NCBI RefSeq assembly: GCF_003334305.1
Contig: NZ_QOWS01000018.1
Direction: 5' to 3' (one strand)
DNA: 64,000 bases
Source of the DNA: Escherichia coli
GTDB taxonomy: Bacteria; Pseudomonadota; Gammaproteobacteria; Enterobacterales; Enterobacteriaceae
Part shown: piece after piece, positions 1-64,000 of the stretch
Layout of the letters: each line of letters opens with the position of its first letter
How positions within the stretch are numbered: position 1 is the stretch's first letter
Notes under the pieces: generated by a model
The model's database searches: none
The model's input: the letters and a program-made list of their open reading frames with translations, nothing else
Told to the model about the DNA's origin: nothing
Made by a program: the position numbers and the translations under genes

Positions 1-531
1 GGAAGGATCACCGATTCACACCAGTGGAACACCTTGCTAAGTTTGCATAACGCGCAATTTTATTTGCTACAACGCACGCCAGAGGTTGCCCGCAGCCGCG
101 CCACCCCGTTATTAGATTTGATCAAGACAGCGTTGACGCCCCATCCACCGCAAAAACAGGCGTATGGTGTGACATTACCCACTTCAGTGCTGTTTATCGC
201 CGGACACGATACTAATCTGGCAAATCTCGGCGGCGCACTGGAGCTCAACTGGACGCTTCCCGGTCAGCCGGATAACACGCCGCCAGGTGGTGAACTGGTG
301 TTTGAACGCTGGCGTCGGCTAAGCGATAACAGCCAGTGGATTCAGGTTTCGCTGGTCTTCCAGACTTTACAGCAGATGCGTGATAAAACGCCGCTGTCAT
401 TAAATACGCCGCCCGGAGAGGTGAAACTGACCCTGGCAGGATGTGAAGAGCGAAATGCGCAGGGCATGTGTTCGTTGGCAGGTTTTACGCAAATCGTGAA
501 TGAAGCACGCATACCGGCGTGCAGTTTGTAA
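1..531 (+). CDS. appA: AppA periplasmic phytase/acid phosphatase, C-terminal part (gene runs off the left edge)
   Basis: Frame-1 translation from nt 1 (ITDSHQWNTLLSLHNAQFYLLQ...IPACSL*) recognised as AppA C-terminus; stop at 529-531. Confidence 0.9.
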   Translation, partial: GRITDSHQWNTLLSLHNAQFYLLQRTPEVARSRATPLLDLIKTALTPHPPQKQAYGVTLPTSVLFIAGHDTNLANLGGALELNWTLPGQPDNTPPGGELVFERWRRLSDNSQWIQVSLVFQTLQQMRDKTPLSLNTPPGEVKLTLAGCEERNAQGMCSLAGFTQIVNEARIPACSL

Positions 532-599
532 TGCATAAAAAAGAGCATTCAGTTACCTGAATGCTCTGAGGCTGATGACAAACGAAGAACTGTCTAATG

Positions 600-645
600 C
601 GTAGACCGGAAAAGGCGTTCACGCCGCATCCGGCCACTTTCAGTT
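600..645. repeat. REP (repetitive extragenic palindromic) element
   Basis: ggcgttcacgccgcatccggcc matches the REP consensus family; lies between convergent appA and etk. Confidence 0.6.
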
Positions 646-2826
646 TTACTCTTTCTCGGAGTAACTATAACCGTAATAGTTATAGCCGTAACTGTAAGCG
701 GTGCTGGCGCGTTTAATCACACCATTGAGGATAGCGCCTTTAATATTGACGCCTGCCTGTTCCAGACGCTGCATTGACAAACTCACCTCTTTGGCGGTGT
801 TCAAGCCAAAACGCGCAACCAGCAGGCTGGTGCCAACAGAACGCCCCACGACCGCGGCATCACTCACCGCCAGCATCGGCGGCGTATCGACAATCACCAG
901 ATCGTAATGGTCGTTCGCCCATTCCAGTAATTGACGCATCCGATCGCGCATCAGCAGTTCAGACGGGTTAGGTGGCACCTGACCGCGAGTAATCACATCA
1001 AAGCCTCCTTTGCCAAAATGCTGGATCACTTTGTTGAGCTCATCTTTACCTGCCAGATATTCCGACAAGCCATGTTCATTACTCACGGTAAACAGGTTAT
1101 GCGAATAACCACGGCGTAAGTCGGCATCAATAAATAACACTTTTTGATCGGACTGGGCGATCACCGCTGCCAGAGTTGAACTGACAAACGTTTTACCACT
1201 GTCTGGCGTCGCACTGGTGATCATCAGAATGTTATTCTCCGTCTCCATCATAGCGAAATGCAGACTGGTTCGTAGCGCACGTACGGCTTCCACAGCAGAA
1301 TCCGCCGGGTTATCCACCGCCAGGAAGGGGATATTTTTAGTACGATGGCGCTGCTGATTAGAAAATAAATTTTTCTTACGCAGACGGGTGCGTTTATCCA
1401 GCCACTCGGACATTGGGATAGTGGCATAAACGCTGATGCCGTGCTCTTCCAGTTGTTCCGGGGCTTCTACACCACGACGCAACATCGCACGCGCCAGCAC
1501 GGCACCCACAGAAATAAACAGGCCAAGAATAAAACCAAGCACCACATTCAACGCTTTTTTCGGTTTCACTGGCTGCGGCTGAGTGACTGCCGGGTCGATA
1601 ATCCGCACGTTACCAATGGCACTGGATTTCGAAATACTCAACTCCTGCTGGCGGTTAAGTAATTGCAGATATACCGCACGGCCCGCTTCTACGTCACGAC
1701 TTAAACGCAACACTTCCTGTTGGGTGGAAGGCATTGCCGATACCCGCTTATTCAGGCGTTTGCGTTCTTGCTCCAGCGTCTGGCGTTTTTCCAGCAGCGC
1801 ACGATAAGTTGGGTGATCTTTCTTATACAGCTGGGAGATCTCTGCCTCGCGGAAGGTCAGCTCATTGAGTTGATTATCAACGTTCACAATCTGCTCAAGA
1901 ACGGCTTTGGCTTCCAGGTTAAGGTCAACCGAATCGCGCTGCTGGCGATACACGTTGAGTTTTTCTTCCGCCTGGTCCAACTCGCTGCGCACTTCAGGTA
2001 ACTGGCGCTGTAAGAATTCAAGGCTTTGTGAATCCTGCGCCGCCTGGCGAGCGATATTCTGTTGCAAATAGTTGTTAGCGATGCTGTTCAGAATACGAGT
2101 AATCAACTGGGGATCATCACCAGTCATGGTAAGTTCCAGCATCCCGCTTTCTTTACTGCGTTCGCTAACGGTAAAGGTTTCCTGCAATGCGTTAATCGCT
2201 TCCAGTTCGGTACGCTGGCTCAGGACAAACTGTGTTCCTGGTTTGGCCTTAATGTCCGCGATAGTCAGCGCAACGCCATCTTTTTCCAGACGCTGGCCGA
2301 CCATACCATTGACGGTGAACTCTTCACCTTCCAGTGTATAGTGGCCGTTTTCCCCAACCGTGAGTGTCAGTTGCTGATCCTGACCATTCAGTTGTGGAAT
2401 ATGCATCCAGCTGATCGCCAGCTCACCTGGTTTTTCTTTGGTTAATCTCGCCCAGCCGCGACCCACAATCGGAAAATACTTCTGCTCAACTATGTCGCGC
2501 AGATTCAGTTCAGCAATGGTTTTACCGAGAATCATGCGCGATTGCAGCAGTTGGATCTCCGGTGCAGACTCGGGCGATGAGTTAGGGATCATATCGCTCA
2601 GGCCGCTGAGAATGGCGTTGCCCTGTTTTTGCTCAACCTGGACCAGAGTATCTGCCTGATAAATTGGTGTACTTAACAGCGAGTAAGCGACAGCGATCAG
2701 CGTGAATAACGCGGTCACGCTGATAATAAACTTACGGTGATCCCATAACTCGCCGACCAGACGAAGCAGATCGATCTCATTTTCCTGAGTGCTGCCTGGT
2801 GGCGTATTCATATTTTTAGTTGTCAT
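646..2826 (-). CDS. etk: Tyrosine-protein kinase Etk (Wzc paralogue, group 4 capsule)
   Basis: 726-aa ORF with N-terminal TM region, coiled-coil periplasmic part, Walker A/B kinase domain and Tyr-rich C-terminal tail (YSYGYNYYGYSYSEKE). Confidence 0.9.
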   Translation of the reverse strand: MTTKNMNTPPGSTQENEIDLLRLVGELWDHRKFIISVTALFTLIAVAYSLLSTPIYQADTLVQVEQKQGNAILSGLSDMIPNSSPESAPEIQLLQSRMILGKTIAELNLRDIVEQKYFPIVGRGWARLTKEKPGELAISWMHIPQLNGQDQQLTLTVGENGHYTLEGEEFTVNGMVGQRLEKDGVALTIADIKAKPGTQFVLSQRTELEAINALQETFTVSERSKESGMLELTMTGDDPQLITRILNSIANNYLQQNIARQAAQDSQSLEFLQRQLPEVRSELDQAEEKLNVYRQQRDSVDLNLEAKAVLEQIVNVDNQLNELTFREAEISQLYKKDHPTYRALLEKRQTLEQERKRLNKRVSAMPSTQQEVLRLSRDVEAGRAVYLQLLNRQQELSISKSSAIGNVRIIDPAVTQPQPVKPKKALNVVLGFILGLFISVGAVLARAMLRRGVEAPEQLEEHGISVYATIPMSEWLDKRTRLRKKNLFSNQQRHRTKNIPFLAVDNPADSAVEAVRALRTSLHFAMMETENNILMITSATPDSGKTFVSSTLAAVIAQSDQKVLFIDADLRRGYSHNLFTVSNEHGLSEYLAGKDELNKVIQHFGKGGFDVITRGQVPPNPSELLMRDRMRQLLEWANDHYDLVIVDTPPMLAVSDAAVVGRSVGTSLLVARFGLNTAKEVSLSMQRLEQAGVNIKGAILNGVIKRASTAYSYGYNYYGYSYSEKE

Positions 2827-2845
2827 CGTATTTTATAAACTCAAA

Positions 2846-3292
2846 TTACCGGCTGAGGCGCTTCGCCCATTCCTGACTGGCGCGCTCCAACATACCGTAG
2901 ACATGTTCAAATGCGTCCTGACTTTTACGATAGGGATCCGGGATCTCTTTCTGTTCCAGCCATTGCCCAAACAGCATTGTCTTCCCGCGGACCTCGGGAG
3001 CGATTGCGGTAACCTGAGCAATATGCTCTGACTCCATTGCCAGAATCAGATCGTAATTTCGTGCCATCTCAGCAGTGAGCTTACGTCCGGCATGTCCTTC
3101 AAGAGATACGCCATGATTAGCGGCAACATCTGCTGCTGTCGCATCTGCAGGGTGTTTTACCAGACCATGAACACCTGCCGATTTGACTTTTACGCCTGGC
3201 AGACGTTTACGCAGCAAGCGCTCGCCAATGGGCGAACGGCAAATGTTGCCGGTACAAACCACCAGGATTGAGTTAAATTTTAGTTGGGCCAT
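2846..3292 (-). CDS. etp: Low-molecular-weight protein-tyrosine phosphatase Etp
   Basis: [10 protein letters not shown]-loop motif; start taken at MAQLKF (148 aa) inside the 152-aa track ORF. Confidence 0.85.
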
Positions 3293-4419
3293 GTTTGAAT
3301 CCACCGTGAAGTCTCTGTCAGGTCATGCACCCCGGAAATCGTCGGTACCAGCAGAGAAATCACACGGTTCCAACGAGCCAGCGGCGCAGTAGTGACATAA
3401 ACAATGTCGTAAGGTTCAAGCTGGAATTCCGTTCCGAGTATCATTGCCGATGCGTCCTTCGCATTCAGCTGATAAATATTGGCGATTTTGCCATTCTGCT
3501 TGTTTTGCGTTGCACGAATAACAAAAATCCCCGTCGCATCAGCGACATCCTGATTCATACCCTCAGCGTTACCCAGCGCTTCCGCCAGGGTCATACCGCT
3601 GCGGTCCATTTTCAGCGTGCTCTGTTTACCCACTTCACCCATCACGAAGACTTTCAGATCATCGTTGCGCGGAATAAATAAAATATCGCCCGGGTGCAGC
3701 AGTTTGTTCTGGCGCAAGTCGCCACGCTGCATCAGCGCATAGAGGTTCACTTTGGTCTTTACGCCATTCTGGGTGAGCACCACGTTGCGCCAGTCTGCAT
3801 CTGCGGTCAGACCGCCCGCGGCGTTAATCGCATCCATGATGGTCAGAGGAATATTGGTAATCGGCTGCTGACCCGATTTGCTGACTTCGCCGGTGACGTA
3901 CGCTTTTTGCGAGCGGAACGCCGCGACGCTGACATCGACTTGCGGGCTTTCAATGACTGAATCCAGACGCGCTGTAATCTCGTTGCGTACCTGGGTAAGT
4001 GTTTTCCCGGCCACTTTCAGGCGACCAATATAGGGGTAGAAAATCGCACCATCGGCGTTAACCCAGTTGCCGGTATCACTGGCGCTACGGTATTGCCCTG
4101 CGGGGGTGGTTAGTTCCGGGTGATCCCAGACCGTAACCATCAACACATCCCCAATGCCGATACGATATTCATAGTTTGCGATTTGCTGCTCCAGCTCCGG
4201 GTTAGCCTGCGACATAATCGGTTTGGCGCGCAACTGATCAATCAATCCTGGCGTGACGGGATAGATATTGACCATTTTGTCCAGGTCATACTGATTGTCA
4301 GGTAGTTCAATGACATCCTTGTTACTGGTCGATAAATTCTGACCAGGAACAAGGGTACATGCTGTCAAAGACAGAACAGCCAATGTCAGTACCGAAAACT
4401 TAAAAATGTTCTTTTTCAT
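3280..4419 (-). CDS. gfcE: Wza-like outer-membrane polysaccharide export lipoprotein GfcE
   Basis: Lipoprotein signal (LTAC) and Wza-family sequence; start taken at MKKNIF (379 aa). Confidence 0.85.
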
Positions 4420-4464
4420 TGGTTTATATTTATCAGTCAATGTAATGTTATGAATTACGTCAGG

Positions 4465-6561
4465 TTATTGTCCAACCGGTACTTCTCGCTCTGCCGTCAT
4501 TGGATAGAGCTGGTATTTGCGTGACAGCATTTGTCCACCATCACGCGTCAATGGTGTCCACGAAACCACCGCGCGGTTGCGGTTAGGTCCAATGGTCATC
4601 AAGTCGAATGGAATCGAGATATAAAAACCTTTACTAAAGCCGCCTTCGCCGTAGTCATCTTTAGATACGTTACTGATTGCCGCCCATACCCCTACCGCCA
4701 CGCCGCTGTCAAAGCGTTTGGCGACGTCGATCGTTGCGCCTTTATCTTTTGCCAGATATTGCCCAACGCTAAGTTTCATCAGTACGCCATTGAGCGTCGG
4801 CGGGTTCCAGTAAGCCGTCACGAAACCTGTTGGCGTGGAATAATCGGTGAAACGCATCATGTTGTCCCAGTCACGTTGCTTCACGTAGTTAACGTCCACA
4901 CCCAGCGCCCAGCTGGCATCTAGCGGGCGATAAAGCAGCTCGGAACCGACACCGGCGTACATCGTTTCCAGATAACCGCCATACACCTGGCCATAGAAAC
5001 CATTGCCTAAGTCGGCAAAGTAGTTCGCCTGCAAGTTGTTGAGATAAACGTCATTGCGAACGTAATCACGGATATGCGTGCGCACGCGGGGCAGGGTAGA
5101 GTCCGCGGGCAACAGCGAAGACTTAAACTTGTCGTAGTTGTTGTAAATATTGGTGAAAATACCGCCATCAAGCAGCAGGTGGTCGGTAAACCAGTAGCGG
5201 GCACTGGACATCAGCCCCAGCTGGAACATATAGAAATCTTCCGGGCCGCCCAGCGACTGTGAAAGTGTTGGGTTGAAAGAGTAGCTAAAGCGATCTTCAC
5301 GAATACGGTAGCCCCGACCAAAGGCAGAAAGATCTTCTGCTTCAACACGTTGTTGTTGAAGTTGCTCTGATTGACCAGGCGCTGTACCAGCCAGCTGTTT
5401 GCGCAGGCTGGCTACGTCGGTTTCGGTAGTCACCATCGCCATATGCTCGCGCTTTTGCGTCACGCTAATCTTCTCAACGCCTTGCGGCAGGTTATTCACC
5501 AGAATCCGGTTGGCACGATCGACCGCTTCGCGAGAATCACGGTATTTGTATTGTTGACCAGACATATACAGCGTCTTATCGCGCAGCTGAATTTCCGGTG
5601 CTTCAAAACCTGCGTTGTACTTCAGCGCGGTAAGTTGGTTCGCTACTGTGGTGTACTGCAATCCTTCAGATTCAGGCGCAGGTTGATATGCCGGTTTTGG
5701 CGTATCGCGCAGGGCAGGGCGCAGATCGTTGAAATTGGTCCGTAACGTGAAGCCAAACATCAACGTGTTACCGCGTTCATAACTCAGGTTGAGATCTGCC
5801 CAGCTGGCAGCGCGATAAACTGCGCCGACGTTGAAATGGCTTGCCTGAGGCAGTTTGCCAGCGAAATCATTCTGGTAATTGTTGCCATCGTATTCGAGTT
5901 TCAGACGCAGGGGATTCCACGGCGTTTGATACTCAATGCCGCCAAAGATGGAAGCCGGGCCACGAAAGATATCGCTAAAGCTGATATCGCCCGCATCGTG
6001 AGACTCTGCGCGATGACAATATTTATCGCTCACCCGGCAAAACGGGTTGGTAATATTGCCCGCATTACCGGCGTAGCCCCATGCCATCCCGAGGGTGAAA
6101 TCAAATGGCCCCGCTTGCTTGCTGGCCACCAGATACTCACCGTCAAACAGACCCGTACCAGCAATATCACGTTTACCAAACGCCACTTGCGGTAGCCAGT
6201 AACCTTCTTCCCACAGGCGAAGTTTAAAATCGAATGATTTGTCTTTGTATGACTGATCGCCGCTGAAATCTTCCCACTGGCTATATTTGCGTGTGCGCAC
6301 ATCCGTATAACGAATGGTGCCTTCCAGCCATGGGAACAGCGCCACGGAGGTGGAGTAGAACCGGTATTGATCGTTATCCCGGTAGTTGACGCTGAATTCA
6401 CCTTCCGGTGCGATGCGCGCATTTGGCATCTGCAACAATCCTGTGCCGCCAAAGTCTGATTGCGACGAACCCAGCGGATCCGGGTAGGTTAATACTTCAG
6501 CATGACAGGCACTGGAGACGGCAATGGCCAGGCAGCTTAAAAGATAAGAATTCTTCTTCAT
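4465..6561 (-). CDS. gfcD: Group 4 capsule outer-membrane protein GfcD
   Basis: 698-aa ORF with signal peptide; synteny within the gfc operon. Confidence 0.85.
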
Positions 6562-7307
6562 CAGTCAGGAACACGTTGCGTTAAAACAGACACAATCTGG
6601 TCATTTAAATCAGCATATTTTTCGGGCAGTACATGCGCAGAAAAGCCCAACCAAAGCTGGCTGCCAGGCGGTGGTTCCACATGTCTTTTATTCCACAGGG
6701 CAACAGGGGCGACGACAGTCTCACCCTCAGGCGTAATCACCATAACGTTATTCTTGTCCGCGCCTGCAAGGCGGGGGTGATCTTGCAGATAATCGGTAAC
6801 GCTACGGCCTGCCTGCCAGGGCAATTGCCCGGCCCCAGAAACCGCACCCAGCAGAGTAATAGTCACCGGACGCTGTACGGTATAGAGCGTATAGTCCCCG
6901 ACCAACGGGGGATTGCTGTTCTCATCCACTCGTACAAAATCAGGGTCCAGTTTGACCGGTAAGCGACCAGTGATATTGAGATTGAGTAACTGCTGGCGCA
7001 CGGATTTAATCGTTGCCGCCACATCGTCGTCAGCTTCTGCTTCCCAGGAAGCAAGCTGTGCCATGACATGTTGGTAGTCTTTAAGCGCTTTAGCTTTCGC
7101 CGCAGAGTCGGTCAGCAAGGCACCAGGCCACCAGAGGCGATCGCGCAGTTGCGGTTGTGTCACCAACTGGACAACATTTTCCATGGGGCCAACGGAAAGT
7201 GTCTGTTGTTCGCCAGGCAGATAAATAGTCACCGTTCCTTGCGCAAAGGCATGGGGTGTCATTACGTAAAGTACGCTGGCAATGAAATACGACTGTAATT
7301 TATTCAT
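6561..7307 (-). CDS. gfcC: Group 4 capsule protein GfcC
   Basis: 248-aa ORF with signal peptide; operon synteny. Confidence 0.85.
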
Positions 7308-7948
7308 GGTGCGGGTTTAAGAAACGTCATTTCTACGGGAATAACCCCTGCGCCTAACATTTGCCGACTTTGACGAACCTGGCCAGTAGCCGAATCGACC
7401 CAGAATGTGTTTTGCCACTGTTTTTCTGGCCGCGTGGAAGTCACCTCTTCCTGCCAGACATTACACAGCACATTGCGACCCGCAATATTCAGCGTCTCTA
7501 ATCCAGCAAAGGAAAAAGTAGAACTCAGGGTCGCAGAGCGAAAATGGTTGTCTTCACTCCAGAGAATATCGCGCGTCCAGCGGCTGCCATCTTTTATTGC
7601 CAGCGCGTTACGCAGAGGGTCCTGCCCGGAATTTGTCACTTCCAGCAGATTATTATTAAGTTTGACGGTTTTTAAAAGACGTCCATTGTGGGTAACCAGC
7701 ATGGCGTTATCCTGGGATAACCATTTGCTTTGTTCTTGTTCTATATATCCCAGTACCACAAAGATTCGTTGCCCTTCATTAAGGCGTAAATACATAGTGG
7801 AATAAGGCAACGCCTGGATCTGCTGATCCGCTACGGTGATATCCTGATTATCGAAAAGGCTGGCGCGAAATGTATCGACCATACTTTGCTGGCTGTGCGT
7901 ACATCCCGCAAGAAATAGTGCGAAAATCGATAAAATAAGAGGGCGCAC
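7304..7948 (-). CDS. gfcB: Group 4 capsule lipoprotein GfcB
   Basis: 214-aa ORF with lipobox (LAGC); operon synteny. Confidence 0.85.
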   Translation of the reverse strand: MRPLILSIFALFLAGCTHSQQSMVDTFRASLFDNQDITVADQQIQALPYSTMYLRLNEGQRIFVVLGYIEQEQSKWLSQDNAMLVTHNGRLLKTVKLNNNLLEVTNSGQDPLRNALAIKDGSRWTRDILWSEDNHFRSATLSSTFSFAGLETLNIAGRNVLCNVWQEEVTSTRPEKQWQNTFWVDSATGQVRQSRQMLGAGVIPVEMTFLKPAP

Positions 7949-8054
7949 CTTTAATCCTTGAAAGGTTAATTAAAAAAATGCAAATCTCTAAAGCCCGGTA
8001 CGAATATCGCAACCGGGTATCATTTAACTTTAATTTCGACGCGTTAAAGCAGTA

Positions 8055-8360
8055 TTAGCGTGTAGTGGACGTGGTGGTTGAGGTGTTATGAGAACCGCCA
8101 TCGCCACTGTCATTTGCTGCAACAACTGCCAACGTCGCCACACCAACAGCCGTTGCCACACCGACAACTGTCGCCGTGCCGACAGCGCCAGCAGCCACGC
8201 CACCAGTGGTAGTAGCAGTCGTGGTTGCGCCGGTAGTGGTCGTTGTGGTGCCAGTAGTACCCGTCGTTGCCTCGGTCCCGTTTGTTGCTTCAGGGGCAGC
8301 AAACGCAGCTGGCGTCGTCAACATGAAGGCCATAAGGATTGCAGAAAGCTTGTGTTTCAT
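8055..8360 (-). CDS. gfcA: Thr-rich secreted protein GfcA
   Basis: Signal peptide followed by a Thr/Gly/Ala-rich low-complexity region; start taken at MKHKLSAIL. Confidence 0.75.
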   Translation of the reverse strand: MKHKLSAILMAFMLTTPAAFAAPEATNGTEATTGTTGTTTTTTGATTTATTTGGVAAGAVGTATVVGVATAVGVATLAVVAANDSGDGGSHNTSTTTSTTR

Positions 8361-8801
8361 AACTTTTCCTTTATTCATCGCATGGACAATACGTACGCTT
8401 GAGATCAGGATTGTCTACTTTGAGTATAACATCCTTGTGAAATCTCCCTTTCCTCATACCGCTTGCACTATATACTGCGGGTAGGAAAGGCGCGCAGAGG
8501 GAAATATAAGATTGTTAACTATCCCCCTCTGGAAATACGACTTGTGAGCATAAGATAAATCTTAGCAAAATACAAATTAAAGATAAGGAAATTGTTACGA
8601 AAGCTATTAATTATTGTTGGTAATATAGTTTCAAGTGGTACTATAACTGGCTGTTAAATGGCATTTATAACTATTAGGTGCAGAGATATTCGCTTAAATG
8701 GATTAGTTTCTTTGTGGAAAAGTAACTGATGTTATAATGTATGGTGTTGACTATTGCACTATTCCAATAAAACCAGTCAGCTTTAAACAAGCAGCGTCAT
8801 A

Positions 8802-9014
8802 TTAAGAGAGATAAACATTTGCCGCTGTTGGTCCTCGCAGGCCATTTACGCGGCAAAATTCCACACGTAATCCTGGTATAAGCACTTCTGCGTCGCGGGG
8901 AGTGAATGCGGAAATATGGACCTGAACTTCTTTACGACCGTCGGAGGGGATAATGAATCCTTTGCCGCTTTTGCGATCAAAGGTTTTGACAATTCCTGTC
9001 ATTTTACGGGACAA
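8802..9014 (-). CDS. cspH: Cold-shock-like protein CspH
   Basis: 70-aa cold-shock domain protein. Confidence 0.9.
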
Positions 9015-9299
9015 ACAAATTCCTTACTGAAAATACTGCGCTGCACTATACGGGGTTAATAAAATAAAGCCAGCGATATTTAAGACCGCCGGACGGCTAA
9101 AATAAAATTTGCTTAATCTCAATTATCATGCGTTAATAGCTGCGTCGGTTTGAAAGACAGACAGCATACAAAGTAGTTTACTAAAGCAGTTCTCATTATC
9201 AGGCATTATCCCCTTCTTTTGAGTCTCTCTCCTGAACACTAAGTAGTTTCTGTATTAAAGCCCTGTTTGCCGAAAGGCCCAAAATGAAGGAAGTAAAAT

Positions 9300-9512
9300 A
9301 TGTCTAATAAAATGACTGGTTTAGTAAAATGGTTTAACGCAGATAAAGGTTTTGGCTTTATCACTCCTGATGATGGCAGCAAAGACGTTTTCGTCCATTT
9401 CACTGCCATCCAGAGCAATGAATTCCGCACGCTGAACGAAAATCAGAAAGTTGAATTTTCTATTGAGCAGGGGCAACGTGGCCCCGCGGCAGCGAACGTT
9501 GTTACGCTCTAA
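9300..9512 (+). CDS. cspG: Cold-shock protein CspG
   Basis: 70-aa CSD protein ([21 protein letters not shown]...); strong RBS upstream. Confidence 0.9.
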
Positions 9513-9711
9513 GGTTGCCGTTATTACTCAACATCTCCATTTCCGCTGTCCATGTTGTCATGGTTCACAGTACCGTACATCGGCATTCGATGTGACGGAG
9601 CGAAACCCTTTGGGCGCTAAGTGTATTTTTTGTAAATCGACGATGATCACCTTTGATAACGTCGCGCTGCAAATATGCACGGACCATGCGCCGCTGGATT
9701 TCACAAAATAA
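9451..9711 (+). CDS. Small Cys-rich (zinc-ribbon-like) protein in the cspG-gnsA interval; true start uncertain, probably downstream of the cspG stop
   Basis: ORF with CPCC...C...C motif; the track ORF start overlaps cspG so the real start is likely internal or non-ATG. Confidence 0.3.
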
Positions 9712-9916
9712 TATCAGGCTCCCTCGTGGAGCCTTTTTTATATCTGCCTTATTTTTCTTCAACGCTGTATGTATAGTAAGCGATAACCTGTTGATTATTG
9801 AATCTTTCGGGGAGATGGCTTATAACATTTCTTACCTGACCAGGGTACCGGGAACCAACACCTTACTGGCGTGTTGCTGTCTTTCAAGACCAGAAGAGGT
9901 TAACAGTGAATATTGA
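9686..9916 (+). CDS. ymcE: Small hydrophobic protein, 76 aa (position and length consistent with ymcE/sfa)
   Basis: 76 aa from MRRWISQNN... inside the 87-aa track ORF; assignment is from recalled synteny and length, sequence identity not verified. Confidence 0.45.
   Translation: MRRWISQNNIRLPRGAFFISALFFFNAVCIVSDNLLIIESFGEMAYNISYLTRVPGTNTLLACCCLSRPEEVNSEY
9716..9740 (+). terminator. Intrinsic terminator-like hairpin downstream of cspG
   Basis: ggctcc-ctcgt-ggagcc stem-loop followed by tttttta. Confidence 0.6.
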
Positions 9917-10079
9917 AGAGTTAAAAAAACAAGCCGAAACGGAAATCGCCGACTTTATCGCGCAAAAAATCGCCGAGCTGAACAAGAATACAGGGAAAGA
10001 AGTCTCTGAAATTCGCTTCACCGCACGAGAAAAAATGACCGGGCTTGAAAGTTATGATGTCAAAATCAAAATAATGTGA
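9906..10079 (+). CDS. gnsA: GnsA (secG null-mutant suppressor), 57 aa, GTG start
   Basis: Translation MNIEELKKQAETEIADFIAQKIAELNKNTGKEVSEIRFTAREKMTGLESYDVKIKIM recognised; below the 60-aa track cutoff. Confidence 0.8.
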   Translation: MNIEELKKQAETEIADFIAQKIAELNKNTGKEVSEIRFTAREKMTGLESYDVKIKIM

Positions 10080-10126
10080 TTTTGTGAACATCACCCGTGC
10101 GAGGTGATGTTCCGCTTGTTGCTAAT

Positions 10127-11200
10127 TTAGTGACCAATCATTGGCGCTTGTGGAATTAAGCGTCGGTACAATTCATCCGGTACCGGGCTTTGCCATACTC
10201 CCGCATACATTGCGTAACCAATCACCGCAAACATAATCCCCAGAACCAGTAGCGTCATTAACCAGCCAGACAACGCAAAGGCTTTTTTATTTGCCGCAGG
10301 TTTTTGCAGTGAAAAGGTCAATGTTGAGGCTACCGGACATGACTCTACGCAAGTCATACAGCCGGTACATTCCACTGTTCGTACCTGAATTAATTTATCT
10401 ACCGGGATCCGTGATGGGCAATTTTTTGCGCATTTGCCACAGCCGATACAACTTTCGGCATTGCGACGAATCTTAAACGGCGATAATAGCGAAACCACGC
10501 CCATCAGCGCGCCATATGGGCAAAGATAACGACACCAGGCATGGCGAATAAACAGGCTGGCAATCAGCAAAACGGTCACGCTGATTAATGTCGCGGTCCC
10601 CATATGACGAAAGAAATCGAGCATTTTTACGTCCATCACCACGCTGTAGGGCGACAACATAAAATAGTGAATCGCCTGAGCGGGCATCAATAACGCGATA
10701 TAGAGAAAAAAACTCAACAGCAAATACTTCACGCCGCGCAGAGGAATATCCAGCCAGCGGGGAAGGACACATTGCCGACCAAACAGTTTGTTACCGAGAT
10801 CGCCGATTAATTCAGAAAGCGTACCAACCGGGCATAACCATGAGCAAAAGGCCTTTTTGAGTAATAGACTGATGACGATAAAAGCGACCAATAACAGCAT
10901 CGCGGCGGCGTGGACGGACGGTAACTGACCTGTTGTAAGGCTATATTTCAGATTCATCAGACCGGCAATCGGTAGCCAGCCTTCGATACCTCCCGGTCTG
11001 GCGACAAATGTCGTGCTACTTGCCGTTTCGTAATAGCGCACCCAATACCAGAACGTGATGGCAATATAAATATTCATTGCCAACAGTAATAATTGCGTCG
11101 CTTTACGCCAGGTCGTGGCATTGCGCCAGTCATTCCACGGTAATTTGCCGCCCGTCGTGCCTGGCCGCCGCTGCCAGCGGGTTCTTTTTTTCTCTGCCAT
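10127..11200 (-). CDS. yccM: Membrane 4Fe-4S ferredoxin-type protein YccM
   Basis: 357-aa ORF with multiple TM segments and CxxCxxC cysteine clusters. Confidence 0.85.
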   Translation of the reverse strand: MAEKKRTRWQRRPGTTGGKLPWNDWRNATTWRKATQLLLLAMNIYIAITFWYWVRYYETASSTTFVARPGGIEGWLPIAGLMNLKYSLTTGQLPSVHAAAMLLLVAFIVISLLLKKAFCSWLCPVGTLSELIGDLGNKLFGRQCVLPRWLDIPLRGVKYLLLSFFLYIALLMPAQAIHYFMLSPYSVVMDVKMLDFFRHMGTATLISVTVLLIASLFIRHAWCRYLCPYGALMGVVSLLSPFKIRRNAESCIGCGKCAKNCPSRIPVDKLIQVRTVECTGCMTCVESCPVASTLTFSLQKPAANKKAFALSGWLMTLLVLGIMFAVIGYAMYAGVWQSPVPDELYRRLIPQAPMIGH

Positions 11201-11271
11201 GATTTTGCCAGTCCGTTAAGTTGCATACCAAATGCCACTATTCTAGTTGTTCTTAACTGGCTGATATTGAT

Positions 11272-14016
11272 TCAAATCGCGTTCAGGTCTTTCTTATTCA
11301 ACCATGCTTCCAGATCGGCAACACTGCGTGTAATTTCTTCGTGTGGAAGGGGGGCAGATAATGGCTGCTGCTCCAGTTGTGCGCATAGCTGGCTGGCGAT
11401 ACGCATTCCCAAACTCGAGCAACTGCTTTTTAGCTGATGCGCGGCACGCTTTATTTTCTCGCTATCCTGACTGGCGCGGGCAATGTCGATTTCATCGAGA
11501 AGCGGCAGGGCATGTTGTGTAAATAATACCAGCCATTCGTGGATCTTCTCCGTCCCCATTAACTGAGCATCTTCATTGAGTTGCGATACATCCAGCGATT
11601 GATCGTTATTGACTTGCAGTTGGAGATAGTGCGCCAGTAACTGACCGAGCACTTCACGCGGCACCGGTTTAGGGATAATCCCGCGGAATAATGAACTGGT
11701 ACGCTGGCGCAGCGTTTCGTCAATGACATGGGCGCTAAAGCCAATCAAAACCAGCGACGGATATTGCTGTGCCAGTTGTCGGGCAAGCGTAATGCCGTCG
11801 ACATCCGGCAGATCAAAATCCACCAGTGCGGCAGCAAACGGTTCGCTATTTTGCAGTGTCTCTAAAGCCTGCGCGGCATTGCCAACAGCAACAACCTGCG
11901 CACCACTGGTGTTCAGCATCTCAACGGTAATTCGCTGGGTTAGCGGGTTATCTTCAATTAACAGCAAACGTAAACCGTCAAGACGCACCGCCTGATTGAC
12001 TGTTTTTGGCACGGGTGCCGTGGCAACACGTAACGGCAAGCGTAAACAAAAACAGCTTCCAACCTCCGGCGTGCTGGTGGCGCTCAGTTCGCCGCCCATC
12101 GCCTGGGCCAGACGGCTACTGATAGTCAGCCCCAGCCCGGTGCCGCCGCGTTTGCCGCTTACCTGCACAAATGGCTGGAAGATTTCTGCCAGTTTCGCGG
12201 GATCAATACCGCAGCCGCTGTCTTCCACTTCGACCAGCCATTGCTCGCCATCAGTGCGACTACGCAGGATAATGTACCCTTCGTCAGTAAAACGCAGGGC
12301 GTTGCTCAACAGGTTGGTTATAACCTGACGAATACGTCGTGGATCGCCCATTAACGCGCACGGCATATCATCGGCAATTGCCGTTGCCAGGCGAATCGGG
12401 CGACCTTTCACCCGTCCGCTCATTAATTGCAGGGTACTTTCCAGCAGCGGGCGCGGTTCAAAGGGCTCATCGCTGACCGAAACATTCTTGCCACCTGCTT
12501 CGATAGCGGAATAATCGAGAATATCGTTGAGGATGGTCAGCAACGATTCACCAGAGTCAGTAATTGCCCGCAAATCATCACGCTGGGCGTTAAGTGCGGG
12601 GTTATCTGCCAGCAGTTGAGCAGTGCCGAGAATACCGTACAGCGGTGTGCGGATCTCATGGCTCATCGCCGCCAGAAACGCCGATTTTGCCTGGCTGGCT
12701 TTTTCTGCTTCCGCCCGTGCCTGTCGGTGTTCTATCACCAGTTCCTGCAATTCAGCTGTACGCGCTTTGACCTGCGCCGCCAGCTGTTCGCGGTGGCGAT
12801 TCAGTGCATGAACATTGCTGCGAAACGCATCCATCAGCCGCCCGATGGTATCCAGCTCCCGTACGCCAGCGGTTTCCGGGAAAGGGGAGTCAATATCACC
12901 GTCCAGCAGCCGTTGCAGCGCCTGCGTTTGTTCGGCAAGTGGACGCGTGACTGAGCGATAAACCACGCGCCAAAGGATCAGAATCAGTGCGCAAAGTGAA
13001 ACCATCCCCAGCAATAACAGGCTGTATTGCCCGCGTGCACTGGCTTTTTCCAGATGCGCCAGTCCGTGCTGATTACGCAGCTCAATGGTGTCGACCAGCT
13101 GACTGACTTCGCTACTAAACTGCGCGAACTGGGCGATGTTATTTTGTGCGAGAGTTTGTAGGTGATTGCTGATTTCACTGTCCTGCTGATACAGCGCCAG
13201 CAAATCGCTATATTGGCTAACGGTAGTTAACGTTGTTGCGACCTGCGCACGAACACCCGGATCTTCAATGCGTATTTGCCGACGTTGCAGAATTTTCACC
13301 GCATTATTGAGCTGCTTTTCCAGCGTTGGTGCATTTTTCTGGATCTGCTCCAGCCCCAGATTCATCACCATTTGCTGCACCCGCAGAGCGCTAAGGCGCA
13401 GTTCATTCATCTGGTTAACATACTCAAGATCGATATCAATCAGCCGATCGAGTGCACTTTCAGCAGCCTGACGCTGATCTTGTTCGATCAAATCGTAAAT
13501 CCCGGCCTGGGTCGCTCCAGCGGAAGTTGTCGCATTATTCGCCTGACCTTGCGCCAGGCGTGCGATCTCATCGGCGGCAGCGACTATCTGCTGACTGAGT
13601 TGCCGTTGTTGCTGGCGTAGTTGCAGACGCCGCCCCACCAGTTCCCCTTGCTGACGTAATGAACGGGAGATCTCCTGCTCCTGTTGTTCAATAGCGGTGG
13701 TATCAAAACCTTGTTCCCGTAACGCTTGCAGCAACGCATTAATCTTCAGGCTTTGTGCGGTGAGCATTCGCCCCTGCGCCTGCCACATCTTTTCGTTATC
13801 GGCACTGGTCAGGTTCTGCGCGGCGAAAAGTTCCCAGGCGCTGGCTTCGCTCAACTGGCGCGCCATATTCATGGTAGGAATCAATGCCTGAGTGTTGTCT
13901 TTTTCCACCTGGCTGATAAAGCGCAGGTTGTACCATCCCACCAGGGTACTGGTCAGGGTTAACAGCGCCATCAGGGCAAAGCCCATCCAGAGTCTTCGGG
14001 TCAGGGTTAAATTCAC
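11272..14016 (-). CDS. torS: TMAO-responsive hybrid sensor kinase TorS
   Basis: 914-aa ORF with histidine kinase (HEIRTPL), receiver and HPt domains. Confidence 0.95.
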
Positions 14017-14098
14017 GGTCGGTGCACTTTAGGTGAAAAAGGTTGAGTCGCAAAGCAGAATGCATCTAGCATAAAGCCTTATTATTGATGAGGCTATC

Positions 14099-15127
14099 AT
14101 GCGCGTACTGCTATTTTTACTTCTTTCCCTTTTCATGTTATCGGCATTTTCGGCTGATAACCTGTTGCGCTGGCATGATGCGCAGCATTACACGGTGCAA
14201 GCCTCTACGCCGCTTAAAGCCAAACGCGCATGGAAACTGTGCGCGCTTTATCCCAGCCTGAAAGATTCATACTGGTTATCGTTGAACTATGGTATGCAGG
14301 AGGCAGCTCGCCGCTATGGTGTGGATTTAAAAGTGCTGGAGGCAGGCGGCTACAGCCAGTTGGCTACCCAGCAAGCACAAATCGACCAGTGTAAACAGTG
14401 GGGCGCAGAGGCCATTTTGCTCGGTAGTAGCACTACGTCATTTCCCGACCTGCAAAAGCAGGTAGCAAATCTGCCGGTGATCGAACTGGTAAATGCTCTT
14501 GATGATCCCCTGGTGAAAAGCCGCGTTGGTGTACCCTGGTTTCAGATGGGCTATCAACCTGGGCGATATTTGGTGCAATGGGCGCACGGTAAACCACTGA
14601 ACGTGCTGTTGATGCCCGGACCCGATAATGCCGGGGGCAGTAAAGAGATGGTCGAGGGTTTTCGCGCAGCCATTGCCGGAAGCCCGGTGCGTATTGTTGA
14701 TATTGCGCTTGGTGATAACGATATTGAAATCCAGCGTAACCTGTTGCAGGAGATGCTGGAACGCCACCCAGAAATCGACGTCGTTGCCGGAACGGCCATT
14801 GCGGCAGAGGCGGCAATGGGTGAAGGGCGTAACCTGAAAACGCCGCTTACCGTGGTGTCGTTTTATCTTTCACATCAGGTGTATCGCGGGCTGAAGCGGG
14901 GAAGAGTGATTATGGCTGCCAGCGATCAAATGGTCTGGCAGGGGGAACTGGCGGTTGAGCAGGCCATCAGGCAATTACAGGGGCAATCGGTGTCTGATAA
15001 TGTCAGCCCACCGATTTTAGTTCTGACGCCGAAAAATGCCGACCGTGAACATATTCGCCGCTCGCTGTCACCAGGGGGATTTCGTCCGGTCTATTTTTAT
15101 CAGCACACATCAGCGGCTAAGAAATAA
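14099..15127 (+). CDS. torT: Periplasmic TMAO-binding protein TorT
   Basis: 342-aa periplasmic binding-protein fold with signal peptide; synteny. Confidence 0.9.
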   Translation: MRVLLFLLLSLFMLSAFSADNLLRWHDAQHYTVQASTPLKAKRAWKLCALYPSLKDSYWLSLNYGMQEAARRYGVDLKVLEAGGYSQLATQQAQIDQCKQWGAEAILLGSSTTSFPDLQKQVANLPVIELVNALDDPLVKSRVGVPWFQMGYQPGRYLVQWAHGKPLNVLLMPGPDNAGGSKEMVEGFRAAIAGSPVRIVDIALGDNDIEIQRNLLQEMLERHPEIDVVAGTAIAAEAAMGEGRNLKTPLTVVSFYLSHQVYRGLKRGRVIMAASDQMVWQGELAVEQAIRQLQGQSVSDNVSPPILVLTPKNADREHIRRSLSPGGFRPVYFYQHTSAAKK

Positions 15128-15792
15128 CCTTCACCATGTTGCGTCACCAGTAAATCCGCGCTGAGTTTATGACGTAAACGACGAATTAACACATCGACGG
15201 TGCGCAGGTCAGGGTTTTCCACCCGACGCGCAGAAAGCATACGTAGCAGACGTTCACGGCTGAGAATTTCGCCCGGATTCGTCACAAATGCCACCAACAT
15301 TTCATACTCTGCGCGGGTCAGTTTAATCGGCTCGCCATCCCGCTCCAGCGTATGGCGCGACACATTCAGGCAATAACCGGCAAAGCGATAGCAGTTGTCC
15401 TGAGTGTGCGGTTGAGCTTGTCGCGCGAGGTCGATTCGCCAGAGCAGATTTTTCACCCGTACTACCAGTTCGCGCAGTTCCAGCGGTTTGGTGACGTAAT
15501 CGTCTGCGCCCATTTCCAGCCCAACAATACGGTCAATCCGATCGCTGCGTCCGGTAACCAGAATAATCCCCACCGTTGAGCGTTCTCGCAGGGCGCGGGT
15601 TAACATCAGGCCATTTTCATCGGGTAAGTTGATATCCAGCAGAATTAAATCTACCGGCTGATTCTGCATAATTTCCCGCAGCCCGGCACCGCTCGCTGTA
15701 ACGGAAACGGTATACCCCTCCTGAGTGAAGTAAGATTGTAATCGCGCCTGGGTAACCGGCTCATCTTCAACAATAACAATGTGATGTGGCAT
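15100..15792 (-). CDS. torR: Response regulator TorR (OmpR family)
   Basis: 230-aa receiver plus winged-helix domains. Confidence 0.9.
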   Translation of the reverse strand: MPHHIVIVEDEPVTQARLQSYFTQEGYTVSVTASGAGLREIMQNQPVDLILLDINLPDENGLMLTRALRERSTVGIILVTGRSDRIDRIVGLEMGADDYVTKPLELRELVVRVKNLLWRIDLARQAQPHTQDNCYRFAGYCLNVSRHTLERDGEPIKLTRAEYEMLVAFVTNPGEILSRERLLRMLSARRVENPDLRTVDVLIRRLRHKLSADLLVTQHGEGYFLAADVC

Positions 15793-15921
15793 CAGAGGGT
15801 TTTACTCATTCTGTTCATATCTGTTCATATTCTGCCGTAAGCCGTTCATCCTGACCAGTGCCGCTGTTCATATTTGCTCATTAAGATCGCTTCACTAAAC
15901 CATAATTTTACAGGGGCTATT

Positions 15922-17094
15922 ATGCGGAAACTCTGGAACGCGCTACGCCGACCCAGTGCTCGTTGGTCGGTACTGGCGCTGGTCGCAATTGGGATTGTGA
16001 TTGGCATTGCGCTGATTGTATTGCCACACGTTGGGATCAAAGTCACCAGCACAACCGAATTTTGTGTCAGTTGCCACAGTATGCAACCGGTGTATGAAGA
16101 ATATAAACAGTCGGTGCATTTCCAGAACGCCTCCGGCGTGCGAGCTGAATGCCATGACTGTCATATCCCGCCGGATATTCCAGGCATGGTGAAGCGCAAA
16201 CTGGAAGCGAGCAATGATATCTACCAGACCTTTATTGCTCACTCCATTGATACACCTGAAAAATTCGAAGCCAAACGCGCGGAACTTGCCGAGCGTGAAT
16301 GGGCGCGAATGAAAGAAAACAACTCGGCAACCTGCCGCTCCTGCCATAACTACGATGCGATGGATCATGCGAAGCAGCATCCTGAAGCGGCACGTCAGAT
16401 GAAGGTGGCAGCGAAAGATAATCAATCCTGCATCGACTGTCATAAAGGTATTGCCCACCAGTTACCGGATATGAGTAGCGGCTTCCGTAAGCAGTTCGAT
16501 GAGCTGCGCGCCAGTGCTAATGACAGTGGTGACACGCTGTACTCTATTGATATTAAGCCAATTTATGCGGCGAAAGGCGATAAAGAAGCCTCTGGTTCTC
16601 TGCTGCCTGCTTCGGAAGTGAAAGTCCTTAAACGTGACGGCGACTGGCTGCAAATTGAAATTACCGGCTGGACGGAAAGCGCCGGACGTCAGCGTGTACT
16701 CACCCAATTCCCAGGTAAACGCATCTTTGTTGCCTCGATTCGTGGTGATGTGCAGCAGCAGGTAAAAACGCTGGAGAAAACCACCGTTGCCGACACCAAT
16801 ACCGAGTGGAGCAAGTTGCAGGCCACCGCATGGATGAAGAAAGGCGACATGGTGAACGATATCAAACCGATCTGGGCCTATGCGGATTCGTTGTACAACG
16901 GCACCTGTAACCAGTGCCACGGCGCACCGGAAATCGCCCACTTTGACGCTAACGGTTGGATCGGCACGCTCAACGGCATGATTGGCTTTACCAGTCTCGA
17001 TAAACGTGAAGAACGCACTTTGTTGAAATATCTGCAAATGAATGCGTCTGACACCGCAGGTAAGGCTCACGGCGATAAGAAGGAAGAAAAATAA
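15922..17094 (+). CDS. torC: Pentahaem c-type cytochrome TorC
   Basis: Multiple CxxCH haem-binding motifs; start taken at MRKLWNAL (390 aa). Confidence 0.9.
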   Translation: MRKLWNALRRPSARWSVLALVAIGIVIGIALIVLPHVGIKVTSTTEFCVSCHSMQPVYEEYKQSVHFQNASGVRAECHDCHIPPDIPGMVKRKLEASNDIYQTFIAHSIDTPEKFEAKRAELAEREWARMKENNSATCRSCHNYDAMDHAKQHPEAARQMKVAAKDNQSCIDCHKGIAHQLPDMSSGFRKQFDELRASANDSGDTLYSIDIKPIYAAKGDKEASGSLLPASEVKVLKRDGDWLQIEITGWTESAGRQRVLTQFPGKRIFVASIRGDVQQQVKTLEKTTVADTNTEWSKLQATAWMKKGDMVNDIKPIWAYADSLYNGTCNQCHGAPEIAHFDANGWIGTLNGMIGFTSLDKREERTLLKYLQMNASDTAGKAHGDKKEEK

Positions 17095-19640
17095 TGAACA
17101 ATAACGATCTCTTTCAGGCATCACGTCGGCGTTTTCTGGCACAACTCGGCGGCTTAACCGTCGCCGGGATGCTGGGGCCGTCATTGTTAACGCCGCGCCG
17201 TGCGACTGCGGCGCAAGCGGCGACTGAGGCTGTCATCTCGAAAGAGGGCATTCTTACCGGGTCGCACTGGGGGGCTATCCGCGCGACGGTGAAGGATGGT
17301 CGCTTTGTGGCGGCAAAACCGTTCGAACTGGATAAATATCCGTCGAAAATGATTGCCGGATTGCCGGATCACGTACACAACGCGGCGCGTATTCGTTATC
17401 CGATGGTACGCGTGGACTGGCTGCGTAAGCGCCATCTCAGCGATACCTCCCAGCGCGGTGATAACCGTTTTGTGCGCGTGAGCTGGGATGAAGCCCTCGA
17501 CATGTTCTATGAAGAACTGGAACGCGTGCAGAAAACTCACGGGCCGAGTGCCTTGCTGACCGCCAGTGGTTGGCAATCGACGGGGATGTTCCATAACGCT
17601 TCGGGGATGCTGGCGAAAGCTATTGCCTTGCATGGTAATAGCGTTGGTACGGGCGGAGATTACTCTACCGGTGCTGCGCAGGTGATCCTGCCGCGCGTGG
17701 TTGGCTCAATGGAAGTGTATGAACAGCAAACCTCCTGGCCGCTGGTATTGCAGAACAGCAAAACCATTGTGCTGTGGGGCTCTGATTTGCTGAAAAACCA
17801 GCAAGCGAACTGGTGGTGCCCGGATCACGATGTTTATGAATATTACGCGCAGCTAAAAGCGAAAGTCGCCGCCGGTGAAATTGAGGTCATCTGCATCGAT
17901 CCGGTTGTCACATCCACCCATGAGTATCTGGGGCGCGAGCATGTGAAGCACATTGCGGTTAACCCGCAAACTGATGTGCCGCTGCAACTGGCGCTGGCGT
18001 ATACGCTGTACAGTGAAAACCTGTACGACAAAAACTTCCTCGCTAACTACTGTGTGGGTTTTGAGCAGTTCCTGCCGTACCTGCTGGGTGAGAAAGACGG
18101 TCAGCCGAAAGATGCCGCATGGGCTGAAAAACTGACCGGCATTGATGCCGAAACCATTCGTGGGCTGGCGCGGCAGATGGCGGCGAACAGAACGCAAATT
18201 ATTGCTGGCTGGTGCGTGCAGCGTATGCAGCACGGTGAACAGTGGGCGTGGATGATTGTGGTTCTGGCGGCGATGCTGGGGCAAATTGGCCTGCCAGGTG
18301 GTGGCTTTGGTTTTGGCTGGCACTATAACGGCGCAGGCACGCCGGGGCGTAAAGGCGTTATTCTGAGTGGTTTCTCCGGCTCTACGTCGATTCCGCCTGT
18401 TCACGACAACAGTGATTACAAAGGCTACAGCAGCACCATTCCGATTGCCCGTTTTATCGATGCGATCCTCGAACCGGGGAAAGTGATCAACTGGAACGGT
18501 AAATCGGTAAAACTGCCGCCGCTGAAAATGTGTATTTTTGCCGGAACTAACCCATTCCATCGCCATCAGCAGATCAACCGCATTATTGAAGGCTGGCGCA
18601 AGCTGGAAACGGTTATCGCCATAGATAACCAGTGGACCTCAACCTGCCGCTTTGCCGATATCGTGCTGCCTGCGACCACGCAGTTTGAGCGTAACGATCT
18701 CGACCAGTACGGCAACCACTCCAACCGTGGCATTATCGCCATGAAACAGGTGGTGCCGCCGCAGTTCGAGGCGCGCAACGACTTTGATATTTTCCGCGAG
18801 CTGTGCCGTCGCTTTAATCGCGAAGAAGCCTTTACCGAAGGGCTGGACGAAATGGGCTGGCTGAAACGCATCTGGCAGGAAGGTGTACAACAAGGCAAAG
18901 GACGCGGCGTTCATCTGCCAGCGTTTGATGACTTCTGGAATAACAAAGAGTACGTCGAGTTTGACCATCCGCAGATGTTTGTTCGCCACCAGGCATTCCG
19001 CGAAGATCCGGATCTCGAACCGCTGGGCACGCCGAGTGGCCTGATTGAGATCTACTCGAAAACCATCGCCGATATGAACTACGACGATTGTCAGGGGCAT
19101 CCGATGTGGTTTGAGAAAATCGAACGCTCCCACGGTGGGCCCGGCTCGCAGAAGTATCCGTTGCATCTGCAATCTGTGCATCCGGATTTCCGACTTCACT
19201 CGCAGTTATGTGAGTCGGAAACTCTGCGTCAGCAATATACGGTAGCGGGTAAAGAGCCTGTGTTCATTAACCCGCAGGATGCCAGCGCGCGCGGTATTCG
19301 TAACGGTGATGTGGTACGCGTCTTTAACGCTCGCGGTCAGGTGTTGGCAGGGGCAGTAGTTTCTGACCGCTATGCACCCGGCGTGGCACGAATTCACGAA
19401 GGGGCATGGTACGATCCAGATAAAGGCGGCGAGCCTGGTGCGCTGTGCAAATACGGTAACCCCAACGTGCTGACCATCGACATCGGTACTTCGCAGCTGG
19501 CGCAGGCGACCAGTGCGCACACTACGCTGGTGGAAATTGAGAAGTACACTGGAGCAGTGGAGCAGGTGACGGCGTTTAACGGCCCTGTGGAGATGGTGGC
19601 GCAGTGCGAATATGTTCCCGCGTCGCAGGTGAAATCATGA
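17094..19640 (+). CDS. torA: Trimethylamine-N-oxide reductase TorA (molybdoenzyme)
   Basis: 848-aa ORF with twin-arginine signal ([10 protein letters not shown]) and molybdopterin oxidoreductase sequence. Confidence 0.95.
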
Positions 19641-20236
19641 CCACGCTGACAGCACAACAGATTGCCTGTGTTTACGCCTGGCTGGCGCAGTTGTTCTCCC
19701 GTGAACTGGACGATGAACAACTGACGCAAATCGCCAGTGCGCAGATGGCTGAATGGTTTTCGTTGCTGAAAAGCGAACCGCCGCTGGCTGCGGCGGTGAA
19801 TGAGCTGGAAAACTGTATTGCCACGCTGACAGTACGTGACGATGCCCGTCTGGAACTGGCCGCTGACTTTTGCGGCCTGTTTCTGATGACCGACAAACAA
19901 GCGGCGCTGCCGTATGCATCGGCCTACAAACAGGACGAGCAAGAGATTAAACGCTTGTTAGTTGAGGCAGGGATGGAAACCAGCGGCAATTTCAACGAAC
20001 CGGCAGATCATCTGGCGATCTATCTCGAATTGCTCAGCCATCTGCATTTTTCGCTGGGAGAGGGGACCGTTCCTGCGCGAAGAATCGACAGTTTGCGGCA
20101 AAAAACACTGACGGCGCTGTGGCAATGGTTACCAGAGTTTGTTGCGCGTTGCCATCAGCATGACAGCTTTGGTTTTTACGCGGCACTAAGCCAGTTATTG
20201 CTGGTGTTAGTGGAGTGCGACCACCAAAACAGATAA
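19637..20236 (+). CDS. torD: TorA-specific chaperone TorD
   Basis: Start taken at [20 protein letters not shown] (199 aa). Confidence 0.9.
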
Positions 20237-20244
20237 CGTCGTTT

Positions 20245-20330
20245 GTGCGCCTGAAAAGACGCGTTTAGCGTCGCATCAGGCATTATGGGGCAGTTGCCGG
20301 ATGCGTCATCACATCCGGCAAACACACATC
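20245..20330. repeat. REP/BIME-like palindromic repeats between torD and cbpM
   Basis: gacgcgtttagcgtcgcatcaggc and gccggatgcg...catccggc palindromic units. Confidence 0.6.
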
Positions 20331-20634
20331 ACGGATGAGTTACAAACCGGGAAAGTCGCTGGCGCAGCAGGCGGTTTTCCTGCTTCAGGTGCGCAATATC
20401 ATCCATTAACGTCAGCGCCACCGCGATCCCAGGCCAGTCCAGAGCCAGTTCATGACGCAGGCGTACTGCGCGTTGCACCACGATGGCGGCATGGTCGTCA
20501 AATACCCAGGTTGTTTCCTGGATCTCACGCGGTTCAACCACCCCCAAACCGACAATTTCATTCAACTCCTCTTCAGAGATGCCGGTATGCAGGCAAAATT
20601 CGGTAATAGTAAAAGTCACCGTAACATTAGCCAT
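20329..20634 (-). CDS. cbpM: Chaperone modulator CbpM
   Basis: Start taken at [13 protein letters not shown] (101 aa); start overlaps the cbpA stop (TAATG). Confidence 0.85.
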
Positions 20635-21554
20635 TATGCTTTCCCCCAATCTTTACGTGGATCAAAAGACGACTGGGCGTCTGCCAGTTGCTGCCACAGC
20701 GCGGCAGTGTTTTCATCCGGTTTCGGCGGCATCACGATTTTCAGTACCGCATACAGATCGCCGGTCTGTTTTTTGCTCACCAGACCTTTGCCTTTAACGC
20801 GCAATCGTTGCCCGGCCTGGCTGCCTGGCGGGATAGTCAGCAAAATGCTTTCTTTCAGTGTTGGAACGGTGACTTTAGCACCCAGCGCCGCTTCCCACGG
20901 GCTAACCGGCACTACAATTTCCAGATCATGGCCGACAATATCGAACAGCGGATGTGGCGCAATATGAATCACCAGCCACAAATCGCCATTTGGACCGCCG
21001 TTTTCGCCCGGCGTCCCCTGGCCTTTCAGACGGATGCGTTGACCATTGCCGACGCCCGCCGGGATCTTGACATTCAGCGTTTTCGGAATTTCCTGTTCGA
21101 TCATGCCAAAGGCGTTATAAACCGGCAGGTTATAGCTGATGGTACGCTTATGCTCAGTCAGCGTTTCTTCGAGGAATACCGCCACTTCGATTTCAATATC
21201 GTGGCCGCGTGCGGCGGGGCGTTGACGGCTCTGGCGGGCATGCTGACCGAAAATTGACGAGAAGATATCGTCAAAATCTTCGGCATTAAAACTCTGACCG
21301 TCGCCATGATGGAACTGACGGTTAAATTGCGGATCGTTGCGATGTTGCCACATCTGATCATACTCAGCGCGACGTTGTTCATCACTTAACACTTCCCAGG
21401 CTTCAGCGACCTCTTTGAAGCGGGCTTCGGCATCCGGTTCTTTGCTGACATCAGGATGGTATTTGCGGGCCAGTCGACGATAGGCGGTCTTGATTGTCTT
21501 GAGATCGTCCGTCGGTTTCACGCCCATGATGGCGTAATAATCCTTTAATTCCAT
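20634..21554 (-). CDS. cbpA: Curved-DNA-binding DnaJ-like protein CbpA
   Basis: 306-aa ORF with J domain ([12 protein letters not shown]...YHPD). Confidence 0.9.
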
Positions 21555-21814
21555 AGCGTTATCTCGCGTAAATCAACACAAATTGAAGGAACCCCTGTAA
21601 GGTAACTCCTATAAGTGTAGGGTAATCCTCAAAATTTCATATGCCAACACAGAATATGTTATTGAAATCATCGCGGAGAGGAGGTCGCCATCAAGATGGG
21701 TTGCTGAACATATTTTAAACAGGTGAAAAAGGGTGAGCGATTTTTGATAGTTGAACCAGGCACTTTAAGTTTAACTGGGGCGTCATTATTTATTAAATTT
21801 TATAGACGCTATAT

Positions 21815-23074
21815 ATGGGTAGTAATATACATGGAATTAGTTGCACTGCAAATAATTATTTGAAACAGGCCTGGAACGATATAAAAAATGAGTACGAAAA
21901 AAATCAAACATATTCAATCGCGCTTTTTGAAAACACACTGGTGTGTTTTATGCGGTTATACAATGAACTCAGACGTAAAGTAAATGAAGAGGATACTCCA
22001 TGTCTGGAATGTGAATCACTAGAAAAAGAATTTGAGGAAATGCAGAATGATAATGATCTATCATTATTTATGAGAACATTGCGTACTAATGATACACAAA
22101 TTTATTCAGGGGTTTCAGGAGGTATTACATATACTATACAATATGTTCAAAATGTTGATATTGTTAGAGTGTCCTTGCCGGGCAGAGGTTCAGAGTCTAT
22201 CACAGATTTTAAAGGTTATTATTGGTATGGCTTTATGGAATATATTGAAAACATTACTGCGTGTGATGATGTTTTTTCTGAGTATTGTTTAGATGATAAT
22301 GAAAATATGAGTATCCAGCCAGCGCGGATAAATACGCCGGGAATATCTGATTTGGATTCTGGCATTGATTTATCTGGTATATCTTTTATTCAGCGTGAAA
22401 CTAACCAGGCATTAGGATTAAAATCTGCTCCTGTAGATGGCGATGGATATTGTCTGTTAAGGGCCATACTGGTTTTAAAAGAACATGATTATTCATGGGC
22501 GCTGGGCAGTTATAAGACGCAAAAGGAAGTTTACAACGAATTCATTAAAATGGTTGATAAAAAAACGATCGAGGCTCTTGTTGATACGGCATTCAATGAT
22601 CTCAGGGAAGATGCTAAGACATTATTTGGCGTTGATCTGCAATCTGACAACAAAATTCAGGGTGTGGGTAGTTTTATGTCATGGAGCTTTCTGTTTTTTA
22701 AAAAAGAATTCATTGATAGTTGCTTGTATGACAAAAAATGCATACTGCATTTACCCGAGTTTATATTTAATGATAACAAGACACGCCTTGTTTTAGACTC
22801 CGCCCCAGAGAAGATGATTAATGAGGTGAAAAATTTCCTCACTGCTCTTTCAGATAGCATTTGCTCATTATTTATTGTTAATAGTAACGTGGCATCAATC
22901 TCCTTAGGGAATGAATCCTTTTCAACAGATGAAGATCTTGAGTATGGTTATTTAATAAACACTGGCAATCATTATGACGTTTACCTCCCTCCTGAACTTT
23001 TTGCTCAGGCTTATAAGTTAAGAAATAAGGAAATGAATGCGCAACTCGACTATTTAAATCGTTATGCAATTTAA
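21815..23074 (+). CDS. yccE: Uncharacterised protein YccE
   Basis: 419-aa AT-rich ORF in the expected position between cbpA and agp. Confidence 0.75.
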   Translation: MGSNIHGISCTANNYLKQAWNDIKNEYEKNQTYSIALFENTLVCFMRLYNELRRKVNEEDTPCLECESLEKEFEEMQNDNDLSLFMRTLRTNDTQIYSGVSGGITYTIQYVQNVDIVRVSLPGRGSESITDFKGYYWYGFMEYIENITACDDVFSEYCLDDNENMSIQPARINTPGISDLDSGIDLSGISFIQRETNQALGLKSAPVDGDGYCLLRAILVLKEHDYSWALGSYKTQKEVYNEFIKMVDKKTIEALVDTAFNDLREDAKTLFGVDLQSDNKIQGVGSFMSWSFLFFKKEFIDSCLYDKKCILHLPEFIFNDNKTRLVLDSAPEKMINEVKNFLTALSDSICSLFIVNSNVASISLGNESFSTDEDLEYGYLINTGNHYDVYLPPELFAQAYKLRNKEMNAQLDYLNRYAI

Positions 23075-23366
23075 TGACAAAGGTATGTGCTAAAAACCAT
23101 TGTTATTAGCCTCACTTCTCTTATTATTGGTACTATTGCCTCTGTATTAGTAACGCCGCTGATATTCTGTTTAGCCACAGGTGTAATCATCAGCGGTGTA
23201 CGCGAGGCAGGGGATAAGCAGGCATAGTTTGCATCAAACCTTGCCTGTTTTTAAAGATGTATATAGAAAACAGGCGTTCAGCAAGCCATTTTGCGAACCT
23301 GTTCCCGGAAAAATGTCATATTTCTGTCACACTCTTTAGTGATTGATAACAAAAGAGGTGCCATGA

Positions 23367-24608
23367 ATGAACAAAACGCTAATCGCCACAACTGTGGCAG
23401 GGATAGTTTTACTCGCTTCAAATGCTCAGGCACAAACCGTACCGGAAGGCTATCAGCTACAGCAAGTGCTCATGATGAGCCGCCATAACTTACGTGCGCC
23501 GCTGGCGAACAATGGCAGTGTGCTGGAGCAGTCGACGCCGAATAAATGGCCCGAATGGGACGTCCCCGGTGGGCAACTCACCACCAAAGGTGGCGTGCTC
23601 GAAGTGTATATGGGTCATTACATGCGTGAATGGCTGGCAGAGCAGGGGATGGTGAAATCGGGGGAATGCCCGCCGCCAGACACCGTTTATGCCTATGCCA
23701 ATAGTCTGCAACGTACCGTTGCGACCGCACAGTTCTTTATTACCGGCGCATTCCCGGGGTGTGATATTCCTGTGCATCACCAGGAAAAAATGGGCACTAT
23801 GGACCCAACCTTTAACCCGGTGATCACCGATGATTCCGCCGCATTCAGTGAACAGGCGGTGGCGGCAATGGAGAAAGAGCTCAGCAAACTCCAGCTTACC
23901 GACAGCTACCAGCTACTGGAAAAAATCGTTAACTATAAAGATTCCCCTGCCTGTAAAGAGAAACAACAGTGTTCGCTGGTGGATGGCAAAAATACCTTTA
24001 GCGCCAAGTATCAACAAGAACCAGGTGTTTCCGGGCCGCTGAAAGTCGGCAACTCGCTGGTAGATGCGTTTACTTTGCAATATTACGAAGGTTTTCCGAT
24101 GGATCAGGTGGCCTGGGGAGAAATCAAATCTGACCAGCAGTGGAAGGTGTTGTCGAAGCTTAAAAACGGCTACCAGGACAGCCTGTTTACCTCACCGGAA
24201 GTGGCGCGCAATGTTGCGAAACCGCTGGTCAGTTATATCGACAAAGCTCTGGTCACCGATCGCACCAGCGCACCGAAAATTACAGTGTTGGTTGGGCACG
24301 ACTCCAACATTGCCTCTCTGTTAACGGCGCTGGATTTCAAACCGTATCAGTTGCATGACCAGAACGAACGCACGCCGATTGGCGGCAAAATCGTTTTCCA
24401 GCGTTGGCATGACAGCAAAGCCAATCGCGATTTGATGAAAATTGAATATGTGTATCAGAGTGCGGAACAGTTACGTAATGCCGATGCGTTAACCCTGCAG
24501 GCACCTGCTCAGCGTGTGACGCTGGAATTAAGCGGTTGCCCGATAGATGCCAACGGTTTCTGCCCGATGGATAAATTTGATAGCGTGTTGAATGAAGCGG
24601 TGAAATAA
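23367..24608 (+). CDS. agp: Periplasmic glucose-1-phosphatase Agp (histidine acid phosphatase)
   Basis: Signal peptide plus RHNLRAP active-site motif; 413 aa. Confidence 0.9.
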
Positions 24609-24610
24609 CA

Positions 24611-24640
24611 GAAAACTCCCCCGCGAGAAGCGGGGGAGTC
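24611..24640. terminator. Hairpin terminator between convergent agp and yccJ
   Basis: ctcccccgc-gagaa-gcgggggag perfect stem-loop. Confidence 0.6.
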
Positions 24641-24645
24641 GCTGG

Positions 24646-24873
24646 TTAAACGTTTTTACGTTCGATGGTCTGTTCGCCCCAAAAAAGCGAATCTTTATCG
24701 GTCTTAGCAAAGGCTTTGACTAACACTTCATCGCTACCTTCTTCCCAAATCTTTTCCGCCATTTTTTCGTCGTACCCGGCGACTTCGAAAATGGCCTCGG
24801 CTATTTCCGGCGACGTATTGCGCAGAGATGCCCATTCACCGACGTGATGAGCTTTCGCTTCTTGAGTTGGCAT
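24646..24873 (-). CDS. yccJ: Uncharacterised protein YccJ
   Basis: 75-aa ORF, synteny with wrbA. Confidence 0.85.
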
Positions 24874-24893
24874 GCGTATCCTCCTGTTGAAGA

Positions 24894-25499
24894 TTAGCCG
24901 TTAAGTTTAACTGCCAGACCTGCGACATATTCCCCTTGATAACGAGCAATAGACAGTTCTTCCTGGCTTGGCTGGCGTGAGCCGTCACCGCCTGCGATGG
25001 TTGTTGCGCCGTACGGCGTACCGCCGCGAACCTGTGAAACGTCAAATAATTCCTGCGCTGCGTAGCCAATGGGGACAATTACCATGCCGTGATGCGCAAG
25101 GGTCGTCCAGGTTGAAGTAATAGTTTGTTCCTGACCGCCGCCAGTACCGGTGGAACTAAAGACGCTCGCCAGTTTTCCGTATAGTGCGCCGGAAGCCCAC
25201 AGGCCGCCCGTCTGGTCGAGGAAGGTACGCATTTGACCGGACATGTTGCCAAAGCGGGTAGGTGTACCAAAAATAATGGCGTCGTAATCGGCCAGTTCTT
25301 GCGGGGTTGCAACCGGTGCAGTTTGCGTTTTACCGCCTGCTTTTTCAAATAATTGCGGCGGCATGGTTTCCGGTACACGCTTAACGACAACTTCTGCGCC
25401 ATCCACTTTGCTTGCACCCTCAGCGACTGCGCGTGCCATCGTTTCAATATGTCCGTACATGGAATAATAAAGCACTAGTATTCTTGCCTTAACACTCAT
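24894..25499 (-). CDS. wrbA: NAD(P)H:quinone oxidoreductase WrbA with an element-encoded N-terminus ([12 protein letters not shown] in place of the recalled K-12 MAKVLVLYY)
   Basis: 201-aa flavodoxin-like ORF; the first codons and the RBS (aggaga) lie in the inserted element, the rest is host wrbA. Confidence 0.9.
25469..25475. other. attL core candidate (AAAGCAC), left copy of the junction direct repeat
   Basis: Host wrbA sequence ends and element sequence begins right after this heptamer. Confidence 0.55.
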
Positions 25500-25550
25500 A
25501 TCATTGTTCTCCTGTTCAATGAACCACTTAGATAAGCATAGTCCGAAGAT

Positions 25551-27194
25551 ATGAAGCTGCTAGTGACATACATCAGGTGGAGTACTAAAGAGCAAGACTC
25601 AGGAGACTCCTTAAGACGACAAACAAACCTCATTGATGCTTTCTACTCTAAGCACAAAAACGATTATTACCTTCTTCCTGCTCACAGATACGTTGATAAG
25701 GGTAAATCTGGTTTTCACCAGCAACATAAGAATCAAGGTTCTGACTTCAGACGTATGTTTGAAAATGTTATGTCTGGGGCTATTCCAGAAGGTTCCCTGA
25801 TTGTTGTAGAGAACTTTGACCGCTTCAGTAGGGCTGATATCGACACAGCTATAGATGATGTCAGGCAGATACTGAGGAAGGGAGTCTCTATACTGACTCT
25901 GGGAGATGGTGAACTCTACGACAAGTCAGCATTAACAGACCCTGTGAAGCTGATTAAGCACATCATCATAGCTGAGCGAGCACATCAGGAATCTCTTGTT
26001 AAACAAAAGCGTATAGCTCAGGTCTGGAACCATAAAACACAGCTTGCAAGAGAACTTAAGAAGCCTATGGGTAAGCAAGCCCCCGGATGGTTAGAGCTAT
26101 CAGAAGACGGTTCACACTACATCGTTGATGAAGATAAAGCGTCACTGGTGAATATCATCTATGACAAGCGTCTTTCTGGTATGTCGATGTTTGCTATCTG
26201 CAAATGGCTAAACGAACAAGGTTACCCGACCATTAATCAGCGTAAGGTCAGAATATCCAAGACTAAGAAACCGGATGGTAACTGGTCAGCTTTAAGCGTT
26301 AAACACATCCTGACTTCACGAAGTGTATTAGGTTACCTTCCCGCTAAGATTTCTACAGAAGACCGTAAAACAGTGTTACGTGAAGAAATTGAAGGGTTCT
26401 ATCCTCAGATTGTCACAGATTCTAAGTTTTACGCTGTACAGCAACTGTTAGAGGAAACAGGGAAGGGGAAAACATCCAGCGGTGACCACTGGTTATACGT
26501 GAACATACTGAAGGGGCTTATCCGTTGTAAGTGTGGGCTTGTAATGACTCCTACAGGGATACGTAAACCCGTTTATCAAGGTACTTACCGTTGCAATGGT
26601 AATAAGGAGTCCCGTTGTAGCTACGGTACAGTGTCCAGAAAGTTACTTGATACACAGCTTTGTAGTCGTCTGTTTAGCAAACTGTCACAGCTACACGATG
26701 AAGCTACCGATACAGCTAAATTAGATGAACTACAAAGAAGATTAAACACCGTTGATGGTGAACTGGAAAAACTCACTGAGACGCTGATACAGCTTCCTAA
26801 CATCACTCAGATTCAAGAAGCACTACGGGTTAAACAGGAAGAAAAAGATGAACTGATAGTTCAGTTATCACGAGAAAAGGCGAGGGTAAAATCTGTATCA
26901 AGCTTGGATTTAAGCGGTCTTGATATGGAGTCTGTAGAGGGGAGAACTGAAGCCCAGATTATCATTAAGCGTCTGGTGAAAGAGATTGTTGTTTCTGGTA
27001 ATGAAAAGCTGGTGGATATATATCTTCACAATGGAAATATGATTCGTGGTTTCCCTCTTGATGGTAAAGATGACCACACCTTAACGCTTGAAGAAGCAAC
27101 CGATGAGATGCAGTCACTAGATGATATGCTTATTTTTGGTGAACCAGTAACAAGGATTTATCCTGCTGGTGATATGGAAGAGGTGGACGCTTAG
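25551..27194 (+). CDS. Large serine recombinase (integrase candidate)
   Basis: 547 aa; N-terminal resolvase-type catalytic motif YIRWSTKEQ (catalytic Ser), Cys-rich zinc-ribbon region (CKCG...CNGNKESRC) and coiled-coil segment typical of large serine recombinases; gene abuts the junction. Confidence 0.85.
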
Positions 27195-27979
27195 TATTTT
27201 TTATTAGGGTTCACTGAGTACTTTTTAAGCTTTGAAGCTACTCGACCAGCGTTACTATTAGCATTGGTGACGTTGGTTTTTTCAGCTTCTGTTAAGTCTG
27301 AATAGTCCAGCTTCCAAGCCTTATTACACTTAATCTGAGCATCGAGAATATCATTTCTGATAGCTGGAGCGTAACCGGATACATCGCTAATACTCATTAG
27401 CTCTTTGCACGATAGCATAGGCGCGTTATTGCGTTCAGTGGTCACGTTACCTGCATTCTTCTTACTGGTCACACCACCATCATTCGTAGTCGCGGCTTTT
27501 CCAGTTGCAGCCGAGATATCAGTCTGCCCCACAACAGCTTTGAAGTTAATTTCCTGAAAAGTTAGTTGGATTCTTAATCCGTTTGAAATTCCAACATCTT
27601 TAGAGGCTTTAAAACTTGTGATAATGGAATCATCAATTTTAATTCCGTCTTTACAGATGACAGAAATAATCTGCTTCTGGTCACGCCAGTTTTCCAGAGT
27701 GTCAATGAAGTTCTCTACTAATTGACCCTGACGAGTTAATAGTAAGCTTCCTTCATAACCAACTACAACGACACCACTGATAGTGATTGTTCTGGGTGCT
27801 CTTTGAACATTATCTGTGACGGTTTGCCCTGATTGCATGTTCTGTGTAGTCACCTGCATAGGGCTATCAAATTCCATATTTTCAGTTGCTGATAAGGTTA
27901 AGAAGGCATCTACATTATCTCTTAAGTGGAAGTAAACGCCATCTTTGCCACTGTAGCGGATTTGATTGCTAAAAATCAT
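27191..27979 (-). CDS. Hypothetical protein, possibly distal-tail (Dit)-like phage tail component
   Basis: Follows the tape-measure-like gene in the canonical order; start taken at the second Met (MIFSNQ), which has an AAGGAG RBS; homology not verified. Confidence 0.35.
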
Positions 27980-28059
27980 TAAATTCTCCTTTGATTTCAA
28001 AGGCTTAGTGTATTTTAATCATTTTTAACCAAGCCTTTGATATATAAGTATTTTCTCTG

Positions 28060-28128
28060 TTAAGCGTGAGCTACGTAAATTCTATTTTTCAGTGCGGGTA
28101 TTAACTTTGCTTTATTCACGTAGAACAC
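28060..28128. repeat. Direct repeat copy A (69 bp, internal dyad GCTACGT...ACGTAGC) upstream of the Dit-like gene
   Basis: ttaagcgtgagctacgtaaattctatttttcagtgcgggtattaac... about 88 percent identical to copy B. Confidence 0.75.
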
Positions 28129-28135
28129 CGTTAAA

Positions 28136-30304
28136 TCAATCATCTTCTGGGAATGATGAACTTAATAACGTAGCTTCTGCATATTGGTCGTAGATATTAC
28201 TGCTAAAGGTCATAAAGCTGGTTTCATCTGGTTTAATGGCAACTTCACCACCAAGTGAAACTTTCACAGGCTCCTGAATACGCTTACTTAAAGCAGAGAT
28301 TTCATCCCTCAGACCCTGAATATCTGCACTCGTTAATGCTGAATCTTGCTTAATGTTGTTTAATTCTGGATGATTGAATCTTGCAATATTCATTGTGGCA
28401 TTGTTAAACAATTCACCCATTGAACTAAAAATTCTACTCCATCCTTCGTTAATCACATTCGGTTTATTAGGGTCACCAGAATACACAGGATTAAAGTCAC
28501 TACCCACACCTACCCCAGATGGATGCATATTAGCGTTTTTGACTACTTCCTGATTCATAAAATCCAGTGCTTTCTTCAATGCATATAAACCAAGAGTGAC
28601 ACCTCTGATTTGTGGAATCATTGAAGCTAATGCTAACGCTGTTTCATAACCGTCATCAGCATAACCAATTGCAAGAGCACTACCTACACCACCAGCTACA
28701 CCTTTCAGTTTTCCACCACCTTTACCAGTAGCTACCTGACCAGCCACCTGATTAGCTCTTGTACCTAACGTTGTGATTGCTCTTGTCAGGTTCATAACCC
28801 CTGTAGTAGCACTGAATAGTGTCTTTGCAGATAACGCTATAGCAAGACCTTTGACGAAGTTGATAAATCCATCACCGACTTCATCAAGTAGCTTTCGCTT
28901 AGTGTCATCAAGGCTGTAATAGGTCTTCTTAATCTGTAGAATCCAGCCTTCAAGGTGATTGTTAAAGATACGGATGTCATCTACACCAGCTTTAAGCATG
29001 TCGATAAGTCCACCGATAGCATCACCAGCGATAGAAGAACTCATACCCATTTCACTAAGCAGGTTACTCAGGCTGGATAAGAAGCCATTTAGCTCATCCT
29101 GTGAACCTGAGAAGATTTTCACCATCGTATCATCCCAGTTGTTAGCCAGTTTCCCTAAAGCTGTCTGAGTGCTCTTAGCGACTTCAGCCCAGCCACCCGC
29201 TTTATCAATCATCAAGCCCATCTGTTTAGCGACTTTAGGGAGAGTATCACTACTTAAAATCTTCCCGTCTTTCATCGCTTTATCAAGCTCTGTAGCAGTC
29301 ATACCCAGTGCTTCAGCGAATAGCTTAAATGCACCAGCCATACGGTCACCTAACTGACCACGAAGCTCTTCAGCCTGAATCTTGCCCTTGCTCGCCATCT
29401 GCTCAAATGCTTTCAAAATGCCGTTTAGCTCATCGTTAGAAAGCCCCATTAAGCGACTCATAGCCGTTGCATTACCAAATAGCTCCTGTGTCTGTTCCTG
29501 TGACATAGAACCCTGAGCACCTGCTGCAAACTTAGCGTAGCTTGATAGCCCTTCAGAGATATTAAGACCTGTCTTGTCTGCTAAATTTCGAATAAATACC
29601 TCAGCTTCAGATGCTTTATCACCAAGTACAAACTTAGCGGCTCTCTGTGCGGAATCTCGTTTAAGACCTGCATTCATGATGGCCTTGTAAGCGTTAAGAG
29701 CACCCATCACAGAGTAAAATGCACCAGATAACTTGATTGCATTGCTTGCAAGATTATTAAATGCGTCGCTTGTATTGTTAATGCTGGTGGATGTATGACC
29801 TTTAGCTTTAGCAATTGCTTCTCTGACTGAAGCATTTAACTGAGTCAGCTTCTCATTGAATTTTGAAGAATCCATTGACCCAGCTTTAGCAGATAGCCCG
29901 TAAAACTGAGATTTGATGTATTTCTGCAAAATAGGGTCAAAGCCTTTTAGCTTAGACATATTAGCTGAGTAAGCCGCTGTGATTGCTCTGTTGCCGCTAA
30001 TTCGTGGCTGTCTTGGTTGTCTAAGTGGCTTTAAAGTGTCATCAATTTCCGTTTTAATCTTAAACGCTCTAGTGTTTTTAAGACGCTGCTCAATCTTGGA
30101 AACAGTTTTATCGACATTCTTTTCCATTAGTTTGAGAGAATCATTTAAAGGCGTAGGGTTAACTCTGAATGCCTTATTTAGTCGTTTCTCAATTCTTGAT
30201 GCGATTTGCATCGTTTGTTTCTCGGCTTTTTCCAAGCCTTTTAAAACTTTCTGAGAGCTAAAACTTAGCTCAATCAAAAAATCATCAACTTTAAATTGTG
30301 CCAT
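28136..30304 (-). CDS. Tape-measure-like protein (phage tail length tape measure family candidate)
   Basis: 722 aa; coiled-coil N-terminus, central region resembling the tape-measure core (...AEELRGQLGDRMAGAFKLFAEALGMTATELDKAMKDG...), Gly-rich hydrophobic segments. Confidence 0.55.
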   Translation of the reverse strand: MAQFKVDDFLIELSFSSQKVLKGLEKAEKQTMQIASRIEKRLNKAFRVNPTPLNDSLKLMEKNVDKTVSKIEQRLKNTRAFKIKTEIDDTLKPLRQPRQPRISGNRAITAAYSANMSKLKGFDPILQKYIKSQFYGLSAKAGSMDSSKFNEKLTQLNASVREAIAKAKGHTSTSINNTSDAFNNLASNAIKLSGAFYSVMGALNAYKAIMNAGLKRDSAQRAAKFVLGDKASEAEVFIRNLADKTGLNISEGLSSYAKFAAGAQGSMSQEQTQELFGNATAMSRLMGLSNDELNGILKAFEQMASKGKIQAEELRGQLGDRMAGAFKLFAEALGMTATELDKAMKDGKILSSDTLPKVAKQMGLMIDKAGGWAEVAKSTQTALGKLANNWDDTMVKIFSGSQDELNGFLSSLSNLLSEMGMSSSIAGDAIGGLIDMLKAGVDDIRIFNNHLEGWILQIKKTYYSLDDTKRKLLDEVGDGFINFVKGLAIALSAKTLFSATTGVMNLTRAITTLGTRANQVAGQVATGKGGGKLKGVAGGVGSALAIGYADDGYETALALASMIPQIRGVTLGLYALKKALDFMNQEVVKNANMHPSGVGVGSDFNPVYSGDPNKPNVINEGWSRIFSSMGELFNNATMNIARFNHPELNNIKQDSALTSADIQGLRDEISALSKRIQEPVKVSLGGEVAIKPDETSFMTFSSNIYDQYAEATLLSSSFPEDD

Positions 30305-30322
30305 TGTTCATATTTCACCTCT

Positions 30323-30390
30323 TTAAGCGTGAGCTACGTAAATTCTATTTTTCAGTGTGGGTATTAGCTTTACAGATTTCACGTAGCACA
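30323..30390. repeat. Direct repeat copy B upstream of the tape-measure-like gene
   Basis: ttaagcgtgagctacgtaaattctatttttcagtgtgggtattagc...cacgtagcacac. Confidence 0.75.
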
Positions 30391-30505
30391 CATAGGATTC
30401 GATAGAAGACTATCTCATATACAAAAAAGGAGAGTTACCGATGTCACTCGATAATCTCTCCCGTAGATTTTTACCCAACCAATTCTATTAGAAGCTAATC
30501 TCAAA

Positions 30506-30721
30506 TTAATGGTAAACGTAAGAATACATCCCATCATCACCTAAAATCTGTGCGTCACATGGTAATTTATCTAAGCACCATGAAGGAATCTTACGTACCT
30601 TTGGTTTATGTGAGGTGATAACTTGATGCTGATTTTTAATTCGTAGCTTTGGTTTAGTCTGAAGCTTTAAGTTCTCACAAACAGACTTAATAAGTTCATA
30701 GCGTTCTGTTAAATCAATCAT
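30506..30721 (-). CDS. Hypothetical small basic protein
   Basis: 71-aa ORF co-oriented with neighbouring element genes; no recognisable motif. Confidence 0.4.
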   Translation of the reverse strand: MIDLTERYELIKSVCENLKLQTKPKLRIKNQHQVITSHKPKVRKIPSWCLDKLPCDAQILGDDGMYSYVYH

Positions 30722-30744
30722 TCACCACCTCTTTTAATTCATAG

Positions 30745-31455
30745 TTAAAGTGCCTTGCTATATTTCTGAGAAATCTTCACTAACTGCTCAATATCAGCCT
30801 GCATAGCAATCTTCTTCTGCGTTTCATATGCAGAAATAAGCTCTTTCATAGCCTGAAGCTCTCTTGAGAGATACAACTTAACATTTTCAAGTTGCTTGTT
30901 ACGTGATGCCAAGATGTTCTGTCTGGCAAGTTCAGCGAGTTCTTCATCGCTCTTATTAGTCGTGTAAATAAACTGACCAGCACCCCTTGAAGCTTTAACC
31001 ATCTTCACAATTCGATATCCAGCAGGAAGACTACTAATCACGGCTGCGACGTTTTCTTGAAAAGTACCAAAACCATCATTGTCTTCGTATGTGAAGTAAA
31101 CATACGGCTTCTGTGACAATTCATCCTGAATCTCAAATTCTGACGGCTCAATAGCTGATTGCATCAGGGTAACTTTACTGTAAGCATCATCTAGTTTAAT
31201 ACGCTGTGCTTTTAGCAGTGGGTAATATTCACGCTCAAGCTCAAGTAATGCTTCAGTTTTGCATACATCAGGCATCTCTTGAGGCTCAGGAGACACAAAG
31301 ATGATTTCCTTTGGTGACATTCGGATTTCTTGCTCAAGCTTAATTCTTTCATCGTGTTCTTTACGCTGAATAGCGATAGCTGGATGTTCAGTCTGTGGCG
31401 ACCAGTCACCGAAGCTATCAATCACTTTGCCATTAATGTAAATATCATTTGTCAT
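30745..31455 (-). CDS. Hypothetical protein with C-terminal coiled coil
   Basis: 236-aa ORF with a good RBS (aagagga); no recognisable domain. Confidence 0.5.
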   Translation of the reverse strand: MTNDIYINGKVIDSFGDWSPQTEHPAIAIQRKEHDERIKLEQEIRMSPKEIIFVSPEPQEMPDVCKTEALLELEREYYPLLKAQRIKLDDAYSKVTLMQSAIEPSEFEIQDELSQKPYVYFTYEDNDGFGTFQENVAAVISSLPAGYRIVKMVKASRGAGQFIYTTNKSDEELAELARQNILASRNKQLENVKLYLSRELQAMKELISAYETQKKIAMQADIEQLVKISQKYSKAL

Positions 31456-31933
31456 TGTTTTTTCCTCTTCTAAGCTAAAGTATTTCAGTTTTTAAAAAGC
31501 ACACCTGACAGCCTATCTAAACTTAGAAGAGACTTAAAAGGCGGTTTGCCAAGTATGCTTTTTAAAAGCTGAAAAAGCCCTAGATAACTAAAACGCTATA
31601 AAGGGCTAAGGTGAAGAAATTAAAACATCTAAAGGATTCAATAACGAATGAACAAAGACTTTTCGAGATAGCCTCTCAGGTTGTATAAGAGGCCATGTAG
31701 CGAAAAGCATTGCACCTTTCAGAATGTTCGGTATAGAACATACCTCACCAACTCAGAATATCCATCCATCGGATTATTGAAATAAATAAGAGAGAAATTC
31801 TCTCTATAATTAAAATTATGTCATGCTTAAGGTTATTTGTCAACAGCTTTTTAACAGATTGGTAACATTTATACTTTAATAGATGCACCTGCAATCATAC
31901 CAATCAACACAAAACAGAGAATCACCAATTCCA

Positions 31934-32257
31934 TTAATGCACCACCTTCGAATCCGTAACCAGAATATTATCGCTGTACAAAATTGCTATAGCCGCCTTG
32001 AGATATTTTTCAGGGCTAACGCTGTATTTGTTCGTTTGCTCGACAACCAATCTTTTCATGTTGCTGTCTTTAATTGGTAGCATCATTCGAGGCTCGTTAA
32101 ACTCCACCGACTGAATAAAGTCAGAGATGCTTTCCGCATTATCAGTCATTAACTCTAACAACTTATCAAAGTCAATGCTAACACCTACATCAGTGAAAGC
32201 CTGAATCATCATGGCGGTGTCGGTATCAATAAAAATCTGTAATTCGTAATTGTTCAT
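31934..32257 (-). CDS. Hypothetical acidic protein
   Basis: Start taken at the ATG (MNNYELQIF) preceded by AAGGAG; the track ORF begins at an upstream TTG. Confidence 0.45.
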   Translation of the reverse strand: MNNYELQIFIDTDTAMMIQAFTDVGVSIDFDKLLELMTDNAESISDFIQSVEFNEPRMMLPIKDSNMKRLVVEQTNKYSVSPEKYLKAAIAILYSDNILVTDSKVVH

Positions 32258-32412
32258 TTTTAAAATCTCCTTTTTACCAGACCTCCTCAATCGCTCTGTA
32301 ACGAGCTAAACAGTCTTTTTCAGGGGTAGCCTGTACAGTGGTATTACCCACCCTAAAATAAGATAGTTTTTTGCGTCAGAATGCGATTGAGAGCGTCTGA
32401 GAAGCTGTTTTT

Positions 32413-32700
32413 CTAATTTCTCTTAAAGTCTCGGACTTGCATAAGATTTTTTGGTCTGGTATCGGCTCTGTTACCATTTCGATGGATAATTTGCTTGTTG
32501 GATTGATAGCCATGATAAAGAAACCAGACAACATATTTCACGTAGAAAGTATATCGGCCTATATTAAATGTTTTGTTGCCGTAGTCGTCGGTGTTTATCG
32601 TGACTGACTCTCCATCAGACCAGCACAGGGAATCACTGGATTCATCATAGATAAGGTGTTCTGCAAAATATCTTCTAACATCTTCATTCCAAGGTTTCAT
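32413..32700 (-). CDS. HNH endonuclease-like protein
   Basis: 95 aa; C-terminal IIHRNGNRADTRPKNL resembles the HNH core (I-H-x-N/D-G-N-x-x-D-N-R-x-x-N-L) of phage HNH nucleases. Confidence 0.5.
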   Translation of the reverse strand: MKPWNEDVRRYFAEHLIYDESSDSLCWSDGESVTINTDDYGNKTFNIGRYTFYVKYVVWFLYHGYQSNKQIIHRNGNRADTRPKNLMQVRDFKRN

Positions 32701-32912
32701 AAAACCTCCTCACCCCAATAACCTAATTCAATCTTGTGACGCTCAAACCATTCCGGTTTAACTGCTGTTTTCAGTACTTCATTTGGGCCAATGGCTTTAA
32801 TGAAAATATCTTTTGAGTTATGGATGTCACCGAATCCGTTTCCTTCAATCAGGAGGTCGGAGATGTAGCGAATCATTTTATCCGTGTGGTATTCAAAGGT
32901 AACGCATAGCAT
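32697..32912 (-). CDS. Hypothetical protein
   Basis: 71-aa ORF with start/stop overlap to both neighbours (operon-like coupling). Confidence 0.4.
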   Translation of the reverse strand: MLCVTFEYHTDKMIRYISDLLIEGNGFGDIHNSKDIFIKAIGPNEVLKTAVKPEWFERHKIELGYWGEEVL

Positions 32913-33193
32913 TAAACCTCCAGAGACAGCTTGTGAATCTTAAGACTCAATAGACGGGCAATATCAATTTTAAAGCCGTTAAGTCCCTTCAAAGTATCTA
33001 AAGCGTCCTGAGTAATTCGGATGTGTTTACGACCTTTAGAGACTGGATATTTAAGTAAATCCGACTCAGTAACCTCTTTAGCAATTGCAAGCTGCATAAC
33101 AGTCTGATGAGGTAAGTTAGTAGCTCGTTTAATTCTGGCAAGCTCGTTAAAAGCTTCCTCTGAAATGCGGGTTAAAGTGTGTTTGTTTTTCAT
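32912..33193 (-). CDS. Putative ribbon-helix-helix DNA-binding protein
   Basis: N-terminal HTLTRISEEAFNELARIKRATNL pattern (beta-strand then helix) typical of Arc/MetJ/CopG-type regulators. Confidence 0.4.
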   Translation of the reverse strand: MKNKHTLTRISEEAFNELARIKRATNLPHQTVMQLAIAKEVTESDLLKYPVSKGRKHIRITQDALDTLKGLNGFKIDIARLLSLKIHKLSLEV

Positions 33194-33194
33194 T

Positions 33195-33749
33195 TTAAAA
33201 TTCCTCTGTAACTAAATACGGGTCAAATTCAAAGTCTGGTTCACTGGTTGTAAGGCTGATATTTCCAACTTCCGCATGATGATTAATTGTCTCAATAACT
33301 TTCATGCAAATAGTGGCTAAGTTAGCGCAATATTTATCACTTGGTAATTCGTAGCTAAGTCTGGTTGCTTGTCTTTGAAGATGGCTCGTCACTGTGCTTG
33401 AACTAATCTCATCAAGACTTCGCAGTAAATAAAAAACCTTCCGGTGATAATTATCTCTTCCAAGACTGCGACAAGTACCGATAATTACATCTTCAATTCG
33501 TGGCGGTAATTGCTCGTAAGAATCAAAGCCCATCAAGAAAGTTTTTAAAGTATTCTCTTTTTCTTTGCGTGCTGGCATAAATCTGTCTCGTGGCGTAATG
33601 CTACGAATGACCGCTTCAATGTTCTTACGTTCGGATTTGCTAAAGGTTGGGACTTCGTAGCTGGTGGGGGTGTCTGTGTGGCTGTAACCGTTGTGTCTGT
33701 TGCGTTCTCTTGATGCCTGAAGCATCGCTCTAAATTCTCTGTCGTTCAT
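33195..33749 (-). CDS. Hypothetical protein (first gene of the leftward operon)
   Basis: 184-aa ORF with no recognisable domain. Confidence 0.45.
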   Translation of the reverse strand: MNDREFRAMLQASRERNRHNGYSHTDTPTSYEVPTFSKSERKNIEAVIRSITPRDRFMPARKEKENTLKTFLMGFDSYEQLPPRIEDVIIGTCRSLGRDNYHRKVFYLLRSLDEISSSTVTSHLQRQATRLSYELPSDKYCANLATICMKVIETINHHAEVGNISLTTSEPDFEFDPYLVTEEF

Positions 33750-33850
33750 TCATAAGCTAGTCCTTATAATTGTTAATTCTCTGTTAACTTATATATACAA
33801 TACTAGCATTTTCAAAGACTAATGTCAAGCATTTTTTAACATTTCATTAA

Positions 33851-33866
33851 CATCTGTGGTATAATG
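33851..33866 (+). promoter_or_regulatory. Candidate extended -10 promoter (TGgTATAAT), rightward
   Basis: ctgTGgTATAATgg in the divergent region between the 184-aa gene and the small membrane ORF. Confidence 0.45.
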
Positions 33867-33992
33867 GTTCTATGGGGAGAGTAAAATATAAAGGCGTGGC
33901 TATGAGGTTTATTCGATAGGGGTTGGTACAAGCCCAACCAACCGAATCAACTATGTATGTCACATGGTATTGCATTGCACACAGGAAATTTA

Positions 33993-34169
33993 ATGGTAAA
34001 TCTCCCTCCTGAACTGGGGTCACCTGATGTATGGGCTGGTGGAGGTATCGGGCTGATTGCAGGTCTGTTACTCCGCTACGTCCTTGTCAGAGTGCTTGTT
34101 GTGTTCCGATTGTTCGGTCGTACATGGACGCTTGACCTTAAGGATAATGAGCACACAGAACCCCGTTAA
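33993..34169 (+). CDS. Small single-pass membrane protein (58 aa from the RBS-preceded ATG)
   Basis: Hydrophobic stretch GGGIGLIAGLLLRYVLVRVLVVF; AGGAAA RBS before the MVNLPPEL start. Confidence 0.35.
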   Translation: MVNLPPELGSPDVWAGGGIGLIAGLLLRYVLVRVLVVFRLFGRTWTLDLKDNEHTEPR

Positions 34170-34211
34170 GCTCCCTTCAAATCCCCCTGTACGAGATGGC
34201 ATAGGGGTGTC

Positions 34212-34250
34212 TTTAGCATTTTGTGCTATCTATTAAAAAATAACTTGACA
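34212..34250. promoter_or_regulatory. Operator-like dyad TAGCA-N5-TGCTA followed by ACTTGACA (module 1)
   Basis: tttagcattttgtgcta ... acttgacagaa. Confidence 0.45.
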
Positions 34251-34289
34251 GAACCGGAAAGCTGTATCTATCAGGTATTCACCTCTCTG

Positions 34290-34460
34290 ACAGTAACTTC
34301 TAAAAGTTCTTATTTTTCAATGAGTTGTAATCACCCATATATAGAGAACTGACAAGTCTCTTCACAATTAACTCTGTAACCTTAACAGTGATTTCTAAAA
34401 ATGCTTATTTTTCAATAAGTTGTAATTAGCCATATATAGAGAACTGACAAGTCTCTTCAC
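34290..34460. repeat. Two tandem copies of a 76-bp direct repeat (period 95 bp) in ORF-free DNA
   Basis: acagtaacttctaaaagttcttatttttcaatgagttgtaatcacccatatatagagaactgacaagtctcttcac versus the second copy, about 88 percent identical. Confidence 0.8.
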
Positions 34461-34777
34461 GGAGAACTTCCTGGACTCACTAAGATACAAGGCGATAACC
34501 CCAGAAAGGGAGAGCCACCTTCTAATTGGTATTGTTATGAGGATGCTTCATCCGAATCATCTACCAATCCCTAAACCGACTTCTTAAACAATCTTTACAG
34601 ACCCCGTTCACCAGTCTCAATATTTTTATTTCTCGCTCTTCGTTTGTTGCTCGTTTCTATTATTGAGGGGGTTTGAAAAACCTCTGTAAAATAACCCTTC
34701 CAGTAAAAAGCGAATAACCCCAGAGAGGGGGAATCGCCTCTTTAACATTCTCATAATCAGTGCTCTATATGAGAATT

Positions 34778-35446
34778 TCAGCCCAACCTTTGAACAATCT
34801 TGTAAGTGGTGCTTAGAGGCATTCTTAGCGATTCTGCGATGCTCTTGACGGATTGCCCTTGGCCATGCAGTTTAATCAGCCTGTCAAGCGTCTGTGCATC
34901 GTGTATATGAGGTCTTCCACGTAAACCACCCCTGTTAACCACGGCAAGTAAAAGCATTGTGTCGCCACAATAGATTGTTTGTGTAACTTCAACCTTCGGT
35001 TTACGGGGTGTGTTCCTGTATATCAAAACGCAACTTGCAAACGGTGAACGCACTACAACACCTTTCTTCCCTGCTGGTGGAAGGTATTTGACTGCTCGGT
35101 GTAACGTTCGAATCTCATGCAGAAAGGGGTTTGTATATACACACCGAAGCCAGTAAGTTGTCTTTGACCTGTGCGGAACCAGACATACACACACATCAGC
35201 TTCATGGGATTTTAGGAGGAACCTTTCAGCCATGCTAAACGGCGGGTTAACGAAGACCCGTTCACCAACCCATGATTGATTGTGAATATCATCGGTGAAC
35301 CGTGGCAACAATGCGTCATGCTCAGTTGCAGCACCATCCATCGAAAAACCAAATTCACGGTGTAGGTTACGAAATAAACGATACGGTGTACGCCAGTCAT
35401 CAGAACCACCATGATAACGACCGACATTGATTATTGGATGTGACAC
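34778..35446 (-). CDS. Dam-family (phage-type) DNA N6-adenine methyltransferase with a C-terminal HTH extension; GTG start
   Basis: N-terminal DWRTP and catalytic NPPF motifs of the phage Dam family; C-terminal about 45 aa (GRPHIHDAQTLDRLIKLHGQGQSVKSIAESLRMPLSTTYKIVQRLG) resemble the GRP-linker plus HTH of resolvase/invertase proteins. Confidence 0.7.
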   Translation of the reverse strand: MSHPIINVGRYHGGSDDWRTPYRLFRNLHREFGFSMDGAATEHDALLPRFTDDIHNQSWVGERVFVNPPFSMAERFLLKSHEADVCVCLVPHRSKTTYWLRCVYTNPFLHEIRTLHRAVKYLPPAGKKGVVVRSPFASCVLIYRNTPRKPKVEVTQTIYCGDTMLLLAVVNRGGLRGRPHIHDAQTLDRLIKLHGQGQSVKSIAESLRMPLSTTYKIVQRLG

Positions 35447-35485
35447 AAGCGAAGCGCCCCTCTTAGTATATTTCTTAATCGTCTC

Positions 35486-35546
35486 TTTAGCATTTAGTGC
35501 TTTTTGTTAAGTTTAGCACTTTTTGCTAAAGACAAAACACTTGACA
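35486..35546. promoter_or_regulatory. Operator-like dyads (TTTAGCA-N6-TGCTAAA and a second half-degenerate copy) followed by ACTTGACA (module 2), upstream of the methyltransferase gene
   Basis: tttagcatttagtgct and tttagcactttttgctaaa, then acttgacaaaa. Confidence 0.5.
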
Positions 35547-36020
35547 AAATGGTAAGATTGTTCACATGACCTTACTTAACAGATTCTTAAGAGCTTTGAA
35601 ACGAACTGTTTAACAAGGTCACTACCTCTGGTCTTATCGTTCCCTCTCTTCTTGGTAGTTCTGTTAAGTATCTTTTCAGGTATCTCTTACAGTCACTGTT
35701 AAGATAGAACCTACCTTCGGTTTCATGGTTCTCTTCCTCCCGTTAAATATCCCTTCACAGTCAGACTAAATAACACCTCTGTAGTTTCTTGGTAGAATCT
35801 TTCAAGGTAACTTAACTCTGAGTTTATGAAGTTGACCTTAGTCAATGTTTGTGAAGGTGTTACAGAGCATGTTCTCTAGGTCTGTGTAGCTCACTAAGCG
35901 AGAGAGGGGATATGTGACCATAGGGGAACCCCTCCTGTTAAAAGTTTCTTGATGTTATCATCACAATATGTATAATCACCAACTGTACAGACACCTTAAC
36001 GGTTTCTCTACACCTCACTA

Positions 36021-36089
36021 TGGCTAGGTAGGGTATGGTTTAGCTTGGTACGGCTAGGTTAGGTCTGGTTTGGTTAGGTATGGGTGGAT
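36021..36089. repeat. Degenerate G/T-rich short tandem repeat (GGYTAGGT-like units)
   Basis: tggctaggtagggtatggtttagcttggtacggctaggttaggtctggtttggttaggtatgggtgg. Confidence 0.6.
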
Positions 36090-36120
36090 TGTCGTAGCCA
36101 CGTTAAAAATCGACTTATAG

Positions 36121-36145
36121 GGACTCTTTCGGGAGTCCTTTTTAG
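36121..36145 (+). terminator. Intrinsic terminator, plus orientation, with no upstream plus-strand ORF
   Basis: ggactc-tttcgg-gagtcc stem-loop followed by ttttt. Confidence 0.6.
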
Positions 36146-36347
36146 TTTGTATAAAATCTGTACAGGAGTTATCAGGCTTCTAAAATTTTTATAAAAAATA
36201 ATCAGACCTCTTCTAAGCCTCTTCAACCAAATCTTTCGAAAATATCTGACAGATGTCTGTAGCTGCTAAGTACCCGTCACACCAGCTATGTGACCCCCTT
36301 GGCAAAAAAGCCAAATATCAGCTACATCCATGTAACTATTCAGTAAC

Positions 36348-36899
36348 TTATTTAGCAAGTCTGTAATAAGTTGCTCTAGAGATTCCTAACTCTTCCTGAA
36401 TCTGCAACCTCGTCTTACCTTGTGAAATAAGCGTCTGTACAGCCTCTGAAGAAGCCTTTACAGGCCTCCCCATATGTACCCCTTCAGCTTTAGCACGTTC
36501 AATACCAGCCTTTCTACGCTCTGCTATCAAGCTTCTTTCAAGCTGTGCCAACGTTGACATAATGCCTAACATTGCTTCACCCATAGCGCTTGATAAGTCA
36601 AACCCTTCTCTAAGGCTGATAACTGTCACACCTTTAGCCTGTAGCGCTTTAACCGTTGATAACACATCAATTGTGTCACGTCCAAGACGGTCTACAGCTA
36701 CCACAACTACGGTGTCACCTTCTCGTGCATAAGCTAACAAACTACTGAAACCGTTTCTTAAAGAAGCTTTGACAGAACCACTGACAGCTTCATCAGTGAA
36801 CCATTTAGCAATGTTGTACCCTGCCTCTTCAATTTGCATTTGCTGGTTAGTGATGGATTGGTCATCTGTACTCACCCTGCAATATCCAAGTATCGCCAT
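36348..36899 (-). CDS. Small serine recombinase (resolvase/DNA-invertase family)
   Basis: 183 aa; N-terminal catalytic motif GYCRVSTDDQ, resolvase core, C-terminal GRP linker plus HTH. Confidence 0.85.
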   Translation of the reverse strand: MAILGYCRVSTDDQSITNQQMQIEEAGYNIAKWFTDEAVSGSVKASLRNGFSSLLAYAREGDTVVVVAVDRLGRDTIDVLSTVKALQAKGVTVISLREGFDLSSAMGEAMLGIMSTLAQLERSLIAERRKAGIERAKAEGVHMGRPVKASSEAVQTLISQGKTRLQIQEELGISRATYYRLAK

Positions 36900-36912
36900 A
36901 CATCCCCCTTAG

Positions 36913-37040
36913 AAGTCTCAAAAGTTAGTCTCATAAGTTTAGCTGTCTCATAATCCAAAAACAACCTTTTGAGACTACTTGAGGGTGCATTCTACCGTTA
37001 CGTTGAAAGTGTCTCAAAAGGAAGTCCTTTTAAGACTGGT
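36913..37040. promoter_or_regulatory. Iteron-like array of GTCTCAWAAG motifs (at least four direct, two inverted) immediately upstream of the small recombinase gene
   Basis: gtctcaaaag, gtctcataag, gtctcataat, inverted ttttgagact, gtctcaaaag, taagact within about 125 bp. Confidence 0.6.
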
Positions 37041-37416
37041 TATGAAGGAGCTATGAAGATTTTAGGAGGGTAACTATAACCATCACTTTCTAACTTTCAC
37101 GTAGGAAATCGTTAAGTTTCTTGATAGTTACACCATGTGACCAACTATCTATATATCGTTATATAGCCCTGTATATAACACTTTTCTAGGAGTCGAGAGA
37201 GGGACGACTAACACGATACAGTTTACCCTGAAAAGAGACTTCACAGATTCTCTATATATTTCAATAAGTTAGGCTAAAAAGAGACTATACCGATACTGTA
37301 TAGAATCTGTGTAGAATTGCTTAGATACTTGGAAAAATGCCTTTAAATTGAATAGGTACTAACCTGTTTATGTCCTGTTATTAACAGGTAGTTGAATGTA
37401 CGTGTTTAGCTATGTA

Positions 37417-37438
37417 AAAGCACCAGAACTTTAGCCAT
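37417..37438 (-). other. attR core candidate (AAAGCAC) plus the displaced native wrbA start codon and first five codons
   Basis: Minus strand reads ATG GCT AAA GTT CTG GTG C..., the recalled native wrbA 5' end, now separated from the gene body by the element. Confidence 0.6.
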
Positions 37439-37810
37439 TTCTAACCACTCCTCGTGTTATCTCTATTCCGTAGCGATTCGCTACCACTTATTTAAAGATA
37501 AGACGTCCTTTTCAGAGTGCAAATTTCACAACCACTTATTTGATTTATAACAACTTTCACAAGCACGTAATTTTGTCGCAAAATGACACATTTTTATCTC
37601 ATCGCGTTTTTTTAATCATAAGAGCGGCTTATGGATAATTATTGGAGATGATATCTATTCTCGCTAAGAAGCTGTTGCAGGATATTACCAAACGCGGGTC
37701 TGCCCGCGTCAGTTCACTAAGCTTAGTCCCACGTAGCGAAAATATGGCAGCCGCCATACGCCGCGTTAATTCTATGCAATATGATGTCTATACCCAGACG
37801 GAGGTCAGTA

Positions 37811-37984
37811 ATGGCAAACCATCGAGGCGGTTCCGGCAATTTTGCAGAAGACCGCGAAAGAGCATCAGAAGCAGGTAAAAAAGGTGGACAGCACAGCGGG
37901 GGGAATTTCAAGAATGACCCGCAGCGCGCATCTGAAGCAGGTAAAAAAGGTGGCAAGAGCAGTCACGGTAAAAGTGACAACTAG
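37811..37984 (+). CDS. ymdF: Stress-induced small protein YmdF (KGG-repeat protein)
   Basis: MANHRGGSGNFAEDRERASEAGKKGG... with GGAGG RBS; 57 aa. Confidence 0.85.
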   Translation: MANHRGGSGNFAEDRERASEAGKKGGQHSGGNFKNDPQRASEAGKKGGKSSHGKSDN

Positions 37985-38066
37985 CCGGACTAATCAGTGA
38001 CGAATGCATTTTTGTCTGAAGCTCGTCAAAAAGTCATCACCGCCGGTTACCCCGGCGGTTTTCTGT

Positions 38067-39395
38067 TTATGGCTCCTGATGAACAACTTCTGGCGGTGGA
38101 ACGTCAACCAACCTTCTGCTTAACAACGCATTGAGTAAAATCGCGCCAAAGGTTGCTGTACCGATCCCTCCCAACGTAAAACCGCCCAGCGTGAGAGCAA
38201 AATCACCCGCGCCCAGCACTAAGGTTACTGCGACCATAATCAAATTACCGTTCTGGCTTAAATCGACACGGTTTTGTACCCAGATCCTTGCGCCTGCGAC
38301 GGCAATCAGCCCGAACACAACAATTGAAGCACCACCAATCACCGGTGCAGGAATGGTATGGATCAGCGCGCCAAATTTCGGCGAAAAGCCCAACAGCATG
38401 GCGATGACGGCAGCAGCAACAAACACCAGCGTCGAGTAGACTTTGGTCACGGCCATCACACCGATATTTTCAGCATAGGTGGTCACGCCGCTACCGCCGA
38501 CAGAGCCGGAAAGCATCGTTGCCAGACCATCGCCTACGAATGCCCGCCCCATATACGGGTCCATATTGCGTCCGGTCATCCCGGCGACTGCCTTGAGATG
38601 ACCTAAGTTTTCCGCCACCAGAATCACCGCCACGGGCGCAATCAGCATCATTGCCTGACCATTAAAAGCAGGAGTGGAAAAATGTGGCAAACCGAACCAG
38701 GCAGCATGGCTGACGAGAGTAAAATCGACGGCTTTTCCCAGCCCTAAAACGTTGGTCATCACGCCATACAGCAGACAGGCGACAATTAATCCTACGAGAA
38801 TCAATAACCGCTGGATCATGCCACGGGTAAACACCGCCACCAGCCCAATACACAGCACCGTCATTACCGCCATCCAGCTATCAAAGGCCGAAGCCGATAC
38901 ACTTTTCACTGCGATAGGCGCTAAGTTCAGGCCAATCGCCATCACCACCGCACCCGTCACCACCGGCGGCATTAGTCGTTCAATCCAGCGTGTACCAATT
39001 TTCATCACCACCAGGCCAATGACGGTATAAACCAGCCCACAGGCGATAATCCCGCCCAGCGCAATGCTGATATTCGGGTTAATGCCCTGACCGTTAAAGC
39101 CCGTCGCGGCAATCACCACGCCGACAAAAGCCGCGCTGGAACCGAGATAACTGGGGACGCGCCCGCCGGTAATAAAGAAAAACAGTAACGTGCCGATCCC
39201 CGACATTAAAATGGAAAGATTGGGATCCAGCCCCATCAGAATCGGCATTAACACCGTCGCGCCAAACATCGCCACCGCGTGTTGAACGCCCATTACTGCC
39301 GTCTGAGCAAACGGCAATCGTTCATACGGCGCGACCACGCCGCTCTCTGTAGAGGTCGATTTTAACTGCCAGTGAGGAAAACCGAACATTGCCAT
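38067..39395 (-). CDS. rutG: Pyrimidine permease RutG
   Basis: 442-aa NCS2-family transporter; rut operon synteny. Confidence 0.9.
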   Translation of the reverse strand: MAMFGFPHWQLKSTSTESGVVAPYERLPFAQTAVMGVQHAVAMFGATVLMPILMGLDPNLSILMSGIGTLLFFFITGGRVPSYLGSSAAFVGVVIAATGFNGQGINPNISIALGGIIACGLVYTVIGLVVMKIGTRWIERLMPPVVTGAVVMAIGLNLAPIAVKSVSASAFDSWMAVMTVLCIGLVAVFTRGMIQRLLILVGLIVACLLYGVMTNVLGLGKAVDFTLVSHAAWFGLPHFSTPAFNGQAMMLIAPVAVILVAENLGHLKAVAGMTGRNMDPYMGRAFVGDGLATMLSGSVGGSGVTTYAENIGVMAVTKVYSTLVFVAAAVIAMLLGFSPKFGALIHTIPAPVIGGASIVVFGLIAVAGARIWVQNRVDLSQNGNLIMVAVTLVLGAGDFALTLGGFTLGGIGTATFGAILLNALLSRRLVDVPPPEVVHQEP

Positions 39396-39415
39396 CAGCT
39401 GTCTCCTTTAGGAGG

Positions 39416-39910
39416 TTAACAAGCAGGGCGCATCAGCGCGTGATAACTGCGATCGAACCACACCAGCCCGTAGGGTGTGGCGTGACGATGAATCGCTTCG
39501 ATGGCGCAAAACAGAATGTCGTGGGTGCCGACGCTCACCACCTGGCTGATACGGCAGTCAAACGAAACCAGAGCCTCTTCCAGTTGCGGGCATCCGGTCA
39601 CCCCCGTCTGCCAGCGGGCGGCGGCAAAGCGGTGTTCCATGGGCGTTTTGCCGCCAAAAAGGTTTGAAAGCGGCTCCTGCCCGGCGCTCAGTGTATTTAC
39701 ACACAGCGTTCGATTTTCATTGAATACCGGCCAGACGGACGCCCCACGATTCAGGCACACCAGTAATGTGGGCGGCGTGTCGGTCACGCTGCAGACGGCG
39801 CTGGCGGTGAACCCGGCGCGCCCGGCTGGACCGTCCGTGGTGATGATATTGACCGCCGCGCCCATACAGGACATCGCATCGCGAAAGGTTTGTTGATCAA
39901 CTATGTTCAT
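39416..39910 (-). CDS. rutF: Flavin reductase RutF
   Basis: Start taken at [14 protein letters not shown] (164 aa). Confidence 0.85.
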
Positions 39911-39920
39911 AGTTTGCTCC

Positions 39921-40511
39921 TTACAACAGCCCGCAGGCTTCTTCAAAGGACAGACGTGGCAGGCGCGCAAAAAGTTTGCTGCTATCGCCATAGCCGATAT
40001 TAATCAGCAGATTGCTCTTCAGCGTGCTGCCCGCAAAAAAGGCGTCGTCAACGTGTTGACGGTCAAAACCCGACATCGGGCCGGTATCCAGTCCCAGCGC
40101 ACGGCAAGCGACGATCAGATAGGCCGCCTGCATGGAACTGTTGCGAAACGCTGTTTCTTCGGCAAGTTGTGGGCTGGAGGTAAACCAACTGCGGGCATCG
40201 CCGTGAGGAAACAGTTGCGGTAACCGTTCATAAAATTCACTGTCCCAGGCGACGATAGCGGTGACGGGCGCGGTCAGGGTTTTTTGCAGATTGCCGCTGG
40301 AAAGTGCCGGGCGCAGACGTTCTTTTCCTTCTGCCGTGCGGATAAACACGATCCGTGCCGGAGAACAGTTAGCTGATGTCGGCCCCCATTTCATCAGGGC
40401 ATAAATCTCCCGTAACGTCTCATCGCTGACGGGTGTCTCCCGCCAGCCGTTGTGAGTGCGGGCATCGGTGAACAAGGTGCTAAGCGCACCTGGGCTAACG
40501 GCTTCGTTCAT
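39921..40511 (-). CDS. rutE: Malonic semialdehyde reductase RutE (nitroreductase family)
   Basis: 196-aa ORF, synteny. Confidence 0.85.
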
Positions 40512-40520
40512 AGCAATTCC

Positions 40521-41321
40521 TTACAGGGCGGCTTCACGGTGATGTAACAGGCTGGCAAGCCCGTTGAGTAACAGAGCATTAAACGTTTCGGGATCGGTCA
40601 CGTTGCAGGCGTGTCCGCCATAGGGCATCACCATTTTCTGGCTATCGGGCAGGGCGGCATGAAGTTCACTGGAACATGCTGTTGGCACCAGCAGATCATC
40701 ACTGGCGCAGATGATTTGCACCGGGCAGCGGATGCGATCCGCATGGTGACTAAAGTCAGCGCGTTTGAGGGCGTTAAGTCGACGCAGTAAATTATTTTTG
40801 CCCTGAAAATGCGCCAGTGCCAGCGCGTCTTCTGCCTCCAGGCGAGGTACGCGGGCCGCCATCCAGTCGGCGGGATAGAGGAACAACGGCTGCGCTTCCA
40901 CCCATGCCTGCGCGCCGCCGCTATACAGTAATCGTTCGCGAACCTGAAAACAGCGGCGCGTATGGGCGTTTATTCGTAGCCAGCCGTTAACGCTGATCAG
41001 CACAGTTACCGACGCGGGATAATCCAGCGCCAGCTGCATTCCCACCAGCGCACCGAGCGCATGGCCGACCACCACGTAATGCTCAATCCCTGCGGCTACC
41101 AGCGCCTGATGCAGTTCCGCTGCCATCTGGGCGATACTGTAATCTTCTGCCAGTGTGTCGGGATTATTGCCGGTGCCGCGCTGGTCGTAACAGACTACCT
41201 GATACTCCTGCTCCAGCACCGCCAGTTGCGGTAACCAGTAACTGCCGCTACCGCCAAGACCCGAAATCAACACCACTACGGGCGCATCAGCATAAGGGGG
41301 AGGTGAGAGTGAAAGTTTCAT
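40521..41321 (-). CDS. rutD: Aminoacrylate hydrolase RutD (alpha/beta hydrolase)
   Basis: Start taken at [10 protein letters not shown] (266 aa). Confidence 0.85.
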
Positions 41322-41328
41322 CGCGGCC

Positions 41329-41715
41329 TCACTTGGCGATATGCGCAATTGTGGCGATTTCCACCAGCGCGTCAGGTTTTACCAGTCCGCACTGAATGCA
41401 GAATCGCGCCGGTTTATCACCCGGAAAAAACTCGGCGTAGATTTCGTTAATCGCGGCGTAATTTTTCCAGTCGGTAATAAAGATGCTGTTGAAGGTCACA
41501 TCCGCCATCGTGCCACCCGCCGTCTCGATCACCTTGCGGATAGTTTCCAGAACGTGGCGGGTTTGCGCCTTTGGGTCATCGGCAAACAGCACGTTGTTAT
41601 GTTGATCAAAAGCCAGCGTACCGGAGACATACACCACGCCATCAGCCAGCGTGCCGGGAACGAAGGGGGCCAGCGGTGCGCTGCTGCCAGCGGGAATAAT
41701 TACGGATTTTGGCAT
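41329..41715 (-). CDS. rutC: Aminoacrylate peracid reductase RutC (YjgF/RidA family)
   Basis: 128-aa ORF, synteny. Confidence 0.85.
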
Positions 41716-41726
41716 CGTTAAACTCC

Positions 41727-43567
<1,841 letters not shown>

Positions 43568-43797
43568 ATCCTTTTCAGCCGCGTAATGGCTTGTTTGCAA
43601 AGCGGATGCCAGTTTTTAAAAAGTGAATGTTATTAATGTGTTAACATTGTGTTGTCTAAAATATCTGGTAAAAAGTGGACTAAACGGTCAAAACAGTTGC
43701 ACATAAAACATGCATCTGTGCGCGATGAGAGTGCAGAAGGTCGAGGCCGGGCGGGGGTTTTGCTATCCTGTTGCCAATCTACAAGAGGGGAGAGCGC

Positions 43798-44436
43798 ATG
43801 ACGCAAGGCGCAGTGAAAACAACGGGTAAACGTTCGCGCGCAGTAAGCGCGAAGAAAAAAGCGATTCTTAGCGCAGCACTGGACACTTTTTCACAATTCG
43901 GTTTTCACGGCACAAGGCTGGAGCAGATCGCAGAGTTGGCGGGTGTTTCAAAAACCAATCTGCTGTATTACTTTCCGTCAAAAGAGGCGCTGTATATTGC
44001 CGTGCTGCGGCAGATTCTCGATATCTGGCTGGCACCGTTAAAAGCGTTTCGTGAAGATTTCGCTCCGCTGGCGGCGATAAAAGAGTACATCCGTCTGAAG
44101 CTGGAAGTCTCCCGCGATTATCCGCAGGCTTCGCGCCTGTTCTGTATGGAGATGCTGGCAGGCGCGCCGCTGTTAATGGATGAACTGACGGGCGATTTGA
44201 AGGCATTAATTGATGAGAAATCGGCGCTGATTGCCGGTTGGGTCAAAAGCGGCAAACTCGCGCCGATTGATCCGCAGCATTTGATTTTCATGATTTGGGC
44301 TTCCACTCAACATTACGCCGATTTCGCCCCTCAGGTGGAGGCGGTGACAGGCGCGACGTTGCGCGATGAGATATTTTTCAATCAAACGGTTGAAAACGTG
44401 CAGCGGATTATTATTGAGGGGATTCGACCACGTTAA
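43798..44436 (+). CDS. rutR: TetR-family repressor RutR
   Basis: Start taken at MTQGAVKTTGKRSRAV (212 aa); TetR HTH. Confidence 0.9.
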   Translation: MTQGAVKTTGKRSRAVSAKKKAILSAALDTFSQFGFHGTRLEQIAELAGVSKTNLLYYFPSKEALYIAVLRQILDIWLAPLKAFREDFAPLAAIKEYIRLKLEVSRDYPQASRLFCMEMLAGAPLLMDELTGDLKALIDEKSALIAGWVKSGKLAPIDPQHLIFMIWASTQHYADFAPQVEAVTGATLRDEIFFNQTVENVQRIIIEGIRPR

Positions 44437-44440
44437 AGAT

Positions 44441-44468
44441 GCCGGAGGAGGTTGTAACATCCTCCGGC
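44441..44468. terminator. Hairpin terminator between convergent rutR and putA
   Basis: gccggaggagg-ttgtaac-atcctccggc stem-loop. Confidence 0.6.
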
Positions 44469-44475
44469 TACCTGT

Positions 44476-64000: not shown

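Follow-up and report, generated by a model that had tools for sequence, protein, structure and literature searches.

A family of satellite-like mobile elements in Escherichia coli carrying tail genes related to those of Felix O1-like phages

[quoted passage not shown] The PLE TMP, TAC, and BhuB proteins are about 19 to 41% identical to those of ICP1. The chimeric tails were shown in 2025 by TEM, western blot, and mass spectrometry, and deletion of tmp lowered transduction by 96 to 99.9% (PMC11838301). For E. coli, Barth, Dunham, and Seed predicted in 2023 satellites of phAPEC8-like phages with a "tape measure plus baseplate component" (PMC10448857). One satellite of this type is present in strain A7 (NZ_CP028767.1, positions 1,023,700 to 1,032,300), the same strain that carries at wrbA the element studied here (the A7 copy). 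The A7 copy belongs to an unnamed family of mobile elements, ~11 to 12 kb long and satellite-like, from E. coli and related bacteria. A literature search found no paper that names this family or ties Felix O1-like phages to satellites.

Integration, excision, and distribution of the element

The element spans 11,948 bp, at positions 25476 to 37423 of the window (the whole 64,000-nucleotide stretch of DNA analyzed), and interrupts wrbA at a 7-bp repeat. Alignment with the empty wrbA-ymdF site of K-12 showed that the match breaks off right behind AAAGCAC (25469 to 25475) and that identity returns at a second copy of AAAGCAC (37417 to 37423). Since this sequence lies at both junctions with K-12 identity, the extent claimed in the first-pass annotation is exact to the base. 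The 5′ end of wrbA is replaced by element sequence, reading MSVKARI... compared to MAKV... in K-12. The GC content is 0.36 to 0.46 in the element compared to ~0.53 in the flanks, in agreement with the AT-rich foreign DNA described earlier.

The element was integrated at a specific site by its LSR. Serine recombinase genes had been reported at both ends, and both genes are present and correctly identified (Table 1); however, the implied symmetry does not hold, as the left one alone is the integrase and the right one is cargo. The latter sits in a variable slot (~36320 to 37072); YD786 has nothing in this slot, and CE0026f and DCE7 have non-homologous genes there, on the opposite strand. A common backbone is found at wrbA, yecE, yegR-yegS, tonB-yciI, and msyB-lpxL, and in each case the LSR type matches the site. 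The LSRs of relatives, in which PF00239 and PF07508 were found, are 506 to 509 aa long at the other sites and only 28 to 36% identical to the wrbA LSR. Up to ~37390, the right end is conserved at 84 to 89% identity between elements whose LSRs differ.

For one relative, the excised form was found as an 11-kb circle with a precise attP. Its contig, L022, has a 126-bp terminal overlap, giving a circle of 11,015 bp, and its attP consists of the attL element arm, a 13-bp core, and the attR element arm of the integrated NCTC10444 copy. An identical attP was found in a second, independent Logan dataset. This circle comes from a relative with a different LSR, not from the wrbA copy, and an attP junction could also arise from a tandem array.

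The wrbA element is not isolated but is one member of a family whose tail-gene block was found in 474 of 5,426 complete E. coli genomes (8.7%), at no fewer than five chromosomal sites, each with its own LSR. The genes for p236, h71, the TMP, the tube initiator, and the LSR are strictly linked, down to 25% protein identity, which argues for an integrated function. The family-wide data also bear on whether the element might be what is left of a decayed prophage, Felix O1-like or other, at the wrbA site used by Stx phages. It carries two phage tail genes, occupies a classical prophage attachment locus, and has flanks that match Stx phage records. However, Felix O1-like phages lack an integrase and are virulent, hundreds of genomes share the compact gene order, at several sites and with intact LSRs, and the core ORFs are all intact, with no pseudogenised phage genes in the element. 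Such an origin is extremely improbable; the remnant, and with it an eroded prophage end, is effectively refuted by the conservation across the family and by the excised circle with its precise attP.

Table 1. Features of the wrbA element. Shown are positions in the window, strand, and the basis of the assignment or a remark.
Feature	Position	Strand	Basis or remark
attL core AAAGCAC	25469..25475		Within codon ~7 of wrbA; K-12 alignment, ORF list
LSR, 547 aa	25551..27194	+	phrog_95 E=5e-78; PhiC31-integrase relatives in PDB
Tail tube initiator, 262 aa, chimera	27191..27979	-	PDB 9ndy_A "Tube initiator protein gp018" E=3e-114
53-nt cassette CTACGTGAA-N35-TTTACGTAG, copy 1	28071..28123	-	Directly upstream of tube-initiator gene
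TMP, 722 aa	28136..30304	-	phrog_4036 E=8e-90, TIGR02675
53-nt cassette, copy 2	30334..30386	-	30 nt upstream of TMP start codon
h71, basic 71-aa protein, core family gene	30506..30721	-	Directly upstream of TMP gene
p236, family hallmark protein	30745..31455	-	No Pfam/PHROG/PDB match
Putative control region	31483..31843	-	Upstream of p236-TMP-tube initiator block; consensus matches alone
28-nt inverted repeat with AAGAGACT motif	31483-31574	-	In control region
Hairpin and T-tract	31805-31789	-	In control region
Predicted sigma70-like promoter	31843-31815	-	11/12 match, extended -10; in control region
h118, acidic protein	31934..32290	-	Annotated as 107 aa from 32257; in most relatives
HNH endonuclease, small, 95 aa	32413..32700	-	phrog_99/959/59; PF13392 in relatives
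h71b, small protein, variable	32697..32912	-	ORF list, PHROG search, comparison with relatives
h93, basic (pI 10), 93-aa core protein	32912..33193	-	61-98% conserved in relatives
h184, all-helical, no known domain	33195..33749	-	Occupant of swappable replication-initiator slot
Predicted divergent sigma70-like promoters, extended -10	33800..33865		Consensus matches
Unannotated 58-aa ORF, one predicted transmembrane helix	33993..34169	+	AGGA ribosome-binding site; hydropathy
Two 76-nt direct repeats, 95-bp period	34290..34460		Each ends in AAGAGACT-containing partial palindrome
Dam-like N6-adenine methyltransferase, C-terminal HTH-like tail	34778..35446	-	phrog_111 E=1e-24, TIGR01712
~12 GGTNN pentamers, then GTAGCCACGTTAAAAATC and terminator-like hairpin	36026..36143	+	blastn
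Small serine recombinase, invertase/resolvase type, 183 aa	36348..36899	-	phrog_125 DNA invertase E=2e-57
Right end	37072..37423		Conserved to ~37390, then LSR-specific attR arm and core 37417-37423

Tail genes and their phage counterparts

The TMP and the tube initiator are the only virion genes in the element. The tape-measure-like gene of the first-pass annotation was borne out, its Dit-like protein was refined to the tube initiator of Felix O1-like phages (PF21821 Dit_like was found in the proteins of relatives), and, as it had stated, capsid, terminase, portal, and tube genes were not found; the sheath is also missing. The order TMP to tube initiator is the same in the element and in Felix O1-like phage, and the two genes are orthologs of the adjacent pair in these phages.

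Some trends set the two proteins apart from their phage counterparts. First, the TMP is divergent. Its Felix O1-like counterpart has 742 aa and is 32% identical (BLASTP, phage HMD-P10 TMP), and the closest phage TMPs are exclusively from Ounavirinae, at 32% identity or less. The element TMP keeps ~45 aa at its N-terminus, the TIGR02675 domain in its center, and the hub-contact motif LLSSSFPEDD at its end, and both termini were retained in an alignment of all seven family members examined. Second, the tube initiator is a chimera. Residues ~6 to 180, the tube-like domain, are ~94% identical to Felix O1-like phages (BLASTP), compared to ~30% for the element-specific C-terminal ~80 aa, the baseplate-spanning extension. 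At the nucleotide level, 519 bp of the gene are 90 to 95% identical to ~200 Felixounavirus genomes and the matches end at the domain boundary, while third-codon identity to phage is 77 to 90% in the N-domain and falls to 18% at codon ~181. These identities indicate that the N-domain recently recombined with Felix O1-like phages. The chimeric pattern was found in 7 out of 7 members. Finally, the Bas63 structure shows that the parts retained in both proteins make the contacts with hub and tube.

Such exchange could also be expected of a non-parasitic integrative element in which the TMP and tube-initiator genes are cargo or a recombination reservoir, for instance one that donates alternative tail-core alleles to infecting Felix O1-like phages by homologous recombination. 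The recombination in the N-domain is clear and recent, and the variable slots hold HNH and AP2-HNH nucleases, a kind that Barth et al. associated with boundaries of genetic exchange (PMC10448857). However, the element-type TMP was found in none of 50,697 phage records (best match, 32%), and the element-type C-extension was found in no phage among the nucleotide matches to phage genomes. This means that sequence flow looks to have run from phage to element or to have been limited to homogenization of the N-domain. The strict linkage of the five genes likewise argues against a mere reservoir, and we consider this explanation improbable.

The two copies of the 53-nt cassette, found as the 69-nt direct repeat D2, may be a family-specific promoter or operator. 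The cassette is conserved in relatives and absent from phage wV8 and from the Barth-type satellite. The z score of its predicted RNA fold was -1.1 (not significant) for the copy at 28071 to 28123 and -3.9 for that at 30334 to 30386.

Other genes and noncoding DNA

The protein p236, labeled "transposase" in RefSeq, is mislabeled. AF2 predicts a long, antiparallel hairpin of helices plus a small alpha/beta domain (pLDDT 82), and a fold search gave no match with E<0.07. It is represented by 3,091 clusters at 90% identity, none with Pfam, and by only ~6 full-length clusters at 50%, and it is absent from the 50,697 phage records. The position of h71 is that of tail assembly chaperones in phages. 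It is present in all relatives (52 to 90% conserved), has no PHROG or NCBIfam match, and is without similarity to wV8 gp71/gp72. At least five ORFs had been described as domainless; for six, searches at curated thresholds gave no match (PHROG and NCBIfam on all six, Pfam on four), nor did a solved-structure sequence search on two.

The HNH nuclease and the Dam-like methyltransferase are as first annotated, whereas the proposed RHH regulator was not confirmed, with only sub-threshold DndE-like matches (E=0.006 and 0.33). The protein concerned, h93, is a candidate DNA-binding regulator. The HNH slot is variable, with other HNH versions in relatives and none in S115. The methyltransferase, in whose relatives PF05869 was found, is accessory and missing in DCE7, AR434, and NCTC10444.

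The family carries swappable replication-initiator modules adjoining repeat-rich DNA. A good example of this is the h184 slot (h184: 1,083 clusters, none with Pfam; AF2 pLDDT 68), which in S115, L028, L035, and L037 instead holds a 314- to 326-aa protein. The S115 protein matches the phage replication initiators phrog_270/428/678, and the S115 and L035 copies show a weak HTH_36 match. The repeat-rich, ORF-free DNA described earlier amounts to ~2.9 kb without annotated ORFs and contains real repeat families. The 76-nt repeats, conserved in relatives with the h184 module, are candidate origin iterons or operators, and the 58-aa ORF, 93 to 96% identical at the amino acid level in five relatives and absent from S115, travels with the same type of module. 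Of the predicted divergent promoters, the leftward one points to h184 and the rightward one (TTAACA-18-TGgTATAAT) to the small ORF and the repeats; the count of sigma70-like promoters was no higher than in shuffled sequence. The GGTNN array resembles intergenic repeats in the Ounavirinae replication module (wV8 60.7 kb, blastn E=1.5e-10; weaker matches at 59.3 to 59.5 kb), and 152 phage records match it. It was found in the A7 copy only and was absent from three relatives checked.

The satellite reading and comparison with known systems

The element has its own TMP and tube-initiator genes derived from Felix O1-like phages and is therefore most likely a satellite that builds hybrid tails. Judged from its genes, the family probably exploits virulent Felix O1-like (Ounavirinae) myophages. 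By analogy, we infer a chimeric-tail strategy as in Vibrio PLEs. Upon infection by a Felix O1-like phage, the element would excise and replicate and then express the p236-h71-TMP-tube initiator block. The element TMP would dock onto the phage hub via its conserved C-terminal motif and the tube initiator via its phage-identical tube-like domain, seeding tails otherwise made of phage tube, sheath, baseplate, and fibers. The phage would supply the capsids in which element DNA is packaged and transduced, and would pay some cost for this. Speculatively, p236 and h71, at the chaperone position, might favor the element TMP.

Several observations count against the satellite reading. First, no packaging signal, small terminase, capsid-size redirection gene, or tail assembly chaperone was recognized in the element; p236 has no similarity to phage chaperones, and its missing fold relative counts in the same direction. 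Second, no Felix O1-like phage with an anti-satellite signature, such as an initiator-nuclease fusion, was found. Third, the GGTNN array, the sole noncoding similarity to phage, is not conserved in the family. Finally, at 11.9 kb compared to 88 kb, the element is ~1/7.4 of the helper genome, which bears on capsid filling.

The same tail proteins might instead serve a mobile anti-phage island, as dominant-negative decoys that poison tail assembly. The phage-identical domain would dock on the hub, the altered C-extension and divergent TMP would lead to dead-end or non-infectious tails, and the element would spread by means other than packaging. The line to the satellite reading is not sharp, since satellites, too, interfere with their helpers. 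It fits a docking domain near-identical to phage next to a changed baseplate-spanning part, the lack of recognizable packaging functions, and an element that is chromosomal and common, and tail assembly and the TMP are established defense targets (Tab, PMC10884400; Rta). However, apart from two marginal matches (E~0.007) and an orphan-methyltransferase match (E=7e-9) for the accessory Dam-like gene, PADLOC found no defense-system proteins in the element. A pure decoy needs no full-length TMP with both termini, the central domain, and near-native length, features that are preserved across a mosaic, fast-evolving family, and the swappable replication module and the excised circle fit a replicating, transferable element. 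We consider decoys unlikely.

Compared with described systems, the element differs from Tab (Pseudomonas phage JBD26, PMC10884400) and Rta (PLE11), which also target the TMP or tail assembly of an invading phage. Tab and Rta are each one small protein that blocks the TMP of the invader, whereas the element brings structural proteins as replacements; nothing like Tab or Rta was recognizable in it, although orphan ORFs could still encode such a protein. PICIs, cf-PICIs, and P4-like satellites are likewise small and integrated, need helper virion parts, and may interfere with the helper. They have tyrosine integrases, AlpA or Stl-type regulation, Pri-Rep or alpha primase, TerS, and capsid-size or capsid-forming genes, and they rely on temperate helper phages. 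Annotation, PHROG, and NCBIfam revealed none of these markers in the element, and the earlier view that its layout is unlike lambdoid prophages, P4-like satellites, and PICIs stands for this discrete integrative element.

The Barth-type satellites share more with the element family. They are chromosomal in E. coli, ~13 kb long, and without most tail genes, they end with a TMP-like gene followed by a baseplate-component gene and an integrase, and some use serine recombinases. HNH-related domains and modular initiators occur in them as well. Unlike the element family, however, they have genes for a major capsid protein, a decoration protein, and RepA_N initiators, and most of them integrate at tRNA or lysR sites by tyrosine integrases. 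No element protein is detectably similar to the A7 copy of the Barth-type satellite, and the wrbA locus is not in Table S6 of Barth et al. (PMC10448857).

Closest are the Vibrio PLEs, compared here with the element on the basis of their published descriptions. The element is found in Enterobacteria, and its proposed helper group is Ounavirinae. Its second tail protein is a tube initiator, compared to a hub (BhuB) in PLEs, and is partly near-identical to the helper's DNA, which is not reported for PLEs. No tail assembly chaperone, TcaP-like capsid scaffold, or RepA_N initiator was recognizable in it by PHROG, NCBIfam, or Pfam. Both are integrated by an LSR and have a virulent contractile-tailed phage as (proposed) helper (PMC11838301, PMC6002521, PMC7145576), measure 10 to 20 kb, lack capsid, terminase, tube, and sheath genes, carry a modular, swappable replication initiator adjoining repeats, and encode their own TMP and baseplate-core protein with low identity to the helper (32% for the element TMP). 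The gene set called unusual at first is present but has a close functional precedent in PLEs (PMC11838301); of the undescribed system then proposed, the kind is already known, whereas the family, with its helper group, seems not to have been described before.

Boundaries, distribution and mobility of the wrbA element

The window belongs to the chromosome of E. coli strain A7, an isolate from orangutan faeces (NZ_CP028767.1, 100% identity). Alignment with the empty K-12 site showed that wrbA-ymdF identity ends directly after a first AAAGCAC sequence and restarts at a second one, so that the element occupies exactly the interval proposed in the first-pass annotation (see the table below). This 7-bp core is duplicated relative to the empty K-12 site, the gene for a large serine recombinase (LSR) adjoins attL, and the 5′ end of wrbA is rebuilt by the element (MSVKARI... 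versus MAKV... in K-12). The element is a discrete unit, integrated at a specific site and equipped with att sites and a site-specific recombinase of its own. Its AT richness, also noted at first pass, was borne out (GC 0.36 to 0.46, compared to ~0.53 in the flanks). A second low-GC stretch (0.35 to 0.37), upstream of agp, is the yccE region. For the Stx1a- and Stx2a-converting phages residing in wrbA (LC645428 and others), the annotated "duplication due to insertion" has matches in both flanks of the element. The site targeted by the LSR therefore overlaps the one classically used by Stx phages for attachment, and judging from these sequences, Stx phages and wrbA-type elements should compete for wrbA.

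Features of the wrbA element and related loci (window coordinates unless stated)
Feature	Coordinates	Strand	Size	Remark
Low-GC stretch	21500-23000
Matches to Stx-phage duplication	25400-25500; 37417-37500
AAAGCAC, first copy	25469-25475		7 bp
Element	25476-37423		11,948 bp
LSR gene	25551-27194	+	547 aa	Assigned by profile and solved-structure sequence matches
Tube-initiator gene	27191-27979	-
Tape measure protein (TMP) gene	28136-30304	-	722 aa
h71	30506-30721	-
p236	30745-31455	-	236 aa
h184	33195-33749	-
Divergent sigma70-like promoters	33800-33865
Unannotated ORF (MVNLPPELGS...)	33993-34169	+	58 aa	One predicted transmembrane helix; good ribosome-binding site
Two 76-nt repeats	34290-34460		76 nt each	ORF-free DNA adjoining the h184 slot; candidate iterons
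Inverted repeat	35660-35680; 37227-37247		21 nt	Flanks the small recombinase gene
Small serine recombinase gene			183 aa	Right-hand variable slot
GGTNN array	36026-36143	+
Octamer AAGAGACT	31527, 34355, 34450, 37233, 37279	either
AAAGCAC, second copy	37417-37423		7 bp
P4-like and Barth-type satellite sets of A7	1746-8247 and 12081-20645 of locus L004 (NZ_CP028767.1 1,011,648-1,037,040)

The genes listed in the first-pass annotation, for the LSR, a tape measure, a Dit-like protein, an HNH nuclease, a Dam-like methyltransferase, and a small serine recombinase, are all present. So are its minimum of five domainless ORFs (six have no domain match at curated thresholds) and its repeat-rich ORF-free DNA (~2.9 kb without annotated ORFs, with real repeat families), whereas its RHH regulator found no support in profile or domain searches. 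An Rfam search of the element returned no known RNA family at E ≤ 0.1. Neither the ORF list nor annotation nor profile searches revealed capsid, portal, terminase, tube, sheath, or lysis genes in the element. Its virion genes are those for the TMP and a tube initiator only, and the genes for autonomous virion production are lacking.

Near-whole copies of the element (≥80%) were found in only 3 of 5,426 complete E. coli genomes. The block comprising the tube initiator, TMP, h71, and p236 (the last two, like the h-numbered ORFs below, named by length in amino acids) occurs in 474 of them (8.7%), in every case on the chromosome, and the wrbA-type LSR occurs in 74. Several chromosomal sites share this gene order, each with its own LSR type: yecE/DUF72 (YD786, CE0026f, AR434, and S115), yegR-yegS (DCE7), tonB-yciI (NCTC10444), and a position near msyB/lpxL (L037). 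The LSRs at these other sites are 28 to 36% identical to the wrbA type, the exception being that of DCE7, which is near-identical to it. The core of the family consists of the LSR, tube initiator, TMP, h71, p236, h93, and usually h118; HNH, h71b, h184, the methyltransferase, and the small recombinase sit in swappable slots. Homologues of p236 form 3,091 clusters at 90% identity in E. coli, E. albertii, and Salmonella, and even the remotest of them (25% identity) sits in the common architecture of the family. Homologues of h184 form 1,083 clusters, with Shigella and E. fergusonii also among the hosts.

A good example of slot exchange is the position of the small recombinase, which is vacant in YD786 and in other relatives is taken by unrelated recombinases or an AP2-HNH protein. 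The "recombinases at both ends" seen at first pass are thus real in the A7 copy but are an accident of that copy and not a family trait. In AR434, the slot encodes a 174-aa AP2-HNH endonuclease (L010 17084-17608; phrog_99, E = 7e-45), and an AP2-HNH endonuclease also replaces the small recombinase in contigs L026, L033, and L034. The AP2-HNH type is a homing-endonuclease-derived domain that Barth et al. tied to phage-satellite conflicts (PMC10448857). A 21-nt inverted repeat flanks the small recombinase gene, and the slot gene lies on the opposite strand in relatives. An invertible switch was rejected because the opposite-strand genes are nonhomologous and the YD786 slot is vacant, which argues for cassette replacement.

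Excision was captured in a metagenome contig, L022 (ENA ERZ27241592, 11,141 bp), whose ends overlap exactly by 126 bp, so that it assembles as an 11,015-bp circle. In this circle, the LSR gene adjoins the right end of the element, and the junction reads attL element arm, 13-bp core CAATGACCCTTGA, attR element arm, a textbook attP that agrees with the tonB-yciI copy of NCTC10444. The identical attP recurs in a Logan assembly (SRR13378612) that is independent of L022. These junctions are direct evidence for family members in the form of excised circles or concatemers, a tandem array having the same junction, and they come from a relative with a different LSR and not from the wrbA copy of A7. Five other element-length contigs (L020, L026, L028, L033, and L034) were rejected as circles because their host flanks mark them as integrated copies, and IMG/VR matches were rejected as virome evidence because they are prophage predictions in isolate genomes. 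One of the integrated copies, the wrbA-type L033 (Logan SRR30282485, 11,514 bp), runs ~30 nt past the att core at each end. A k = 31 assembly graph that branches at the core would end a contig in this way, which suggests that the SRR30282485 sample contains both occupied and unoccupied (or excised) wrbA sites. A prophage remnant is excluded by the family-wide conservation, the multiple sites, and the excision.

Tail genes shared with Felix O1-like phages

The structure matched by the product annotated as "phage baseplate protein" is PDB 9ndy chain A, "Tube initiator protein (gp018)" (E = 3e-114), and 519 bp of the gene for this product are 90 to 95% identical to ~200 Felixounavirus genomes, among them those of wV8, the O157 typing phages, and phages of Salmonella. 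The TMP gene is directly upstream of it in phages and element alike. The tube initiator is a chimera: residues ~6 to 180 are ~94% identical to wV8 gp74, compared to ~30% for the last ~80 residues, and third-codon identity, which is 77 to 90% across the N-domain, falls to 18% at codon ~181. Such high third-codon identity with a sharp drop means recent DNA exchange and not purifying selection alone; the element has recombined recently with Felix O1-like phages. The chimeric pattern is kept in seven of the seven family members examined; their C-terminal extensions fall into two or more element-specific versions and share a terminal motif, SVNPNKK..Y. In the cryo-EM structure of the Felix O1-like phage Bas63, the N-terminal tube-like domain forms a hexameric adaptor between the trimeric hub and the six-fold tube, and a C-terminal extension of ~100 aa spans much of the baseplate beside spacer proteins (PMC12609058).

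The element TMP is slightly shorter than the 742-aa phage protein, with just 32% identity, and is a mosaic within the family (21 to 100% identity per 50-column alignment window). All versions retain the N-terminal ~45 residues (59 to 71% identical to wV8), the central TIGR02675 domain (50 to 72%), and the terminal motif LLSSS[FY]PE[DE][DE]. The Bas63 structure shows the last 25 TMP residues in contact with the hub and with "PA," a head-distal protein at its tip (PMC12609058). Comparison with 50,697 phage records gave Ounavirinae proteins exclusively as the closest TMPs, and none of these exceeds ~32% identity over most of the length. No wV8 homologues were found for the remaining element proteins. 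The tail-core gene pair is of Ounavirinae origin, and its docking surfaces are retained family-wide. A flow of tail alleles in the other direction, with the element as donor to phages, is disfavored, since the element-type TMP or C-terminal extension occurs in no sequenced phage.

Replication module, control regions, and p236

The h184 slot is modular. In S115-type members, it holds a 314- to 326-aa protein; that of S115 matches the lambda O-like phage replication initiators phrog_270, phrog_428, and phrog_678, and the slot proteins of S115 and L035 give a weak HTH_36 match. The h184 position therefore looks, from these matches, like an exchangeable initiator module. For h184 itself, Pfam, a solved-structure sequence search, and cluster annotation gave no known domain, and its AlphaFold2 (AF2) model is all-helical (pLDDT 68). 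The neighboring 76-nt repeats are conserved in members with the h184 module. The 58-aa ORF is preceded by a strong rightward promoter; five relatives conserve it at 93 to 96% amino acid identity, and members with the other replication module lack it. It may encode a membrane-acting factor for exclusion or toxicity.

A 53-nt cassette, CTACGTGAA-N35-TTYACGTAG, immediately precedes the TMP gene and, likewise, the tube-initiator gene family-wide and is absent from phage wV8. The two genes therefore appear to be under a common, family-specific control element. The octamer AAGAGACT clusters in noncoding DNA: each 76-nt repeat has a copy, as does the inverted repeat preceding p236, and two more lie near the right end. 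Its 7-mers occur six to seven times compared to ~1.5 expected, a modest enrichment, and the octamer may serve a regulator of the element as its operator. The GGTNN array consists of ~12 pentamers followed by GTAGCCACGTTAAAAATC and a terminator-like hairpin. It resembles intergenic repeats upstream of wV8 replication-module genes (~59.3 to 60.9 kb in that phage), and 152 Ounavirinae genomes have a match to it; within the family, it is confined to the A7 copy. Its candidacy as a family-wide helper-recognized origin, promoter, or pac was rejected because it is absent from three relatives, and it was demoted to a strain-specific patch.

The hallmark of the family, p236, is named "transposase" by NCBI sources in thousands of RefSeq and GenBank entries. 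This identity was rejected, as it has no Pfam, PHROG, NCBIfam, or PDB support and the fold is unmatched; the label looks like a propagated misannotation. The AlphaFold2 model (pLDDT 82) shows a long helical hairpin and a small alpha/beta domain, with no significant fold match in the PDB or BFVD (best E = 0.075 to 0.11, TM below 0.4) and no TAC-like fold match. All 50,697 phage records lack p236. Together with h71, it sits where phages have their tail assembly chaperone genes; a chaperone role was set aside, the argument being positional only, with no sequence similarity to wV8 gp71 or gp72. A search for Odn-like anti-satellite fusions in phages gave one weak Aeromonas phage match for h184 and none for p236.

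Satellite reading and comparison with known systems

In the best-supported reading, drawn by analogy, the element would parasitize virulent myophages of the Felix O1-like group as a satellite and make chimeric tails. Infection by such a phage would trigger excision and replication of the element, its TMP and tube initiator would enter tails otherwise made of phage parts, its DNA would be packaged and transduced, and the element would interfere with the phage. This reading draws on the experimental precedent of the Vibrio PLE satellites; the link to helper phages, through tube-initiator similarity and recombination with Felix O1-like phages, is indirect. No packaging signal, terminase subunit, capsid-size factor, or chaperone is recognizable in the element, and its size, ~1/7.4 of the helper genome, is counted as a weak point of the satellite reading. 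The main rival is a mobile defense island whose TMP and tube initiator would act as poison subunits. This would account for the chimeric tube initiator but explains less well the full-length TMP with kept termini, the replication module, and the circle. A PADLOC-DB v2 search with the element proteins other than the TMP and tube initiator gave an orphan methyltransferase (E = 7e-9), two marginal matches (E ~0.007), and nothing else.

A more specific form of the satellite reading would make this the first Ounavirinae satellite family, a minimal and PLE-independent convergence on tail-core replacement. The hub- and tube-docking domain of the tube initiator would be kept helper-identical by ongoing recombination while the baseplate-spanning extension and the TMP diverge, and p236, with its unmatched fold, would be a factor biasing assembly or packaging. 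The chances for and against this form seem evenly balanced. If true, tail-core replacement would be a general, repeatedly evolved satellite strategy, open to test in E. coli K-12 with a helper of solved virion structure.

No link between Felix O1-like phages and satellites, and no report of a satellite or dedicated mobile antagonist of these phages, was found in the literature searched. The family is apparently undescribed and widespread in enterobacteria, and it would extend the recently discovered strategy of tail-core replacement to a new helper group. Typing, biocontrol, and therapy for Salmonella and E. coli make wide use of Felix O1-like phages, whose host range and efficacy could be altered by elements found in ~9% of complete E. 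coli genomes and in Salmonella, Shigella, E. albertii, and E. fergusonii as well. Work on PLEs in 2025 left open why satellites replace the tape measure (PMC11838301); a simpler, independent E. coli system, with two tail genes, a presumed helper of solved structure (Bas63), and K-12 genetics, would make this question directly testable.

The element is not a PICI, cf-PICI, or P4-like satellite. First, annotation and profiles show that it differs from PICIs and cf-PICIs in having no tyrosine integrase, AlpA/Stl regulation, Pri-Rep, TerS, or capsid module. Second, it differs from P4-like satellites in having no psu, sid, delta/ogr, epsilon, alpha primase-helicase, or tyrosine integrase. Third, the putative E. 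coli satellites predicted by Barth et al. in 2023 (Barth-type) likewise have a TMP, a baseplate component, and an integrase at their ends but, unlike the element, carry genes for a major capsid and decoration protein and a RepA_N initiator; the element is not in the table of that study (PMC10448857). Strain A7 itself carries a P4-like set (psu, ogr/delta, sid-like, icd, epsilon, and alpha primase-helicase) and, adjoining it, a Barth-type putative satellite inserted in a lysR-family gene (major capsid, 612-aa TMP-like protein, baseplate protein, and tyrosine integrase). With the wrbA element, this makes three satellite-like elements in one genome. Homology between the Barth-type copy and the wrbA element was rejected, there being no detectable protein similarity.

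The closest parallel is with the PLEs, which are LSR-integrated and parasitize the virulent myophage ICP1 (PMC11838301; LSR and replication biology in PMC6002521 and PMC7145576). The TMP, tail assembly chaperone, and, in some variants, hub of PLEs are 20%, 20%, and 41% identical to those of ICP1; PLE virions hold the PLE TMP and hub and exclude those of ICP1; deletion of tmp lowers transduction by 96 to 99.9%; and PLE11 adds Rta, which blocks the TMP of ICP1 (PMC11838301). The element likewise has an LSR integrase, and it carries a TMP gene with helper-compatible termini whose product would enter chimeric tails as that of PLEs does. It differs from PLEs in that neither a tail assembly chaperone gene by tmp nor RepA_N and TcaP were found; Pfam and PHROG searches of its orphan ORFs gave no RepA_N or other assignable domain. 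The distinctive feature of the family, as read from its sequences, is a tube initiator half-identical to that of the presumed helper. A system of this kind has precedent in the PLEs, from which a function is proposed here by analogy, and the element, not a PLE by the profile searches applied, is best treated as a functional analogue of a PLE and not as a member of that group.

Follow-up and report, generated by a model that had tools for sequence, protein, structure and literature searches.

A ~12-kb island at the 5′ end of Escherichia coli wrbA, very probably integrated by its own large serine recombinase, supplies the gene with a new N-terminus

Integration at the 5′ end of a gene, with the element supplying a new N-terminus, is already known from the dusA islands and from SXT at prfC, and the event described here is of that ordinary kind. 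The dusA elements (IMEVchUSA3) and SXT/R391 at prfC insert at the 5′ end of conserved housekeeping genes, to which they lend a new in-frame N-terminus that keeps the ORF open, as at the present locus. A lacZ fusion demonstrated a new promoter for IMEVchUSA3 (bioRxiv 10.1101/2021.06.18.448947), and the same preprint cites SXT/prfC as likewise keeping the ORF open. The dusA and SXT elements rely on tyrosine recombinases together with an RDF (RdfN or Xis), are mobilized by conjugation, and replace ~35 residues at 61% identity, whereas the present element carries a large serine recombinase (LSR), replaces 5 native residues by 8, has the native start codon inside an attB half-site, and offers a promoter that is only a candidate. 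The integrases of PhiC31, Bxb1, A118/LI, SPbeta, and TP901-1 have the same domain architecture as this LSR, and the phage LSR systems share with it short att sites by the integrase gene, a nonpalindromic 2-bp crossover dinucleotide, and conservative exchange without duplication, but they are very distant in sequence; even PhiC31 integrase, the nearest solved relative, is matched only at a phmmer E of 2e-9. With classical LSR phages, the gene at the integration site (comK, sigK, spsM, groEL1) is usually disrupted, whereas this element rebuilds its target.

The window analyzed here is a 64,000-nucleotide stretch of E. coli DNA in which the body of an integrative element occupies positions 25476 to 37421 (11,948 bp from crossover to crossover). 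The initial annotation had placed AAAGCAC junctions at both ends of the element, and the 7-bp identity is indeed found on both flanks, at 25469–25475 (attL) and 37417–37423 (attR), 11,948 bp apart core to core. The right-hand core is followed by the reverse complement of ATGGCTAAAGTTCTGGTGC, and the native wrbA start codon (37436–37438, minus strand) and AGGAG (37448–37452) both lie at attR. By sequence scan this start is orphaned, as had been proposed, and opens only a 10-codon ORF, MAKVLVLLHS* (37406–37438, minus strand), that reads into the right end of the element. Deletion of the element in silico gave a continuous wrbA, again as anticipated, and restored the canonical 198-aa protein (MAKVLVLYY). 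In complete E. coli genomes, the reconstituted 407-bp attB was uninterrupted in 5,127 of 5,426, and the same attL and attR were present in 73 and 74, respectively. The element is a 100% match to E. coli A7, with related 11- to 13-kb copies in other genomes, and the predicted attP joint (exact 34 nt) occurs in three metagenome contigs. Since excision gives canonical WrbA, attB is empty in most genomes, the same attL and attR recur, and the attP joint is found in metagenome contigs, the junctions are far beyond chance; these data support the view that the AAAGCAC copies mark attL and attR, where an integrated element meets the host. We consider it highly probable that this ~12-kb element was integrated by conservative site-specific recombination catalyzed by its own 547-aa LSR.

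The LSR (25551–27194, plus strand; Pfam and PHROG) has a YIRWSTKEQ motif near its N-terminus and the Pfam domains Resolvase (residues 5–155), Recombinase (194–302), and Zn_ribbon_recom (319–368). It matches the PHROG 95 integrase at 5e-78, shares no more than 29% identity with phage-borne LSRs of the phage collection, and is canonical in kind. The att sites were delimited by half-site comparison (all coordinates on the plus strand). The left half-site of attB, B (25444–25473), covers about codons 8–18 of host wrbA and contains ACATGGAATAA, and the right half-site, B′ (37424–37453), encloses the native start codon and Shine-Dalgarno sequence (SD), its motif reading AAATGGCTAAAGTTCTG toward the crossover. 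On the element side, the left half-site P (37392–37421) lies at the right end, where ~45 bp are conserved among copies with divergence beyond, and the right half-site P′ (25476–25505) doubles as wrbA N-terminal coding sequence. The attB site is a ~40-bp pseudo-dyad whose central AC falls within wrbA codon 6 (GTG). The LSR gene directly follows attP, with 75 bp from the attP AC to the LSR ATG. Dyad symmetry about AC is modest (11/22 in attP and 7/22 in attB), and the P′ and B′ arms are identical at 14 of 30 positions.

A second site of integration refines the crossover point. In strain DCE7, the wrbA site is occupied and a further copy of the element lies in yegS; the LSR of the yegS copy is 99.1% identical, and its P and P′ arms show no difference from those of A7. 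Of 16 positions in the yegS left arm, 14 agree with wrbA B′, and A(A/C)ATGG(C/A)(A/T)AA is common to B, B′, and this arm. The yegS host sides rejoin into native codons with zero bases gained or lost, and the junctions have only AC in common with attP. The 7-bp core had been taken as the crossover site; the identity shared by both junctions stands, but because the yegS copy shares only AC with attP, the true crossover is, judging from this single secondary site, the dinucleotide AC at core positions 6–7 (25474–25475 in attL and 37422–37423 in attR).

Excised forms were found in metagenomes. An 11,233-bp contig holds the entire element without host DNA and has a 55-bp terminal overlap, and it is therefore a circle, with a circular form of 11,178 bp. 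Excision is thus real somewhere in nature, which does not imply activity of the A7 copy. This circle and the yegS copy bear on whether the 7-bp repeat could instead be a target-site duplication made by a DDE-type transposase rather than a site-specific recombination core. One AAAGCAC in the empty site and two in the occupied site would fit a duplication, and RefSeq names one element gene ‘transposase’, but this name is unsupported by Pfam, NCBIfam, or PHROG, and a complete LSR lies 75 bp from the joint. Moreover, 73 to 74 genomes have the junction at one and the same base, the excised circle keeps one AAAGCAC between its two ends, and a 7-bp duplication is contradicted by the yegS junctions, where AC alone is shared and the host bases are unchanged. 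We therefore regard transposition as extremely improbable. The five copies compared have base-identical junctions on backbones that differ by 6–12%, which points to repeated independent integrations.

wrbA is also the classical site of Stx phages, whose short att core there was reported as 7 bp (bioRxiv 10.1101/2024.03.06.583675), and Stx/lambdoid prophages of the 933W/Sp5 type, like the present element, occupy the 5′ end of the gene. Together with ~220 genomes in which wrbA is interrupted in some other way, this could suggest that the element is the remnant of a wrbA-integrating lambdoid prophage at that phage's known att site. However, those prophages carry a tyrosine integrase and an excisionase, as in the 94_0962 wrbA prophage, and neither a tyrosine integrase nor lambdoid genes were found in the element (ORFs, PHROG, and RefSeq annotation). 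Their site also lies ~25 bp further into the gene: in 94_0962, identity with wrbA resumes at TTGAAACGATGG, leaving a 192-aa ORF (MINHILSHVETMARAV...) without beta-1 and the YYSMYGH loop. Since this ORF loses the first beta-strand and FMN-phosphate loop residues, wrbA is effectively disrupted by the Stx/lambdoid prophage. Considering also that the size of the element is steady at 11–13 kb across diverged copies, a lambdoid origin is hardly credible. What occupies wrbA here is an island that is conserved and still mobile today, not a decayed lambdoid prophage.

Except for the LSR gene, every gene of the island is on the minus strand. A Dit-like distal tail or baseplate protein (27191–27979, minus strand; Pfam Dit_like) is a mosaic, with an N-domain near-identical to that of FelixO1-like phages (147 of 150 aa identical over residues 31–180, ~35% beyond) and a divergent C-terminal ~85 aa; the protein shows 73% aa identity to >250 phage records, and its gene 93% nt identity over 518 bp. 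The 722-aa tape measure protein (28136–30304, minus strand; PHROG and phage comparison) is ~30% identical to that of FelixO1-like phages (742 aa), with the same order and a similar length. A small serine recombinase of 183 aa (36348–36899, minus strand) sits in a cassette edged by 20-nt inverted repeats (36331–36350 and 37113–37132). The tape measure and Dit-like genes are the only recognizable virion genes, and no capsid, terminase, or lysis genes were found in the element, which, with the splitting of the LSR by insertion sequences in some genomes, could indicate a degraded, immobile prophage fragment with fossil junctions. We think this quite unlikely, as gene order and the 11- to 13-kb size are kept across dozens of copies differing by 6–12%, a circular 11.2-kb form exists, one genome has two copies, one of them at a secondary site, and the virion genes resemble those of FelixO1-like phages, which to our knowledge are strictly virulent, without a prophage state.

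The near-identity of the Dit-like N-domain (147/150) suggests that the mobile island most probably interacts with virulent phages of the FelixO1-like kind, either as their satellite or as an island directed against them; it has the look of a parasite of virulent FelixO1-type phages that is so far undescribed. Comparable systems may be PLE of Vibrio cholerae and the PICMIs of Vibrionaceae, small chromosomal islands that respond to virulent phages. PLE reportedly uses an LSR with an RDF from its helper phage ICP1; no RDF was recognized among the genes of our element. PLE and its phage measure about 18 kb and about 126 kb, and the element-to-phage size ratio here is likewise ~1:7 (12 kb to 87 kb). 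PLEs, however, are reported from V. cholerae only, a search of the element for marker genes of PLE, PICI, cfPICI, and P4 found none, and those families are without tail genes such as the tape measure and Dit mosaic carried here. PICMIs are packaged as concatemers (PMC10803314), beside which we set another attP-bearing metagenome contig of 23 kb, ~2× the unit length.

At the left junction, wrbA stays intact, as the initial annotation held, with an element-supplied Shine-Dalgarno sequence, start, and N-terminal codons. The rebuilt CDS (24894–25499, minus strand; ORF, RefSeq annotation, and NCBIfam) encodes 201 aa (WP_000111568.1) and matches the NCBIfam WrbA equivalog at 353 bits. The new start and AGGAGA (25508–25513, minus strand, 8 nt upstream of the new ATG) are present, but the element provides eight codons rather than the six first counted (MSVKAR): MSVKARIL (25476–25499, minus strand; ATG AGT GTT AAG GCA AGA ATA CTA) replaces the five native residues MAKVL. 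Residues 2–198 of solved WrbA (2r96) align to chimeric residues 5–201 with differences only at K3R and V4I. The divergent wrbA and recombinase start codons are separated by exactly the 51 bp noted before (25500–25550), the recombinase ORF starting at 25551. MSVKARIL was never seen as a native wrbA end: at 10 of 10 independent loci, 51 bp lie between the gene for the 201-aa WrbA and that for the recombinase, and the core-adjoining MSVKARIL arm travels with the excised circle, without wrbA. Its codons are identical across the five genome copies compared. The P′ arm is also identical in the yegS copy, yet wrbA is the only target rebuilt; yegS is left broken, its junctions acquiring TAG or ATG-TAA, and yecE is cut into two pseudogenes by sister elements whose LSR is 34% identical.

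In the mechanism that we propose, the LSR would pair attP, upstream of its own gene, with the ~40-bp attB pseudo-dyad in wrbA, and exchange at AC would join the wrbA body to the P′ arm. This arm carries AGGAGA, ATG, and eight in-frame codons, so that WrbA would survive as 201 aa, with K3R and V4I as the only changes in its structured part, while the native promoter, SD, and start are stranded 12 kb away at attR, aimed into the element.

Promoter scans found no sigma-70-type promoter upstream of the rebuilt wrbA start, and the sole candidate from a custom scan is a weak sigma-S-like −10, C-TATGCT (25535–25541, minus strand), ending 35 nt before the ATG. The suggestion in the initial annotation that the element supplies or controls wrbA expression found no support in these scans. 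With no evident promoter, expression of the rebuilt wrbA could be poor even though its ORF is intact. A possible, though in our judgment rather doubtful, explanation is that wrbA, severed from its sigma-S-dependent native promoter, is silent or inactive. The in-frame N-terminus would then not have been selected for rescuing the gene, but would follow from the resemblance between attP and attB half-sites, or from an imprecise excision long ago in which the 5′ end of a foreign wrbA was picked up. The 14/30 identity of P′ and B′ could be demanded by half-site recognition, and disruption is evidently tolerated, as the same LSR breaks yegS and a sister LSR breaks yecE; wrbA is also counted among prophage-disrupted genes (Bobay et al., PMC3603311). 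However, a consensus SD at ideal spacing with an ATG, and the conservative A-R-I-L for native A-K-V-L, exceed the needs of frame preservation, and the C-TATGCT candidate and the promoter experimentally shown for dusA islands argue against silence. We infer both expression and activity of the chimeric WrbA. A further point against the silent reading is that annotation gives an identical 201-aa protein for all five genome copies checked, and that one exact 201-aa sequence occurs on at least 1,000 contigs; the DCE7 copy has another protein accession, with WrbA length unchanged.

We compared the two ends of the wrbA island, a ~12-kb element inserted in the 5′ end of wrbA (body 25476..37421). Two copies of AAAGCAC, spaced 11,948 bp apart, mark its junctions with the host, attL at 25469-25475 and attR at 37417-37423. 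At attL, the rebuilt wrbA (24894-25499, minus strand) translates to a 201-aa protein whose Shine-Dalgarno sequence (AGGAGA, 25508-25513, 8 nt upstream of the new ATG) and start codon come from the element. The 547-aa ORF of the large serine recombinase (LSR) starts at 25551 on the opposite strand, so that the two start codons are exactly 51 bp apart. To the right of the second AAAGCAC, the host resumes with the reverse complement of ATGGCTAAAGTTCTGGTGC and its own AGGAG, and this orphaned native start now opens only MAKVLVLLHS*. The initial annotation had described these cores, the wrbA start, its ribosome-binding site, the 51-bp gap and the orphaned start, and all are present in the sequence. 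The number of element codons needed correction, from six (MSVKAR) to eight (MSVKARIL), which stand in place of five native codons (MAKVL) for a net gain of 3 aa.

In silico deletion of 25476-37423 joined wrbA into one uninterrupted gene for the canonical 198-aa protein, and the initial structural interpretation, that the element's junctions lie in wrbA and the gene is kept whole, was right. Integration is in the 5′ coding end, and the element supplies an in-frame N-terminus. Residues 5-201 of the chimera (the rebuilt 201-aa WrbA) align to residues 2-198 of crystallised WrbA with K3R and V4I as the sole differences, the element's GCA AGA ATA CTA imitating the native codons GCT AAA GTT CTG. The junction is real, precisely delimited and clear in mechanism: it is a serine-integrase att pair that repairs its own target gene.

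The recombinase translation contains the motif YIRWSTKEQ with Ser11, which we take to be the nucleophile from the family pattern Y-x-R-x-S-x-x-x-Q. Pfam Resolvase (PF00239) covers residues 5-155 (E = 1.8e-10), followed by Recombinase (PF07508) at 194-302 (8e-19) and Zn_ribbon_recom (PF13408) at 319-368 (5e-4). The part beyond the zinc ribbon aligns with the coiled-coil region of PhiC31 integrase, the nearest solved relative, and the protein matches PHROG 95, "integrase." By this domain architecture, the recombinase is a large serine recombinase. No close LSR relative was found in sequenced phages, the best match having 29% identity.

The position of the crossover was settled by strain DCE7 (NZ_CP090611.1), in which the wrbA site is filled by a full element and a second wrbA-type copy (locus 2380-13800) lies in the 5′ part of yegS, at a pseudo-attB between codons 17 and 18. 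The recombinase of the yegS copy is 99.1% identical, and its element arms, P and P′, are identical. The yegS junctions read ...AATGGCAAAAGTACTG-AC-TAGTATTC... and ...TATGTAAAAGC-AC-AATCTACCC..., and the host sides rejoin to the native N-G-K-S-T-D-N-L-P with zero gain or loss. AC is the sole sequence common to the yegS site and attP, the joint of the excised element. Since AC alone is shared and the exchange is conservative, we assign AC as the serine-integrase central dinucleotide, at core positions 6-7 (25474-25475 and 37422-37423). A 2-bp crossover was thus found, with the assignment to AC coming from one secondary site. The 7-bp core proposed in the initial annotation was correct in location and too wide as a crossover; on this comparison, the remaining five shared bases, AAAGC, are half-site similarity. 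The yegS junctions also ruled out the 7-bp repeat as a target-site duplication.

We then compared the half-sites, each read toward the crossover. The host arms B and B′ read ...GTACATGGAATAATAAAGC and ...AGAAATGGCTAAAGTTCTG, respectively, the yegS left arm ...CTTAATGGCAAAAGTACTG, identical to B′ at 14 of 16 positions, and the element arm P′ ...TGTTAAGGCAAGAATACTA. B, B′ and the yegS left arm have in common A(A/C)ATGG(C/A)(A/T)AA at -16 to -7, and this comparison suggests that attB, the empty host site, is a pseudo-dyad centered on AC; the ATGG in its right half-site holds the position of the start codon of native wrbA. Dyad scores of attP and attB were modest overall, with the P arm conserved over ~45 bp among copies, and a dyad scan at every possible attB/attP center was too weak to place the crossover. 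Read at the sequence level, the testable features of an LSR system, namely, the domains, a 2-bp crossover and conservative exchange, are all present.

As for the uninterrupted wrbA locus, the reconstituted attB (407 bp) was intact in 5,127 of 5,426 complete E. coli genomes. The 400-bp junctions recur, attL in 73 genomes and attR in 74, and they match base for base in five copies with backbone differences of 6-12%; in these five, element-side conservation extends for >100 bp at attL and ~45 bp at attR before the copies diverge. Hosts and serotypes vary among the carriers, so the same site has been hit repeatedly. The exact 201-aa WrbA is found on at least 1,000 contigs, and in all 10 places examined it lies 51 bp from the recombinase gene, showing that MSVKARIL is never a native wrbA end; neither of the two refuting outcomes named in the initial annotation was thus observed. 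In 2 of these 10 places, in 4.8-Mb genomes, an IS interrupts the adjoining recombinase gene, so that the element would be locked in place in these two genomes. The wrbA-type recombinase and chimeric WrbA were also found in Shigella and Salmonella records, and relatives of the element backbone occur in ~550 of the 5,426 complete E. coli genomes. The sequence of the chimera is also that of the UniRef100 cluster whose representative is the Swiss-Prot entry NQOR_SHISS (Shigella sonnei); databases therefore treat it as a native protein, and their annotation needs correction, as the 201-aa WrbA, this cluster included, is an element-host chimera and not a native allele.

Gene restoration is specific to wrbA and not generic. 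In DCE7, yegS is truncated, and RefSeq annotates a 279-aa product with an internal start; the gene is broken because a TAG follows at once on the P′ side and the P arm contributes ATG-TAA. The same backbone is found in sister elements that carry a 507-aa serine recombinase (34% identical) and lie in mid-yecE in YD786 and CE0026f (locus ~1930-14560), where yecE is left as two pseudogene pieces without restoration. As an aside, yecE is another classical Stx-phage site. The in-frame rebuild of wrbA may stem from selection for WrbA function or from old capture of a foreign wrbA 5′ end. It may also reflect the half-site requirements of the recombinase itself, in line with the identity of P′ and B′ at 14 of 30 positions.

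Restoration also sets the element apart from the Stx and lambdoid prophages of wrbA, which use a tyrosine integrase with an excisionase and another attB, ~25 bp away; the element's site is not the classical Stx-phage wrbA site. The lambdoid prophage of strain 94_0962 (NZ_CP074791.1, 2626-4511), with a tyrosine integrase and excisionase, is inserted ~25 bp deeper in the gene. What remains is a 192-aa ORF, MINHILSHVETMARAV... (MINHILSHV...), with neither beta-1 nor the YYSMYGH loop; its start and the integrase stop overlap by 4 bp, and RefSeq labels it wrbA. The listing of wrbA as "disrupted" by prophages (PMC3603311) fits this remnant. The wrbA gene with the present occupant should not be scored as disrupted, whereas tyrosine-integrase prophages 25 bp away effectively disrupt it. 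Closer in behavior are the dusA islands, for which 5′-end integration, an element-supplied N-terminus and one proven promoter have been described, and SXT at prfC, which is cited for the same behavior (bioRxiv 10.1101/2021.06.18.448947). Those elements use tyrosine recombinases, whereas the present one uses a serine recombinase, and it therefore works like these islands without being a member of their group. Target-gene repair has so far been documented experimentally for tyrosine-recombinase elements, and the wrbA island cleanly illustrates a serine integrase with an attP that may have evolved to mend the very gene into which it integrates. It also provides a fully defined natural attP/attB pair, with a crossover dinucleotide and one pseudo-site, for an uncharacterized E. 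coli LSR, which can go straight into biochemical tests and might serve as an integration tool. Literature searches on wrbA with a serine recombinase and on FelixO1/Felixounavirus satellites returned nothing relevant, and we found no paper describing such an element; prior listing in the Durrant et al. LSR catalogue is possible.

The predicted attP joint, GTTTAGCTATGTAAAAGCACTAGTATTCTTGCCT, was present in three metagenome contigs and was not found in IMG/VR. ERZ506742 NODE-633 (11,233 bp) has a 55-bp terminal overlap, which indicates a circular assembly of 11,178 bp. It represents a whole related element, 98% identical in the recombinase region and 69-92% in the remainder, closed exactly at the predicted attP joint and devoid of wrbA or ymdF DNA. 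The other two metagenome contigs have the same joint. The attP-bearing contig OOBX01000469.1 (23,009 bp) is ~2 times the element unit, with the joint seen in a 6-kb part, and could be a head-to-tail dimer or concatemer. No recombination directionality factor was recognized among the small ORFs of the element; since excised circles exist, some factor, encoded by the element or by a phage, must act.

That the element also supplies a wrbA promoter, or controls wrbA expression, is a hypothesis. Neither a consensus scan nor a relaxed custom scan found a sigma-70 promoter around the spacer on the strand of wrbA; the sole candidate, C-TATGCT (25535-25541), is sigma-S-like and stops 35 nt short of the ATG. 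An alternative source of wrbA transcripts would be read-through of the long minus-strand operon, antisense through the recombinase gene; a terminator-like hairpin at 26492-26476 lies in this path, a single match at or below the level of shuffled controls. The native wrbA promoter now faces into the element across attR. At attL, the host B arm creates an extended -10-like TGGAATAAT (25460-25468), 82 nt upstream of the recombinase ATG, which exists in the integrated state only and is missing from circular attP. Recombinase expression may thus differ between the integrated and circular forms. All of these promoter-type matches around the junctions are consensus matches and not proof of function. 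Separately, an 8-mer, TAAGTGGT, lies at ~25520-25528 (minus strand), upstream of the element-supplied wrbA start, and by eye it is also seen twice in the native wrbA upstream region to the right of 37453; the sharing may be due to chance or reflect a common regulatory site.

The element has ~12 genes, of which only the tape measure and Dit-like genes are recognizably viral, and it lacks a full virion or lysis set. Gene order is conserved, with the recombinase on the plus strand followed on the minus strand by the Dit-like gene, the tape measure gene, a 71-aa ORF, a 236-aa ORF (named "transposase" by RefSeq), a variable module, an N6-adenine methyltransferase and a small serine recombinase. The element is not a decayed lambdoid prophage. 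Pfam found no domains in the 236-aa "transposase" or in a 184-aa protein, and PADLOC returned nothing on the element beyond one orphan methyltransferase match. In PHROG, NCBIfam, Pfam and PADLOC, no element protein beyond the Dit-like and tape measure ones had a phage, defense-system or satellite-marker match. The variable module of other copies encodes an HTH_36 protein, possibly a replication initiator. Inverted repeats of 20 nt (36331-36350 and 37113-37132) flank the small serine recombinase gene (36348-36899). In other copies, the flanks are collinear and the recombinase between them is another one (191 aa, 42% aa identity) that runs the opposite way. A simple invertible switch was rejected, as these copies hold a different cassette and not an inverted one; the region is a swappable cassette.

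The tail module (27191-30304, minus strand) has its counterpart at 5588-8613 in the FelixO1-like phage HMD-P10 (Felixounavirus, PV469800.1). The Dit-like protein (Pfam Dit_like) is ~73% identical to the product of the gene directly 3′ of the FelixO1-like tape measure gene, and its gene shows 93% nucleotide identity to HMD-P10 over 518 bp. The protein is a sharp mosaic, with residues 31-180 identical at 147 of 150 positions and the last ~85 aa only ~35% identical. The tape measure (722 aa, compared with 742 aa in the phage) is ~30% identical and sits in the position matching the phage gene order. Outside the genes, a GGT-periodic tract followed by GTAGCCACGTTAAAAATCGAC (36023-36117, plus strand) matches phage DNA between genes: the leftward early region of the phage has three or four such composites in its intergenic spacers, the best of them matching at 89% over 53 nt. 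Four further noncoding stretches (34479-34537, 35610-35648, 36158-36196 and 37144-37175) have 80-85% identity to the phage. All four match its single 1.6-kb gene-free region (PV469800.1 65023-66680), and they could be mimics of an origin, a packaging signal or a promoter. Rfam gave no match at E <= 0.1 for the whole element, the GGT-tract/GTAGCCACGTTAAAAATCGAC composite included.

The Dit N-domain, the tape-measure/Dit order and the intergenic matches constitute a specific molecular link to a candidate helper phage, as looked for in satellites. The most economical reading is that the island would interact with FelixO1-like phages, either as a satellite following PLE/PICMI logic or as a tail-assembly decoy. 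Extended to an undescribed, widespread family of ~11-12 kb elements, the proposal that these are PLE/PICMI-like satellites or tail-poisoning defense islands against strictly virulent FelixO1-like myoviruses is one we advance tentatively, as a serious possibility short of a probable one. In this satellite or defense scheme, swappable LSRs would direct integration (wrbA, yecE and secondary sites), and the island would carry a tape measure and a Dit chimera, with the Dit N-domain held near phage identity, as well as copies of phage intergenic signals. The excision of PLE depends on ICP1 PexA, and excision of the present element may likewise depend on the infecting phage. The wrbA-type attP would have evolved to rebuild wrbA, allowing cost-free carriage, and the host stationary-phase wrbA promoter would be placed to read into the island. 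Like PLE/PICMI-like satellites, the element is a small island without a full virion or lysis set, but the satellite markers (P4 psu/sid/delta, PICI alpA/pri-rep and PLE repA/nixI/capR) had no PHROG, NCBIfam, Pfam or PADLOC match in it, and PLEs have been reported from V. cholerae only. IMG/VR loci with the 236-aa ORF have contig identifiers that, judged by format, resemble isolate-genome numbers and so provide no evidence of packaging or virome origin. MT836130.1, a 12.7-kb fecal "Bacteriophage sp." with a 27%-identical LSR, was rejected as a packaged relative, as it has nothing else in common with the element. FelixO1-like virulent phages are widely used in typing and biocontrol. If the link to them is functional, the element would be a common satellite or defense island of E. 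coli, Shigella and Salmonella against this phage group, and the FelixO1-matched tail module is a more unusual lead than the junction alone.

Several short repeats were also seen in the element. Two 76-nt direct repeats, 91% identical and spaced by 95 bp, lie in the region 34290-34460. The motif AAGAGACTT(G/C)(T/A)CAG(T/A)TCTCTATATAT has two minus-strand copies at 34.3-34.45 kb and a single plus-strand copy at 37233-37259 (region 37223-37302), with none elsewhere in the 64-kb window and one in the phage. We consider the 76-nt repeats and this motif candidate iterons or operators; TCTCTATATAT was rejected as a general phage promoter, with only one occurrence in the phage genome. Finally, a perfect palindrome, CCTGTTATTAACAGG, is located at 37374-37388, ~30 bp inside the right end, on the border of the segment that is conserved between copies. 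It lacks a T-run and is therefore no obvious terminator, and it may be a candidate protein-binding site.

What the first reader, a model, noticed from the sequence alone, without database searches (positions are those of the whole stretch)
25551..36899. Two serine recombinases of different classes bracket the element
A 547-aa large serine recombinase sits at the attL side and a 183-aa resolvase/invertase-type recombinase lies about 0.5 kb from attR, preceded by an iteron array. The large enzyme is the likely integrase. The small one could resolve multimers, invert a segment to give phase-variable expression, or be a relic. Having both, with the Dam-HTH protein carrying a resolvase-like HTH tail nearby, hints at recombination-driven regulation inside the element.
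Basis: partly seen in the sequence, partly recalled or inferred. Interest (0 to 1): 0.6.

Follow-up and report, generated by a model that had tools for sequence, protein, structure and literature searches.

The report
Integrase plus resolvase in phage satellite
A 12-kb mobile element inserted in the E. coli wrbA gene carries a known large serine integrase at one end and, at the other, an intact resolvase with its own three-part recombination site that most likely splits multi-copy forms of the element into single copies rather than flipping DNA to regulate genes; the element looks like an undescribed satellite of Felix O1-like phages.

Summary
A 547-aa large serine recombinase (25551-27194, +) lies 75 bp inside attL. 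A 183-aa resolvase-type recombinase (36348-36899, -) starts 518 bp from attR. Six binding half-sites sit just upstream of the small gene.

The large enzyme is the integrase. It differs at 2 of the 399 residues I could compare from 'Ec04' of Durrant et al. 2022, whose listed attP matches my att sites.

The small enzyme keeps every catalytic residue. The 'iterons' form a res-like site: a 12-2-12 crossover dyad, a 31-bp dyad and a direct-repeat pair. This layout is conserved in Klebsiella and Enterobacter homologues. Only one crossover site exists in the 64 kb. No inverted isoform appears in 17 loci or in 5,426 complete E. coli genomes. Inversion, phase variation and 'relic' are therefore rejected, and multimer resolution is the best reading.

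The cassette is optional (228 genomes against about 551 with the family). The identical protein is paired with four different integrases.

Wider context: the element has zero GATC sites, as does the one complete Felixounavirus genome I checked. Its tape-measure and distal-tail-like genes are homologues of adjacent genes in those phages. An 11.2-kb contig with overlapping ends, carrying the attP junction, occurs in a metagenome. It is probably an undescribed satellite of these phages.

The parts
25469..25475 (.). attL core AAAGCAC, shared with attB and attR. The insertion replaces the first codons and the promoter of wrbA.
   Evidence: Comparison with the empty K-12 site. WrbA here begins MSVKARI... 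instead of the K-12 N-terminus and is 99% identical from residue 5.
25551..27194 (+). Large serine recombinase (547 aa), the integrase. Essentially 'Ec04'.
   Evidence: Pfam Resolvase + Recombinase + Zn_ribbon_recom. PHROG 95 integrase, 5e-78. It differs at 2 of 399 residues from Ec04, whose listed attP is the same.
27191..28000 (-). Distal-tail (Dit)-like 'baseplate' protein. Homologue of the Felixounavirus gene that follows the tape-measure gene.
   Evidence: 73% amino-acid identity, with 253 phage records covering at least 80% of the query. 518 bp are 94.8% nucleotide-identical to phage LF82P2. The family homologue is assigned PF21821 Dit_like.
28136..30304 (-). Tape measure protein (722 aa). 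Full-length homologue of the Felixounavirus tape measure protein.
   Evidence: PHROG 4036. 27-29% identity over the full length in several Felixounavirus records, and about 32% over 84% in others. PF20155 TMP_3.
30506..33749 (-). Block of small core genes of unknown function. It includes an HNH endonuclease (32413-32700). A 184-aa ORF (33195-33749) occupies the slot held by a replication-initiator-like protein in some relatives.
   Evidence: Synteny in 17 loci. HNH match. The 322-aa variant hits replication-initiator PHROGs. The PGAP label 'transposase' on 30745-31455 has no support.
34290..34460 (.). Two 76-nt direct repeats (91% identical) in a 1-kb non-coding stretch. Candidate origin or regulatory region.
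   Evidence: Conserved in relatives.
34778..35446 (-). Dam-family N6-adenine methyltransferase with an NPPF motif and a weak resolvase-type HTH tail. Optional cargo.
   Evidence: Absent from L005, L008, L009, L017, L019, L025 and L026.
36021..36114 (+). Non-coding GGT-rich segment similar to a Felixounavirus intergenic repeat region. A terminator-like hairpin follows at 36119-36140.
36348..36899 (-). Small serine recombinase (183 aa), resolvase type, with an intact catalytic set.
   Evidence: Pfam. Gamma-delta resolvase E 3e-31 against Gin 8e-22. Y6 R8 S10 R71 R74 are invariant and D36 is conserved in at least 90% of 20 homologues. The catalytic set is taken from PMC2794168.
36915..36939 (-). 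res subsite III: two half-sites in direct repeat, 13 bp apart, next to the ribosome-binding site.
   Evidence: The same layout is seen in Klebsiella, Enterobacter and Pseudomonas homologues.
36945..36975 (-). res subsite II: an inverted pair of half-sites spanning 31 bp (12-7-12).
37011..37036 (-). res subsite I: the candidate crossover site, GTCTCAAAAGGA-AG-TCCTTTTAAGAC (12-2-12). The -35 of a sigma-70-like promoter (37017..36989, - strand) lies inside it.
   Evidence: It is the only match in 64 kb. Promoter scan. Conserved in all loci that carry the small recombinase.
37137..37393 (.). Non-coding end segment. It is the most widely conserved part of the family and is kept in members without the small recombinase. 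It contains the palindrome CCTGTTATTAACAGG at 37374-37388.
37417..37423 (.). attR core AAAGCAC.
   Evidence: The attP formed by joining this end to the attL end equals the Ec04 attP and occurs in metagenome contigs.

Best explanation
The two recombinases do separate, non-redundant jobs in an 11.95-kb satellite-like element.

The large serine recombinase integrates the circular element at a 7-bp core in the 5' end of wrbA. With an unidentified directionality factor it would also excise it.

The small enzyme is a resolvase. It binds as dimers to a roughly 120-bp res-like site directly upstream of its own gene. That site has a crossover dyad (site I) and two accessory subsites. When two res copies lie in direct repeat on one molecule, the enzyme recombines them. 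Such substrates would be replication dimers or head-to-tail concatemers of the excised element. The result is monomer circles that the integrase can use.

Because the -35 of its likely promoter lies inside site I, the enzyme probably also represses its own gene.

Shown: domain architecture, intact catalytic residues, att sites, site architecture and its conservation, a single copy of the site, constant orientation, optional presence, and the existence of the attP junction in nature.

Inferred: actual resolution activity, its substrate and autoregulation.
For: Integrase:
- Domain architecture.
- It differs at 2 of 399 residues from Ec04, which is listed among 'experimentally characterized LSRs and cognate attachment sites' with an attP that equals the joined ends of this element.
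- The attP junction is present in 3 metagenome contigs. One is an 11,233-bp contig with a 55-bp terminal overlap that carries all core genes.

Resolvase:
- The catalytic residues Y6, R8, S10, D36 and the equivalents of R68 and R71 are present and conserved.
- The best solved relatives are gamma-delta and Tn3 resolvases.
- Six half-sites lie in 122 bp upstream of the gene, and none lies elsewhere in the window.
- The same three-subsite layout occurs in Klebsiella (63% identity) and Enterobacter (67%) homologues, and the direct-repeat subsite also in a Pseudomonas one (52%).
- The site and the C-terminal DNA-binding region stay nearly invariant while the catalytic domain diverges to 72%.
- Tn3 res likewise has three dimer sites, and Sin site II is a direct repeat (PMC9943657).

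Independence from integration:
- The identical small protein is paired with four different large recombinases and att sites.
- Homologues also occur in elements that have tyrosine integrases.

Need for resolution:
- A large serine integrase does not recombine attP with attP (established knowledge).
- Relatives carry a replication-initiator-like gene.
- PICMI satellites of virulent phages are packaged as concatemers of helper-genome size (PMC10803314).
Against: - No recombination product of res x res was observed, and none could be with these tools.
- The cassette is absent from more than half of the genomes that carry the family (228 against about 551), so it is not essential.
- The regulatory-interface residues of Tn3/gamma-delta (R2, R32, K54, E56) are A2, K32, Y57 and R59 here. 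The synaptic architecture may therefore differ.
- Site III is a direct rather than an inverted repeat, and the centre of site I is asymmetric (CT/AG) rather than the symmetric AT centre I recall for Tn3/gamma-delta site I (from memory, not checked in the papers read).
- Autonomous replication of this particular copy is not shown.
- No tandem or multimeric form is present in complete genomes. This shows that the substrate is transient, if it exists at all.
Confidence: 0.62

Rival explanations
1. The small recombinase is a DNA invertase that flips a segment near attR (for example 34200-37000 or 35660-37247) and so gives phase-variable expression.
For: - Two imperfect inverted repeats flank the gene: 35660-35680/37227-37247 (21 nt, 90%) and 36331-36350/37113-37132.
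- The 12-2-12 site I resembles 26-bp hix/gix sites in size (own knowledge).
- The start of helix E resembles Hin, since the best PDB hit is what I recall to be a gamma-delta/Hin chimaera (the identity of that entry is from memory).
- Database names often say 'invertase'.
Against: - Only one site-I-like dyad exists in 64 kb, even allowing 5 mismatches.
- The flanking inverted repeats do not contain the recombinase half-site, and they persist in family members that lack the recombinase.
- A synthetic junction for the 35660/37227 inversion matched its halves in 551 genomes, but in 0 of 5,426 did one place cover at least 80% of it.
- All 120 listed BLAST places are collinear.
- Orientation is the same in 17 of 17 loci.
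Confidence: 0.04
2. The small recombinase acts mainly as a site-specific DNA-binding repressor of the attP-proximal control region, and recombination is incidental or lost.
For: - Its sites overlap its own predicted promoter.
- In the circular form it is divergent from the integrase gene across about 600 bp.
- The cassette lies in a regulatory, non-coding part of the element.
Against: - Five of the six catalytic residues are invariant, and D36 is conserved in at least 90%, across 20 homologues down to 53% identity. A pure repressor would not need them.
- A crossover-type 12-2-12 dyad is conserved alongside the accessory sites.
- Family members that lack the cassette keep the same control region.
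Confidence: 0.15
3. The small recombinase takes part in integration or excision, either as a directionality factor or as a second integrase for the element.
For: It sits at the end opposite the integrase and close to attR. In the circle the two genes flank attP.
Against: - The identical protein occurs with four large recombinases that are only 27-35% identical to one another and use different att sites.
- It is absent from an otherwise equivalent wrbA element that has the same integrase.
- Homologues occur in elements with tyrosine integrases.
- Its binding sites are 380 bp or more from the att core.
Confidence: 0.05
4. The small recombinase is a decaying relic, for example of a Tn3-family transposon, with no current function.
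For: It is optional within the family and has no partner transposase.
Against: - The ORF is intact and the catalytic residues are conserved.
- The cognate site is better conserved than the coding sequence.
- The exact protein is indexed in 5,518 blocks of the public assembly collection.
- The family is spread across Enterobacteriaceae with the same site layout.
- No Tn3-like transposase lies nearby.
Confidence: 0.03
5. The small recombinase acts on other DNA: on the helper phage genome, or between co-resident satellites, to make or break cointegrates.
For: - Up to two res copies occur per genome.
- Cassettes are shuffled among family members.
- Site I occurs in two polarity classes (CT and AG), which would isolate recombination groups.
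Against: - The complete Felixounavirus LF82P2 genome has no site-I-like dyad and no enrichment of half-sites.
- No phage or plasmid record carries the module.
- Mosaic breakpoints (about 34706, 35528 and 36148) do not coincide with site I at 37023.
Confidence: 0.08

Closest known systems
Ec04 and Ec03 large serine recombinases (Durrant et al. 2022, Nat Biotechnol, PMC10083194)
   Same: The window's integrase differs from Ec04 at 2 of the 399 residues shown, and the listed attP equals the joined ends of this element. The Ec03 att sequences match the tonB-yciI junction sequence of the sister elements (L003/L004), whose integrase is also 506 aa.
   Different: That work treats the enzymes as genome-engineering tools. 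I found no description of the host element, its small recombinase or its phage affinities in the parts I read.
Tn3 / gamma-delta resolvase with its 114-bp res site
   Same: - A 183-aa protein with a Resolvase catalytic domain and an HTH_7 domain.
- Best solved relatives (E about 1e-29 to 1e-31).
- All six crucial catalytic residues are present.
- The site lies upstream of the gene, with three dimer-binding subsites and the crossover site farthest from the gene.
- The likely promoter lies inside the site.
   Different: - No transposase and no transposon ends.
- The regulatory-interface residues R2/R32/K54/E56 are not conserved (A2/K32/Y57/R59).
- Site III is a direct repeat.
- Site I is 26 bp with an asymmetric CT/AG centre.
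- About 35-38% identity only.
Sin and beta recombinases (resolvases of Gram-positive plasmids)
   Same: An accessory subsite made of directly repeated half-sites (PMC9943657). The role is plasmid multimer resolution, not transposition.
   Different: Sin res has two subsites plus an HU/IHF site, whereas three subsites are seen here. Sequence similarity is much weaker (E 1.5e-13 for the full-length Sin-type chain, about 1e-6 for the Sin catalytic-domain fragments).
Hin/Gin/Cin/Pin DNA invertases
   Same: Same protein superfamily and size. A 26-bp 12-2-12 crossover site with an asymmetric central dinucleotide.
   Different: There is a single site, no invertible segment and no orientation variants. 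Similarity is lower than to resolvases (Gin E 8e-22). Accessory subsites are present, which I recall invertase systems lack (from memory).
PLE of Vibrio cholerae and PICMI of Vibrionaceae (satellites of virulent phages)
   Same: - A small integrated island.
- A large serine integrase, as I recall for PLE (from memory, not checked here).
- No capsid or terminase genes.
- A close relationship to one lineage of virulent phages.
- PICMI is packaged as a concatemer of helper-genome size. This would create the kind of substrate a resolvase needs.
   Different: - Different host and a different phage lineage (Felixounavirus).
- The element carries homologues of the phage's tape-measure and distal-tail genes.
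- The optional resolvase/res cassette: the word 'resolvase' does not occur in the PICMI paper, and for PLE I know of none from memory only.
- Helper dependence is not demonstrated here.

Membership tests
Large serine recombinase (phage-type serine integrase) | N-terminal resolvase-type catalytic domain with a serine nucleophile | tested here: met
   PF00239 at residues 5-155. The motif YIRWSTKEQ with S11, and DRFSR at residues 90-94, are read directly from the sequence.
Large serine recombinase (phage-type serine integrase) | Recombinase domain followed by a zinc-ribbon domain in a large C-terminal extension | tested here: met
   PF07508 (8e-19) and PF13408 (5e-4). PHROG 95 integrase, 5e-78.
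Large serine recombinase (phage-type serine integrase) | Gene at the edge of an inserted element, with a short core shared by attB, attL and attR | tested here: met
   The 7-bp core AAAGCAC is found by comparison with the empty K-12 site. The gene starts 75 bp from attL.
Large serine recombinase (phage-type serine integrase) | attP x attB recombination demonstrated | tested here: inconclusive
   Ec04 (2 of 399 residues differ) is in the supplementary list of 'experimentally characterized' enzymes with att sites, but I did not find its activity values. The attP junction is seen in metagenome contigs.
Small serine resolvase with a res site (Tn3/gamma-delta type) | Catalytic residues Y6, R8, S10, D36, R68, R71 | tested here: met
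   Alignment to gamma-delta resolvase gives Y6, R8, S10, D36, R71 and R74. They are invariant or at least 90% conserved in 20 homologues. The residue list is from PMC2794168.
Small serine resolvase with a res site (Tn3/gamma-delta type) | C-terminal HTH DNA-binding domain joined by a GR(P) arm | tested here: met
   PF02796 HTH_7 at residues 144-180. It aligns end to end with gamma-delta resolvase.
Small serine resolvase with a res site (Tn3/gamma-delta type) | A res site next to the gene with several dimer-binding subsites (three in Tn3) | tested here: met
   Six half-sites lie in 36915-37036, forming a 26-bp dyad, a 31-bp dyad and a direct pair. The layout is conserved in E. coli, Klebsiella and Enterobacter. 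Protein binding was not tested.
Small serine resolvase with a res site (Tn3/gamma-delta type) | Regulatory (2-3') interface residues R2, R32, K54, E56 | tested here: not met
   The equivalent residues are A2, K32, Y57 and R59. The interface residues are as given in PMC9943657. Y57 and R59 are invariant in this clade, so a different interface is likely.
Small serine resolvase with a res site (Tn3/gamma-delta type) | Part of a Tn3-family transposon (transposase plus terminal inverted repeats) | tested here: not met
   The element has no transposase. The only ORF labelled 'transposase' has no family match. The cassette sits in satellite-like islands.
Small serine resolvase with a res site (Tn3/gamma-delta type) | Resolves directly repeated res sites on one supercoiled molecule | not testable with these tools
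   This needs an in vivo or in vitro two-res substrate assay.
DNA invertase (Hin/Gin/Cin/Pin) | Two crossover sites in inverted orientation flanking an invertible segment | tested here: not met
   There is one site-I dyad in 64 kb, allowing up to 5 mismatches.
DNA invertase (Hin/Gin/Cin/Pin) | Both orientations of the segment found among related genomes | tested here: not met
   0 of 5,426 genomes has the inverted junction. Orientation is the same in 17 of 17 loci. BLAST places are collinear.
DNA invertase (Hin/Gin/Cin/Pin) | Fis-dependent enhancer | not tested
   No search for an enhancer was made.
Phage satellite (PLE / PICMI-like, helper = virulent phage) | Small integrated island with an integrase and att sites but no capsid or terminase genes | tested here: met
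   The element is 11.95 kb. The gene list from PHROG, Pfam and NCBIfam searches shows no capsid, portal or terminase.
Phage satellite (PLE / PICMI-like, helper = virulent phage) | Specific genetic link to one phage lineage | tested here: met
   - Dit-like protein 73% identical, with 518 bp at 94.8% nucleotide identity.
- Full-length tape-measure homology.
- A shared non-coding segment.
- Zero GATC sites both in the element and in Felixounavirus LF82P2.
Phage satellite (PLE / PICMI-like, helper = virulent phage) | Excised circular or concatemeric form exists | tested here: met
   Contig L034 is 11,233 bp, has a 55-bp terminal overlap and has attP inside it. No attP junction occurs in any complete E. 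coli genome.
Phage satellite (PLE / PICMI-like, helper = virulent phage) | Induction, packaging and transfer depend on a helper phage | not testable with these tools
   This requires infection experiments.

The most novel reading that the evidence does not exclude
The element belongs to an undescribed family of E. coli phage satellites that parasitise virulent Felix O1-like myophages (Felixounavirus). Members are about 12 kb and GATC-free like the one complete phage genome checked. They integrate through at least four different large serine recombinases (wrbA, tonB-yciI, yecE and an msyB-side site). They carry their own versions of the phage's tape-measure and distal-tail genes and still exchange DNA with the phage. 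The optional resolvase/res cassette would turn helper-genome-sized concatemers (about 7 copies; 85.6/11.95 = 7.2) into integrable monomers after transfer. This would be a satellite function not described so far.
Probability: 0.45. Interest if true: 0.8.

Novelty: new member of a known kind. Interest (0 to 1): 0.5.

Why it matters
Taken alone, the pair of recombinases is an ordinary division of labour: an integrase for the chromosome and a resolvase for multimers. It does not provide a regulatory switch.

The value lies in the context. The already engineered integrases Ec03 and Ec04 come from a compact, widespread island family. Family sequences occur in about 10% of complete E. coli genomes. 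The family shows all the marks of a satellite of Felix O1-like virulent phages.

The satellites of virulent phages I am aware of are PLE and PICMI in Vibrionaceae and, from the literature search here, satellites in Streptococcus thermophilus. An E. coli example would be a tractable model.

It would also bear on phage therapy and biocontrol, where I understand Felixounavirus phages are used. The resolvase would point to a step in the satellite life cycle, monomerisation of packaged concatemers, that has not been assigned an enzyme.

Tried and rejected
1. Inversion between the repeats 35660-35680 and 37227-37247. A synthetic inverted junction found no genome in which one place covered at least 80% of the query. 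The collinear alignments argue against it.

2. A second crossover site in the window or in the phage. None was found.

3. Rfam and tRNA scans of the element, including the three long non-coding stretches. Nothing was found.

4. Lambda or P2 cos sequences in the element. None was found.

5. A promoter reading into the integrase gene, either next to attL or across attP in the circular form. No sigma-70-like site was found, so a 'junction promoter' idea is unsupported.

6. The module in phage or plasmid records. There was only a 90-bp phage match and a distant Klebsiella plasmid recombinase.

7. The PGAP label 'transposase' on 30745-31455. There is no Pfam, PHROG or NCBIfam support.

8. Defence-system models. 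The only hits were 'orphan methyltransferase' for Dam and 'homing endonuclease' for the alternative cassette.

9. The O111 strain 11128 case, where the module abuts a lambdoid prophage. It is a satellite remnant left by IS-associated deletion, not part of the phage.

10. Species-representative genomes and IMG/VR gave only 3 + 2 loci with peptide patterns. The E. coli collection and look-ups by exact protein sequence were far more useful.

11. Ten literature searches found no description of this family. The library is limited, so prior description elsewhere cannot be excluded.

Full report
**Where the window comes from.** The window matches E. coli strain A7 (NZ_CP028767.1) at 100% identity. 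A low-GC block (about 40% against 52%) lies between wrbA and ymdF.

**Element ends.** I compared the window with the empty K-12 locus.
- The attL core AAAGCAC is at 25469-25475 and the attR core at 37417-37423.
- The inserted element is 25476-37423, 11,948 bp.
- The insertion removes the first codons and the promoter of wrbA and supplies a new start, MSVKARI....

**The observation.**
- The 547-aa protein (25551-27194, +) has Resolvase, Recombinase and zinc-ribbon domains and hits the PHROG integrase family at 5e-78.
- The 183-aa protein (36348-36899, -) has Resolvase and HTH_7 domains.
- The Dam-family protein (34778-35446, -) has an NPPF motif and a weak resolvase-type HTH tail (Pfam 6e-4, pairwise E 0.006).

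**The large enzyme is a known integrase.**
- Its N-terminal peptide occurs in the supplement of Durrant et al. 2022 (PMC10083194). Ec04 (WP_053290909.1, 547 aa) differs from it at 2 of the 399 residues printed.
- The attP listed for Ec04 is the reverse complement of the attL-side end of the element, then the core, then the attR-side end. This independently confirms my boundaries.
- The Ec03 att sequences in the same table match the tonB-yciI junction sequence of the sister elements L003/L004, whose integrase is also 506 aa.
- An exact 24-nt attP junction was found in three metagenome contigs.
- One of them, L034, is 11,233 bp with a 55-bp terminal overlap. Such an overlap is the usual signature of a circular or tandemly repeated template.
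- L034 carries an integrase 99.5% identical to the window's, all core genes, the small recombinase and its site.
- No complete E. coli genome contains the Ec04-type or Ec03-type attP junction: 0 of 94 and 0 of 229 matching genomes. The junction therefore reflects an excised or packaged form, not a common chromosomal tandem.

**The small enzyme is an intact resolvase-type recombinase.**
- Its best solved relatives are gamma-delta and Tn3 resolvases (E 3e-31 to 9e-29). Gin scores 8e-22 and the best Sin-type chain (Tn552 bin3) 1.5e-13.
- The six residues shown to be crucial in Tn3 resolvase are Y6, R8, S10, D36, R68 and R71 (PMC2794168). They correspond here to Y6, R8, S10, D36, R71 and R74.
- These are invariant or nearly so in 20 homologues down to 53% identity, from Escherichia, Klebsiella, Enterobacter, Citrobacter, Cronobacter, Yersinia, Aeromonas and others. 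This excludes a relic.
- It is not a close Tn3/gamma-delta family member. The regulatory-interface residues R2/R32/K54/E56 (PMC9943657) are A2/K32/Y57/R59, and Y57 and R59 are invariant in this clade.

**The 'iteron array' is a res-like site.**
- Six copies of GTCTYAWAAG lie in 36915-37036 and none elsewhere in the window.
- Reading from the gene outward:
  - a pair of direct repeats 13 bp apart (36915-36939);
  - a 31-bp inverted pair, 12-7-12 (36945-36975);
  - a 33-35 bp spacer;
  - a 26-bp dyad, 12-2-12 (37011-37036).
- A sigma-70-like promoter for the gene (TTGAGA-17-TAGAAT, 37017..36989) has its -35 inside the dyad. Binding should therefore repress the gene. This is a consensus match only.
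- The same three-part layout, with the same or slightly altered half-sites, lies upstream of the Klebsiella (63% identity) and Enterobacter (67%) homologues. The direct-repeat subsite, with a different half-site sequence, lies upstream of a Pseudomonas homologue (52%).
- Among E. coli elements this region is nearly invariant although the proteins are only about 72% identical overall. The conserved part of the protein is the C-terminal DNA-binding region.
- Tn3 res is a 114-bp site with three dimer-binding subsites, and the accessory subsite of Sin is a direct repeat (PMC9943657). Each feature therefore has a precedent among resolvases.

**Tests of the inversion idea.**
- The crossover-type dyad is unique in the 64 kb, even allowing five mismatches.
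- Two imperfect inverted repeats do flank the gene. They lack the recombinase half-site and are retained in family members without the recombinase.
- A synthetic junction for the 35660/37227 inversion matched its two halves separately in 551 genomes. In none of the 5,426 genomes did one place cover at least 80% of it.
- All 120 listed BLAST places of the 2-kb module are collinear.
- In 17 of 17 fetched loci the small recombinase is on the same strand as the core genes.
There are no orientation variants, but the catalytic residues are retained. The gene is functional but is not an invertase of this region.

**The cassette is optional and independent of integration.**
- The small recombinase with its site occurs in 228 of 5,426 complete genomes. 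The conserved end segment of the family occurs in about 551.
- Strain 23CRST024 has the same wrbA element and integrase, but an HNH homing-endonuclease gene occupies the place of Dam and the small recombinase.
- The identical 183-aa protein is found with four different integrases and insertion sites: wrbA, tonB-yciI, yecE and an msyB-side site.
- Homologues occur in Klebsiella islands that have tyrosine integrases and a capsid-like gene, and in an Enterobacter island next to two AbiTii genes.
- A role in integration or excision, or as a directionality factor, is therefore unlikely.

**What the element is.**
- Its gene order is conserved: integrase, Dit-like protein, tape measure protein, about seven small genes, variable cargo.
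- There is no capsid, portal or terminase gene.
- The Dit-like protein is 73% identical to the gene that follows the tape-measure gene in Felixounavirus phages (253 records). The tape measure protein is a full-length homologue of theirs.
- 518 bp of the Dit-like gene are 94.8% identical at nucleotide level to phage LF82P2.
- A GGT-rich non-coding segment (36021-36114) matches an intergenic repeat region in 93 phage records, those listed being Felixounavirus-type phages.
- The element contains no GATC at all (47 expected). The same holds for every E. coli family member examined, with or without a Dam gene. The 85.6-kb phage LF82P2 also has none (286 expected).
- In some relatives the slot of the 184-aa ORF holds a replication-initiator-like protein.
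- Together with the circular or concatemeric contig, this points to a satellite of Felix O1-like phages, which are virulent (established knowledge).
- Ten full-text searches found no description of such a family. The library is incomplete, so this is not proof of novelty.

**Most likely mechanism.**
- The integrase handles attP x attB. It would handle attL x attR with an unknown factor.
- It cannot recombine attP with attP (established knowledge), so it cannot reduce multimers.
- After excision the element presumably replicates. If it is packaged like PICMI satellites, as concatemers the size of the helper genome (PMC10803314), about seven copies would fill a Felixounavirus head (85.6/11.95 = 7.2).
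- A resolvase acting on directly repeated res sites would then yield monomer circles for integration. Host recombination could substitute for it, which fits the cassette being optional.
- These last steps are inference.

**Unexplained points.**
- Site I occurs in two polarity classes (centre CT or AG in gene sense) in elements that encode the identical enzyme.
- The target of a Dam-family enzyme in a GATC-free element is unknown.
- No promoter for the integrase was found in either the integrated or the circular configuration.

Noticed in passing
window 25476-37423; also L004, L017-L029, L034; phage L032+L033: GATC is completely absent from the 11.95-kb element (0 observed, 47 expected). No other 4-nt palindrome is absent, and only CTAG is notably low (12 observed, 33 expected). 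Every E. coli family member examined is also GATC-free, with or without a Dam gene. So is the 85.6-kb Felixounavirus LF82P2 (0 observed, 286 expected).
   Followed up: yes
window 27191-30304 and 36021-36114: The tape-measure and Dit-like genes are homologues of adjacent Felixounavirus genes. The Dit-like protein is 73% identical, and 518 bp of its gene are 94.8% nucleotide-identical. A GGT-rich non-coding segment matches an intergenic repeat region in 93 phage records, those listed being Felixounavirus-type phages. The element looks like a satellite of these virulent phages.
   Followed up: yes
L034 (ERZ506742 contig, 11,233 bp); L035; L036: Metagenome contigs carry the exact attP junction of the Ec04-type element. 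L034 has a 55-bp terminal overlap, which indicates a circular or concatemeric 11.18-kb form. L036 comes from a 23-kb contig that could be a dimer, but only 6 kb of it was available.
   Followed up: partly
window 37023-37024 (centre of site I); L004, L014, L020, L023-L026, L028: The central dinucleotide of the crossover dyad is CT (gene sense) in some elements and AG in others, although they encode the identical recombinase. No other dinucleotide was seen. CT and AG sites would not be able to recombine with each other.
   Followed up: partly
window 25476-25515 and wrbA 24894-25499: The insertion replaces the wrbA start and promoter. The element supplies a new ribosome-binding site and the N-terminus MSVKARI, which keeps the ORF open. 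The native wrbA promoter now lies beyond attR.
   Followed up: partly
window 34523-34574: A 52-bp internal sequence is the same as the sequence at the attR junction of yecE-type family members (L018, L020). This suggests past tandem insertion or end-to-end recombination between family members next to the variable cargo slot.
   Followed up: no
window 28060-28128 and 30323-30391: Two 69-nt direct repeats (88% identical) sit just upstream of the Dit-like gene and of the tape-measure gene. They are probably duplicated control sequences. No match was found in the phage genome.
   Followed up: partly
window 34290-34460, 35574-35680 and 37223-37314: Several copies of two short motifs (TTTCAATAAGTT and ATATATAGAGAAnCTGnnAAGTCTCTT / ACTTnACAGATTCT) lie in the non-coding regions. 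They are conserved in family members that lack the small recombinase, so they are likely sites for another regulator or an origin.
   Followed up: no
window 33917-33936; L003, L005, L008, L009 upstream regions: A small palindromic unit (GTTGGGCTTGTACCAACCCC with short flanks) is present or absent at different positions in different family members, like a miniature mobile insert.
   Followed up: no
window 30745-31455: RefSeq annotates this 236-aa ORF as 'transposase', but it matches no Pfam, PHROG or NCBIfam family. The label is probably wrong.
   Followed up: yes
L003/L030 (E. coli O111:H- 11128, 1.59-1.65 Mb): The small-recombinase module survives as a remnant next to yciI. It is fused through IS1203 and a deletion of ompW-tonB to a lambdoid prophage. 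That phage's tail region (7.2 kb) is also free of GATC.
   Followed up: partly
family-wide: Tape measure proteins of family members are only 41-52% identical to the window's protein in most cases. The neighbouring Dit-like proteins are mostly 62-82% identical (97% in one relative) and the small core proteins up to 100%. This suggests diversifying change or repeated replacement of the tape-measure gene.
   Followed up: no

Follow-up and report, generated by a model that had tools for sequence, protein, structure and literature searches.

In a 64,000-nucleotide stretch of Escherichia coli DNA (the window), we find a discrete chromosomal island whose only virion genes encode a tape measure protein (TMP) and a tube initiator (TI) related to those of virulent phages. 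A tail gene set reduced to these two members suggests a previously undescribed phage parasite that inserts its own parts into a phage tail. Arguing by analogy with the Vibrio PLEs, we propose that the island is a satellite-like parasite of virulent Felix O1-like myoviruses (Ounavirinae) that would build chimeric tails, and we give this proposal about an even chance of being right.

An island in wrbA

The island is an 11,948-bp element at 25469-37423 that sits in the 5' end of wrbA, with the same 7-bp core (GTGCTTT on the minus strand) at both junctions and a large serine recombinase gene adjoining attL. A new Shine-Dalgarno sequence and start codon for wrbA come from the island end (MSVKARI...), and the displaced original 5' end of the gene (ATGGCTAAAGTTCTGGTGCTTT) is left at the right junction. 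The remainder of the 64-kb window consists of core E. coli genes (gfc, tor, cbpAM, yccE, agp, wrbA, ymdF, rut, put, efe and pga) and holds no capsid, portal, terminase, sheath, tube or chaperone gene, in agreement with an earlier note on this DNA that saw no virion genes beyond the tail pair. The features of the island are as follows.

25469-25475: left junction core (GTGCTTT as read on the minus strand), within wrbA codons ~6-8; the same core recurs at 37417-37423
25551-27194, plus strand: large serine recombinase, 547 aa, presumed integrase (phrog_95 integrase, 5e-78; NCBIfam XisF/CcrC-type matches)
27191-28000 (269 aa, TTG start) or 27191-27979 (262 aa, the RefSeq ATG and likely start), minus strand: TI, Dit-like
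28060-28125, minus strand: inverted-repeat leader (CTACGTGAA..N35..TTTACGTAGCTCACGCTTAA) before the TI gene
28136-30304, minus strand: TMP, 722 aa, ATG start, assigned from profile matches and colinearity with the Felix O1-like TMP
30323-30388, minus strand: second copy of the inverted-repeat leader, before the TMP gene
30506-30721, minus strand: 71-aa basic protein (o71), conserved in every island immediately ahead of the TMP gene
30745-31455, minus strand: o236, a 236-aa island-specific protein with a predicted long coiled-coil hairpin and small alpha/beta domain
31789-31843, minus strand: strong sigma-70-like promoter TTGACA-17-CATAAT with TG, followed directly by a terminator-like hairpin (consensus scan only)
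31934-32257, minus strand: o107, 107 aa, predicted tandem ribbon-helix-helix, TraY/DndE-like DNA binder
32413-32700, minus strand: small HNH endonuclease, 95 aa (phrog_99, 1e-8)
32912-33193, minus strand: 93-aa protein, possibly ribbon-helix-helix (weak DndE match, E 0.006, below cutoff)
33195-33749, minus strand: 184-aa protein, first gene of the leftward operon
33771-33828, minus strand: promoter TTGACA-17-TAGTAT with the operator-like pair TTAACAGAGAATTAACAA
34290-34460: two 76-nt direct repeats in conserved non-coding DNA, a candidate origin or regulatory region
34778-35446, minus strand: Dam-type N6-adenine methyltransferase with a fused C-terminal HTH, in a variable cargo region
35949-36145, plus strand: sRNA-like gene with promoter TTGATG-16-TATAAT, a 10-bp-phased GG(T) array, hairpin loop TAGCCACGTTAAAAAT and an intrinsic terminator
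36348-36899, minus strand: small serine recombinase of the resolvase/invertase type, 183 aa, with res-like repeats just upstream (~36905-37060)
37417-37423: right junction core (GTGCTTT as read on the minus strand); element size 11,948 bp

The same compact layout is found at no fewer than four chromosomal sites (at least wrbA, tonB-yciI, yecE and msyB/mdtG-lpxL), and the serine recombinase allele differs by integration site, with 28-36% identity between sister islands. Matches to the TMP/TI pair are present in 467 of 5,426 complete E. coli genomes (~9%), and proteins specific to the island are encoded in Escherichia, Shigella and Salmonella. Over evolutionary time the island behaves as a discrete, mobile unit, and TMP and TI are its constant members. 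A full-text literature search found no description of this island family, and Rfam gave no match within the island. In viral collections the island appears only in IMG/VR contigs derived from isolate genomes and in no virome-derived contig. Island-sized metagenome and Logan contigs of 11-12 kb were considered as circular episomal forms and rejected, as they contain chromosomal flanks.

Among the remaining genes, o236 always adjoins the TMP/TI pair, even where it is only 25-36% identical; its RefSeq label, "transposase", is unsupported. The 71-aa protein has no PHROG match. In sister islands the slot of the 184-aa protein is filled by a 326-aa winged-HTH protein with replication-initiator PHROG matches; the 184-aa protein of the wrbA copy has no recognisable similarity to replication initiators. 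The HNH gene is present in some islands, and others differ or are without it. The only PADLOC-DB matches are an orphan methyltransferase (7e-9) and a sub-threshold SduA, with no meaningful defence system, and we recognised no packaging, capsid-remodelling or tail-assembly-chaperone genes in the island.

The tape measure and tube initiator

The 722-aa protein, which the earlier note took for a tape measure on its general architecture, matches phrog_4036 "tail length tape measure protein" (7.8e-90), Pfam TMP_3 (PF20155; 6e-20) and TIGR02675 (4.5e-16), and aligns colinearly over its whole length with Felix O1-like TMPs and with chain F of PDB 9NDY (E 1.9e-70). Its N-terminal 45 aa, its core and a terminal LLSSS[FY]PE[DE][DE] motif align with gp73 of phage wV8; in 9NDY, the last 25 TMP residues touch the hub. 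Both ends are phage-like; most of the protein is island-specific, with an interior 11-31% identical to phage, and the TMP as a whole is ~32% identical. No phage record carries an island-type TMP, every match being below 60% identity. The island TMPs are 679-725 aa long, 20-60 aa shorter than phage TMPs, and the reading frame is full-length in most copies examined, though the copies are only 41-97% identical; dN/dS values of 0.16-0.35 indicate purifying selection. A G/GT-type tail assembly chaperone is absent directly upstream of the TMP gene, where the 71-aa, 236-aa and 107-aa reading frames are unlike wV8 gp71/gp72. We considered o107, o71 and o236 as chaperone candidates and rejected them: o107 is a tandem ribbon-helix-helix protein and o236 has only generic coiled-coil matches.

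The earlier note had also placed a possible distal tail protein after the tape measure in canonical order. This holds: the protein matches Pfam Dit_like (PF21821; 4e-20), phrog_3721 (6.8e-130) and, in PDB 9NDY, chain A, the "tube initiator protein gp018" of Felixounavirus Bas63 (2.3e-114), and the TMP and TI genes are adjacent and in the same order in the island and in the phages. Given that the partner phages are myoviruses, "tube initiator" is a better name than "distal tail protein". In 9NDY the TI is the adapter between the C3 hub and the C6 tube. The tube-like domain of the island TI (residues about 13-185) is of the phage type, with residues 21-180 being 78-92% identical to phage. A C-terminal extension of ~80 aa is island-specific (25-39% identical) and is matched in no phage record; its counterpart in 9NDY passes through the baseplate beside the spacer proteins. 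The dN/dS of the TI is 0.03-0.25, again consistent with purifying selection.

The relatives of this pair are confined to one group of phages. Among 50,697 phage records we find 301 with a TI homologue, all of them virulent Ounavirinae, and the phage homologues of TMP and TI together are limited to these strictly virulent phages. Two scans of 100,044 species-representative genomes returned no TI homologue, and no related intact prophage was found in the phage records or in these genomes. The TI tube-like domain is 93% identical to wV8 at the nucleotide level over 519 nt; for several islands the nearest sequence is that of a phage and not of another island, and island and phage sequences are interleaved. 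Judged from these comparisons, the domain has evidently been exchanged with phages repeatedly and recently, and the island offers a clear example of a chromosomal element that is still trading DNA with strictly virulent phages. Apart from TMP, TI and one non-coding element, the island and wV8 have no gene in common.

Several non-coding features accompany the pair. The 156-nt spacer between the TMP and TI genes contains the inverted-repeat leader, which is kept in all islands examined and is not found in wV8; as for an RNA structure, we saw G-C/G-U variation only and no compensatory covariation in the leader. The sigma-70-like promoter at 31789-31843 lies upstream of the o236-o71-TMP-TI block. 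The operator-like pair TTAACAGAGAATTAACAA is conserved among islands and matches, at 17 of 18 positions, a site within the phased TGTTAA array of wV8. The sRNA-like gene has homologues among the repeated intergenic modules of Ounavirinae, and the element occurs in 112 of the 50,697 phage records, all Ounavirinae; target prediction by duplex energy gave uninformative output. Read from sequence resemblance, these cis elements may have the roles that their names imply.

Proposed role and alternatives

The earlier note had offered, as one of two readings, an element that keeps only tail components so as to interact with, divert or block the tail assembly of a helper, expected to be a siphovirus. 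Such an element fits the evidence best and has an experimental precedent in the Vibrio PLEs; the helper would be a Felix O1-like myovirus and not a siphovirus. We propose that, upon infection by such a phage, a hexamer of the island TI would replace the phage TI on the baseplate hub, aided by a tube-like domain nearly identical to that of the phage, and that the island TMP would replace the phage TMP by means of its phage-like N-terminus and its C-terminal hub-contact motif. The outcome would be chimeric tails. If PLEs are a guide, the island would excise and replicate, helper capsids would package it, the chimeric tails would serve its transfer, and helper yield would drop. The cue for induction may be read through two phage-related cis elements: the sRNA-like mimic of a phage intergenic module, and the TGTTAA operator pairs of the main promoter. 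In favour of a satellite, we note a mosaic that preserves interfaces, in which the TI tube-like domain and the TMP ends are conserved and the TMP interior and TI extension have diverged, as well as the replication-initiator-like protein in the sister-island slot. We count against it that excision, replication and encapsidation have left no sign in the sequence, and that tails assemble independently of heads, which makes the benefit of a private TMP and TI hard to see. More tentatively, and with a likelihood that we place somewhat short of even, the island may represent the first satellite family of a virulent coliphage/Salmonella-phage group (Ounavirinae, Felix O1 among them), unrelated to PLEs but convergent on chimeric tails with a private TMP and TI. 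Its interfaces would be refreshed by gene conversion from infecting phages, and cis elements that mimic those of the phage would sense infection: an sRNA copy of the intergenic module, and TGTTAA operator pairs that the phage titrates or that a phage factor binds.

The next best explanation, which we regard as unlikely but worth serious consideration, is a pure defence island in which TMP and TI are dominant-negative hub decoys, such that tails are dead-end or non-infective and the clonal population is protected without island transduction. Phage-compatible interfaces joined to a foreign interior and a foreign TI extension, which would come to lie beside the baseplate spacer proteins, are what one might expect of a poison; blocking tail assembly is already well known as a means of defence (Tab, Tai, Rta), and packaging genes were not found in the island. 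However, a poison needs no full-length TMP of ~700 aa that is selected along its whole length and kept within a narrow range of 679-725 aa. Moreover, the recombinase, the resolvase, the ori-like repeats and the replication initiator of the sister islands suggest an episomal phase, and the decoy explanation finds no PADLOC match.

TMPs act in the envelope during DNA ejection, and a TMP (with TI) made before infection could obstruct the route of an incoming TMP through the envelope, with no role in assembly. The sigma-70-like promoter upstream of the TMP/TI block is consistent with such superinfection exclusion, but the terminator-like hairpin directly after it is not, and an entry block leaves unexplained both the recombination-maintained near-identity of the TI tube-like domain to phage and the conserved hub-contact C-terminus of the TMP; we consider it improbable. 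Still more improbable, in our estimate, is that the island copies are gene-conversion templates for infecting phages, perhaps stimulated by the HNH endonuclease, which spread island alleles or repair phage genes. The 519-nt mosaic tract, the interleaving of island and phage sequences and the presence of an HNH gene would fit this idea. However, the HNH gene is not universal among islands, and phage records contain neither an island-type TMP nor an island-type TI extension; the exchange that is seen therefore runs toward the island or is confined to the shared domain. Finally, the other reading of the earlier note, in which the island is the relic of a prophage end and its two tail genes are leftovers, is barely credible despite a phage-type integrase adjoining the tail genes and the prophage label that IMG/VR pipelines give such regions: the att junctions are precise, the 11-12-kb gene set is repeated at four sites with neighbours down to 25-36% identity, dN/dS is well below 1, and the TI homologues are restricted to virulent phages and absent from the species-representative genomes.

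Felix O1-like phages are classic typing phages and often feature in cocktails for therapy or biocontrol of E. coli and Salmonella. If our proposal is correct, an island that tampers with their tails and is present in about one of every eleven complete E. coli genomes would have consequences for phage efficacy, for host-range data and for the strains used in phage production. To our knowledge, chimeric-tail satellites have so far (2026) been shown only for Vibrio PLEs. The proposal would extend them to the Enterobacteriaceae, where the host is tractable, the helpers are well studied and the helper baseplate has been solved (PDB 9NDY), and would make the need of a satellite for its own tape measure and tube initiator directly testable.

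Comparison with known systems

Vibrio PLEs carry an LSR integrase and have a virulent myovirus as helper, with whose TMP, TAC and hub proteins their own versions share 19-41% identity; chimeric tails are built and tmp is required for transduction. Like a PLE, the island is compact and chromosomal with a large serine recombinase beside the att site (a likeness by class), has a virulent myovirus as its putative partner, encodes its own TMP and a baseplate-core protein that are divergent homologues of helper proteins (19-41% in PLEs, ~32% for the island TMP) and has a candidate regulatory small RNA where PLEs have SviR. It differs in its host (Enterobacteriaceae), its helper lineage (Ounavirinae), its second protein (a tube initiator, versus BhuB in PLEs) and its size (~12 kb versus ~18 kb), and in that part of its TI is nearly identical to that of the putative helper at the DNA level. 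None of the PLE genes RepA/RepA_N, TcaP, NixI, CapR, LidI or TAC is suggested by the PHROG, Pfam and NCBIfam matches of the island, and the same searches revealed no marks of PICIs, cf-PICIs or P4-like elements (tyrosine integrase, AlpA, primase-replicase, capsid, or Sid/Psu/TerS hijack genes).

Ccm of SaPIbov5 is described as a satellite-encoded homologue of the helper major capsid protein that redirects capsid assembly (PMC8569155). The island would follow the same principle, in which a satellite encodes its own divergent version of a helper structural protein and this assembles together with helper components. Ccm differs in that the target is the capsid and not the tail; SaPIs belong to the PICIs, which have tyrosine integrases and depend on temperate helpers. 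Three tail-assembly inhibitors are Tab, Tai and Rta, of which Tab and Rta act on the TMP. As candidates, the island proteins share with them the targeting of a tail assembly step; these inhibitors, however, are small and non-homologous to tail parts, whereas the island proteins are full-size homologues of tail parts. The closest comparison is with Felixounavirus Bas63 itself (PDB 9NDY), where TMP gp17 and tube initiator gp18 are direct homologues in the same order, with a TI tube-like domain ~90% identical and a conserved TMP N-terminus, core and hub-contact motif. In contrast to Bas63, the island has its two genes on a chromosome, with a 156-nt spacer and its private leader element between them, and the TMP interior and TI C-terminal extension are unrelated or 11-39% identical.

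Identity and distribution of the two tail genes

Two adjacent genes of the wrbA island had been described in the earlier note as a tape-measure-like and Dit-like tail pair standing without other virion genes:

28136-30304, minus strand, tape measure protein (TMP) gene, 722 aa, matching phrog_4036, TMP_3 and TIGR02675
27191-28000, minus strand, tube initiator (TI) gene, 269 aa (262 aa from the RefSeq ATG at 27979), matching PF21821 and phrog_3721

Profile searches assigned both proteins to tail families. The 722-aa protein is a tape measure protein (phrog_4036, 7.8e-90; Pfam TMP_3, 6e-20; TIGR02675, 4.5e-16), while the 269-aa protein has a Dit_like domain (PF21821, 4e-20) and falls in family phrog_3721 (6.8e-130). 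Both also have counterparts in the cryo-EM structure of Felixounavirus Bas63 (PDB 9NDY): TMP matches gp017 (1.9e-70) and TI matches the "tube initiator" gp018 (2.3e-114). In Bas63, a TI hexamer serves as adaptor between a hub of three-fold and a tube of six-fold symmetry; TI itself is tube protein-like with a C-terminal extension of ~100 residues through the baseplate, and TMP touches the hub and puncturing apparatus with its last 25 residues. The adjacency and order of the TMP and TI genes are the same as in Felix O1-like phages, and we find no further virion genes in the 64-kb window, the remainder of which is core E. coli genes. Given the PHROG, Pfam and 9NDY matches, the phage-like order and the lack of other virion genes, the original observation is therefore confirmed.

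Homologs of TI are present in 301 of 50,697 phage records, and all 301 are Ounavirinae. These are virulent 82-90-kb myoviruses with hosts in Escherichia, Salmonella, Shigella, Citrobacter, Erwinia and relatives. The best full-length TMP matches (27-32% identity) are also to Ounavirinae phages; in these database comparisons, homology to TMP and TI was restricted to this subfamily. No TI homolog turned up when 100,044 species-representative genomes were scanned twice, and no related intact prophage was seen in any locus examined. With phage homologs only in virulent Ounavirinae and no intact prophage relative in these loci, the suggestion that the pair is the eroded end of a prophage was not borne out, and a prophage remnant is the least probable of the explanations considered here.

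Anatomy, integration sites and family structure of the island

A stretch of low GC content (37-42% versus ~50-55% in the flanks) lies between wrbA and ymdF/rutG, and a 7-bp core at both junctions delimits an 11,948-bp element at 25469-37423:

25469-25475, left core GTGCTTT, 7 bp
37417-37423, right core GTGCTTT, 7 bp

The native 5' end of wrbA (ATGGCTAAAGTTCTGGTGCTTT, minus-strand reading) was left stranded at 37411-37432, and wrbA now starts with an SD and start codon from the island, giving the N-terminus MSVKARI instead of MAKV. Because the left end of the island supplies this new SD and N-terminus, wrbA (24894-25499 region) is still an intact ORF. Its original 5' end and promoter are 12 kb away, so wrbA may now rely on transcription from the island for its expression.

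The large serine recombinase (LSR) gene, encoding 547 aa, begins 76 bp from the left core, and all other island genes are on the minus strand. In addition to TMP and TI, these encode:

minus strand, small serine recombinase
minus strand, Dam-type methyltransferase fused to HTH
minus strand, 184-, 93- and 59-aa proteins
minus strand, small HNH endonuclease
minus strand, 107-, 236- and 71-aa proteins

The 236-aa protein (o236) is predicted to form a coiled-coil hairpin plus one small domain; a fold search with it gave no informative match. Immediately before the gene for the small serine recombinase, GTCTCAWAAG repeats and their complement (36905-37060) resemble a res or inversion site. There is also a 70-aa ORF with a hydrophobic helix (33957-34169, plus strand), divergent from the main operon under its own near-consensus promoter; its counterpart is annotated in sister island L005 (18413-18598).

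By megablast, the TMP-TI segment matches 467 of 5,426 complete E. coli genomes, always on the chromosome and in up to five places per genome. Islands with equal gene order occupy three more sites (tonB-yciI, inside yecE, and msyB/mdtG-lpxL), and their LSRs are only 28-36% identical to that of the wrbA island. For the island-specific proteins o236 and o184 (the 184-aa protein), sequence clusters number in the thousands and come from E. coli, Shigella, E. albertii, E. fergusonii and Salmonella, a spread that coincides with the hosts of Felix O1-like phages; among the 1.84 billion representatives of one library, o236 has just 21 matches. The genes of even the most distant full-length o236 relatives (25-36% identity) immediately precede those for a TMP_3 protein, a Dit_like protein and an LSR. 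TMP and TI are the constant core of the island family.

In sister islands, the first operon gene encodes a winged-HTH protein, unrelated to o184, with matches to replication-initiator PHROGs (2e-8 to 1e-6):

L042 2636-3616 and L049 6712-7692, 326-aa winged-HTH protein in place of the 184-aa protein

This substitution in the same slot suggests that replication modules are exchangeable between islands. Adjoining the slot, in conserved non-coding DNA, are two 76-nt direct repeats (34290-34460; 91% identical), making this region a candidate origin.

Selection on TMP and TI and recombination with phages

The TMP ORF is full-length in most copies examined, at only 41-97% identity, and shorter in two (L009 and L011). 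Values of dN/dS are 0.16-0.35 for TMP and 0.03-0.25 for TI, demonstrating that both genes are under purifying selection. In TI, islands and phages share 78-92% identity across the tube-like domain (residues 21-180), as high as between phages. The C-terminal extension (residues 200-260) has 25-39% identity, the last nine residues are conserved once more, and the extension of the wrbA-island TI has no match in any phage record by tblastn. In TMP, identity to phage is 66% in the N-terminal 40 residues, ~55% in residues 281-360 and 11-31% in the remainder. All island alleles keep the terminal motif LLSSS[FY]PE[DE][DE], which is the part of TMP visible in the hub in 9NDY. Phage TMPs are mostly >90% identical among themselves versus 34-82% for island TMPs, which are mosaic at both ends and combine two types of N-terminal with three types of C-terminal allele in varied ways (L005-L050). 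Island TMPs (679-725 aa) are consistently 20-60 aa shorter than those of phages (735-760 aa). Judged from these alignments, the pattern is an interface-preserving one, and TMP and TI look built to fit Felix O1-type tails while differing outside the core interfaces.

At the DNA level, the TI tube-like domain of the wrbA island is 93% identical to phage wV8 over 519 nt, with a dS of 0.32, the value between two Felixounaviruses. For five island copies, the nearest relative of this TI segment is a phage, at 5.6-6.7% nucleotide distance, and not another island; in others it is 15-19% from all phages. Phage-type and island-type alleles at TI residues 80-95 and 185-200 are shuffled among islands, and the TI of the most divergent island examined is closest to Suspvirus, another Ounavirinae genus. 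The interleaved distances and shuffled alleles indicate that islands and infecting phages have repeatedly exchanged sequence by gene conversion.

Non-coding elements and the proposed role of the island

About one quarter of the island is non-coding and is 79-93% conserved among islands. Four elements stand out, all described here as consensus-level readings:

35949-36145, plus strand, sRNA-like gene: promoter TTGATG-16-TATAAT, GG(T) array phased at 10 bp, hairpin with conserved loop TAGCCACGTTAAAAAT, intrinsic terminator
within 33771-33860, main leftward promoter TTGACA-17-TAGTAT with TGTTAA motif pairs on both flanks
28060-28125 (before TI) and 30323-30388 (before TMP), minus strand, leader inverted repeat GCTACGTGAA..N35..TTTYACGTAGCTCACGCTTAA
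upstream of the o236-o71-TMP-TI block (o71 being the 71-aa protein), strong promoter followed directly by a terminator-like hairpin

The first looks like a small RNA gene. Its array and hairpin are homologous to wV8 sequence (77% over 82 nt, E 5e-11): two intergenic regions of that phage contain four repeated modules of this kind, in which the stems differ but retain complementarity. By blastn against all phage records, the element is found only in 112 Ounavirinae genomes. The gene is read in the sense of the phage transcripts, so its RNA would mimic them and not act as an antisense RNA. The downstream TGTTAA pair of the main promoter, TTAACAGAGAATTAACAA, is conserved in islands and identical at 17/18 positions to a wV8 site (0.005 such matches expected in shuffled sequence). 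That site lies in an unannotated 1.6-kb non-coding region (L003, the wV8 record, 14300-15500) dense in TGTTAA motifs with 10-11-bp phasing. The leader inverted repeat precedes TMP and TI in every island, the most divergent included, and is absent from wV8; its covariation is compatible with an RNA hairpin or a protein binding site alike. The promoter and hairpin before the o236 block are attenuator-like.

The closest known system is the PLE of Vibrio cholerae, satellites of the virulent myovirus ICP1 that integrate by an LSR. A 2026 study reported that PLE encode their own TMP, a chaperone and in some a hub protein (19-41% identity to those of ICP1) and assemble chimeric tails, with a transduction loss of 96-99.9% without tmp; its tmp survey covered Vibrio PLE-like elements and cf-PICIs only. 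PLE also have a regulatory sRNA, which binds transcripts of phage tail genes. An LSR and a dedicated TMP are common to PLE and the island; full-text searches found no description of this E. coli island family. Based on the apparent fit of TMP and TI to Felix O1-type tails and the PLE precedent, we favor, with moderate confidence, a PLE-like satellite that parasitizes Ounavirinae by building chimeric tails. Such an island would be induced by phage, replicate and be packaged, its TMP and TI would co-assemble with helper parts, and its cis elements would have roles in this cycle. No chaperone or packaging gene was recognised in the island, and the contigs examined hold no sequence evidence of an excised or encapsidated form. 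A non-transducing decoy that defends the cell by poisoning tail assembly is possible and clearly less probable; defence-system models matched nothing in the island except an orphan methyltransferase. Entry exclusion through a TMP mimic is improbable, and a recombination reservoir, which would draw on the same exchange with phages, is slightly more so.

Elsewhere in the window, RefSeq pseudogenes within about 58450-63320 comprise pgaA (internal stop) and dgcT (frameshift), and an IS3 element begins at the right edge.

Follow-up and report, generated by a model that had tools for sequence, protein, structure and literature searches.

A 69-bp element repeated before two phage-derived tail genes of a mobile Escherichia coli island: a candidate promoter module and recombination linker

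Lambdoid phage genomes have been explained by a modular theory, in which conserved boundary or linker sequences lie between exchangeable modules. Late gene expression in the satellite P4 depends on promoters Psid and PLL, which are turned on by P2 Ogr or P4 Delta; the dyad shared by the P2 and P4 promoters (TGT-N12-ACA) lies upstream and is centred near -55. Among satellites of virulent phages, the PLEs of Vibrio cholerae parasitise the myovirus ICP1, and their tape-measure and baseplate proteins replace those of the phage in chimeric tails; such tail take-over has so far been shown for Vibrio PLEs only (PMC11838301).

In this work, we analyzed a window of 64,000 nucleotides from E. coli strain A7, in which a mobile island sits in the 5' end of wrbA and supplies a new N-terminus to this gene (Table 1). 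The gene order is large serine recombinase (with its start 72 bp in from the left island end), tube initiator, tape-measure protein (TMP), proteins of 71 and 236 aa, several small proteins, HNH nuclease, adenine methyltransferase and small serine recombinase, and the same order was found at three chromosomal sites, namely wrbA, a DUF72-family gene next to yecD, and yciI/tonB. Matches to the island were obtained in 474 of 5,426 complete E. coli genomes (about 9%), and E. albertii was the only other species recovered when a genome collection was scanned with a strict pattern. TMP and the tube initiator are its only structural genes, as no capsid, portal, terminase, sheath or tube gene was found among the island open reading frames. 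Regarding defence systems, the PADLOC models returned an orphan methyltransferase (E 7e-9) and two further matches at E about 0.007 only. In addition, 82 nt of non-coding sequence match a non-coding repeat region of phage wV8 at 77% identity.

Table 1. Coordinates of the island, its tail genes and the repeated element in the window.
Feature	Position	Strand	Evidence or remark
Mobile island, 11.9 kb	25479..37416	.	ends from comparison with island-free genomes
Large serine recombinase, 547 aa, presumed integrase	25551..27194	+	PHROG 95 integrase, E 5e-78
Tail tube initiator gene, Dit-like, 262 aa, homologue of wV8 gene 74	27191..27979	-	
13-bp hairpin, tube-initiator leader, downstream of copy A	27997..28040	-	inverted repeat; fold z-score -4.8
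Element copy A, 69 nt, between tape-measure stop and tube-initiator gene	28060..28128	-	repeat search, nhmmer, alignment
Copy A box 1; -10-like TAGAAT; box 2	28123-28116; 28084-28079; 28078-28071	-	
Tape-measure protein gene (TMP), 722 aa	28136..30304	-	PHROG 4036, E 8e-90; PDB 9ndy_F, E 2e-70
Element copy B, 69 nt, directly upstream of tape-measure gene	30323..30391	-	alignment of 35 distinct versions; nhmmer matches in 46 loci
Copy B box 2 TTACGTAG	30341-30334	-	then CTCACGCTTAA, ribosome-binding site AGAGGTG, start codon
Copy B -10-like TAGAAT	30347-30342	-	
Copy B box 1 CTACGTGA	30386-30379	-	
Intrinsic terminator, 14-bp stem + U6, after 71-aa gene, just upstream of copy B	30422..30462	-	fold -19.7 kcal/mol
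Third copy C, diverged, inverted relative to A and B, upstream of small serine recombinase gene	36993..37116	+	

A preliminary description of this DNA had proposed that two genes were tape-measure-like and Dit-like, and both assignments hold: the former is matched by the PHROG and PDB entries listed in Table 1, and the latter by Pfam Dit_like PF21821 (E 4e-20) and by PDB 9ndy_A, a 'tube initiator protein' (E 3e-114). The island TMP aligns with the TMPs of Felixounavirus over its full length, at an amino-acid identity of only 29-32%, and 519 nt of the tube-initiator gene (27446-27964) share 93% nucleotide identity with wV8. Among islands, TMP is the most variable gene, with a median identity of 51%, and tube initiators have a median of 77%.

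The same description had reported a 69-bp direct repeat upstream of each of these genes. The repeat is genuine: a repeat search recovered it as a single two-copy family with 88% identity, and the first 35 nt on the plus strand are exact between the copies. This 35-mer, with up to 3 mismatches allowed, occurs at exactly these two sites in the window versus 0 expected from 100 shuffles, and only two full copies of the element were found in the window. Their placement had also been given correctly, both genes being on the minus strand; copy B precedes the start codon of the tape-measure gene (30304) by 18 nt, and copy A follows the stop of that gene (28136) and lies before the start of the next one (27979). 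The internal arms, described as GCTACGT...ACGTAGC in each copy, are found as such in copy B, and the second arm of copy A reads ACGTAGA. The diverged copy C has a degenerate box 1 in this window and the full 69-nt form in some islands, and its 3' half, TAACTTTCACGTAGGAAATCGTTAAG (37082-37116), is kept in 12 islands.

Conservation was assessed on an alignment of 35 distinct versions of the element and on nhmmer matches in 46 related loci. These loci retain copies A and B in unchanged order. The repeats proved to be present in all related elements, whose lack of them had been named as grounds for discarding the earlier interpretation. In all 29 sampled islands with both copies scorable, the copies are about 2.2 kb apart, with the tape-measure gene between them wherever the gene content of sampled islands was checked. 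Among sampled islands, element copies are 79-84% identical versus 44-68% for adjacent sequence, and copies A and B of one island resemble each other (78%) as much as copies from different islands do (79%). The interior of the element is mosaic, and its versions are common to the A and B positions and to different islands. Fitted to the model, 72 of 73 copies span exactly 69 nt, including two with a 27-nt insertion after box 1, and a direct reading of the alignment revealed indels of opposite sign, by which ATACCCAC lies 2 nt farther from box 1 and 2 nt nearer the hexamer in some versions; such offsetting indels with kept length point to a fixed DNA geometry. The 27-nt insertion was found in four contexts, one of them before an intact TMP (L007), thus the spacing of the boxes is not absolutely fixed. 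Invariant columns in the 35 versions include CTACG (6-10), T45 A46 ... T50 T51, and ACGTA (53-57), which define two inverted CTACGTRA boxes 45 bp apart with a TAnnnT hexamer abutting the downstream box. Even the diverged copy C retains TAACTT at the hexamer position.

In phage wV8, the homologous TMP and tube-initiator genes abut with no spacer, therefore the element was added before each gene in the island. No match to the element was found by BLAST in 50,697 phage records, nor in the whole wV8 genome by nhmmer (best E-value 0.78), and no kinship with the DR repeats or the late-region intergenic sequences of wV8 was seen by eye.

The preliminary description had further suggested that the repeats might allow the tape-measure gene to be deleted or exchanged as a cassette, and these two outcomes fared differently. 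An artificial TMP-less junction matched 461 of 5,426 complete E. coli genomes in parts only, with at least 80% of it covered in one place in none of them. Exchange is borne out by the data, as alleles of TMP, of the tube initiator and of the upstream gene assort independently among islands, with identity breakpoints at the elements or within about 150 nt of them. For instance, discordant alleles include p71 at 100% identity with TMP at 44%, BP at 99% with TMP at 75%, and TMP at 97% with BP at 74%. Some breakpoints lie inside genes and not in the element, hence the element is not the only recombination anchor; since breakpoints do not fall at one fixed position, exchange appears to be homologous rather than site-specific. 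The best reading of these sequence patterns is that the element may also be a recombination linker between exchangeable alleles.

Duplicated promoters and leader RNAs had both been put forward as roles for the repeats. Indirect evidence favours the promoter form, given the lack of a spacer in wV8, the upstream terminator, the fixed 69 nt and the invariant TAnnnT, and lends no support to the leader-RNA form, for which neither covariation nor an Rfam match was obtained. As the likeliest explanation, we regard the 69-bp element as a candidate DNA-level regulatory module, most probably a promoter with operator, controlled by an activator or a repressor and located before each phage-derived tail gene, which would serve as a homology patch as well; in our judgement, the chances of this reading are about evenly balanced. 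Columns 45-50 read TAGAAT, TATTTT, TAGATT or TAACTT, as in the -10 region of a sigma-70-type promoter, and T45, A46 and T50, invariant in the 35 distinct versions, are the three most informative positions of that hexamer. The TAnnnT reading draws on 3 of 26 invariant columns, and a coincidence is possible. Columns 21-27, located where a -35 would be expected, vary (AAGCTA, GAACAG, AAGTTA) and are unlike TTGACA 16-18 bp upstream of the -10, and a consensus promoter scan called a minus-strand promoter in neither copy A nor copy B. The terminator listed in Table 1 precedes copy B by about 30 nt, with the same GGGAGAG...CTCTCC-TTTTTTG, in the sampled islands that reach it; consequently, TMP needs a fresh start or regulated read-through. 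The repeats themselves, which might have been simple terminators, are not: at least 31 nt separate their arms, and no run of U follows them, the next bases being CUCACGCUUAA. The minus-strand box of copy C overlaps the -35 of a promoter-like site of sigma-70 type (GTGAAA-16-TATAGT, 37100-37073) facing the recombinase gene, which fits a common operator.

According to this promoter reading, the gene strand would carry box 1 (CTACGTGA), a variable interior and the -10-like TAnnnT hexamer, then the inverted box 2, T(T/C)ACGTAG, abutting the hexamer, and finally a brief conserved leader (CTCACGCTTAA) that continues into the ribosome-binding site. The predicted point of transcription initiation is box 2 or the bases directly after it; if it is box 2 itself, TMP and the 'MFDTKQ' allele of the tube initiator would have leaders of about 24-32 nt. 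Since no -35 is present, firing would depend on a factor recognising both boxes, which may be island-encoded or supplied during phage infection, and copy C, beside the small recombinase gene, could be under the same control. As the element stays nearly constant while neighbouring genes diverge, it would act as a homology patch, and general recombination at such patches may reassort TMP and tube-initiator alleles among islands. As judged by eye and with no formal scan, none of the sigma-32, sigma-28, sigma-54, T4 late (TATAAATA) or T4 MotA-box promoters appears to fit all variants. Regarding a regulator, the island proteins of 71, 93, 107, 184 and 236 aa had no match in Pfam, NCBIfam, PHROGs or PADLOC, and the 71-aa protein was ruled out as Ogr-like because it lacks four cysteines. 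The boxes were also considered and rejected as a helper-phage motif, because CTACGTRA occurs in wV8 inside coding regions only and not in regulatory regions; a helper-encoded activator of phage late genes is thus not indicated.

Other explanations account for part of these observations. On the sense strand, the arms could pair into a long mRNA hairpin before the ribosome-binding site, which would coordinate both genes by stabilising the transcript, by being processed or by offering a protein a place to bind. The minus-strand RNA of copy B does fold (-21.2 kcal/mol, z-score -2.7) and the antisense strand folds poorly, the sole variable core-stem pair alternates between G-U and G-C, which is tolerated on the sense strand only, and the 27-nt insertion of some copies is a small hairpin sitting in the loop. 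However, covariation is at background: the proposed stem pairs in 77.5% of cells versus 76.3% in shuffles, pairs changed on both sides number 3 versus 2.9, and RNAalifold retains only 7 invariant pairs (-4.2 kcal/mol, with a covariation term of -0.14 kcal/mol). On these pair counts and the RNAalifold result, the hairpin was dropped as the main explanation. In the same sense, ACGTACAACAC variants break outer stem pairs without compensation, copy A shows no excess of folding over its shuffles (z-score -0.7), the Rfam search of the island returned no match over either copy at permissive thresholds (E up to 1), and an exact 69-nt length with a conserved interior is unexpected for a hairpin loop. 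Moreover, the terminator directly upstream may prevent transcription of the element from upstream at all, and the interior of copy C is oriented opposite relative to its neighbouring gene. We consider an RNA leader quite unlikely. As for nearby RNA structures, the 13-bp hairpin of the tube-initiator leader is absent in islands with the alternative 'MFDTKQ' allele, and the fold of the RNA downstream of copy C was not significant (z-score -1.1).

The element could instead be a passive conserved linker with no regulatory role, at the boundary of a mosaic element, existing in few versions spread by frequent recombination. The mosaic interior, the versions common to both positions and to several islands, and the nearby reassortment breakpoints are compatible with it, and yet recombination alone leaves unaccounted for the exact length kept despite offsetting indels, the column invariance in all versions including the diverged copy C, and the presence of one copy before each gene and none in the phage. 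A homology patch that persists while its flanks drop to 44-68% identity needs some selective constraint, and we hold purely passive behaviour to be unlikely. Site-specific recombination is a third explanation, by which one of the two serine recombinases of the island would act on the copies and so remove the tape-measure cassette, turn it around or exchange it. With their inverted orientation and a spacing of about 45 bp, the boxes may resemble the outer arms of the attachment sites used by large serine recombinases; here, two direct copies flank one gene, a third, inverted, is adjacent to the gene of the small recombinase, a frequent location for recombination sites, and cassettes are exchanged among islands. 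Against this, the deletion product occurs in none of the 5,426 genomes, no inversion was seen among the loci reaching both ends, and breakpoints are scattered inside and outside the element with no single crossover point. The small recombinase gene is preceded by candidate sites of a different kind, the res-like GTCTCAAAAG repeats (36905-37045), unrelated to the boxes, on which basis the element was discarded as the site of the encoded enzyme; likewise, the real ends of the island are unlike the element, which was therefore discarded as the integrase attachment site. We judge site-specific recombination very unlikely.

With regard to lifestyle, the island is a discrete integrative element with its own integrase and several chromosomal sites, and it lacks genes for an autonomous virion, yet carries selected homologues of helper morphogenesis genes. 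At most, the 82-nt and 519-nt stretches similar to wV8 hint indirectly at a dependence on a helper phage. By its gene content, it looks like a PLE-like candidate satellite of Felixounavirus phages; our literature search for a satellite of E. coli or of Felix O1 found none described. We tentatively propose, while thinking it more probably wrong than right as a whole, that the Vibrio PLEs could have in this island their first counterpart from E. coli, namely a satellite that exploits virulent myoviruses of the Felix O1 type and would replace their TMP and tube initiator to form chimeric tails. The elements would then be infection-responsive promoters switching both genes on together, as well as fixed joints at which both genes are swapped independently as cassettes, as part of an arms race against the phage or against TMP-targeting host defences. 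If so, the element would offer a way to study when a mobile island expresses the tail genes that it has stolen, its short two-box sequence could help to capture the regulator and to construct reporters of phage infection, and a constant regulatory spacer on each side would represent a simple means to keep a hypervariable gene exchangeable. Felix O1-type phages serve in typing and therapy, and their host range and the success of therapy would be affected by a satellite or interference element directed against their tails.

Several known systems share traits with this locus. Like the linkers of mosaic phages, the element is a short conserved non-coding sequence at gene borders, flanked by divergent alleles, with recombination joints at or near it; unlike them, it occurs at both borders of one gene and under tight constraints of length and position, which point to a function beyond providing homology. 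The direct repeats DR_1 to DR_9 of wV8, annotated before early genes, are also 40-80 bp long and immediately upstream of successive genes, but they show no sequence similarity to the element and are sited in the early region rather than at tail genes. These wV8 repeats contain hairpins and ribosome-binding sites. Similarly to the element, the P4 late promoters are repeated, have no good -35 and carry a conserved dyad, and they provide coordinated, factor-dependent expression of satellite genes acting on helper morphogenesis. In contrast to the P2/P4 dyad, the two boxes of the element are 45 bp apart, with the presumed -10 between them. The two sets of sequences are unrelated, and the island showed no zinc-finger protein of the Ogr type.

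The comparison with PLEs includes differences as well. The hosts of the island are E. coli and E. albertii and the presumed phage is Felixounavirus, no relationship to PLE genes could be detected at the sequence level, the island has no recognisable tail assembly chaperone, and its second gene encodes a tube initiator and not a BhuB hub. A repeated 69-bp element before each tail gene is not described in the portion of the PLE literature that was searched. Conversely, PLE and island are alike in being compact, chromosomal elements with a large serine recombinase and without capsid or terminase genes, and both carry their own tape-measure gene and a hub-proximal baseplate gene, distantly homologous to genes of a virulent myovirus, with identities to the phage homologues of 19-41% for PLE, and of 29-32% for the TMP and 75% for the tube initiator of the island (PMC11838301).

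A family of two 69-nt non-coding direct repeats occurs in the window; these are 88% identical (copies A and B, see table) and share their first 35 nt on the plus strand. A search with this 35-mer, allowing up to 3 mismatches, recovered these two sites only, with none in 100 shuffles, and the pair is far beyond chance. The surrounding genes lie on the minus strand, so that copy B ends 18 nt ahead of the start codon of the tape-measure protein (TMP) gene, and copy A lies between the TMP stop codon and the tube initiator gene. The tube initiator matched Pfam PF21821 (E 4e-20) and PDB 9ndy chain A, named 'tube initiator protein gp018' (E 3e-114), and the TMP matched chain F (gp017) of the same entry (E 2e-70). 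The repeat search and these matches bear out the preliminary description, which had placed 69-bp repeats before a Dit-like and a tape-measure gene; the GCTACGT...ACGTAGC arms that it attributed to each copy hold overall, except that the second arm of copy A reads ACGTAGA. Near the TMP start, an out-of-frame ATG located 8 nt upstream has the better spacing to the AGAGGTG ribosome-binding site and opens a 6-codon mini-ORF (MNNGTI) overlapping that start; it was found in most TMP alleles, not all, being ATA in one sampled locus (L014).

Coordinates of the features discussed, as window positions unless a sampled related locus (L) is named
Feature	Coordinates	Strand	Remarks
Island	25479-37416		low G+C
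Left junction	25479-25499
Right junction	37417-37440
Tube initiator gene	27979 to 27191	minus	Dit-like fold
Patch similar to wV8 gene 74	27446-27964		519 nt
Copy A	28060-28128		69 nt
TMP gene	30304 to 28136	minus	722 aa
Upstream ATG to TMP start	30304-30311
Copy B	30323-30391		69 nt
First 76-nt repeat	34290-34365
Second 76-nt repeat	34385-34460
Adenine methyltransferase gene	34778-35446
Non-coding stretch similar to wV8	36033-36114		82 nt; wV8 60704-60780
GTCTCAAAAG / CTTTTGAGAC motifs	36905-37045		direct and inverted
Conserved stretch downstream of copy C	37117-37230	plus
27-nt insertion	L004 ~8975-9002; L007 ~4570-4600; L028 ~9840-9866; L038 ~950-984

The window is chromosomal DNA of E. coli strain A7 (100% match; annotation). 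Comparison with island-free genomes delimited an 11.9-kb island that sits within the 5' end of wrbA, where the WrbA N-terminus is replaced by one supplied by the island; Stx phages are known to integrate in this gene. The insertion falls within the first wrbA codons; the new start reads MSVKARI..., and the original one (ATGGCTAAAGTTCTGGTGCTTT) remains at the right junction. One island gene, for a large serine recombinase (PHROG 95, E 5e-78) that is the presumed integrase, begins 72 bp inside the left end; the other genes encode the tube initiator, the TMP, two proteins (71 and 236 aa), several small proteins, an HNH nuclease, an adenine methyltransferase and a small serine recombinase. Five island proteins had no family match in PHROGs, PADLOC or NCBIfam, Pfam returned nothing for the three family-less ones scanned there, and genes for a capsid, portal, terminase, sheath or tube are absent from the island. 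Two more chromosomal locations (a gene of the DUF72 family adjacent to yecD, and yciI/tonB) have this gene order, as does E. albertii, and the TMP region is matched in 474 of 5,426 complete E. coli genomes; the island is thus a discrete mobile element and not prophage debris. It is mainly this context, a common and undescribed E. coli island, that gives the 69-nt element its interest. Elsewhere in the island, a tandem-like direct repeat of 76 nt (91% identical, spacing 95 nt), located in the long intergenic region between a 184-aa gene and the methyltransferase gene, could correspond to iterons or another repeated control region.

Among 46 related loci gathered from E. coli genomes, E. albertii, IMG/VR and metagenomes, a profile search never gave more than two strong copies in an island, and the order was always copy B, TMP, copy A, tube initiator. 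When fitted to the model, 72 of 73 copies measured exactly 69 nt, two of these with a 27-nt insertion after the first box, and the span was kept despite offsetting internal indels among variants; in one variant family, the conserved ATACCCAC block lies 2 nt farther from the first arm and 2 nt nearer to the downstream hexamer. The 35 distinct versions align without gaps (mean column identity 85%), with invariant columns at CTACG (6-10), T45 A46 ... T50 T51, ACGTA (53-57) and TTAA (66-69). The element contains two inverted boxes, CTACGTGA (box 1) and T[T/C]ACGTAG (box 2), whose centres are 45 bp apart, and a TAnnnT hexamer that abuts box 2, followed by a short conserved leader. Between islands, the element is 79-84% identical and neighbouring 69-nt windows 44-68%, the median protein identities being 51% for the TMP and 77% for the tube initiator. 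As judged from these alignments, the element is under purifying constraint.

A reading of the element as an RNA leader draws on the sense RNA of copy B, in which a long hairpin is possible (-21 kcal/mol, z-score -2.7), but the RNA of copy A folds no better than its shuffles. Along the alignment, an 18-pair stem had 77.5% of cells paired versus 76.3% in column shuffles, its pairs changed on both sides numbered 3 versus 2.9 expected, and RNAalifold left only seven invariant pairs (-4.2 kcal/mol, covariation term -0.14); in ACGTACAACAC variants the outer stem is broken with no compensation, and an Rfam search found nothing at the element. With pairing and covariation this close to shuffle level, the leader is the weaker explanation, and a DNA-level site appears to be a better fit than a hairpin loop, given the fixed length, the conserved interior and the invariant boxes.

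A promoter with its operator is the best reading. A strong intrinsic terminator about 30 nt upstream of copy B (14-bp stem plus U6, -19.7 kcal/mol), whose sequence recurs in the other islands, implies that the TMP gene needs either a new start or regulated read-through. Columns 45-50 read TAGAAT, TATTTT or TAGATT (TAACTT in copy C, a third copy, diverged and inverted), and the invariant T-A-...-T corresponds to those positions of a sigma-70 -10 hexamer that carry most information. A start 6-8 nt past the hexamer would fall in box 2 and yield leaders of ~24-32 nt in those cases in which the ribosome-binding site directly adjoins the element. Neither the aligned versions nor a promoter scan revealed a -35 in the element, so activity would depend on a factor, with the two boxes as its obvious targets; since these boxes are not a regulatory motif in the Felixounavirus reference phage wV8, an island or host gene is a likelier source of a putative regulator than the phage. 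The methyltransferase has a C-terminal helix-turn-helix tail, resolvase-like by eye, and the equivalent position holds a different helix-turn-helix protein in one locus (L005), with an AP2/ERF-type factor nearby in another (L003); these three are candidate box-binding regulators. Of the two forms of expression signal initially proposed, the promoter is the likely one and the leader RNA found no support.

The repeats had also been proposed as recombination substrates allowing the gene between them to be deleted or exchanged. No deletion was observed: an artificial junction joining upstream gene, terminator, element and tube initiator gene was matched in parts only by 461 of 5,426 genomes, none covering at least 80% of it in one place; the copies are ~2.2 kb apart in the 29 sampled islands scored with both, and all islands checked for gene content have a tape-measure gene in between. 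Exchange is supported by discordant alleles among 27 islands, including pairs with 100% identity in the upstream 71-aa protein but 44% in the TMP, 99% in the tube initiator but 75% in the TMP, and 97% in the TMP but 74% in the tube initiator. The switches in sliding identity fall at one of the copies, B or A, or as far as ~150 nt inside the neighbouring gene; the element interior is a mosaic of a few blocks, and copies A and B of the same island are 78% identical, versus 79% for copies from different islands. A site for a recombinase would confine the switches to one crossover point, which is not what they do, and the small recombinase has different repeats of its own (GTCTCAAAAG) before its gene; the compared alleles thus look like products of homologous recombination at conserved linkers. 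A merely passive linker is likewise a weaker account, and we give roughly even chances to the element being a co-regulated promoter/operator module and, at the same time, a recombination linker.

Copy C precedes the small recombinase gene. Its 3' half (TAACTT plus box) is conserved in 12 islands, the complete 69-nt form occurs in some islands, and the box of copy C overlaps the -35 of an opposite-strand sigma-70-like site facing the recombinase gene. It is oriented toward the right island end, 316 nt away, and, given the position of the integrase gene at the left end, would read toward that gene in a circular island. The 27-nt insertion (TGATTCGGATAAGAATTATCCTCATGA), itself a small hairpin, directly follows box 1, in copy B in two islands and in copy C in two more, which shows sequence transfer between oppositely oriented copies. 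Immediately upstream of the small recombinase gene, several GTCTCAAAAG / CTTTTGAGAC motifs resemble a res-type binding region for this enzyme. The stretch downstream of copy C, conserved in 12 islands, holds a GTTATATA-N6-TATATAAC hairpin followed by ACTTTTCT and could be a small RNA or leader; its fold is not above shuffles (z-score -1.1).

The closest phage relatives of both tail proteins belong to Felixounavirus (Felix O1, wV8). The TMP can be aligned end to end with Felixounavirus TMPs, at only 29-32% amino-acid identity, and the tube initiator reaches 75% identity to wV8 gp74, its gene including a patch of 93% nucleotide identity to gene 74; such a patch beside a TMP whose protein identity to any phage TMP is only ~30% suggests recent gene flow between virulent phage and island. 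Between the gene of the methyltransferase and that of the small recombinase, a non-coding stretch with ~10-bp GGT-phased repeats is 77% identical to non-coding ACC-phased repeats next to the annotated repeat DR_4 in wV8, a similarity that recurs in four other islands reaching that region; the stretch could be a mimic of a phage origin, of a packaging site or of a regulatory site. In wV8, the TMP gene directly abuts gene 74 and is preceded by chaperone genes, unlike the island, where a separate copy of the element stands before either gene; no counterpart of the element was found in the wV8 genome or among 50,697 phage records. The apparent target of the island is the Felix O1-type phage tail.

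Literature searches found no published description of the island. The closest system is the PLE family (PMC11838301); PLEs are Vibrio cholerae satellites of the virulent myovirus ICP1 that integrate by a large serine recombinase, encode a TMP, a tail assembly chaperone and a baseplate hub 19-41% identical to those of the phage, and form chimeric tails that exclude the phage TMP. A TMP has also been reported in the Mycolicibacterium EPIP satellites. On paper, the island resembles a PLE in its integrase, lack of own virion genes, distant TMP homologue, hub-proximal partner and phage-like non-coding DNA. It shares no sequence with PLEs, which places it outside that family, as a candidate new family. 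Regarding the element, wV8 offers an analogy in the repeats annotated upstream of genes in its early region, which are unrelated in sequence. Late promoters of satellite P4 are factor-dependent, with a dyad element and no good -35, and mosaic phage genomes carry conserved boundary sequences; these two are also among the nearest analogies to the element.

Follow-up and report, generated by a model that had tools for sequence, protein, structure and literature searches.

In Vibrio cholerae, the satellites of the lytic myovirus ICP1, known as PLE, encode a large serine recombinase together with a module of chaperone, tape-measure and baseplate-hub (BhuB) genes, and they put their own tape-measure and hub proteins into virions, which results in chimeric tails (PMC11838301). 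Putative satellites that encode a tape measure and a baseplate hub are known from E. coli as well, namely those of phages of the Inny/Muut/Mt1B1_P17 type (Barth, Nguyen and Seed 2023, PMC10055350). A copy of this second type is present in strain A7, the source of the DNA studied here (NZ_CP028767.1, 1011648-1037040), and the sole strain A7 entry in the supplementary table of that study refers to another location than the island described below (PMC10055350).

The window analyzed is a stretch of 64,000 nucleotides from E. coli strain A7 (contig NZ_QOWS01000018.1). Three of its ORFs, here called ORF107, ORF236 and ORF71 after their lengths in amino acids, lie within an 11.9-kb island and are conserved core genes of it. 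Given its own tape measure, its phage-like baseplate protein and shared non-coding motifs, the island resembles the Vibrio PLE satellites. The explanation we favor, to which as a whole we would give an even chance, is that the three ORFs are core genes of a compact (~11-12 kb), excisable serine-recombinase island that is satellite-like on virulent Felix-O1-like (Ounavirinae) myoviruses, a helper dependence that we only infer.

The island, its tail genes and its phage relatives

The island occupies positions 25476..37416 (11.94 kb, unstranded), with 40% GC against 50% in the flanks. Mapping the junctions against the K-12 wrbA-ymdF region places the insertion point at the 5' end of wrbA; the core is 7 bp long (AAAGCAC), and the island supplies wrbA with a new N-terminus. 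A large serine recombinase of 547 aa (25551..27194, plus strand; PHROG 95 integrase, 5e-78) is presumably the integrase/excisionase of the island: it is found at the same element end in every relative, and the relatives' recombinases carry the Pfam domains Resolvase, Recombinase and Zn_ribbon_recom. One relative, L007, is an 11,253-bp circle (11.25 kb) with a 27-nt terminal overlap, which joins both ends of the integrated copy L005/L006. Excision to a circle is an observation on this relative, not on the strain A7 copy or on phage-infected cells. Two other contigs of 11.5 kb, L023 and L024, were considered as circles and rejected, both being integrated wrbA copies.

Matches to the island, at 78-92% nucleotide identity, are found in 473 of 5426 complete E. 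coli genomes (~9%), and relatives also occur in Citrobacter, Kluyvera, Shigella and Salmonella; these genera recur among the phage records that match the island's baseplate and tape-measure proteins. A scan of species-representative genomes returned two loci only, both in Escherichia, and a scan of IMG/VR returned only six matching contigs of 22-50 kb, which have no bearing on packaging. No link between the island and Sakai SpLE2 was found in the papers available. The same architecture is present at yecE and at other insertion sites, and the gene order ORF107, promoter/leader, ORF236, ORF71, tape measure, baseplate, recombinase is held down to 26-40% protein identity. The only recognizable virion proteins of the island are the tape measure and the baseplate protein; no replication initiator, capsid or terminase gene was recognizable with PHROGs and NCBIfam. 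An HNH gene and a methyltransferase gene are also present, and some copies are interrupted by IS elements. In satellite terms, the locus is integrated as a discrete unit that has attachment sites and a recombinase of its own, and its virion gene set is incomplete but includes parts akin to those of a candidate helper group.

The baseplate or Dit-like protein (269 aa, 27191..28000, minus strand; phrog_3721, 7e-130) is 73% identical to the product of the gene that follows the tape measure in Felixounavirus phages. With tblastn it matches 253 phage records at a coverage of at least 80%, most of them at 60-80% identity and all of Ounavirinae type, and its counterparts in the relatives carry PF21821 (Dit_like). 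The tape-measure protein (722 aa, 28136..30304, minus strand; phrog_4036, 8e-90) is 28-36% identical to Ounavirinae tape-measure proteins (tblastn), and those of the relatives carry PF20155 (TMP_3). Just upstream of its start lies a 69-nt repeat that folds as a hairpin (30323..30391, minus strand; z = -4.6; repeat family D2), with a second, 88% identical copy at 28060-28128, upstream of the baseplate gene.

Felix-O1-like phages and the island have three non-coding motifs in common. The first (30392..30429, minus strand), with its core GAGATAGTCTTCTATCGAATC at 30396-30416, is common to the island and one intergenic Felix-O1-like phage site: blastn matches it to Mooglevirus KPS64 (1e-4), and a 40-nt query retrieved 32 phage records, most of them from phages of Ounavirinae type with genomes of 84-91 kb, where the matching sites are unannotated. 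The window has no second copy of the motif, and the O157 relative carries it in the leader instead. The second, a stretch of nested inverted repeats (34523..34590, unstranded), is 91% identical to Felixounavirus NBEco005. The third is an array of ~12 NNACC pentamers (36021..36114, unstranded), whose counterpart, at 76-79% identity, is an intergenic repeat region of Felixounavirus, Mooglevirus and Suspvirus phages. In the candidate helpers the gene order is tube, chaperone (132 aa), chaperone (79 aa), tape measure, baseplate, and no integrase was present in the inspected regions of the related virulent Ounavirinae phages. At the level of sequence, the tail genes and the three motifs tie the island to virulent Felix-O1-like phages.

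The three genes and the leader between them

The sequence-only reading that was followed up here had described three consecutive, co-oriented ORFs with good ribosome-binding sites and no recognizable domains. All three are indeed found on the minus strand, with the Shine-Dalgarno sequences AAGAGGTGG, GAAGAGGAA and AAAGGAG, and the RefSeq annotation of the identical genome NZ_CP028767.1 has these three CDSs as well. Since purifying selection acts on all three (dN/dS of 0.15-0.5 against six relatives), they are real genes. Searches of Pfam, PHROGs, NCBIfam, PADLOC and PDB sequences returned nothing credible for them, and the three-ORF region has no match in phage genomes by megablast or tblastn. 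They stand as co-oriented orphans in a mobile element, as that reading had it, and confident homology to characterized housekeeping phage proteins was not found. The lack of a recognizable domain holds for sequence searches, but not for the 107-aa protein, whose predicted structure is a recognizable fold. The promoter and structured leader between the genes, the adjoining tape-measure and baseplate pair downstream and the tie to Felix-O1-like phages had been missed.

ORF107 (31934-32257, minus strand) is the last gene of the upstream gene block; it has 107 aa from its ATG, and a TTG-extended form of 118 aa is also open. Its product is acidic, as had been noted, with a pI of 4.39 and a net charge of -8. 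The AlphaFold2 model (pLDDT 83.6) presents a strand at residues 6-11 with helices at 12-23 and 30-50, followed by a second repeat with a strand at 56-62 and helices at 65-77 and 82-106, i.e., a beta-alpha-alpha topology duplicated in one chain. This predicted fold matches the solved DNA-binding proteins DndE, TraY, AvtR and Arc; by sequence profile (Pfam, NCBIfam, PDB profile search), no match to ribbon-helix-helix families was obtained. The second strand holds an invariant K68-R69 pair, basic beta-strand residues being confined to the second repeat, and a unique palindrome lies 130 nt downstream of the gene; both are indirect hints that the beta-ribbon may bind specific DNA sequences. The model suggests that ORF107 is a tandem ribbon-helix-helix protein, predicted to bind DNA, and we infer that it would most likely be a transcription regulator or DNA-architecture factor of the island. 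Its acidity is unusual among DNA-binding ribbon-helix-helix proteins, and this counts against the explanation favored here. Translation also reveals a hydrophobic mini-ORF of 21 codons (MELVILCFVLIGMIAGASIKV; 31869..31934, minus strand) that overlaps the ORF107 stop (TAATG), and an equivalent peptide of 21-34 aa is encoded in eight of nine related loci despite diverged DNA.

The 0.48-kb gap between ORF107 and ORF236 had been presented as holding a perfect palindrome. The palindrome is there, yet the gap is not otherwise empty: a conserved promoter lies in it, the palindrome sits where transcription is predicted to start, and a structured leader follows. The promoter scan identified a near-consensus sigma-70 promoter (31815..31843, minus strand; TTGACA, 17-nt spacer, TG-n-CATAAT), which presents 11 of 12 consensus matches and an extended -10. 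This block is kept in the five aligned elements, even where ORF236 identity is down to 30-40%; in the E. albertii copy the -10 is altered. The palindrome, AGAGAGAA-A-TTCTCTCT (31789..31805, unstranded), lies 3-20 nt downstream of the predicted transcription start. A search of the window that tolerated three mismatches found no other copy, shuffles giving 0.07 matches, and a hairpin at the site is kept in five of six relatives, with a different loop and G-U pairs. It may be either a 5'-terminal RNA hairpin or an operator.

The following ~350 nt (31456..31808, minus strand) form a structured 5' leader or non-coding RNA with a fold z-score of -8.1. Sequence and fold indicate a terminator-like hairpin followed by a U run (31576-31607, minus strand) and, just before the ribosome-binding site of ORF236, a long hairpin of ~90 nt (31483-31574, minus strand); sub-hairpins of the leader reach z = -4.6 and -6.5. 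The 3' half of the leader hardly varies among relatives with an ORF236 identity of only 60-64%. Given the near invariance of the sequences, the covariation test, which gave no support for the structure, is uninformative. The leader matches no Rfam family, the only Rfam match on the island being a chance one to a microRNA family at the long hairpin. The leader was also considered as an antisense RNA against helper tail-gene mRNAs, as PLE SviR would suggest, and this was rejected: the longest complementarities, of 12-15 nt, are at about the level of shuffles, which reach 14 nt against one locus.

ORF236 (30745..31455, minus strand) encodes an acidic protein (pI 5.06) of 236 aa with a variable N-terminus and a conserved C-terminal tail. 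The long coiled coil that had been read at its C-terminal end is borne out by the structural model, in which helix 170-218 packs on helix 66-100 in antiparallel orientation to form the coiled coil, and residues 106-166 make up a small alpha/beta domain at its tip; fold searches returned generic coiled-coil matches only. ORF71 (30506..30721, minus strand) encodes a basic protein (pI 9.07) of 71 aa with no match in Pfam, PHROG or PDB. Its family comprises 212 clusters in Escherichia, Shigella, Citrobacter and Kluyvera, and it exists in deeply diverged alleles: identity to the ECONIH2 allele is 53%, against 85-98% for neighboring genes, with saturated dS and a dN/dS of 0.15-0.2. The two-gene unit is closed by its own hairpin resembling an intrinsic terminator, with a U6 run (30422..30462, minus strand; -18.6 kcal/mol, z = -3.9). 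Because this terminator parts them, the ORF71 and tape-measure units may differ in regulation.

Both genes precede the tape measure, as the 132-aa and 79-aa chaperones of Ounavirinae do, with the terminator-like hairpin in between, and from this position they may have a tail-assembly role. Homology to those chaperones was sought and rejected, with none detected by BLAST and hhalign probabilities of 0.05-0.2%, and neither protein matches the chaperone families of Pfam and PHROG. A chaperone-style -1 frameshift fusion of ORF236 with ORF71 is likewise ruled out, since three stops close the -1 frame upstream of the ORF71 ATG.

Proposed roles and alternative explanations

The island is most likely a little-studied parasite of virulent Felix-O1-like phages. 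In the mechanism we propose, ORF107 would close an upstream, regulatory-looking block and act as regulator or DNA-architecture factor, and the host-type promoter directly downstream of it would start a transcript whose first bases are the palindromic hairpin. The structured leader, with its terminator-like hairpins, may then gate the ORF236-ORF71 unit, which would occupy the helper's two-chaperone slot next to the island's tape measure and baseplate genes. ORF236, with its coiled-coil hairpin and tip domain, and the small, basic ORF71 would be island-specific assembly or specificity factors, and through them the island's tape measure and baseplate would enter tails that the helper otherwise makes, so that the tails would be chimeric, as in Vibrio PLE. 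The near-consensus sigma-70 promoter could mean expression in uninfected cells, which would suit maintenance or defense over late assembly. This counts against the proposal, as do the terminator between ORF71 and the tape measure, the lack of recognizable replication initiator, capsid and terminase genes, and a leader structure that covariation does not support.

More tentatively, and with the balance somewhat against it, the island may represent an undescribed family of minimal satellites (~11-12 kb) on virulent Felix-O1-like phages across Escherichia, Shigella, Salmonella and Citrobacter. ORF236-ORF71 would then be a new tail- or capsid-remodeling module, unrelated to known chaperones and scaffolds, which steers the island's own tape measure and baseplate into helper virions and is switched by the leader and ORF107.

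The alternative that survives best, which we nevertheless consider unlikely, is that ORF236 is a scaffold that redirects capsid size (an analogue of P4 Sid, SaPI CpmB or PLE TcaP), yielding small heads for a 12-kb genome, with ORF71 as an accessory. Size redirection would be useful to an island the size of P4 (11.9 kb) whose candidate helpers have genomes of 85-90 kb, ORF236 consists mostly of long helices with the terminal conservation described above, and in the Barth-type E. coli satellites a capsid gene fills the slot upstream of the small gene and tape measure. Compared with the Sid homologue of strain A7, ORF236 presents an hhalign probability of 0.6%, i.e., no homology.

Slightly less credit is given to ORF236-ORF71 as an interference or defense module that blocks helper tail or virion assembly, as PLE11 Rta does on the ICP1 tape measure, or as an addiction or abortive-infection pair. 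Rta, too, is small and an orphan (PMC11838301), the unit has a near-consensus sigma-70 promoter and its own terminator, and islands that are otherwise similar have exchanged deeply diverged ORF71 alleles, as is common for genes in an arms race. However, PADLOC matches are at chance level only (E about 0.007), dN/dS below 0.5 gives no sign of positive selection on either gene, and both belong to the universal core of the island and not to a variable cargo.

Decay of a temperate prophage, of which the region would be a remnant and the three ORFs leftovers without a current role, is improbable. The partial tail module, the HNH and methyltransferase genes and the IS-interrupted copies would suit such decay, but the same compact gene set and size persist over saturated synonymous divergence and at different insertion sites, purifying selection acts on all genes tested, and a circular excised form exists. 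Moreover, the related phages are virulent Ounavirinae, with no integrase in the inspected regions.

The suggestion, offered as speculation in the sequence-only reading, that ORF107 is a DNA mimic with an anti-restriction or anti-defense function suits a small, acidic protein (pI 4.39) within a mobile element, but has very little chance of being right: the predicted fold is a tandem ribbon-helix-helix like DndE, TraY, AvtR and Arc, the second beta-strand bears the invariant K-R pair, and this core gene adjoins the promoter and has no PADLOC or Pfam match. Finally, the RefSeq label "transposase" for ORF236, which exists as a product name in PGAP/RefSeq and its copies only, is almost certainly wrong, given a protein without NCBIfam, Pfam or PHROG model matches, with a predicted coiled-coil hairpin and 60-residue tip domain rather than a recognizable catalytic fold, whose gene has no flanking inverted repeats, never moves alone and always has the same neighbors.

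Felix-O1-like phages are widely used for typing of Salmonella and E. coli, in biocontrol and in therapy, and this type of island is present in about one in eleven complete E. coli genomes. Should it hijack or block them, a common influence on phage susceptibility and gene transfer would have been overlooked, and ORF236, ORF71 and ORF107 would offer tractable ways into a new module for assembly or interference and into its regulation. The transposase label, widespread as it is, has no support and should in any case go.

Comparison with known systems

Satellite phage P4 and the island are alike in size (11.6 kb and 11.9 kb), and both are integrated and excisable in E. coli. They differ in integrase type and have no genes in common, and P4 has no tail genes. 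In comparison with the single-chain ribbon-helix-helix proteins TraY (F-plasmid), DndE and AvtR, ORF107 presents no sequence match, is acidic, and has a basic strand in its second repeat only. The Felix-O1-like chaperone pair (132 and 79 aa) has the same position as ORF236-ORF71 and the same large-then-small arrangement, yet there is no homology and no frameshift link, the predicted architecture is different, and a terminator follows ORF71.

The Barth-type satellites and the island both occur in E. coli, both lack most tail genes, and their ends are alike, with a small gene, tape measure, baseplate and opposite-strand integrase. However, the Barth-type satellites have capsid and decoration genes, a RepA_N initiator and mostly a tyrosine integrase, none of which is found in the island, and where they have the capsid gene the island has ORF236. 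Comparing the capsid, 67-aa protein, tape measure and baseplate of the strain A7 copy with the island revealed no protein similarity.

The PLE satellites differ from the island in size (~18 kb against 12 kb), and no search returned sequence similarity between the two. The island is without a recognizable chaperone, replication initiator or capsid scaffold, its hosts are Enterobacteriaceae, and its candidate helpers, on which its dependence would be presumed, are Ounavirinae. What the two kinds of island have in common is a small size, a chromosomal location and a large serine recombinase, tape-measure and baseplate proteins of their own that are akin to those of a virulent myovirus, small orphan genes beside the tape measure, and a conspicuous non-coding RNA region, which in PLE is SviR. 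If the favored explanation is true, the island would add to Vibrio PLE a second, independent example of a satellite on a strictly lytic myovirus in which the tail is rebuilt with the satellite's own tape measure and baseplate.

The island and its distribution

The window is 100% identical to the chromosome of Escherichia coli strain A7 (NZ_CP028767.1), in which ORF71, ORF236 and ORF107 (three orphan genes of 71, 236 and 107 aa) belong to an island flanked by wrbA and ymdF. When aligned with K-12, the island has its junctions at 25476 and 37416 and is thus 11.94 kb long; the 7-bp core is AAAGCAC. Its GC content, 40%, is lower than the 50% of the flanks. The insertion lies inside the first codons of wrbA (5' end, window 24894-25550), which are replaced by the island's own, and the original 5' end is left at the opposite junction (about 37417-37440). 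Given the island provides a new in-frame start in place of K-12's MAKVLVLYY, wrbA is intact.

The first gene encodes a large serine recombinase (plus strand), followed on the minus strand by a baseplate/Dit-like protein, a tape-measure protein, ORF71 and ORF236. Beyond a 0.48-kb non-coding stretch stand ORF107, a gene for an HNH protein and three orphan ORFs of small or medium size; genes for a Dam-type methyltransferase and for a small serine recombinase complete the series. A hairpin-forming 69-nt repeat stands directly upstream of both the tape-measure gene (30323-30391) and the baseplate gene (28060-28128), its copies being 88% identical, and may serve both genes as a signal for translation or processing. 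Within the 1-kb non-coding stretch from a 184-aa ORF to the methyltransferase gene, a 76-nt sequence occurs twice in direct orientation (34290-34460); the copies, 95 nt apart and with 91% identity, could be iterons or duplicated promoters.

Strains ECONIH2 and O157:H7 E32511 have the same architecture in yecE, and relatives with an ORF236 of just 30-40% identity have it elsewhere in the chromosome; the wrbA insertion is seen again in two further assemblies. One relative is a circular contig (27-nt terminal overlap, unit length 11,253 bp) which connects both ends of two integrated copies over a 13-nt overlap, and this indicates the element excises. By megablast, 473 of 5426 complete E. coli genomes match the 1.9-kb region, mostly at 78-92% identity and all in the chromosome. 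The protein families reach Shigella, Salmonella, E. albertii, Citrobacter and Kluyvera, and a scan of species-representative genomes returned two loci only, both in Escherichia.

Three genes and a structured leader

The sequence-only reading, which described three consecutive ORFs with good ribosome-binding sites, an acidic 107-aa product and a perfect palindrome between them, holds on each of these points. ORF71 (30506-30721), ORF236 (30745-31455) and ORF107 (31934-32257), all on the minus strand, are annotated as CDSs by RefSeq in the identical genome, and each is preceded by a Shine-Dalgarno sequence. Their dN/dS values against six relatives are 0.15-0.5, hence they are considered real genes. 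The isoelectric points are 4.39 for the 107-aa protein, 5.06 for the 236-aa protein and 9.07 for the 71-aa protein. That reading had also speculated that the small acidic protein acts against host defences, for example as a DNA mimic, for which no support was obtained; ORF107 is instead read as a probable tandem ribbon-helix-helix regulator, a fold assignment we hold with good confidence. Two genes upstream, a 93-aa ORF (32912-33193, minus strand) has a weak NCBIfam match to DndE (E = 0.006), and may encode a second ribbon-helix-helix protein of the island.

The 0.48-kb stretch is best explained as a promoter with a structured leader. A near-consensus sigma-70 promoter lies on its minus strand (TTGACA at 31843-31838, a 17-nt spacer, and TG-n-CATAAT ending at 31815), and is kept in the aligned relatives, including those at 30-40% ORF236 identity, with an altered -10 in the E. 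albertii copy. The palindrome, AGAGAGAA-A-TTCTCTCT at 31789-31805, begins about 3 bases past the predicted transcription start and has no other copy in the window, even at three mismatches (0.07 matches expected by chance). Since five of six relatives keep a hairpin at this site with differing loops and G-U pairs, an RNA hairpin is slightly favoured over a DNA operator.

Compared with shuffles of its sequence, the 353-nt leader has a much stronger predicted fold (z = -8.1). Within it, a U run follows a terminator-like hairpin (31576-31607), and a longer hairpin, of about 90 nt (31483-31574), stands directly before the ORF236 ribosome-binding site. The 3' half of the leader is almost invariant where the relatives' ORF236 proteins are only 60-64% identical, which points to constraint on this non-coding sequence; the same near-invariance leaves the alignment without covariation for checking the predicted structure. 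The leader has no Rfam match, and its complementarity to helper tail-gene mRNAs is at about shuffle level. Also within the stretch, a hydrophobic mini-ORF of 21 codons (MELVILCFVLIGMIAGASIKV, 31869-31934, minus strand), which RefSeq does not annotate, overlaps the ORF107 stop codon (TAATG). A similar single-helix peptide of 21-34 aa occupies the same place in eight of nine related islands despite diverged DNA.

Felix-O1-like phages and the ORF236-ORF71 unit

The island's baseplate protein shares about 73% identity with the product of the gene after the tape-measure gene in Felixounavirus, with 253 phage records covering at least 80% of it. For the island's tape-measure protein, identity to its counterparts in Mooglevirus, Felixounavirus and related Hafnia phages is 28-36%. 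All of these are virulent myoviruses, 85-90 kb in size. Three non-coding island stretches also match intergenic sites of the Ounavirinae (Felix-O1-like phages). A motif with core GAGATAGTCTTCTATCGAATC (30392-30429) lies directly past a terminator both in the island and in phage KPS64, and a 40-nt query of it returned 32 phage records, most of Ounavirinae type. Felixounavirus NBEco005 (positions 242-307) matches 34523-34590, a stretch in which inverted repeats are nested (ATTGGTA..GGATGAAGCATCC..TACCAAT), at 91% identity. At 36021-36114, about 12 NNACC pentamers form a non-coding array with 76-79% identity both to a 'repeat_region' adjoining the DNA ligase gene of the Felixounavirus garuso and to other Ounavirinae (Mooglevirus, Suspvirus). 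This array could serve island and phages alike as an origin, as a packaging signal or as a binding site for a protein. Shared cis-acting sequences with a partial related tail module are the pattern expected of a satellite and its helper, as far as sequence can indicate. On the best explanation, all three ORFs belong to the core of a satellite-like island with ties to Felix-O1-like phages; the island context is one we regard as quite probable.

In the O157:H7 E32511 island, the Felix-O1-like motif, GATAGTCTTCTATC (12609-12622 of that locus), lies between the -10 box of the ORF236 promoter and the leader hairpin, whereas the window copy precedes the tape-measure gene. It seems, then, that this motif is a regulatory cassette able to move.

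Given a terminator-like hairpin with a U6 run lies 3' of ORF71, ORF236 and ORF71 form a two-gene unit between the promoter and leader and the tape-measure gene, and this unit would be gated by the leader. ORF71 had no match in any search. It is only 53% identical to the ECONIH2 copy, against 85-98% for the flanking genes, i.e., the alleles are deeply diverged; its saturated dS and dN/dS of about 0.15-0.2 suggest allele swapping rather than relaxed or positive selection. A frameshift fusion of the two ORFs is excluded.

The position of the unit suggests, tentatively, a tail-assembly role, in which both proteins serve the use of the island's own tape-measure and baseplate proteins. The same slot in Ounavirinae holds tape-measure chaperones of 132 and 79 aa, of which ORF236 and ORF71 are not homologues. 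That the unit instead provides a scaffold setting capsid size is unlikely, and an interference module is less probable still.

Comparison with known satellites

Vibrio PLE satellites are parasites of the lytic myovirus ICP1 and carry a large serine recombinase. Besides a chaperone, they encode their own tape-measure and baseplate-hub proteins, which enter otherwise phage-built tails; PLE11 also has Rta, a small orphan protein blocking the phage's tape measure (PMC11838301). The putative E. coli satellites described by Barth et al. encode capsid, decoration, tape-measure and baseplate-hub proteins (PMC10055350). No published account of the present island was found in an incomplete literature search.

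Strain A7 has one Barth-type satellite elsewhere in its chromosome (NZ_CP028767.1 1011648-1037040, outside the window). At that locus, a P4-like satellite (Psu, Delta, Sid-like and primase genes) adjoins the Barth/Seed-type element, which encodes a capsid protein, a 67-aa protein, a tape measure, a baseplate protein and a tyrosine integrase. With the island, the strain hence has at least three satellite-like elements. The Barth-type satellite shares with the island the end order of small gene, tape measure, baseplate protein and integrase, although its proteins present no similarity to the island's. Judged by this matching end architecture and these dissimilar proteins, the island is a putative distinct family of the same general kind as the PLE and the satellites of Barth et al.
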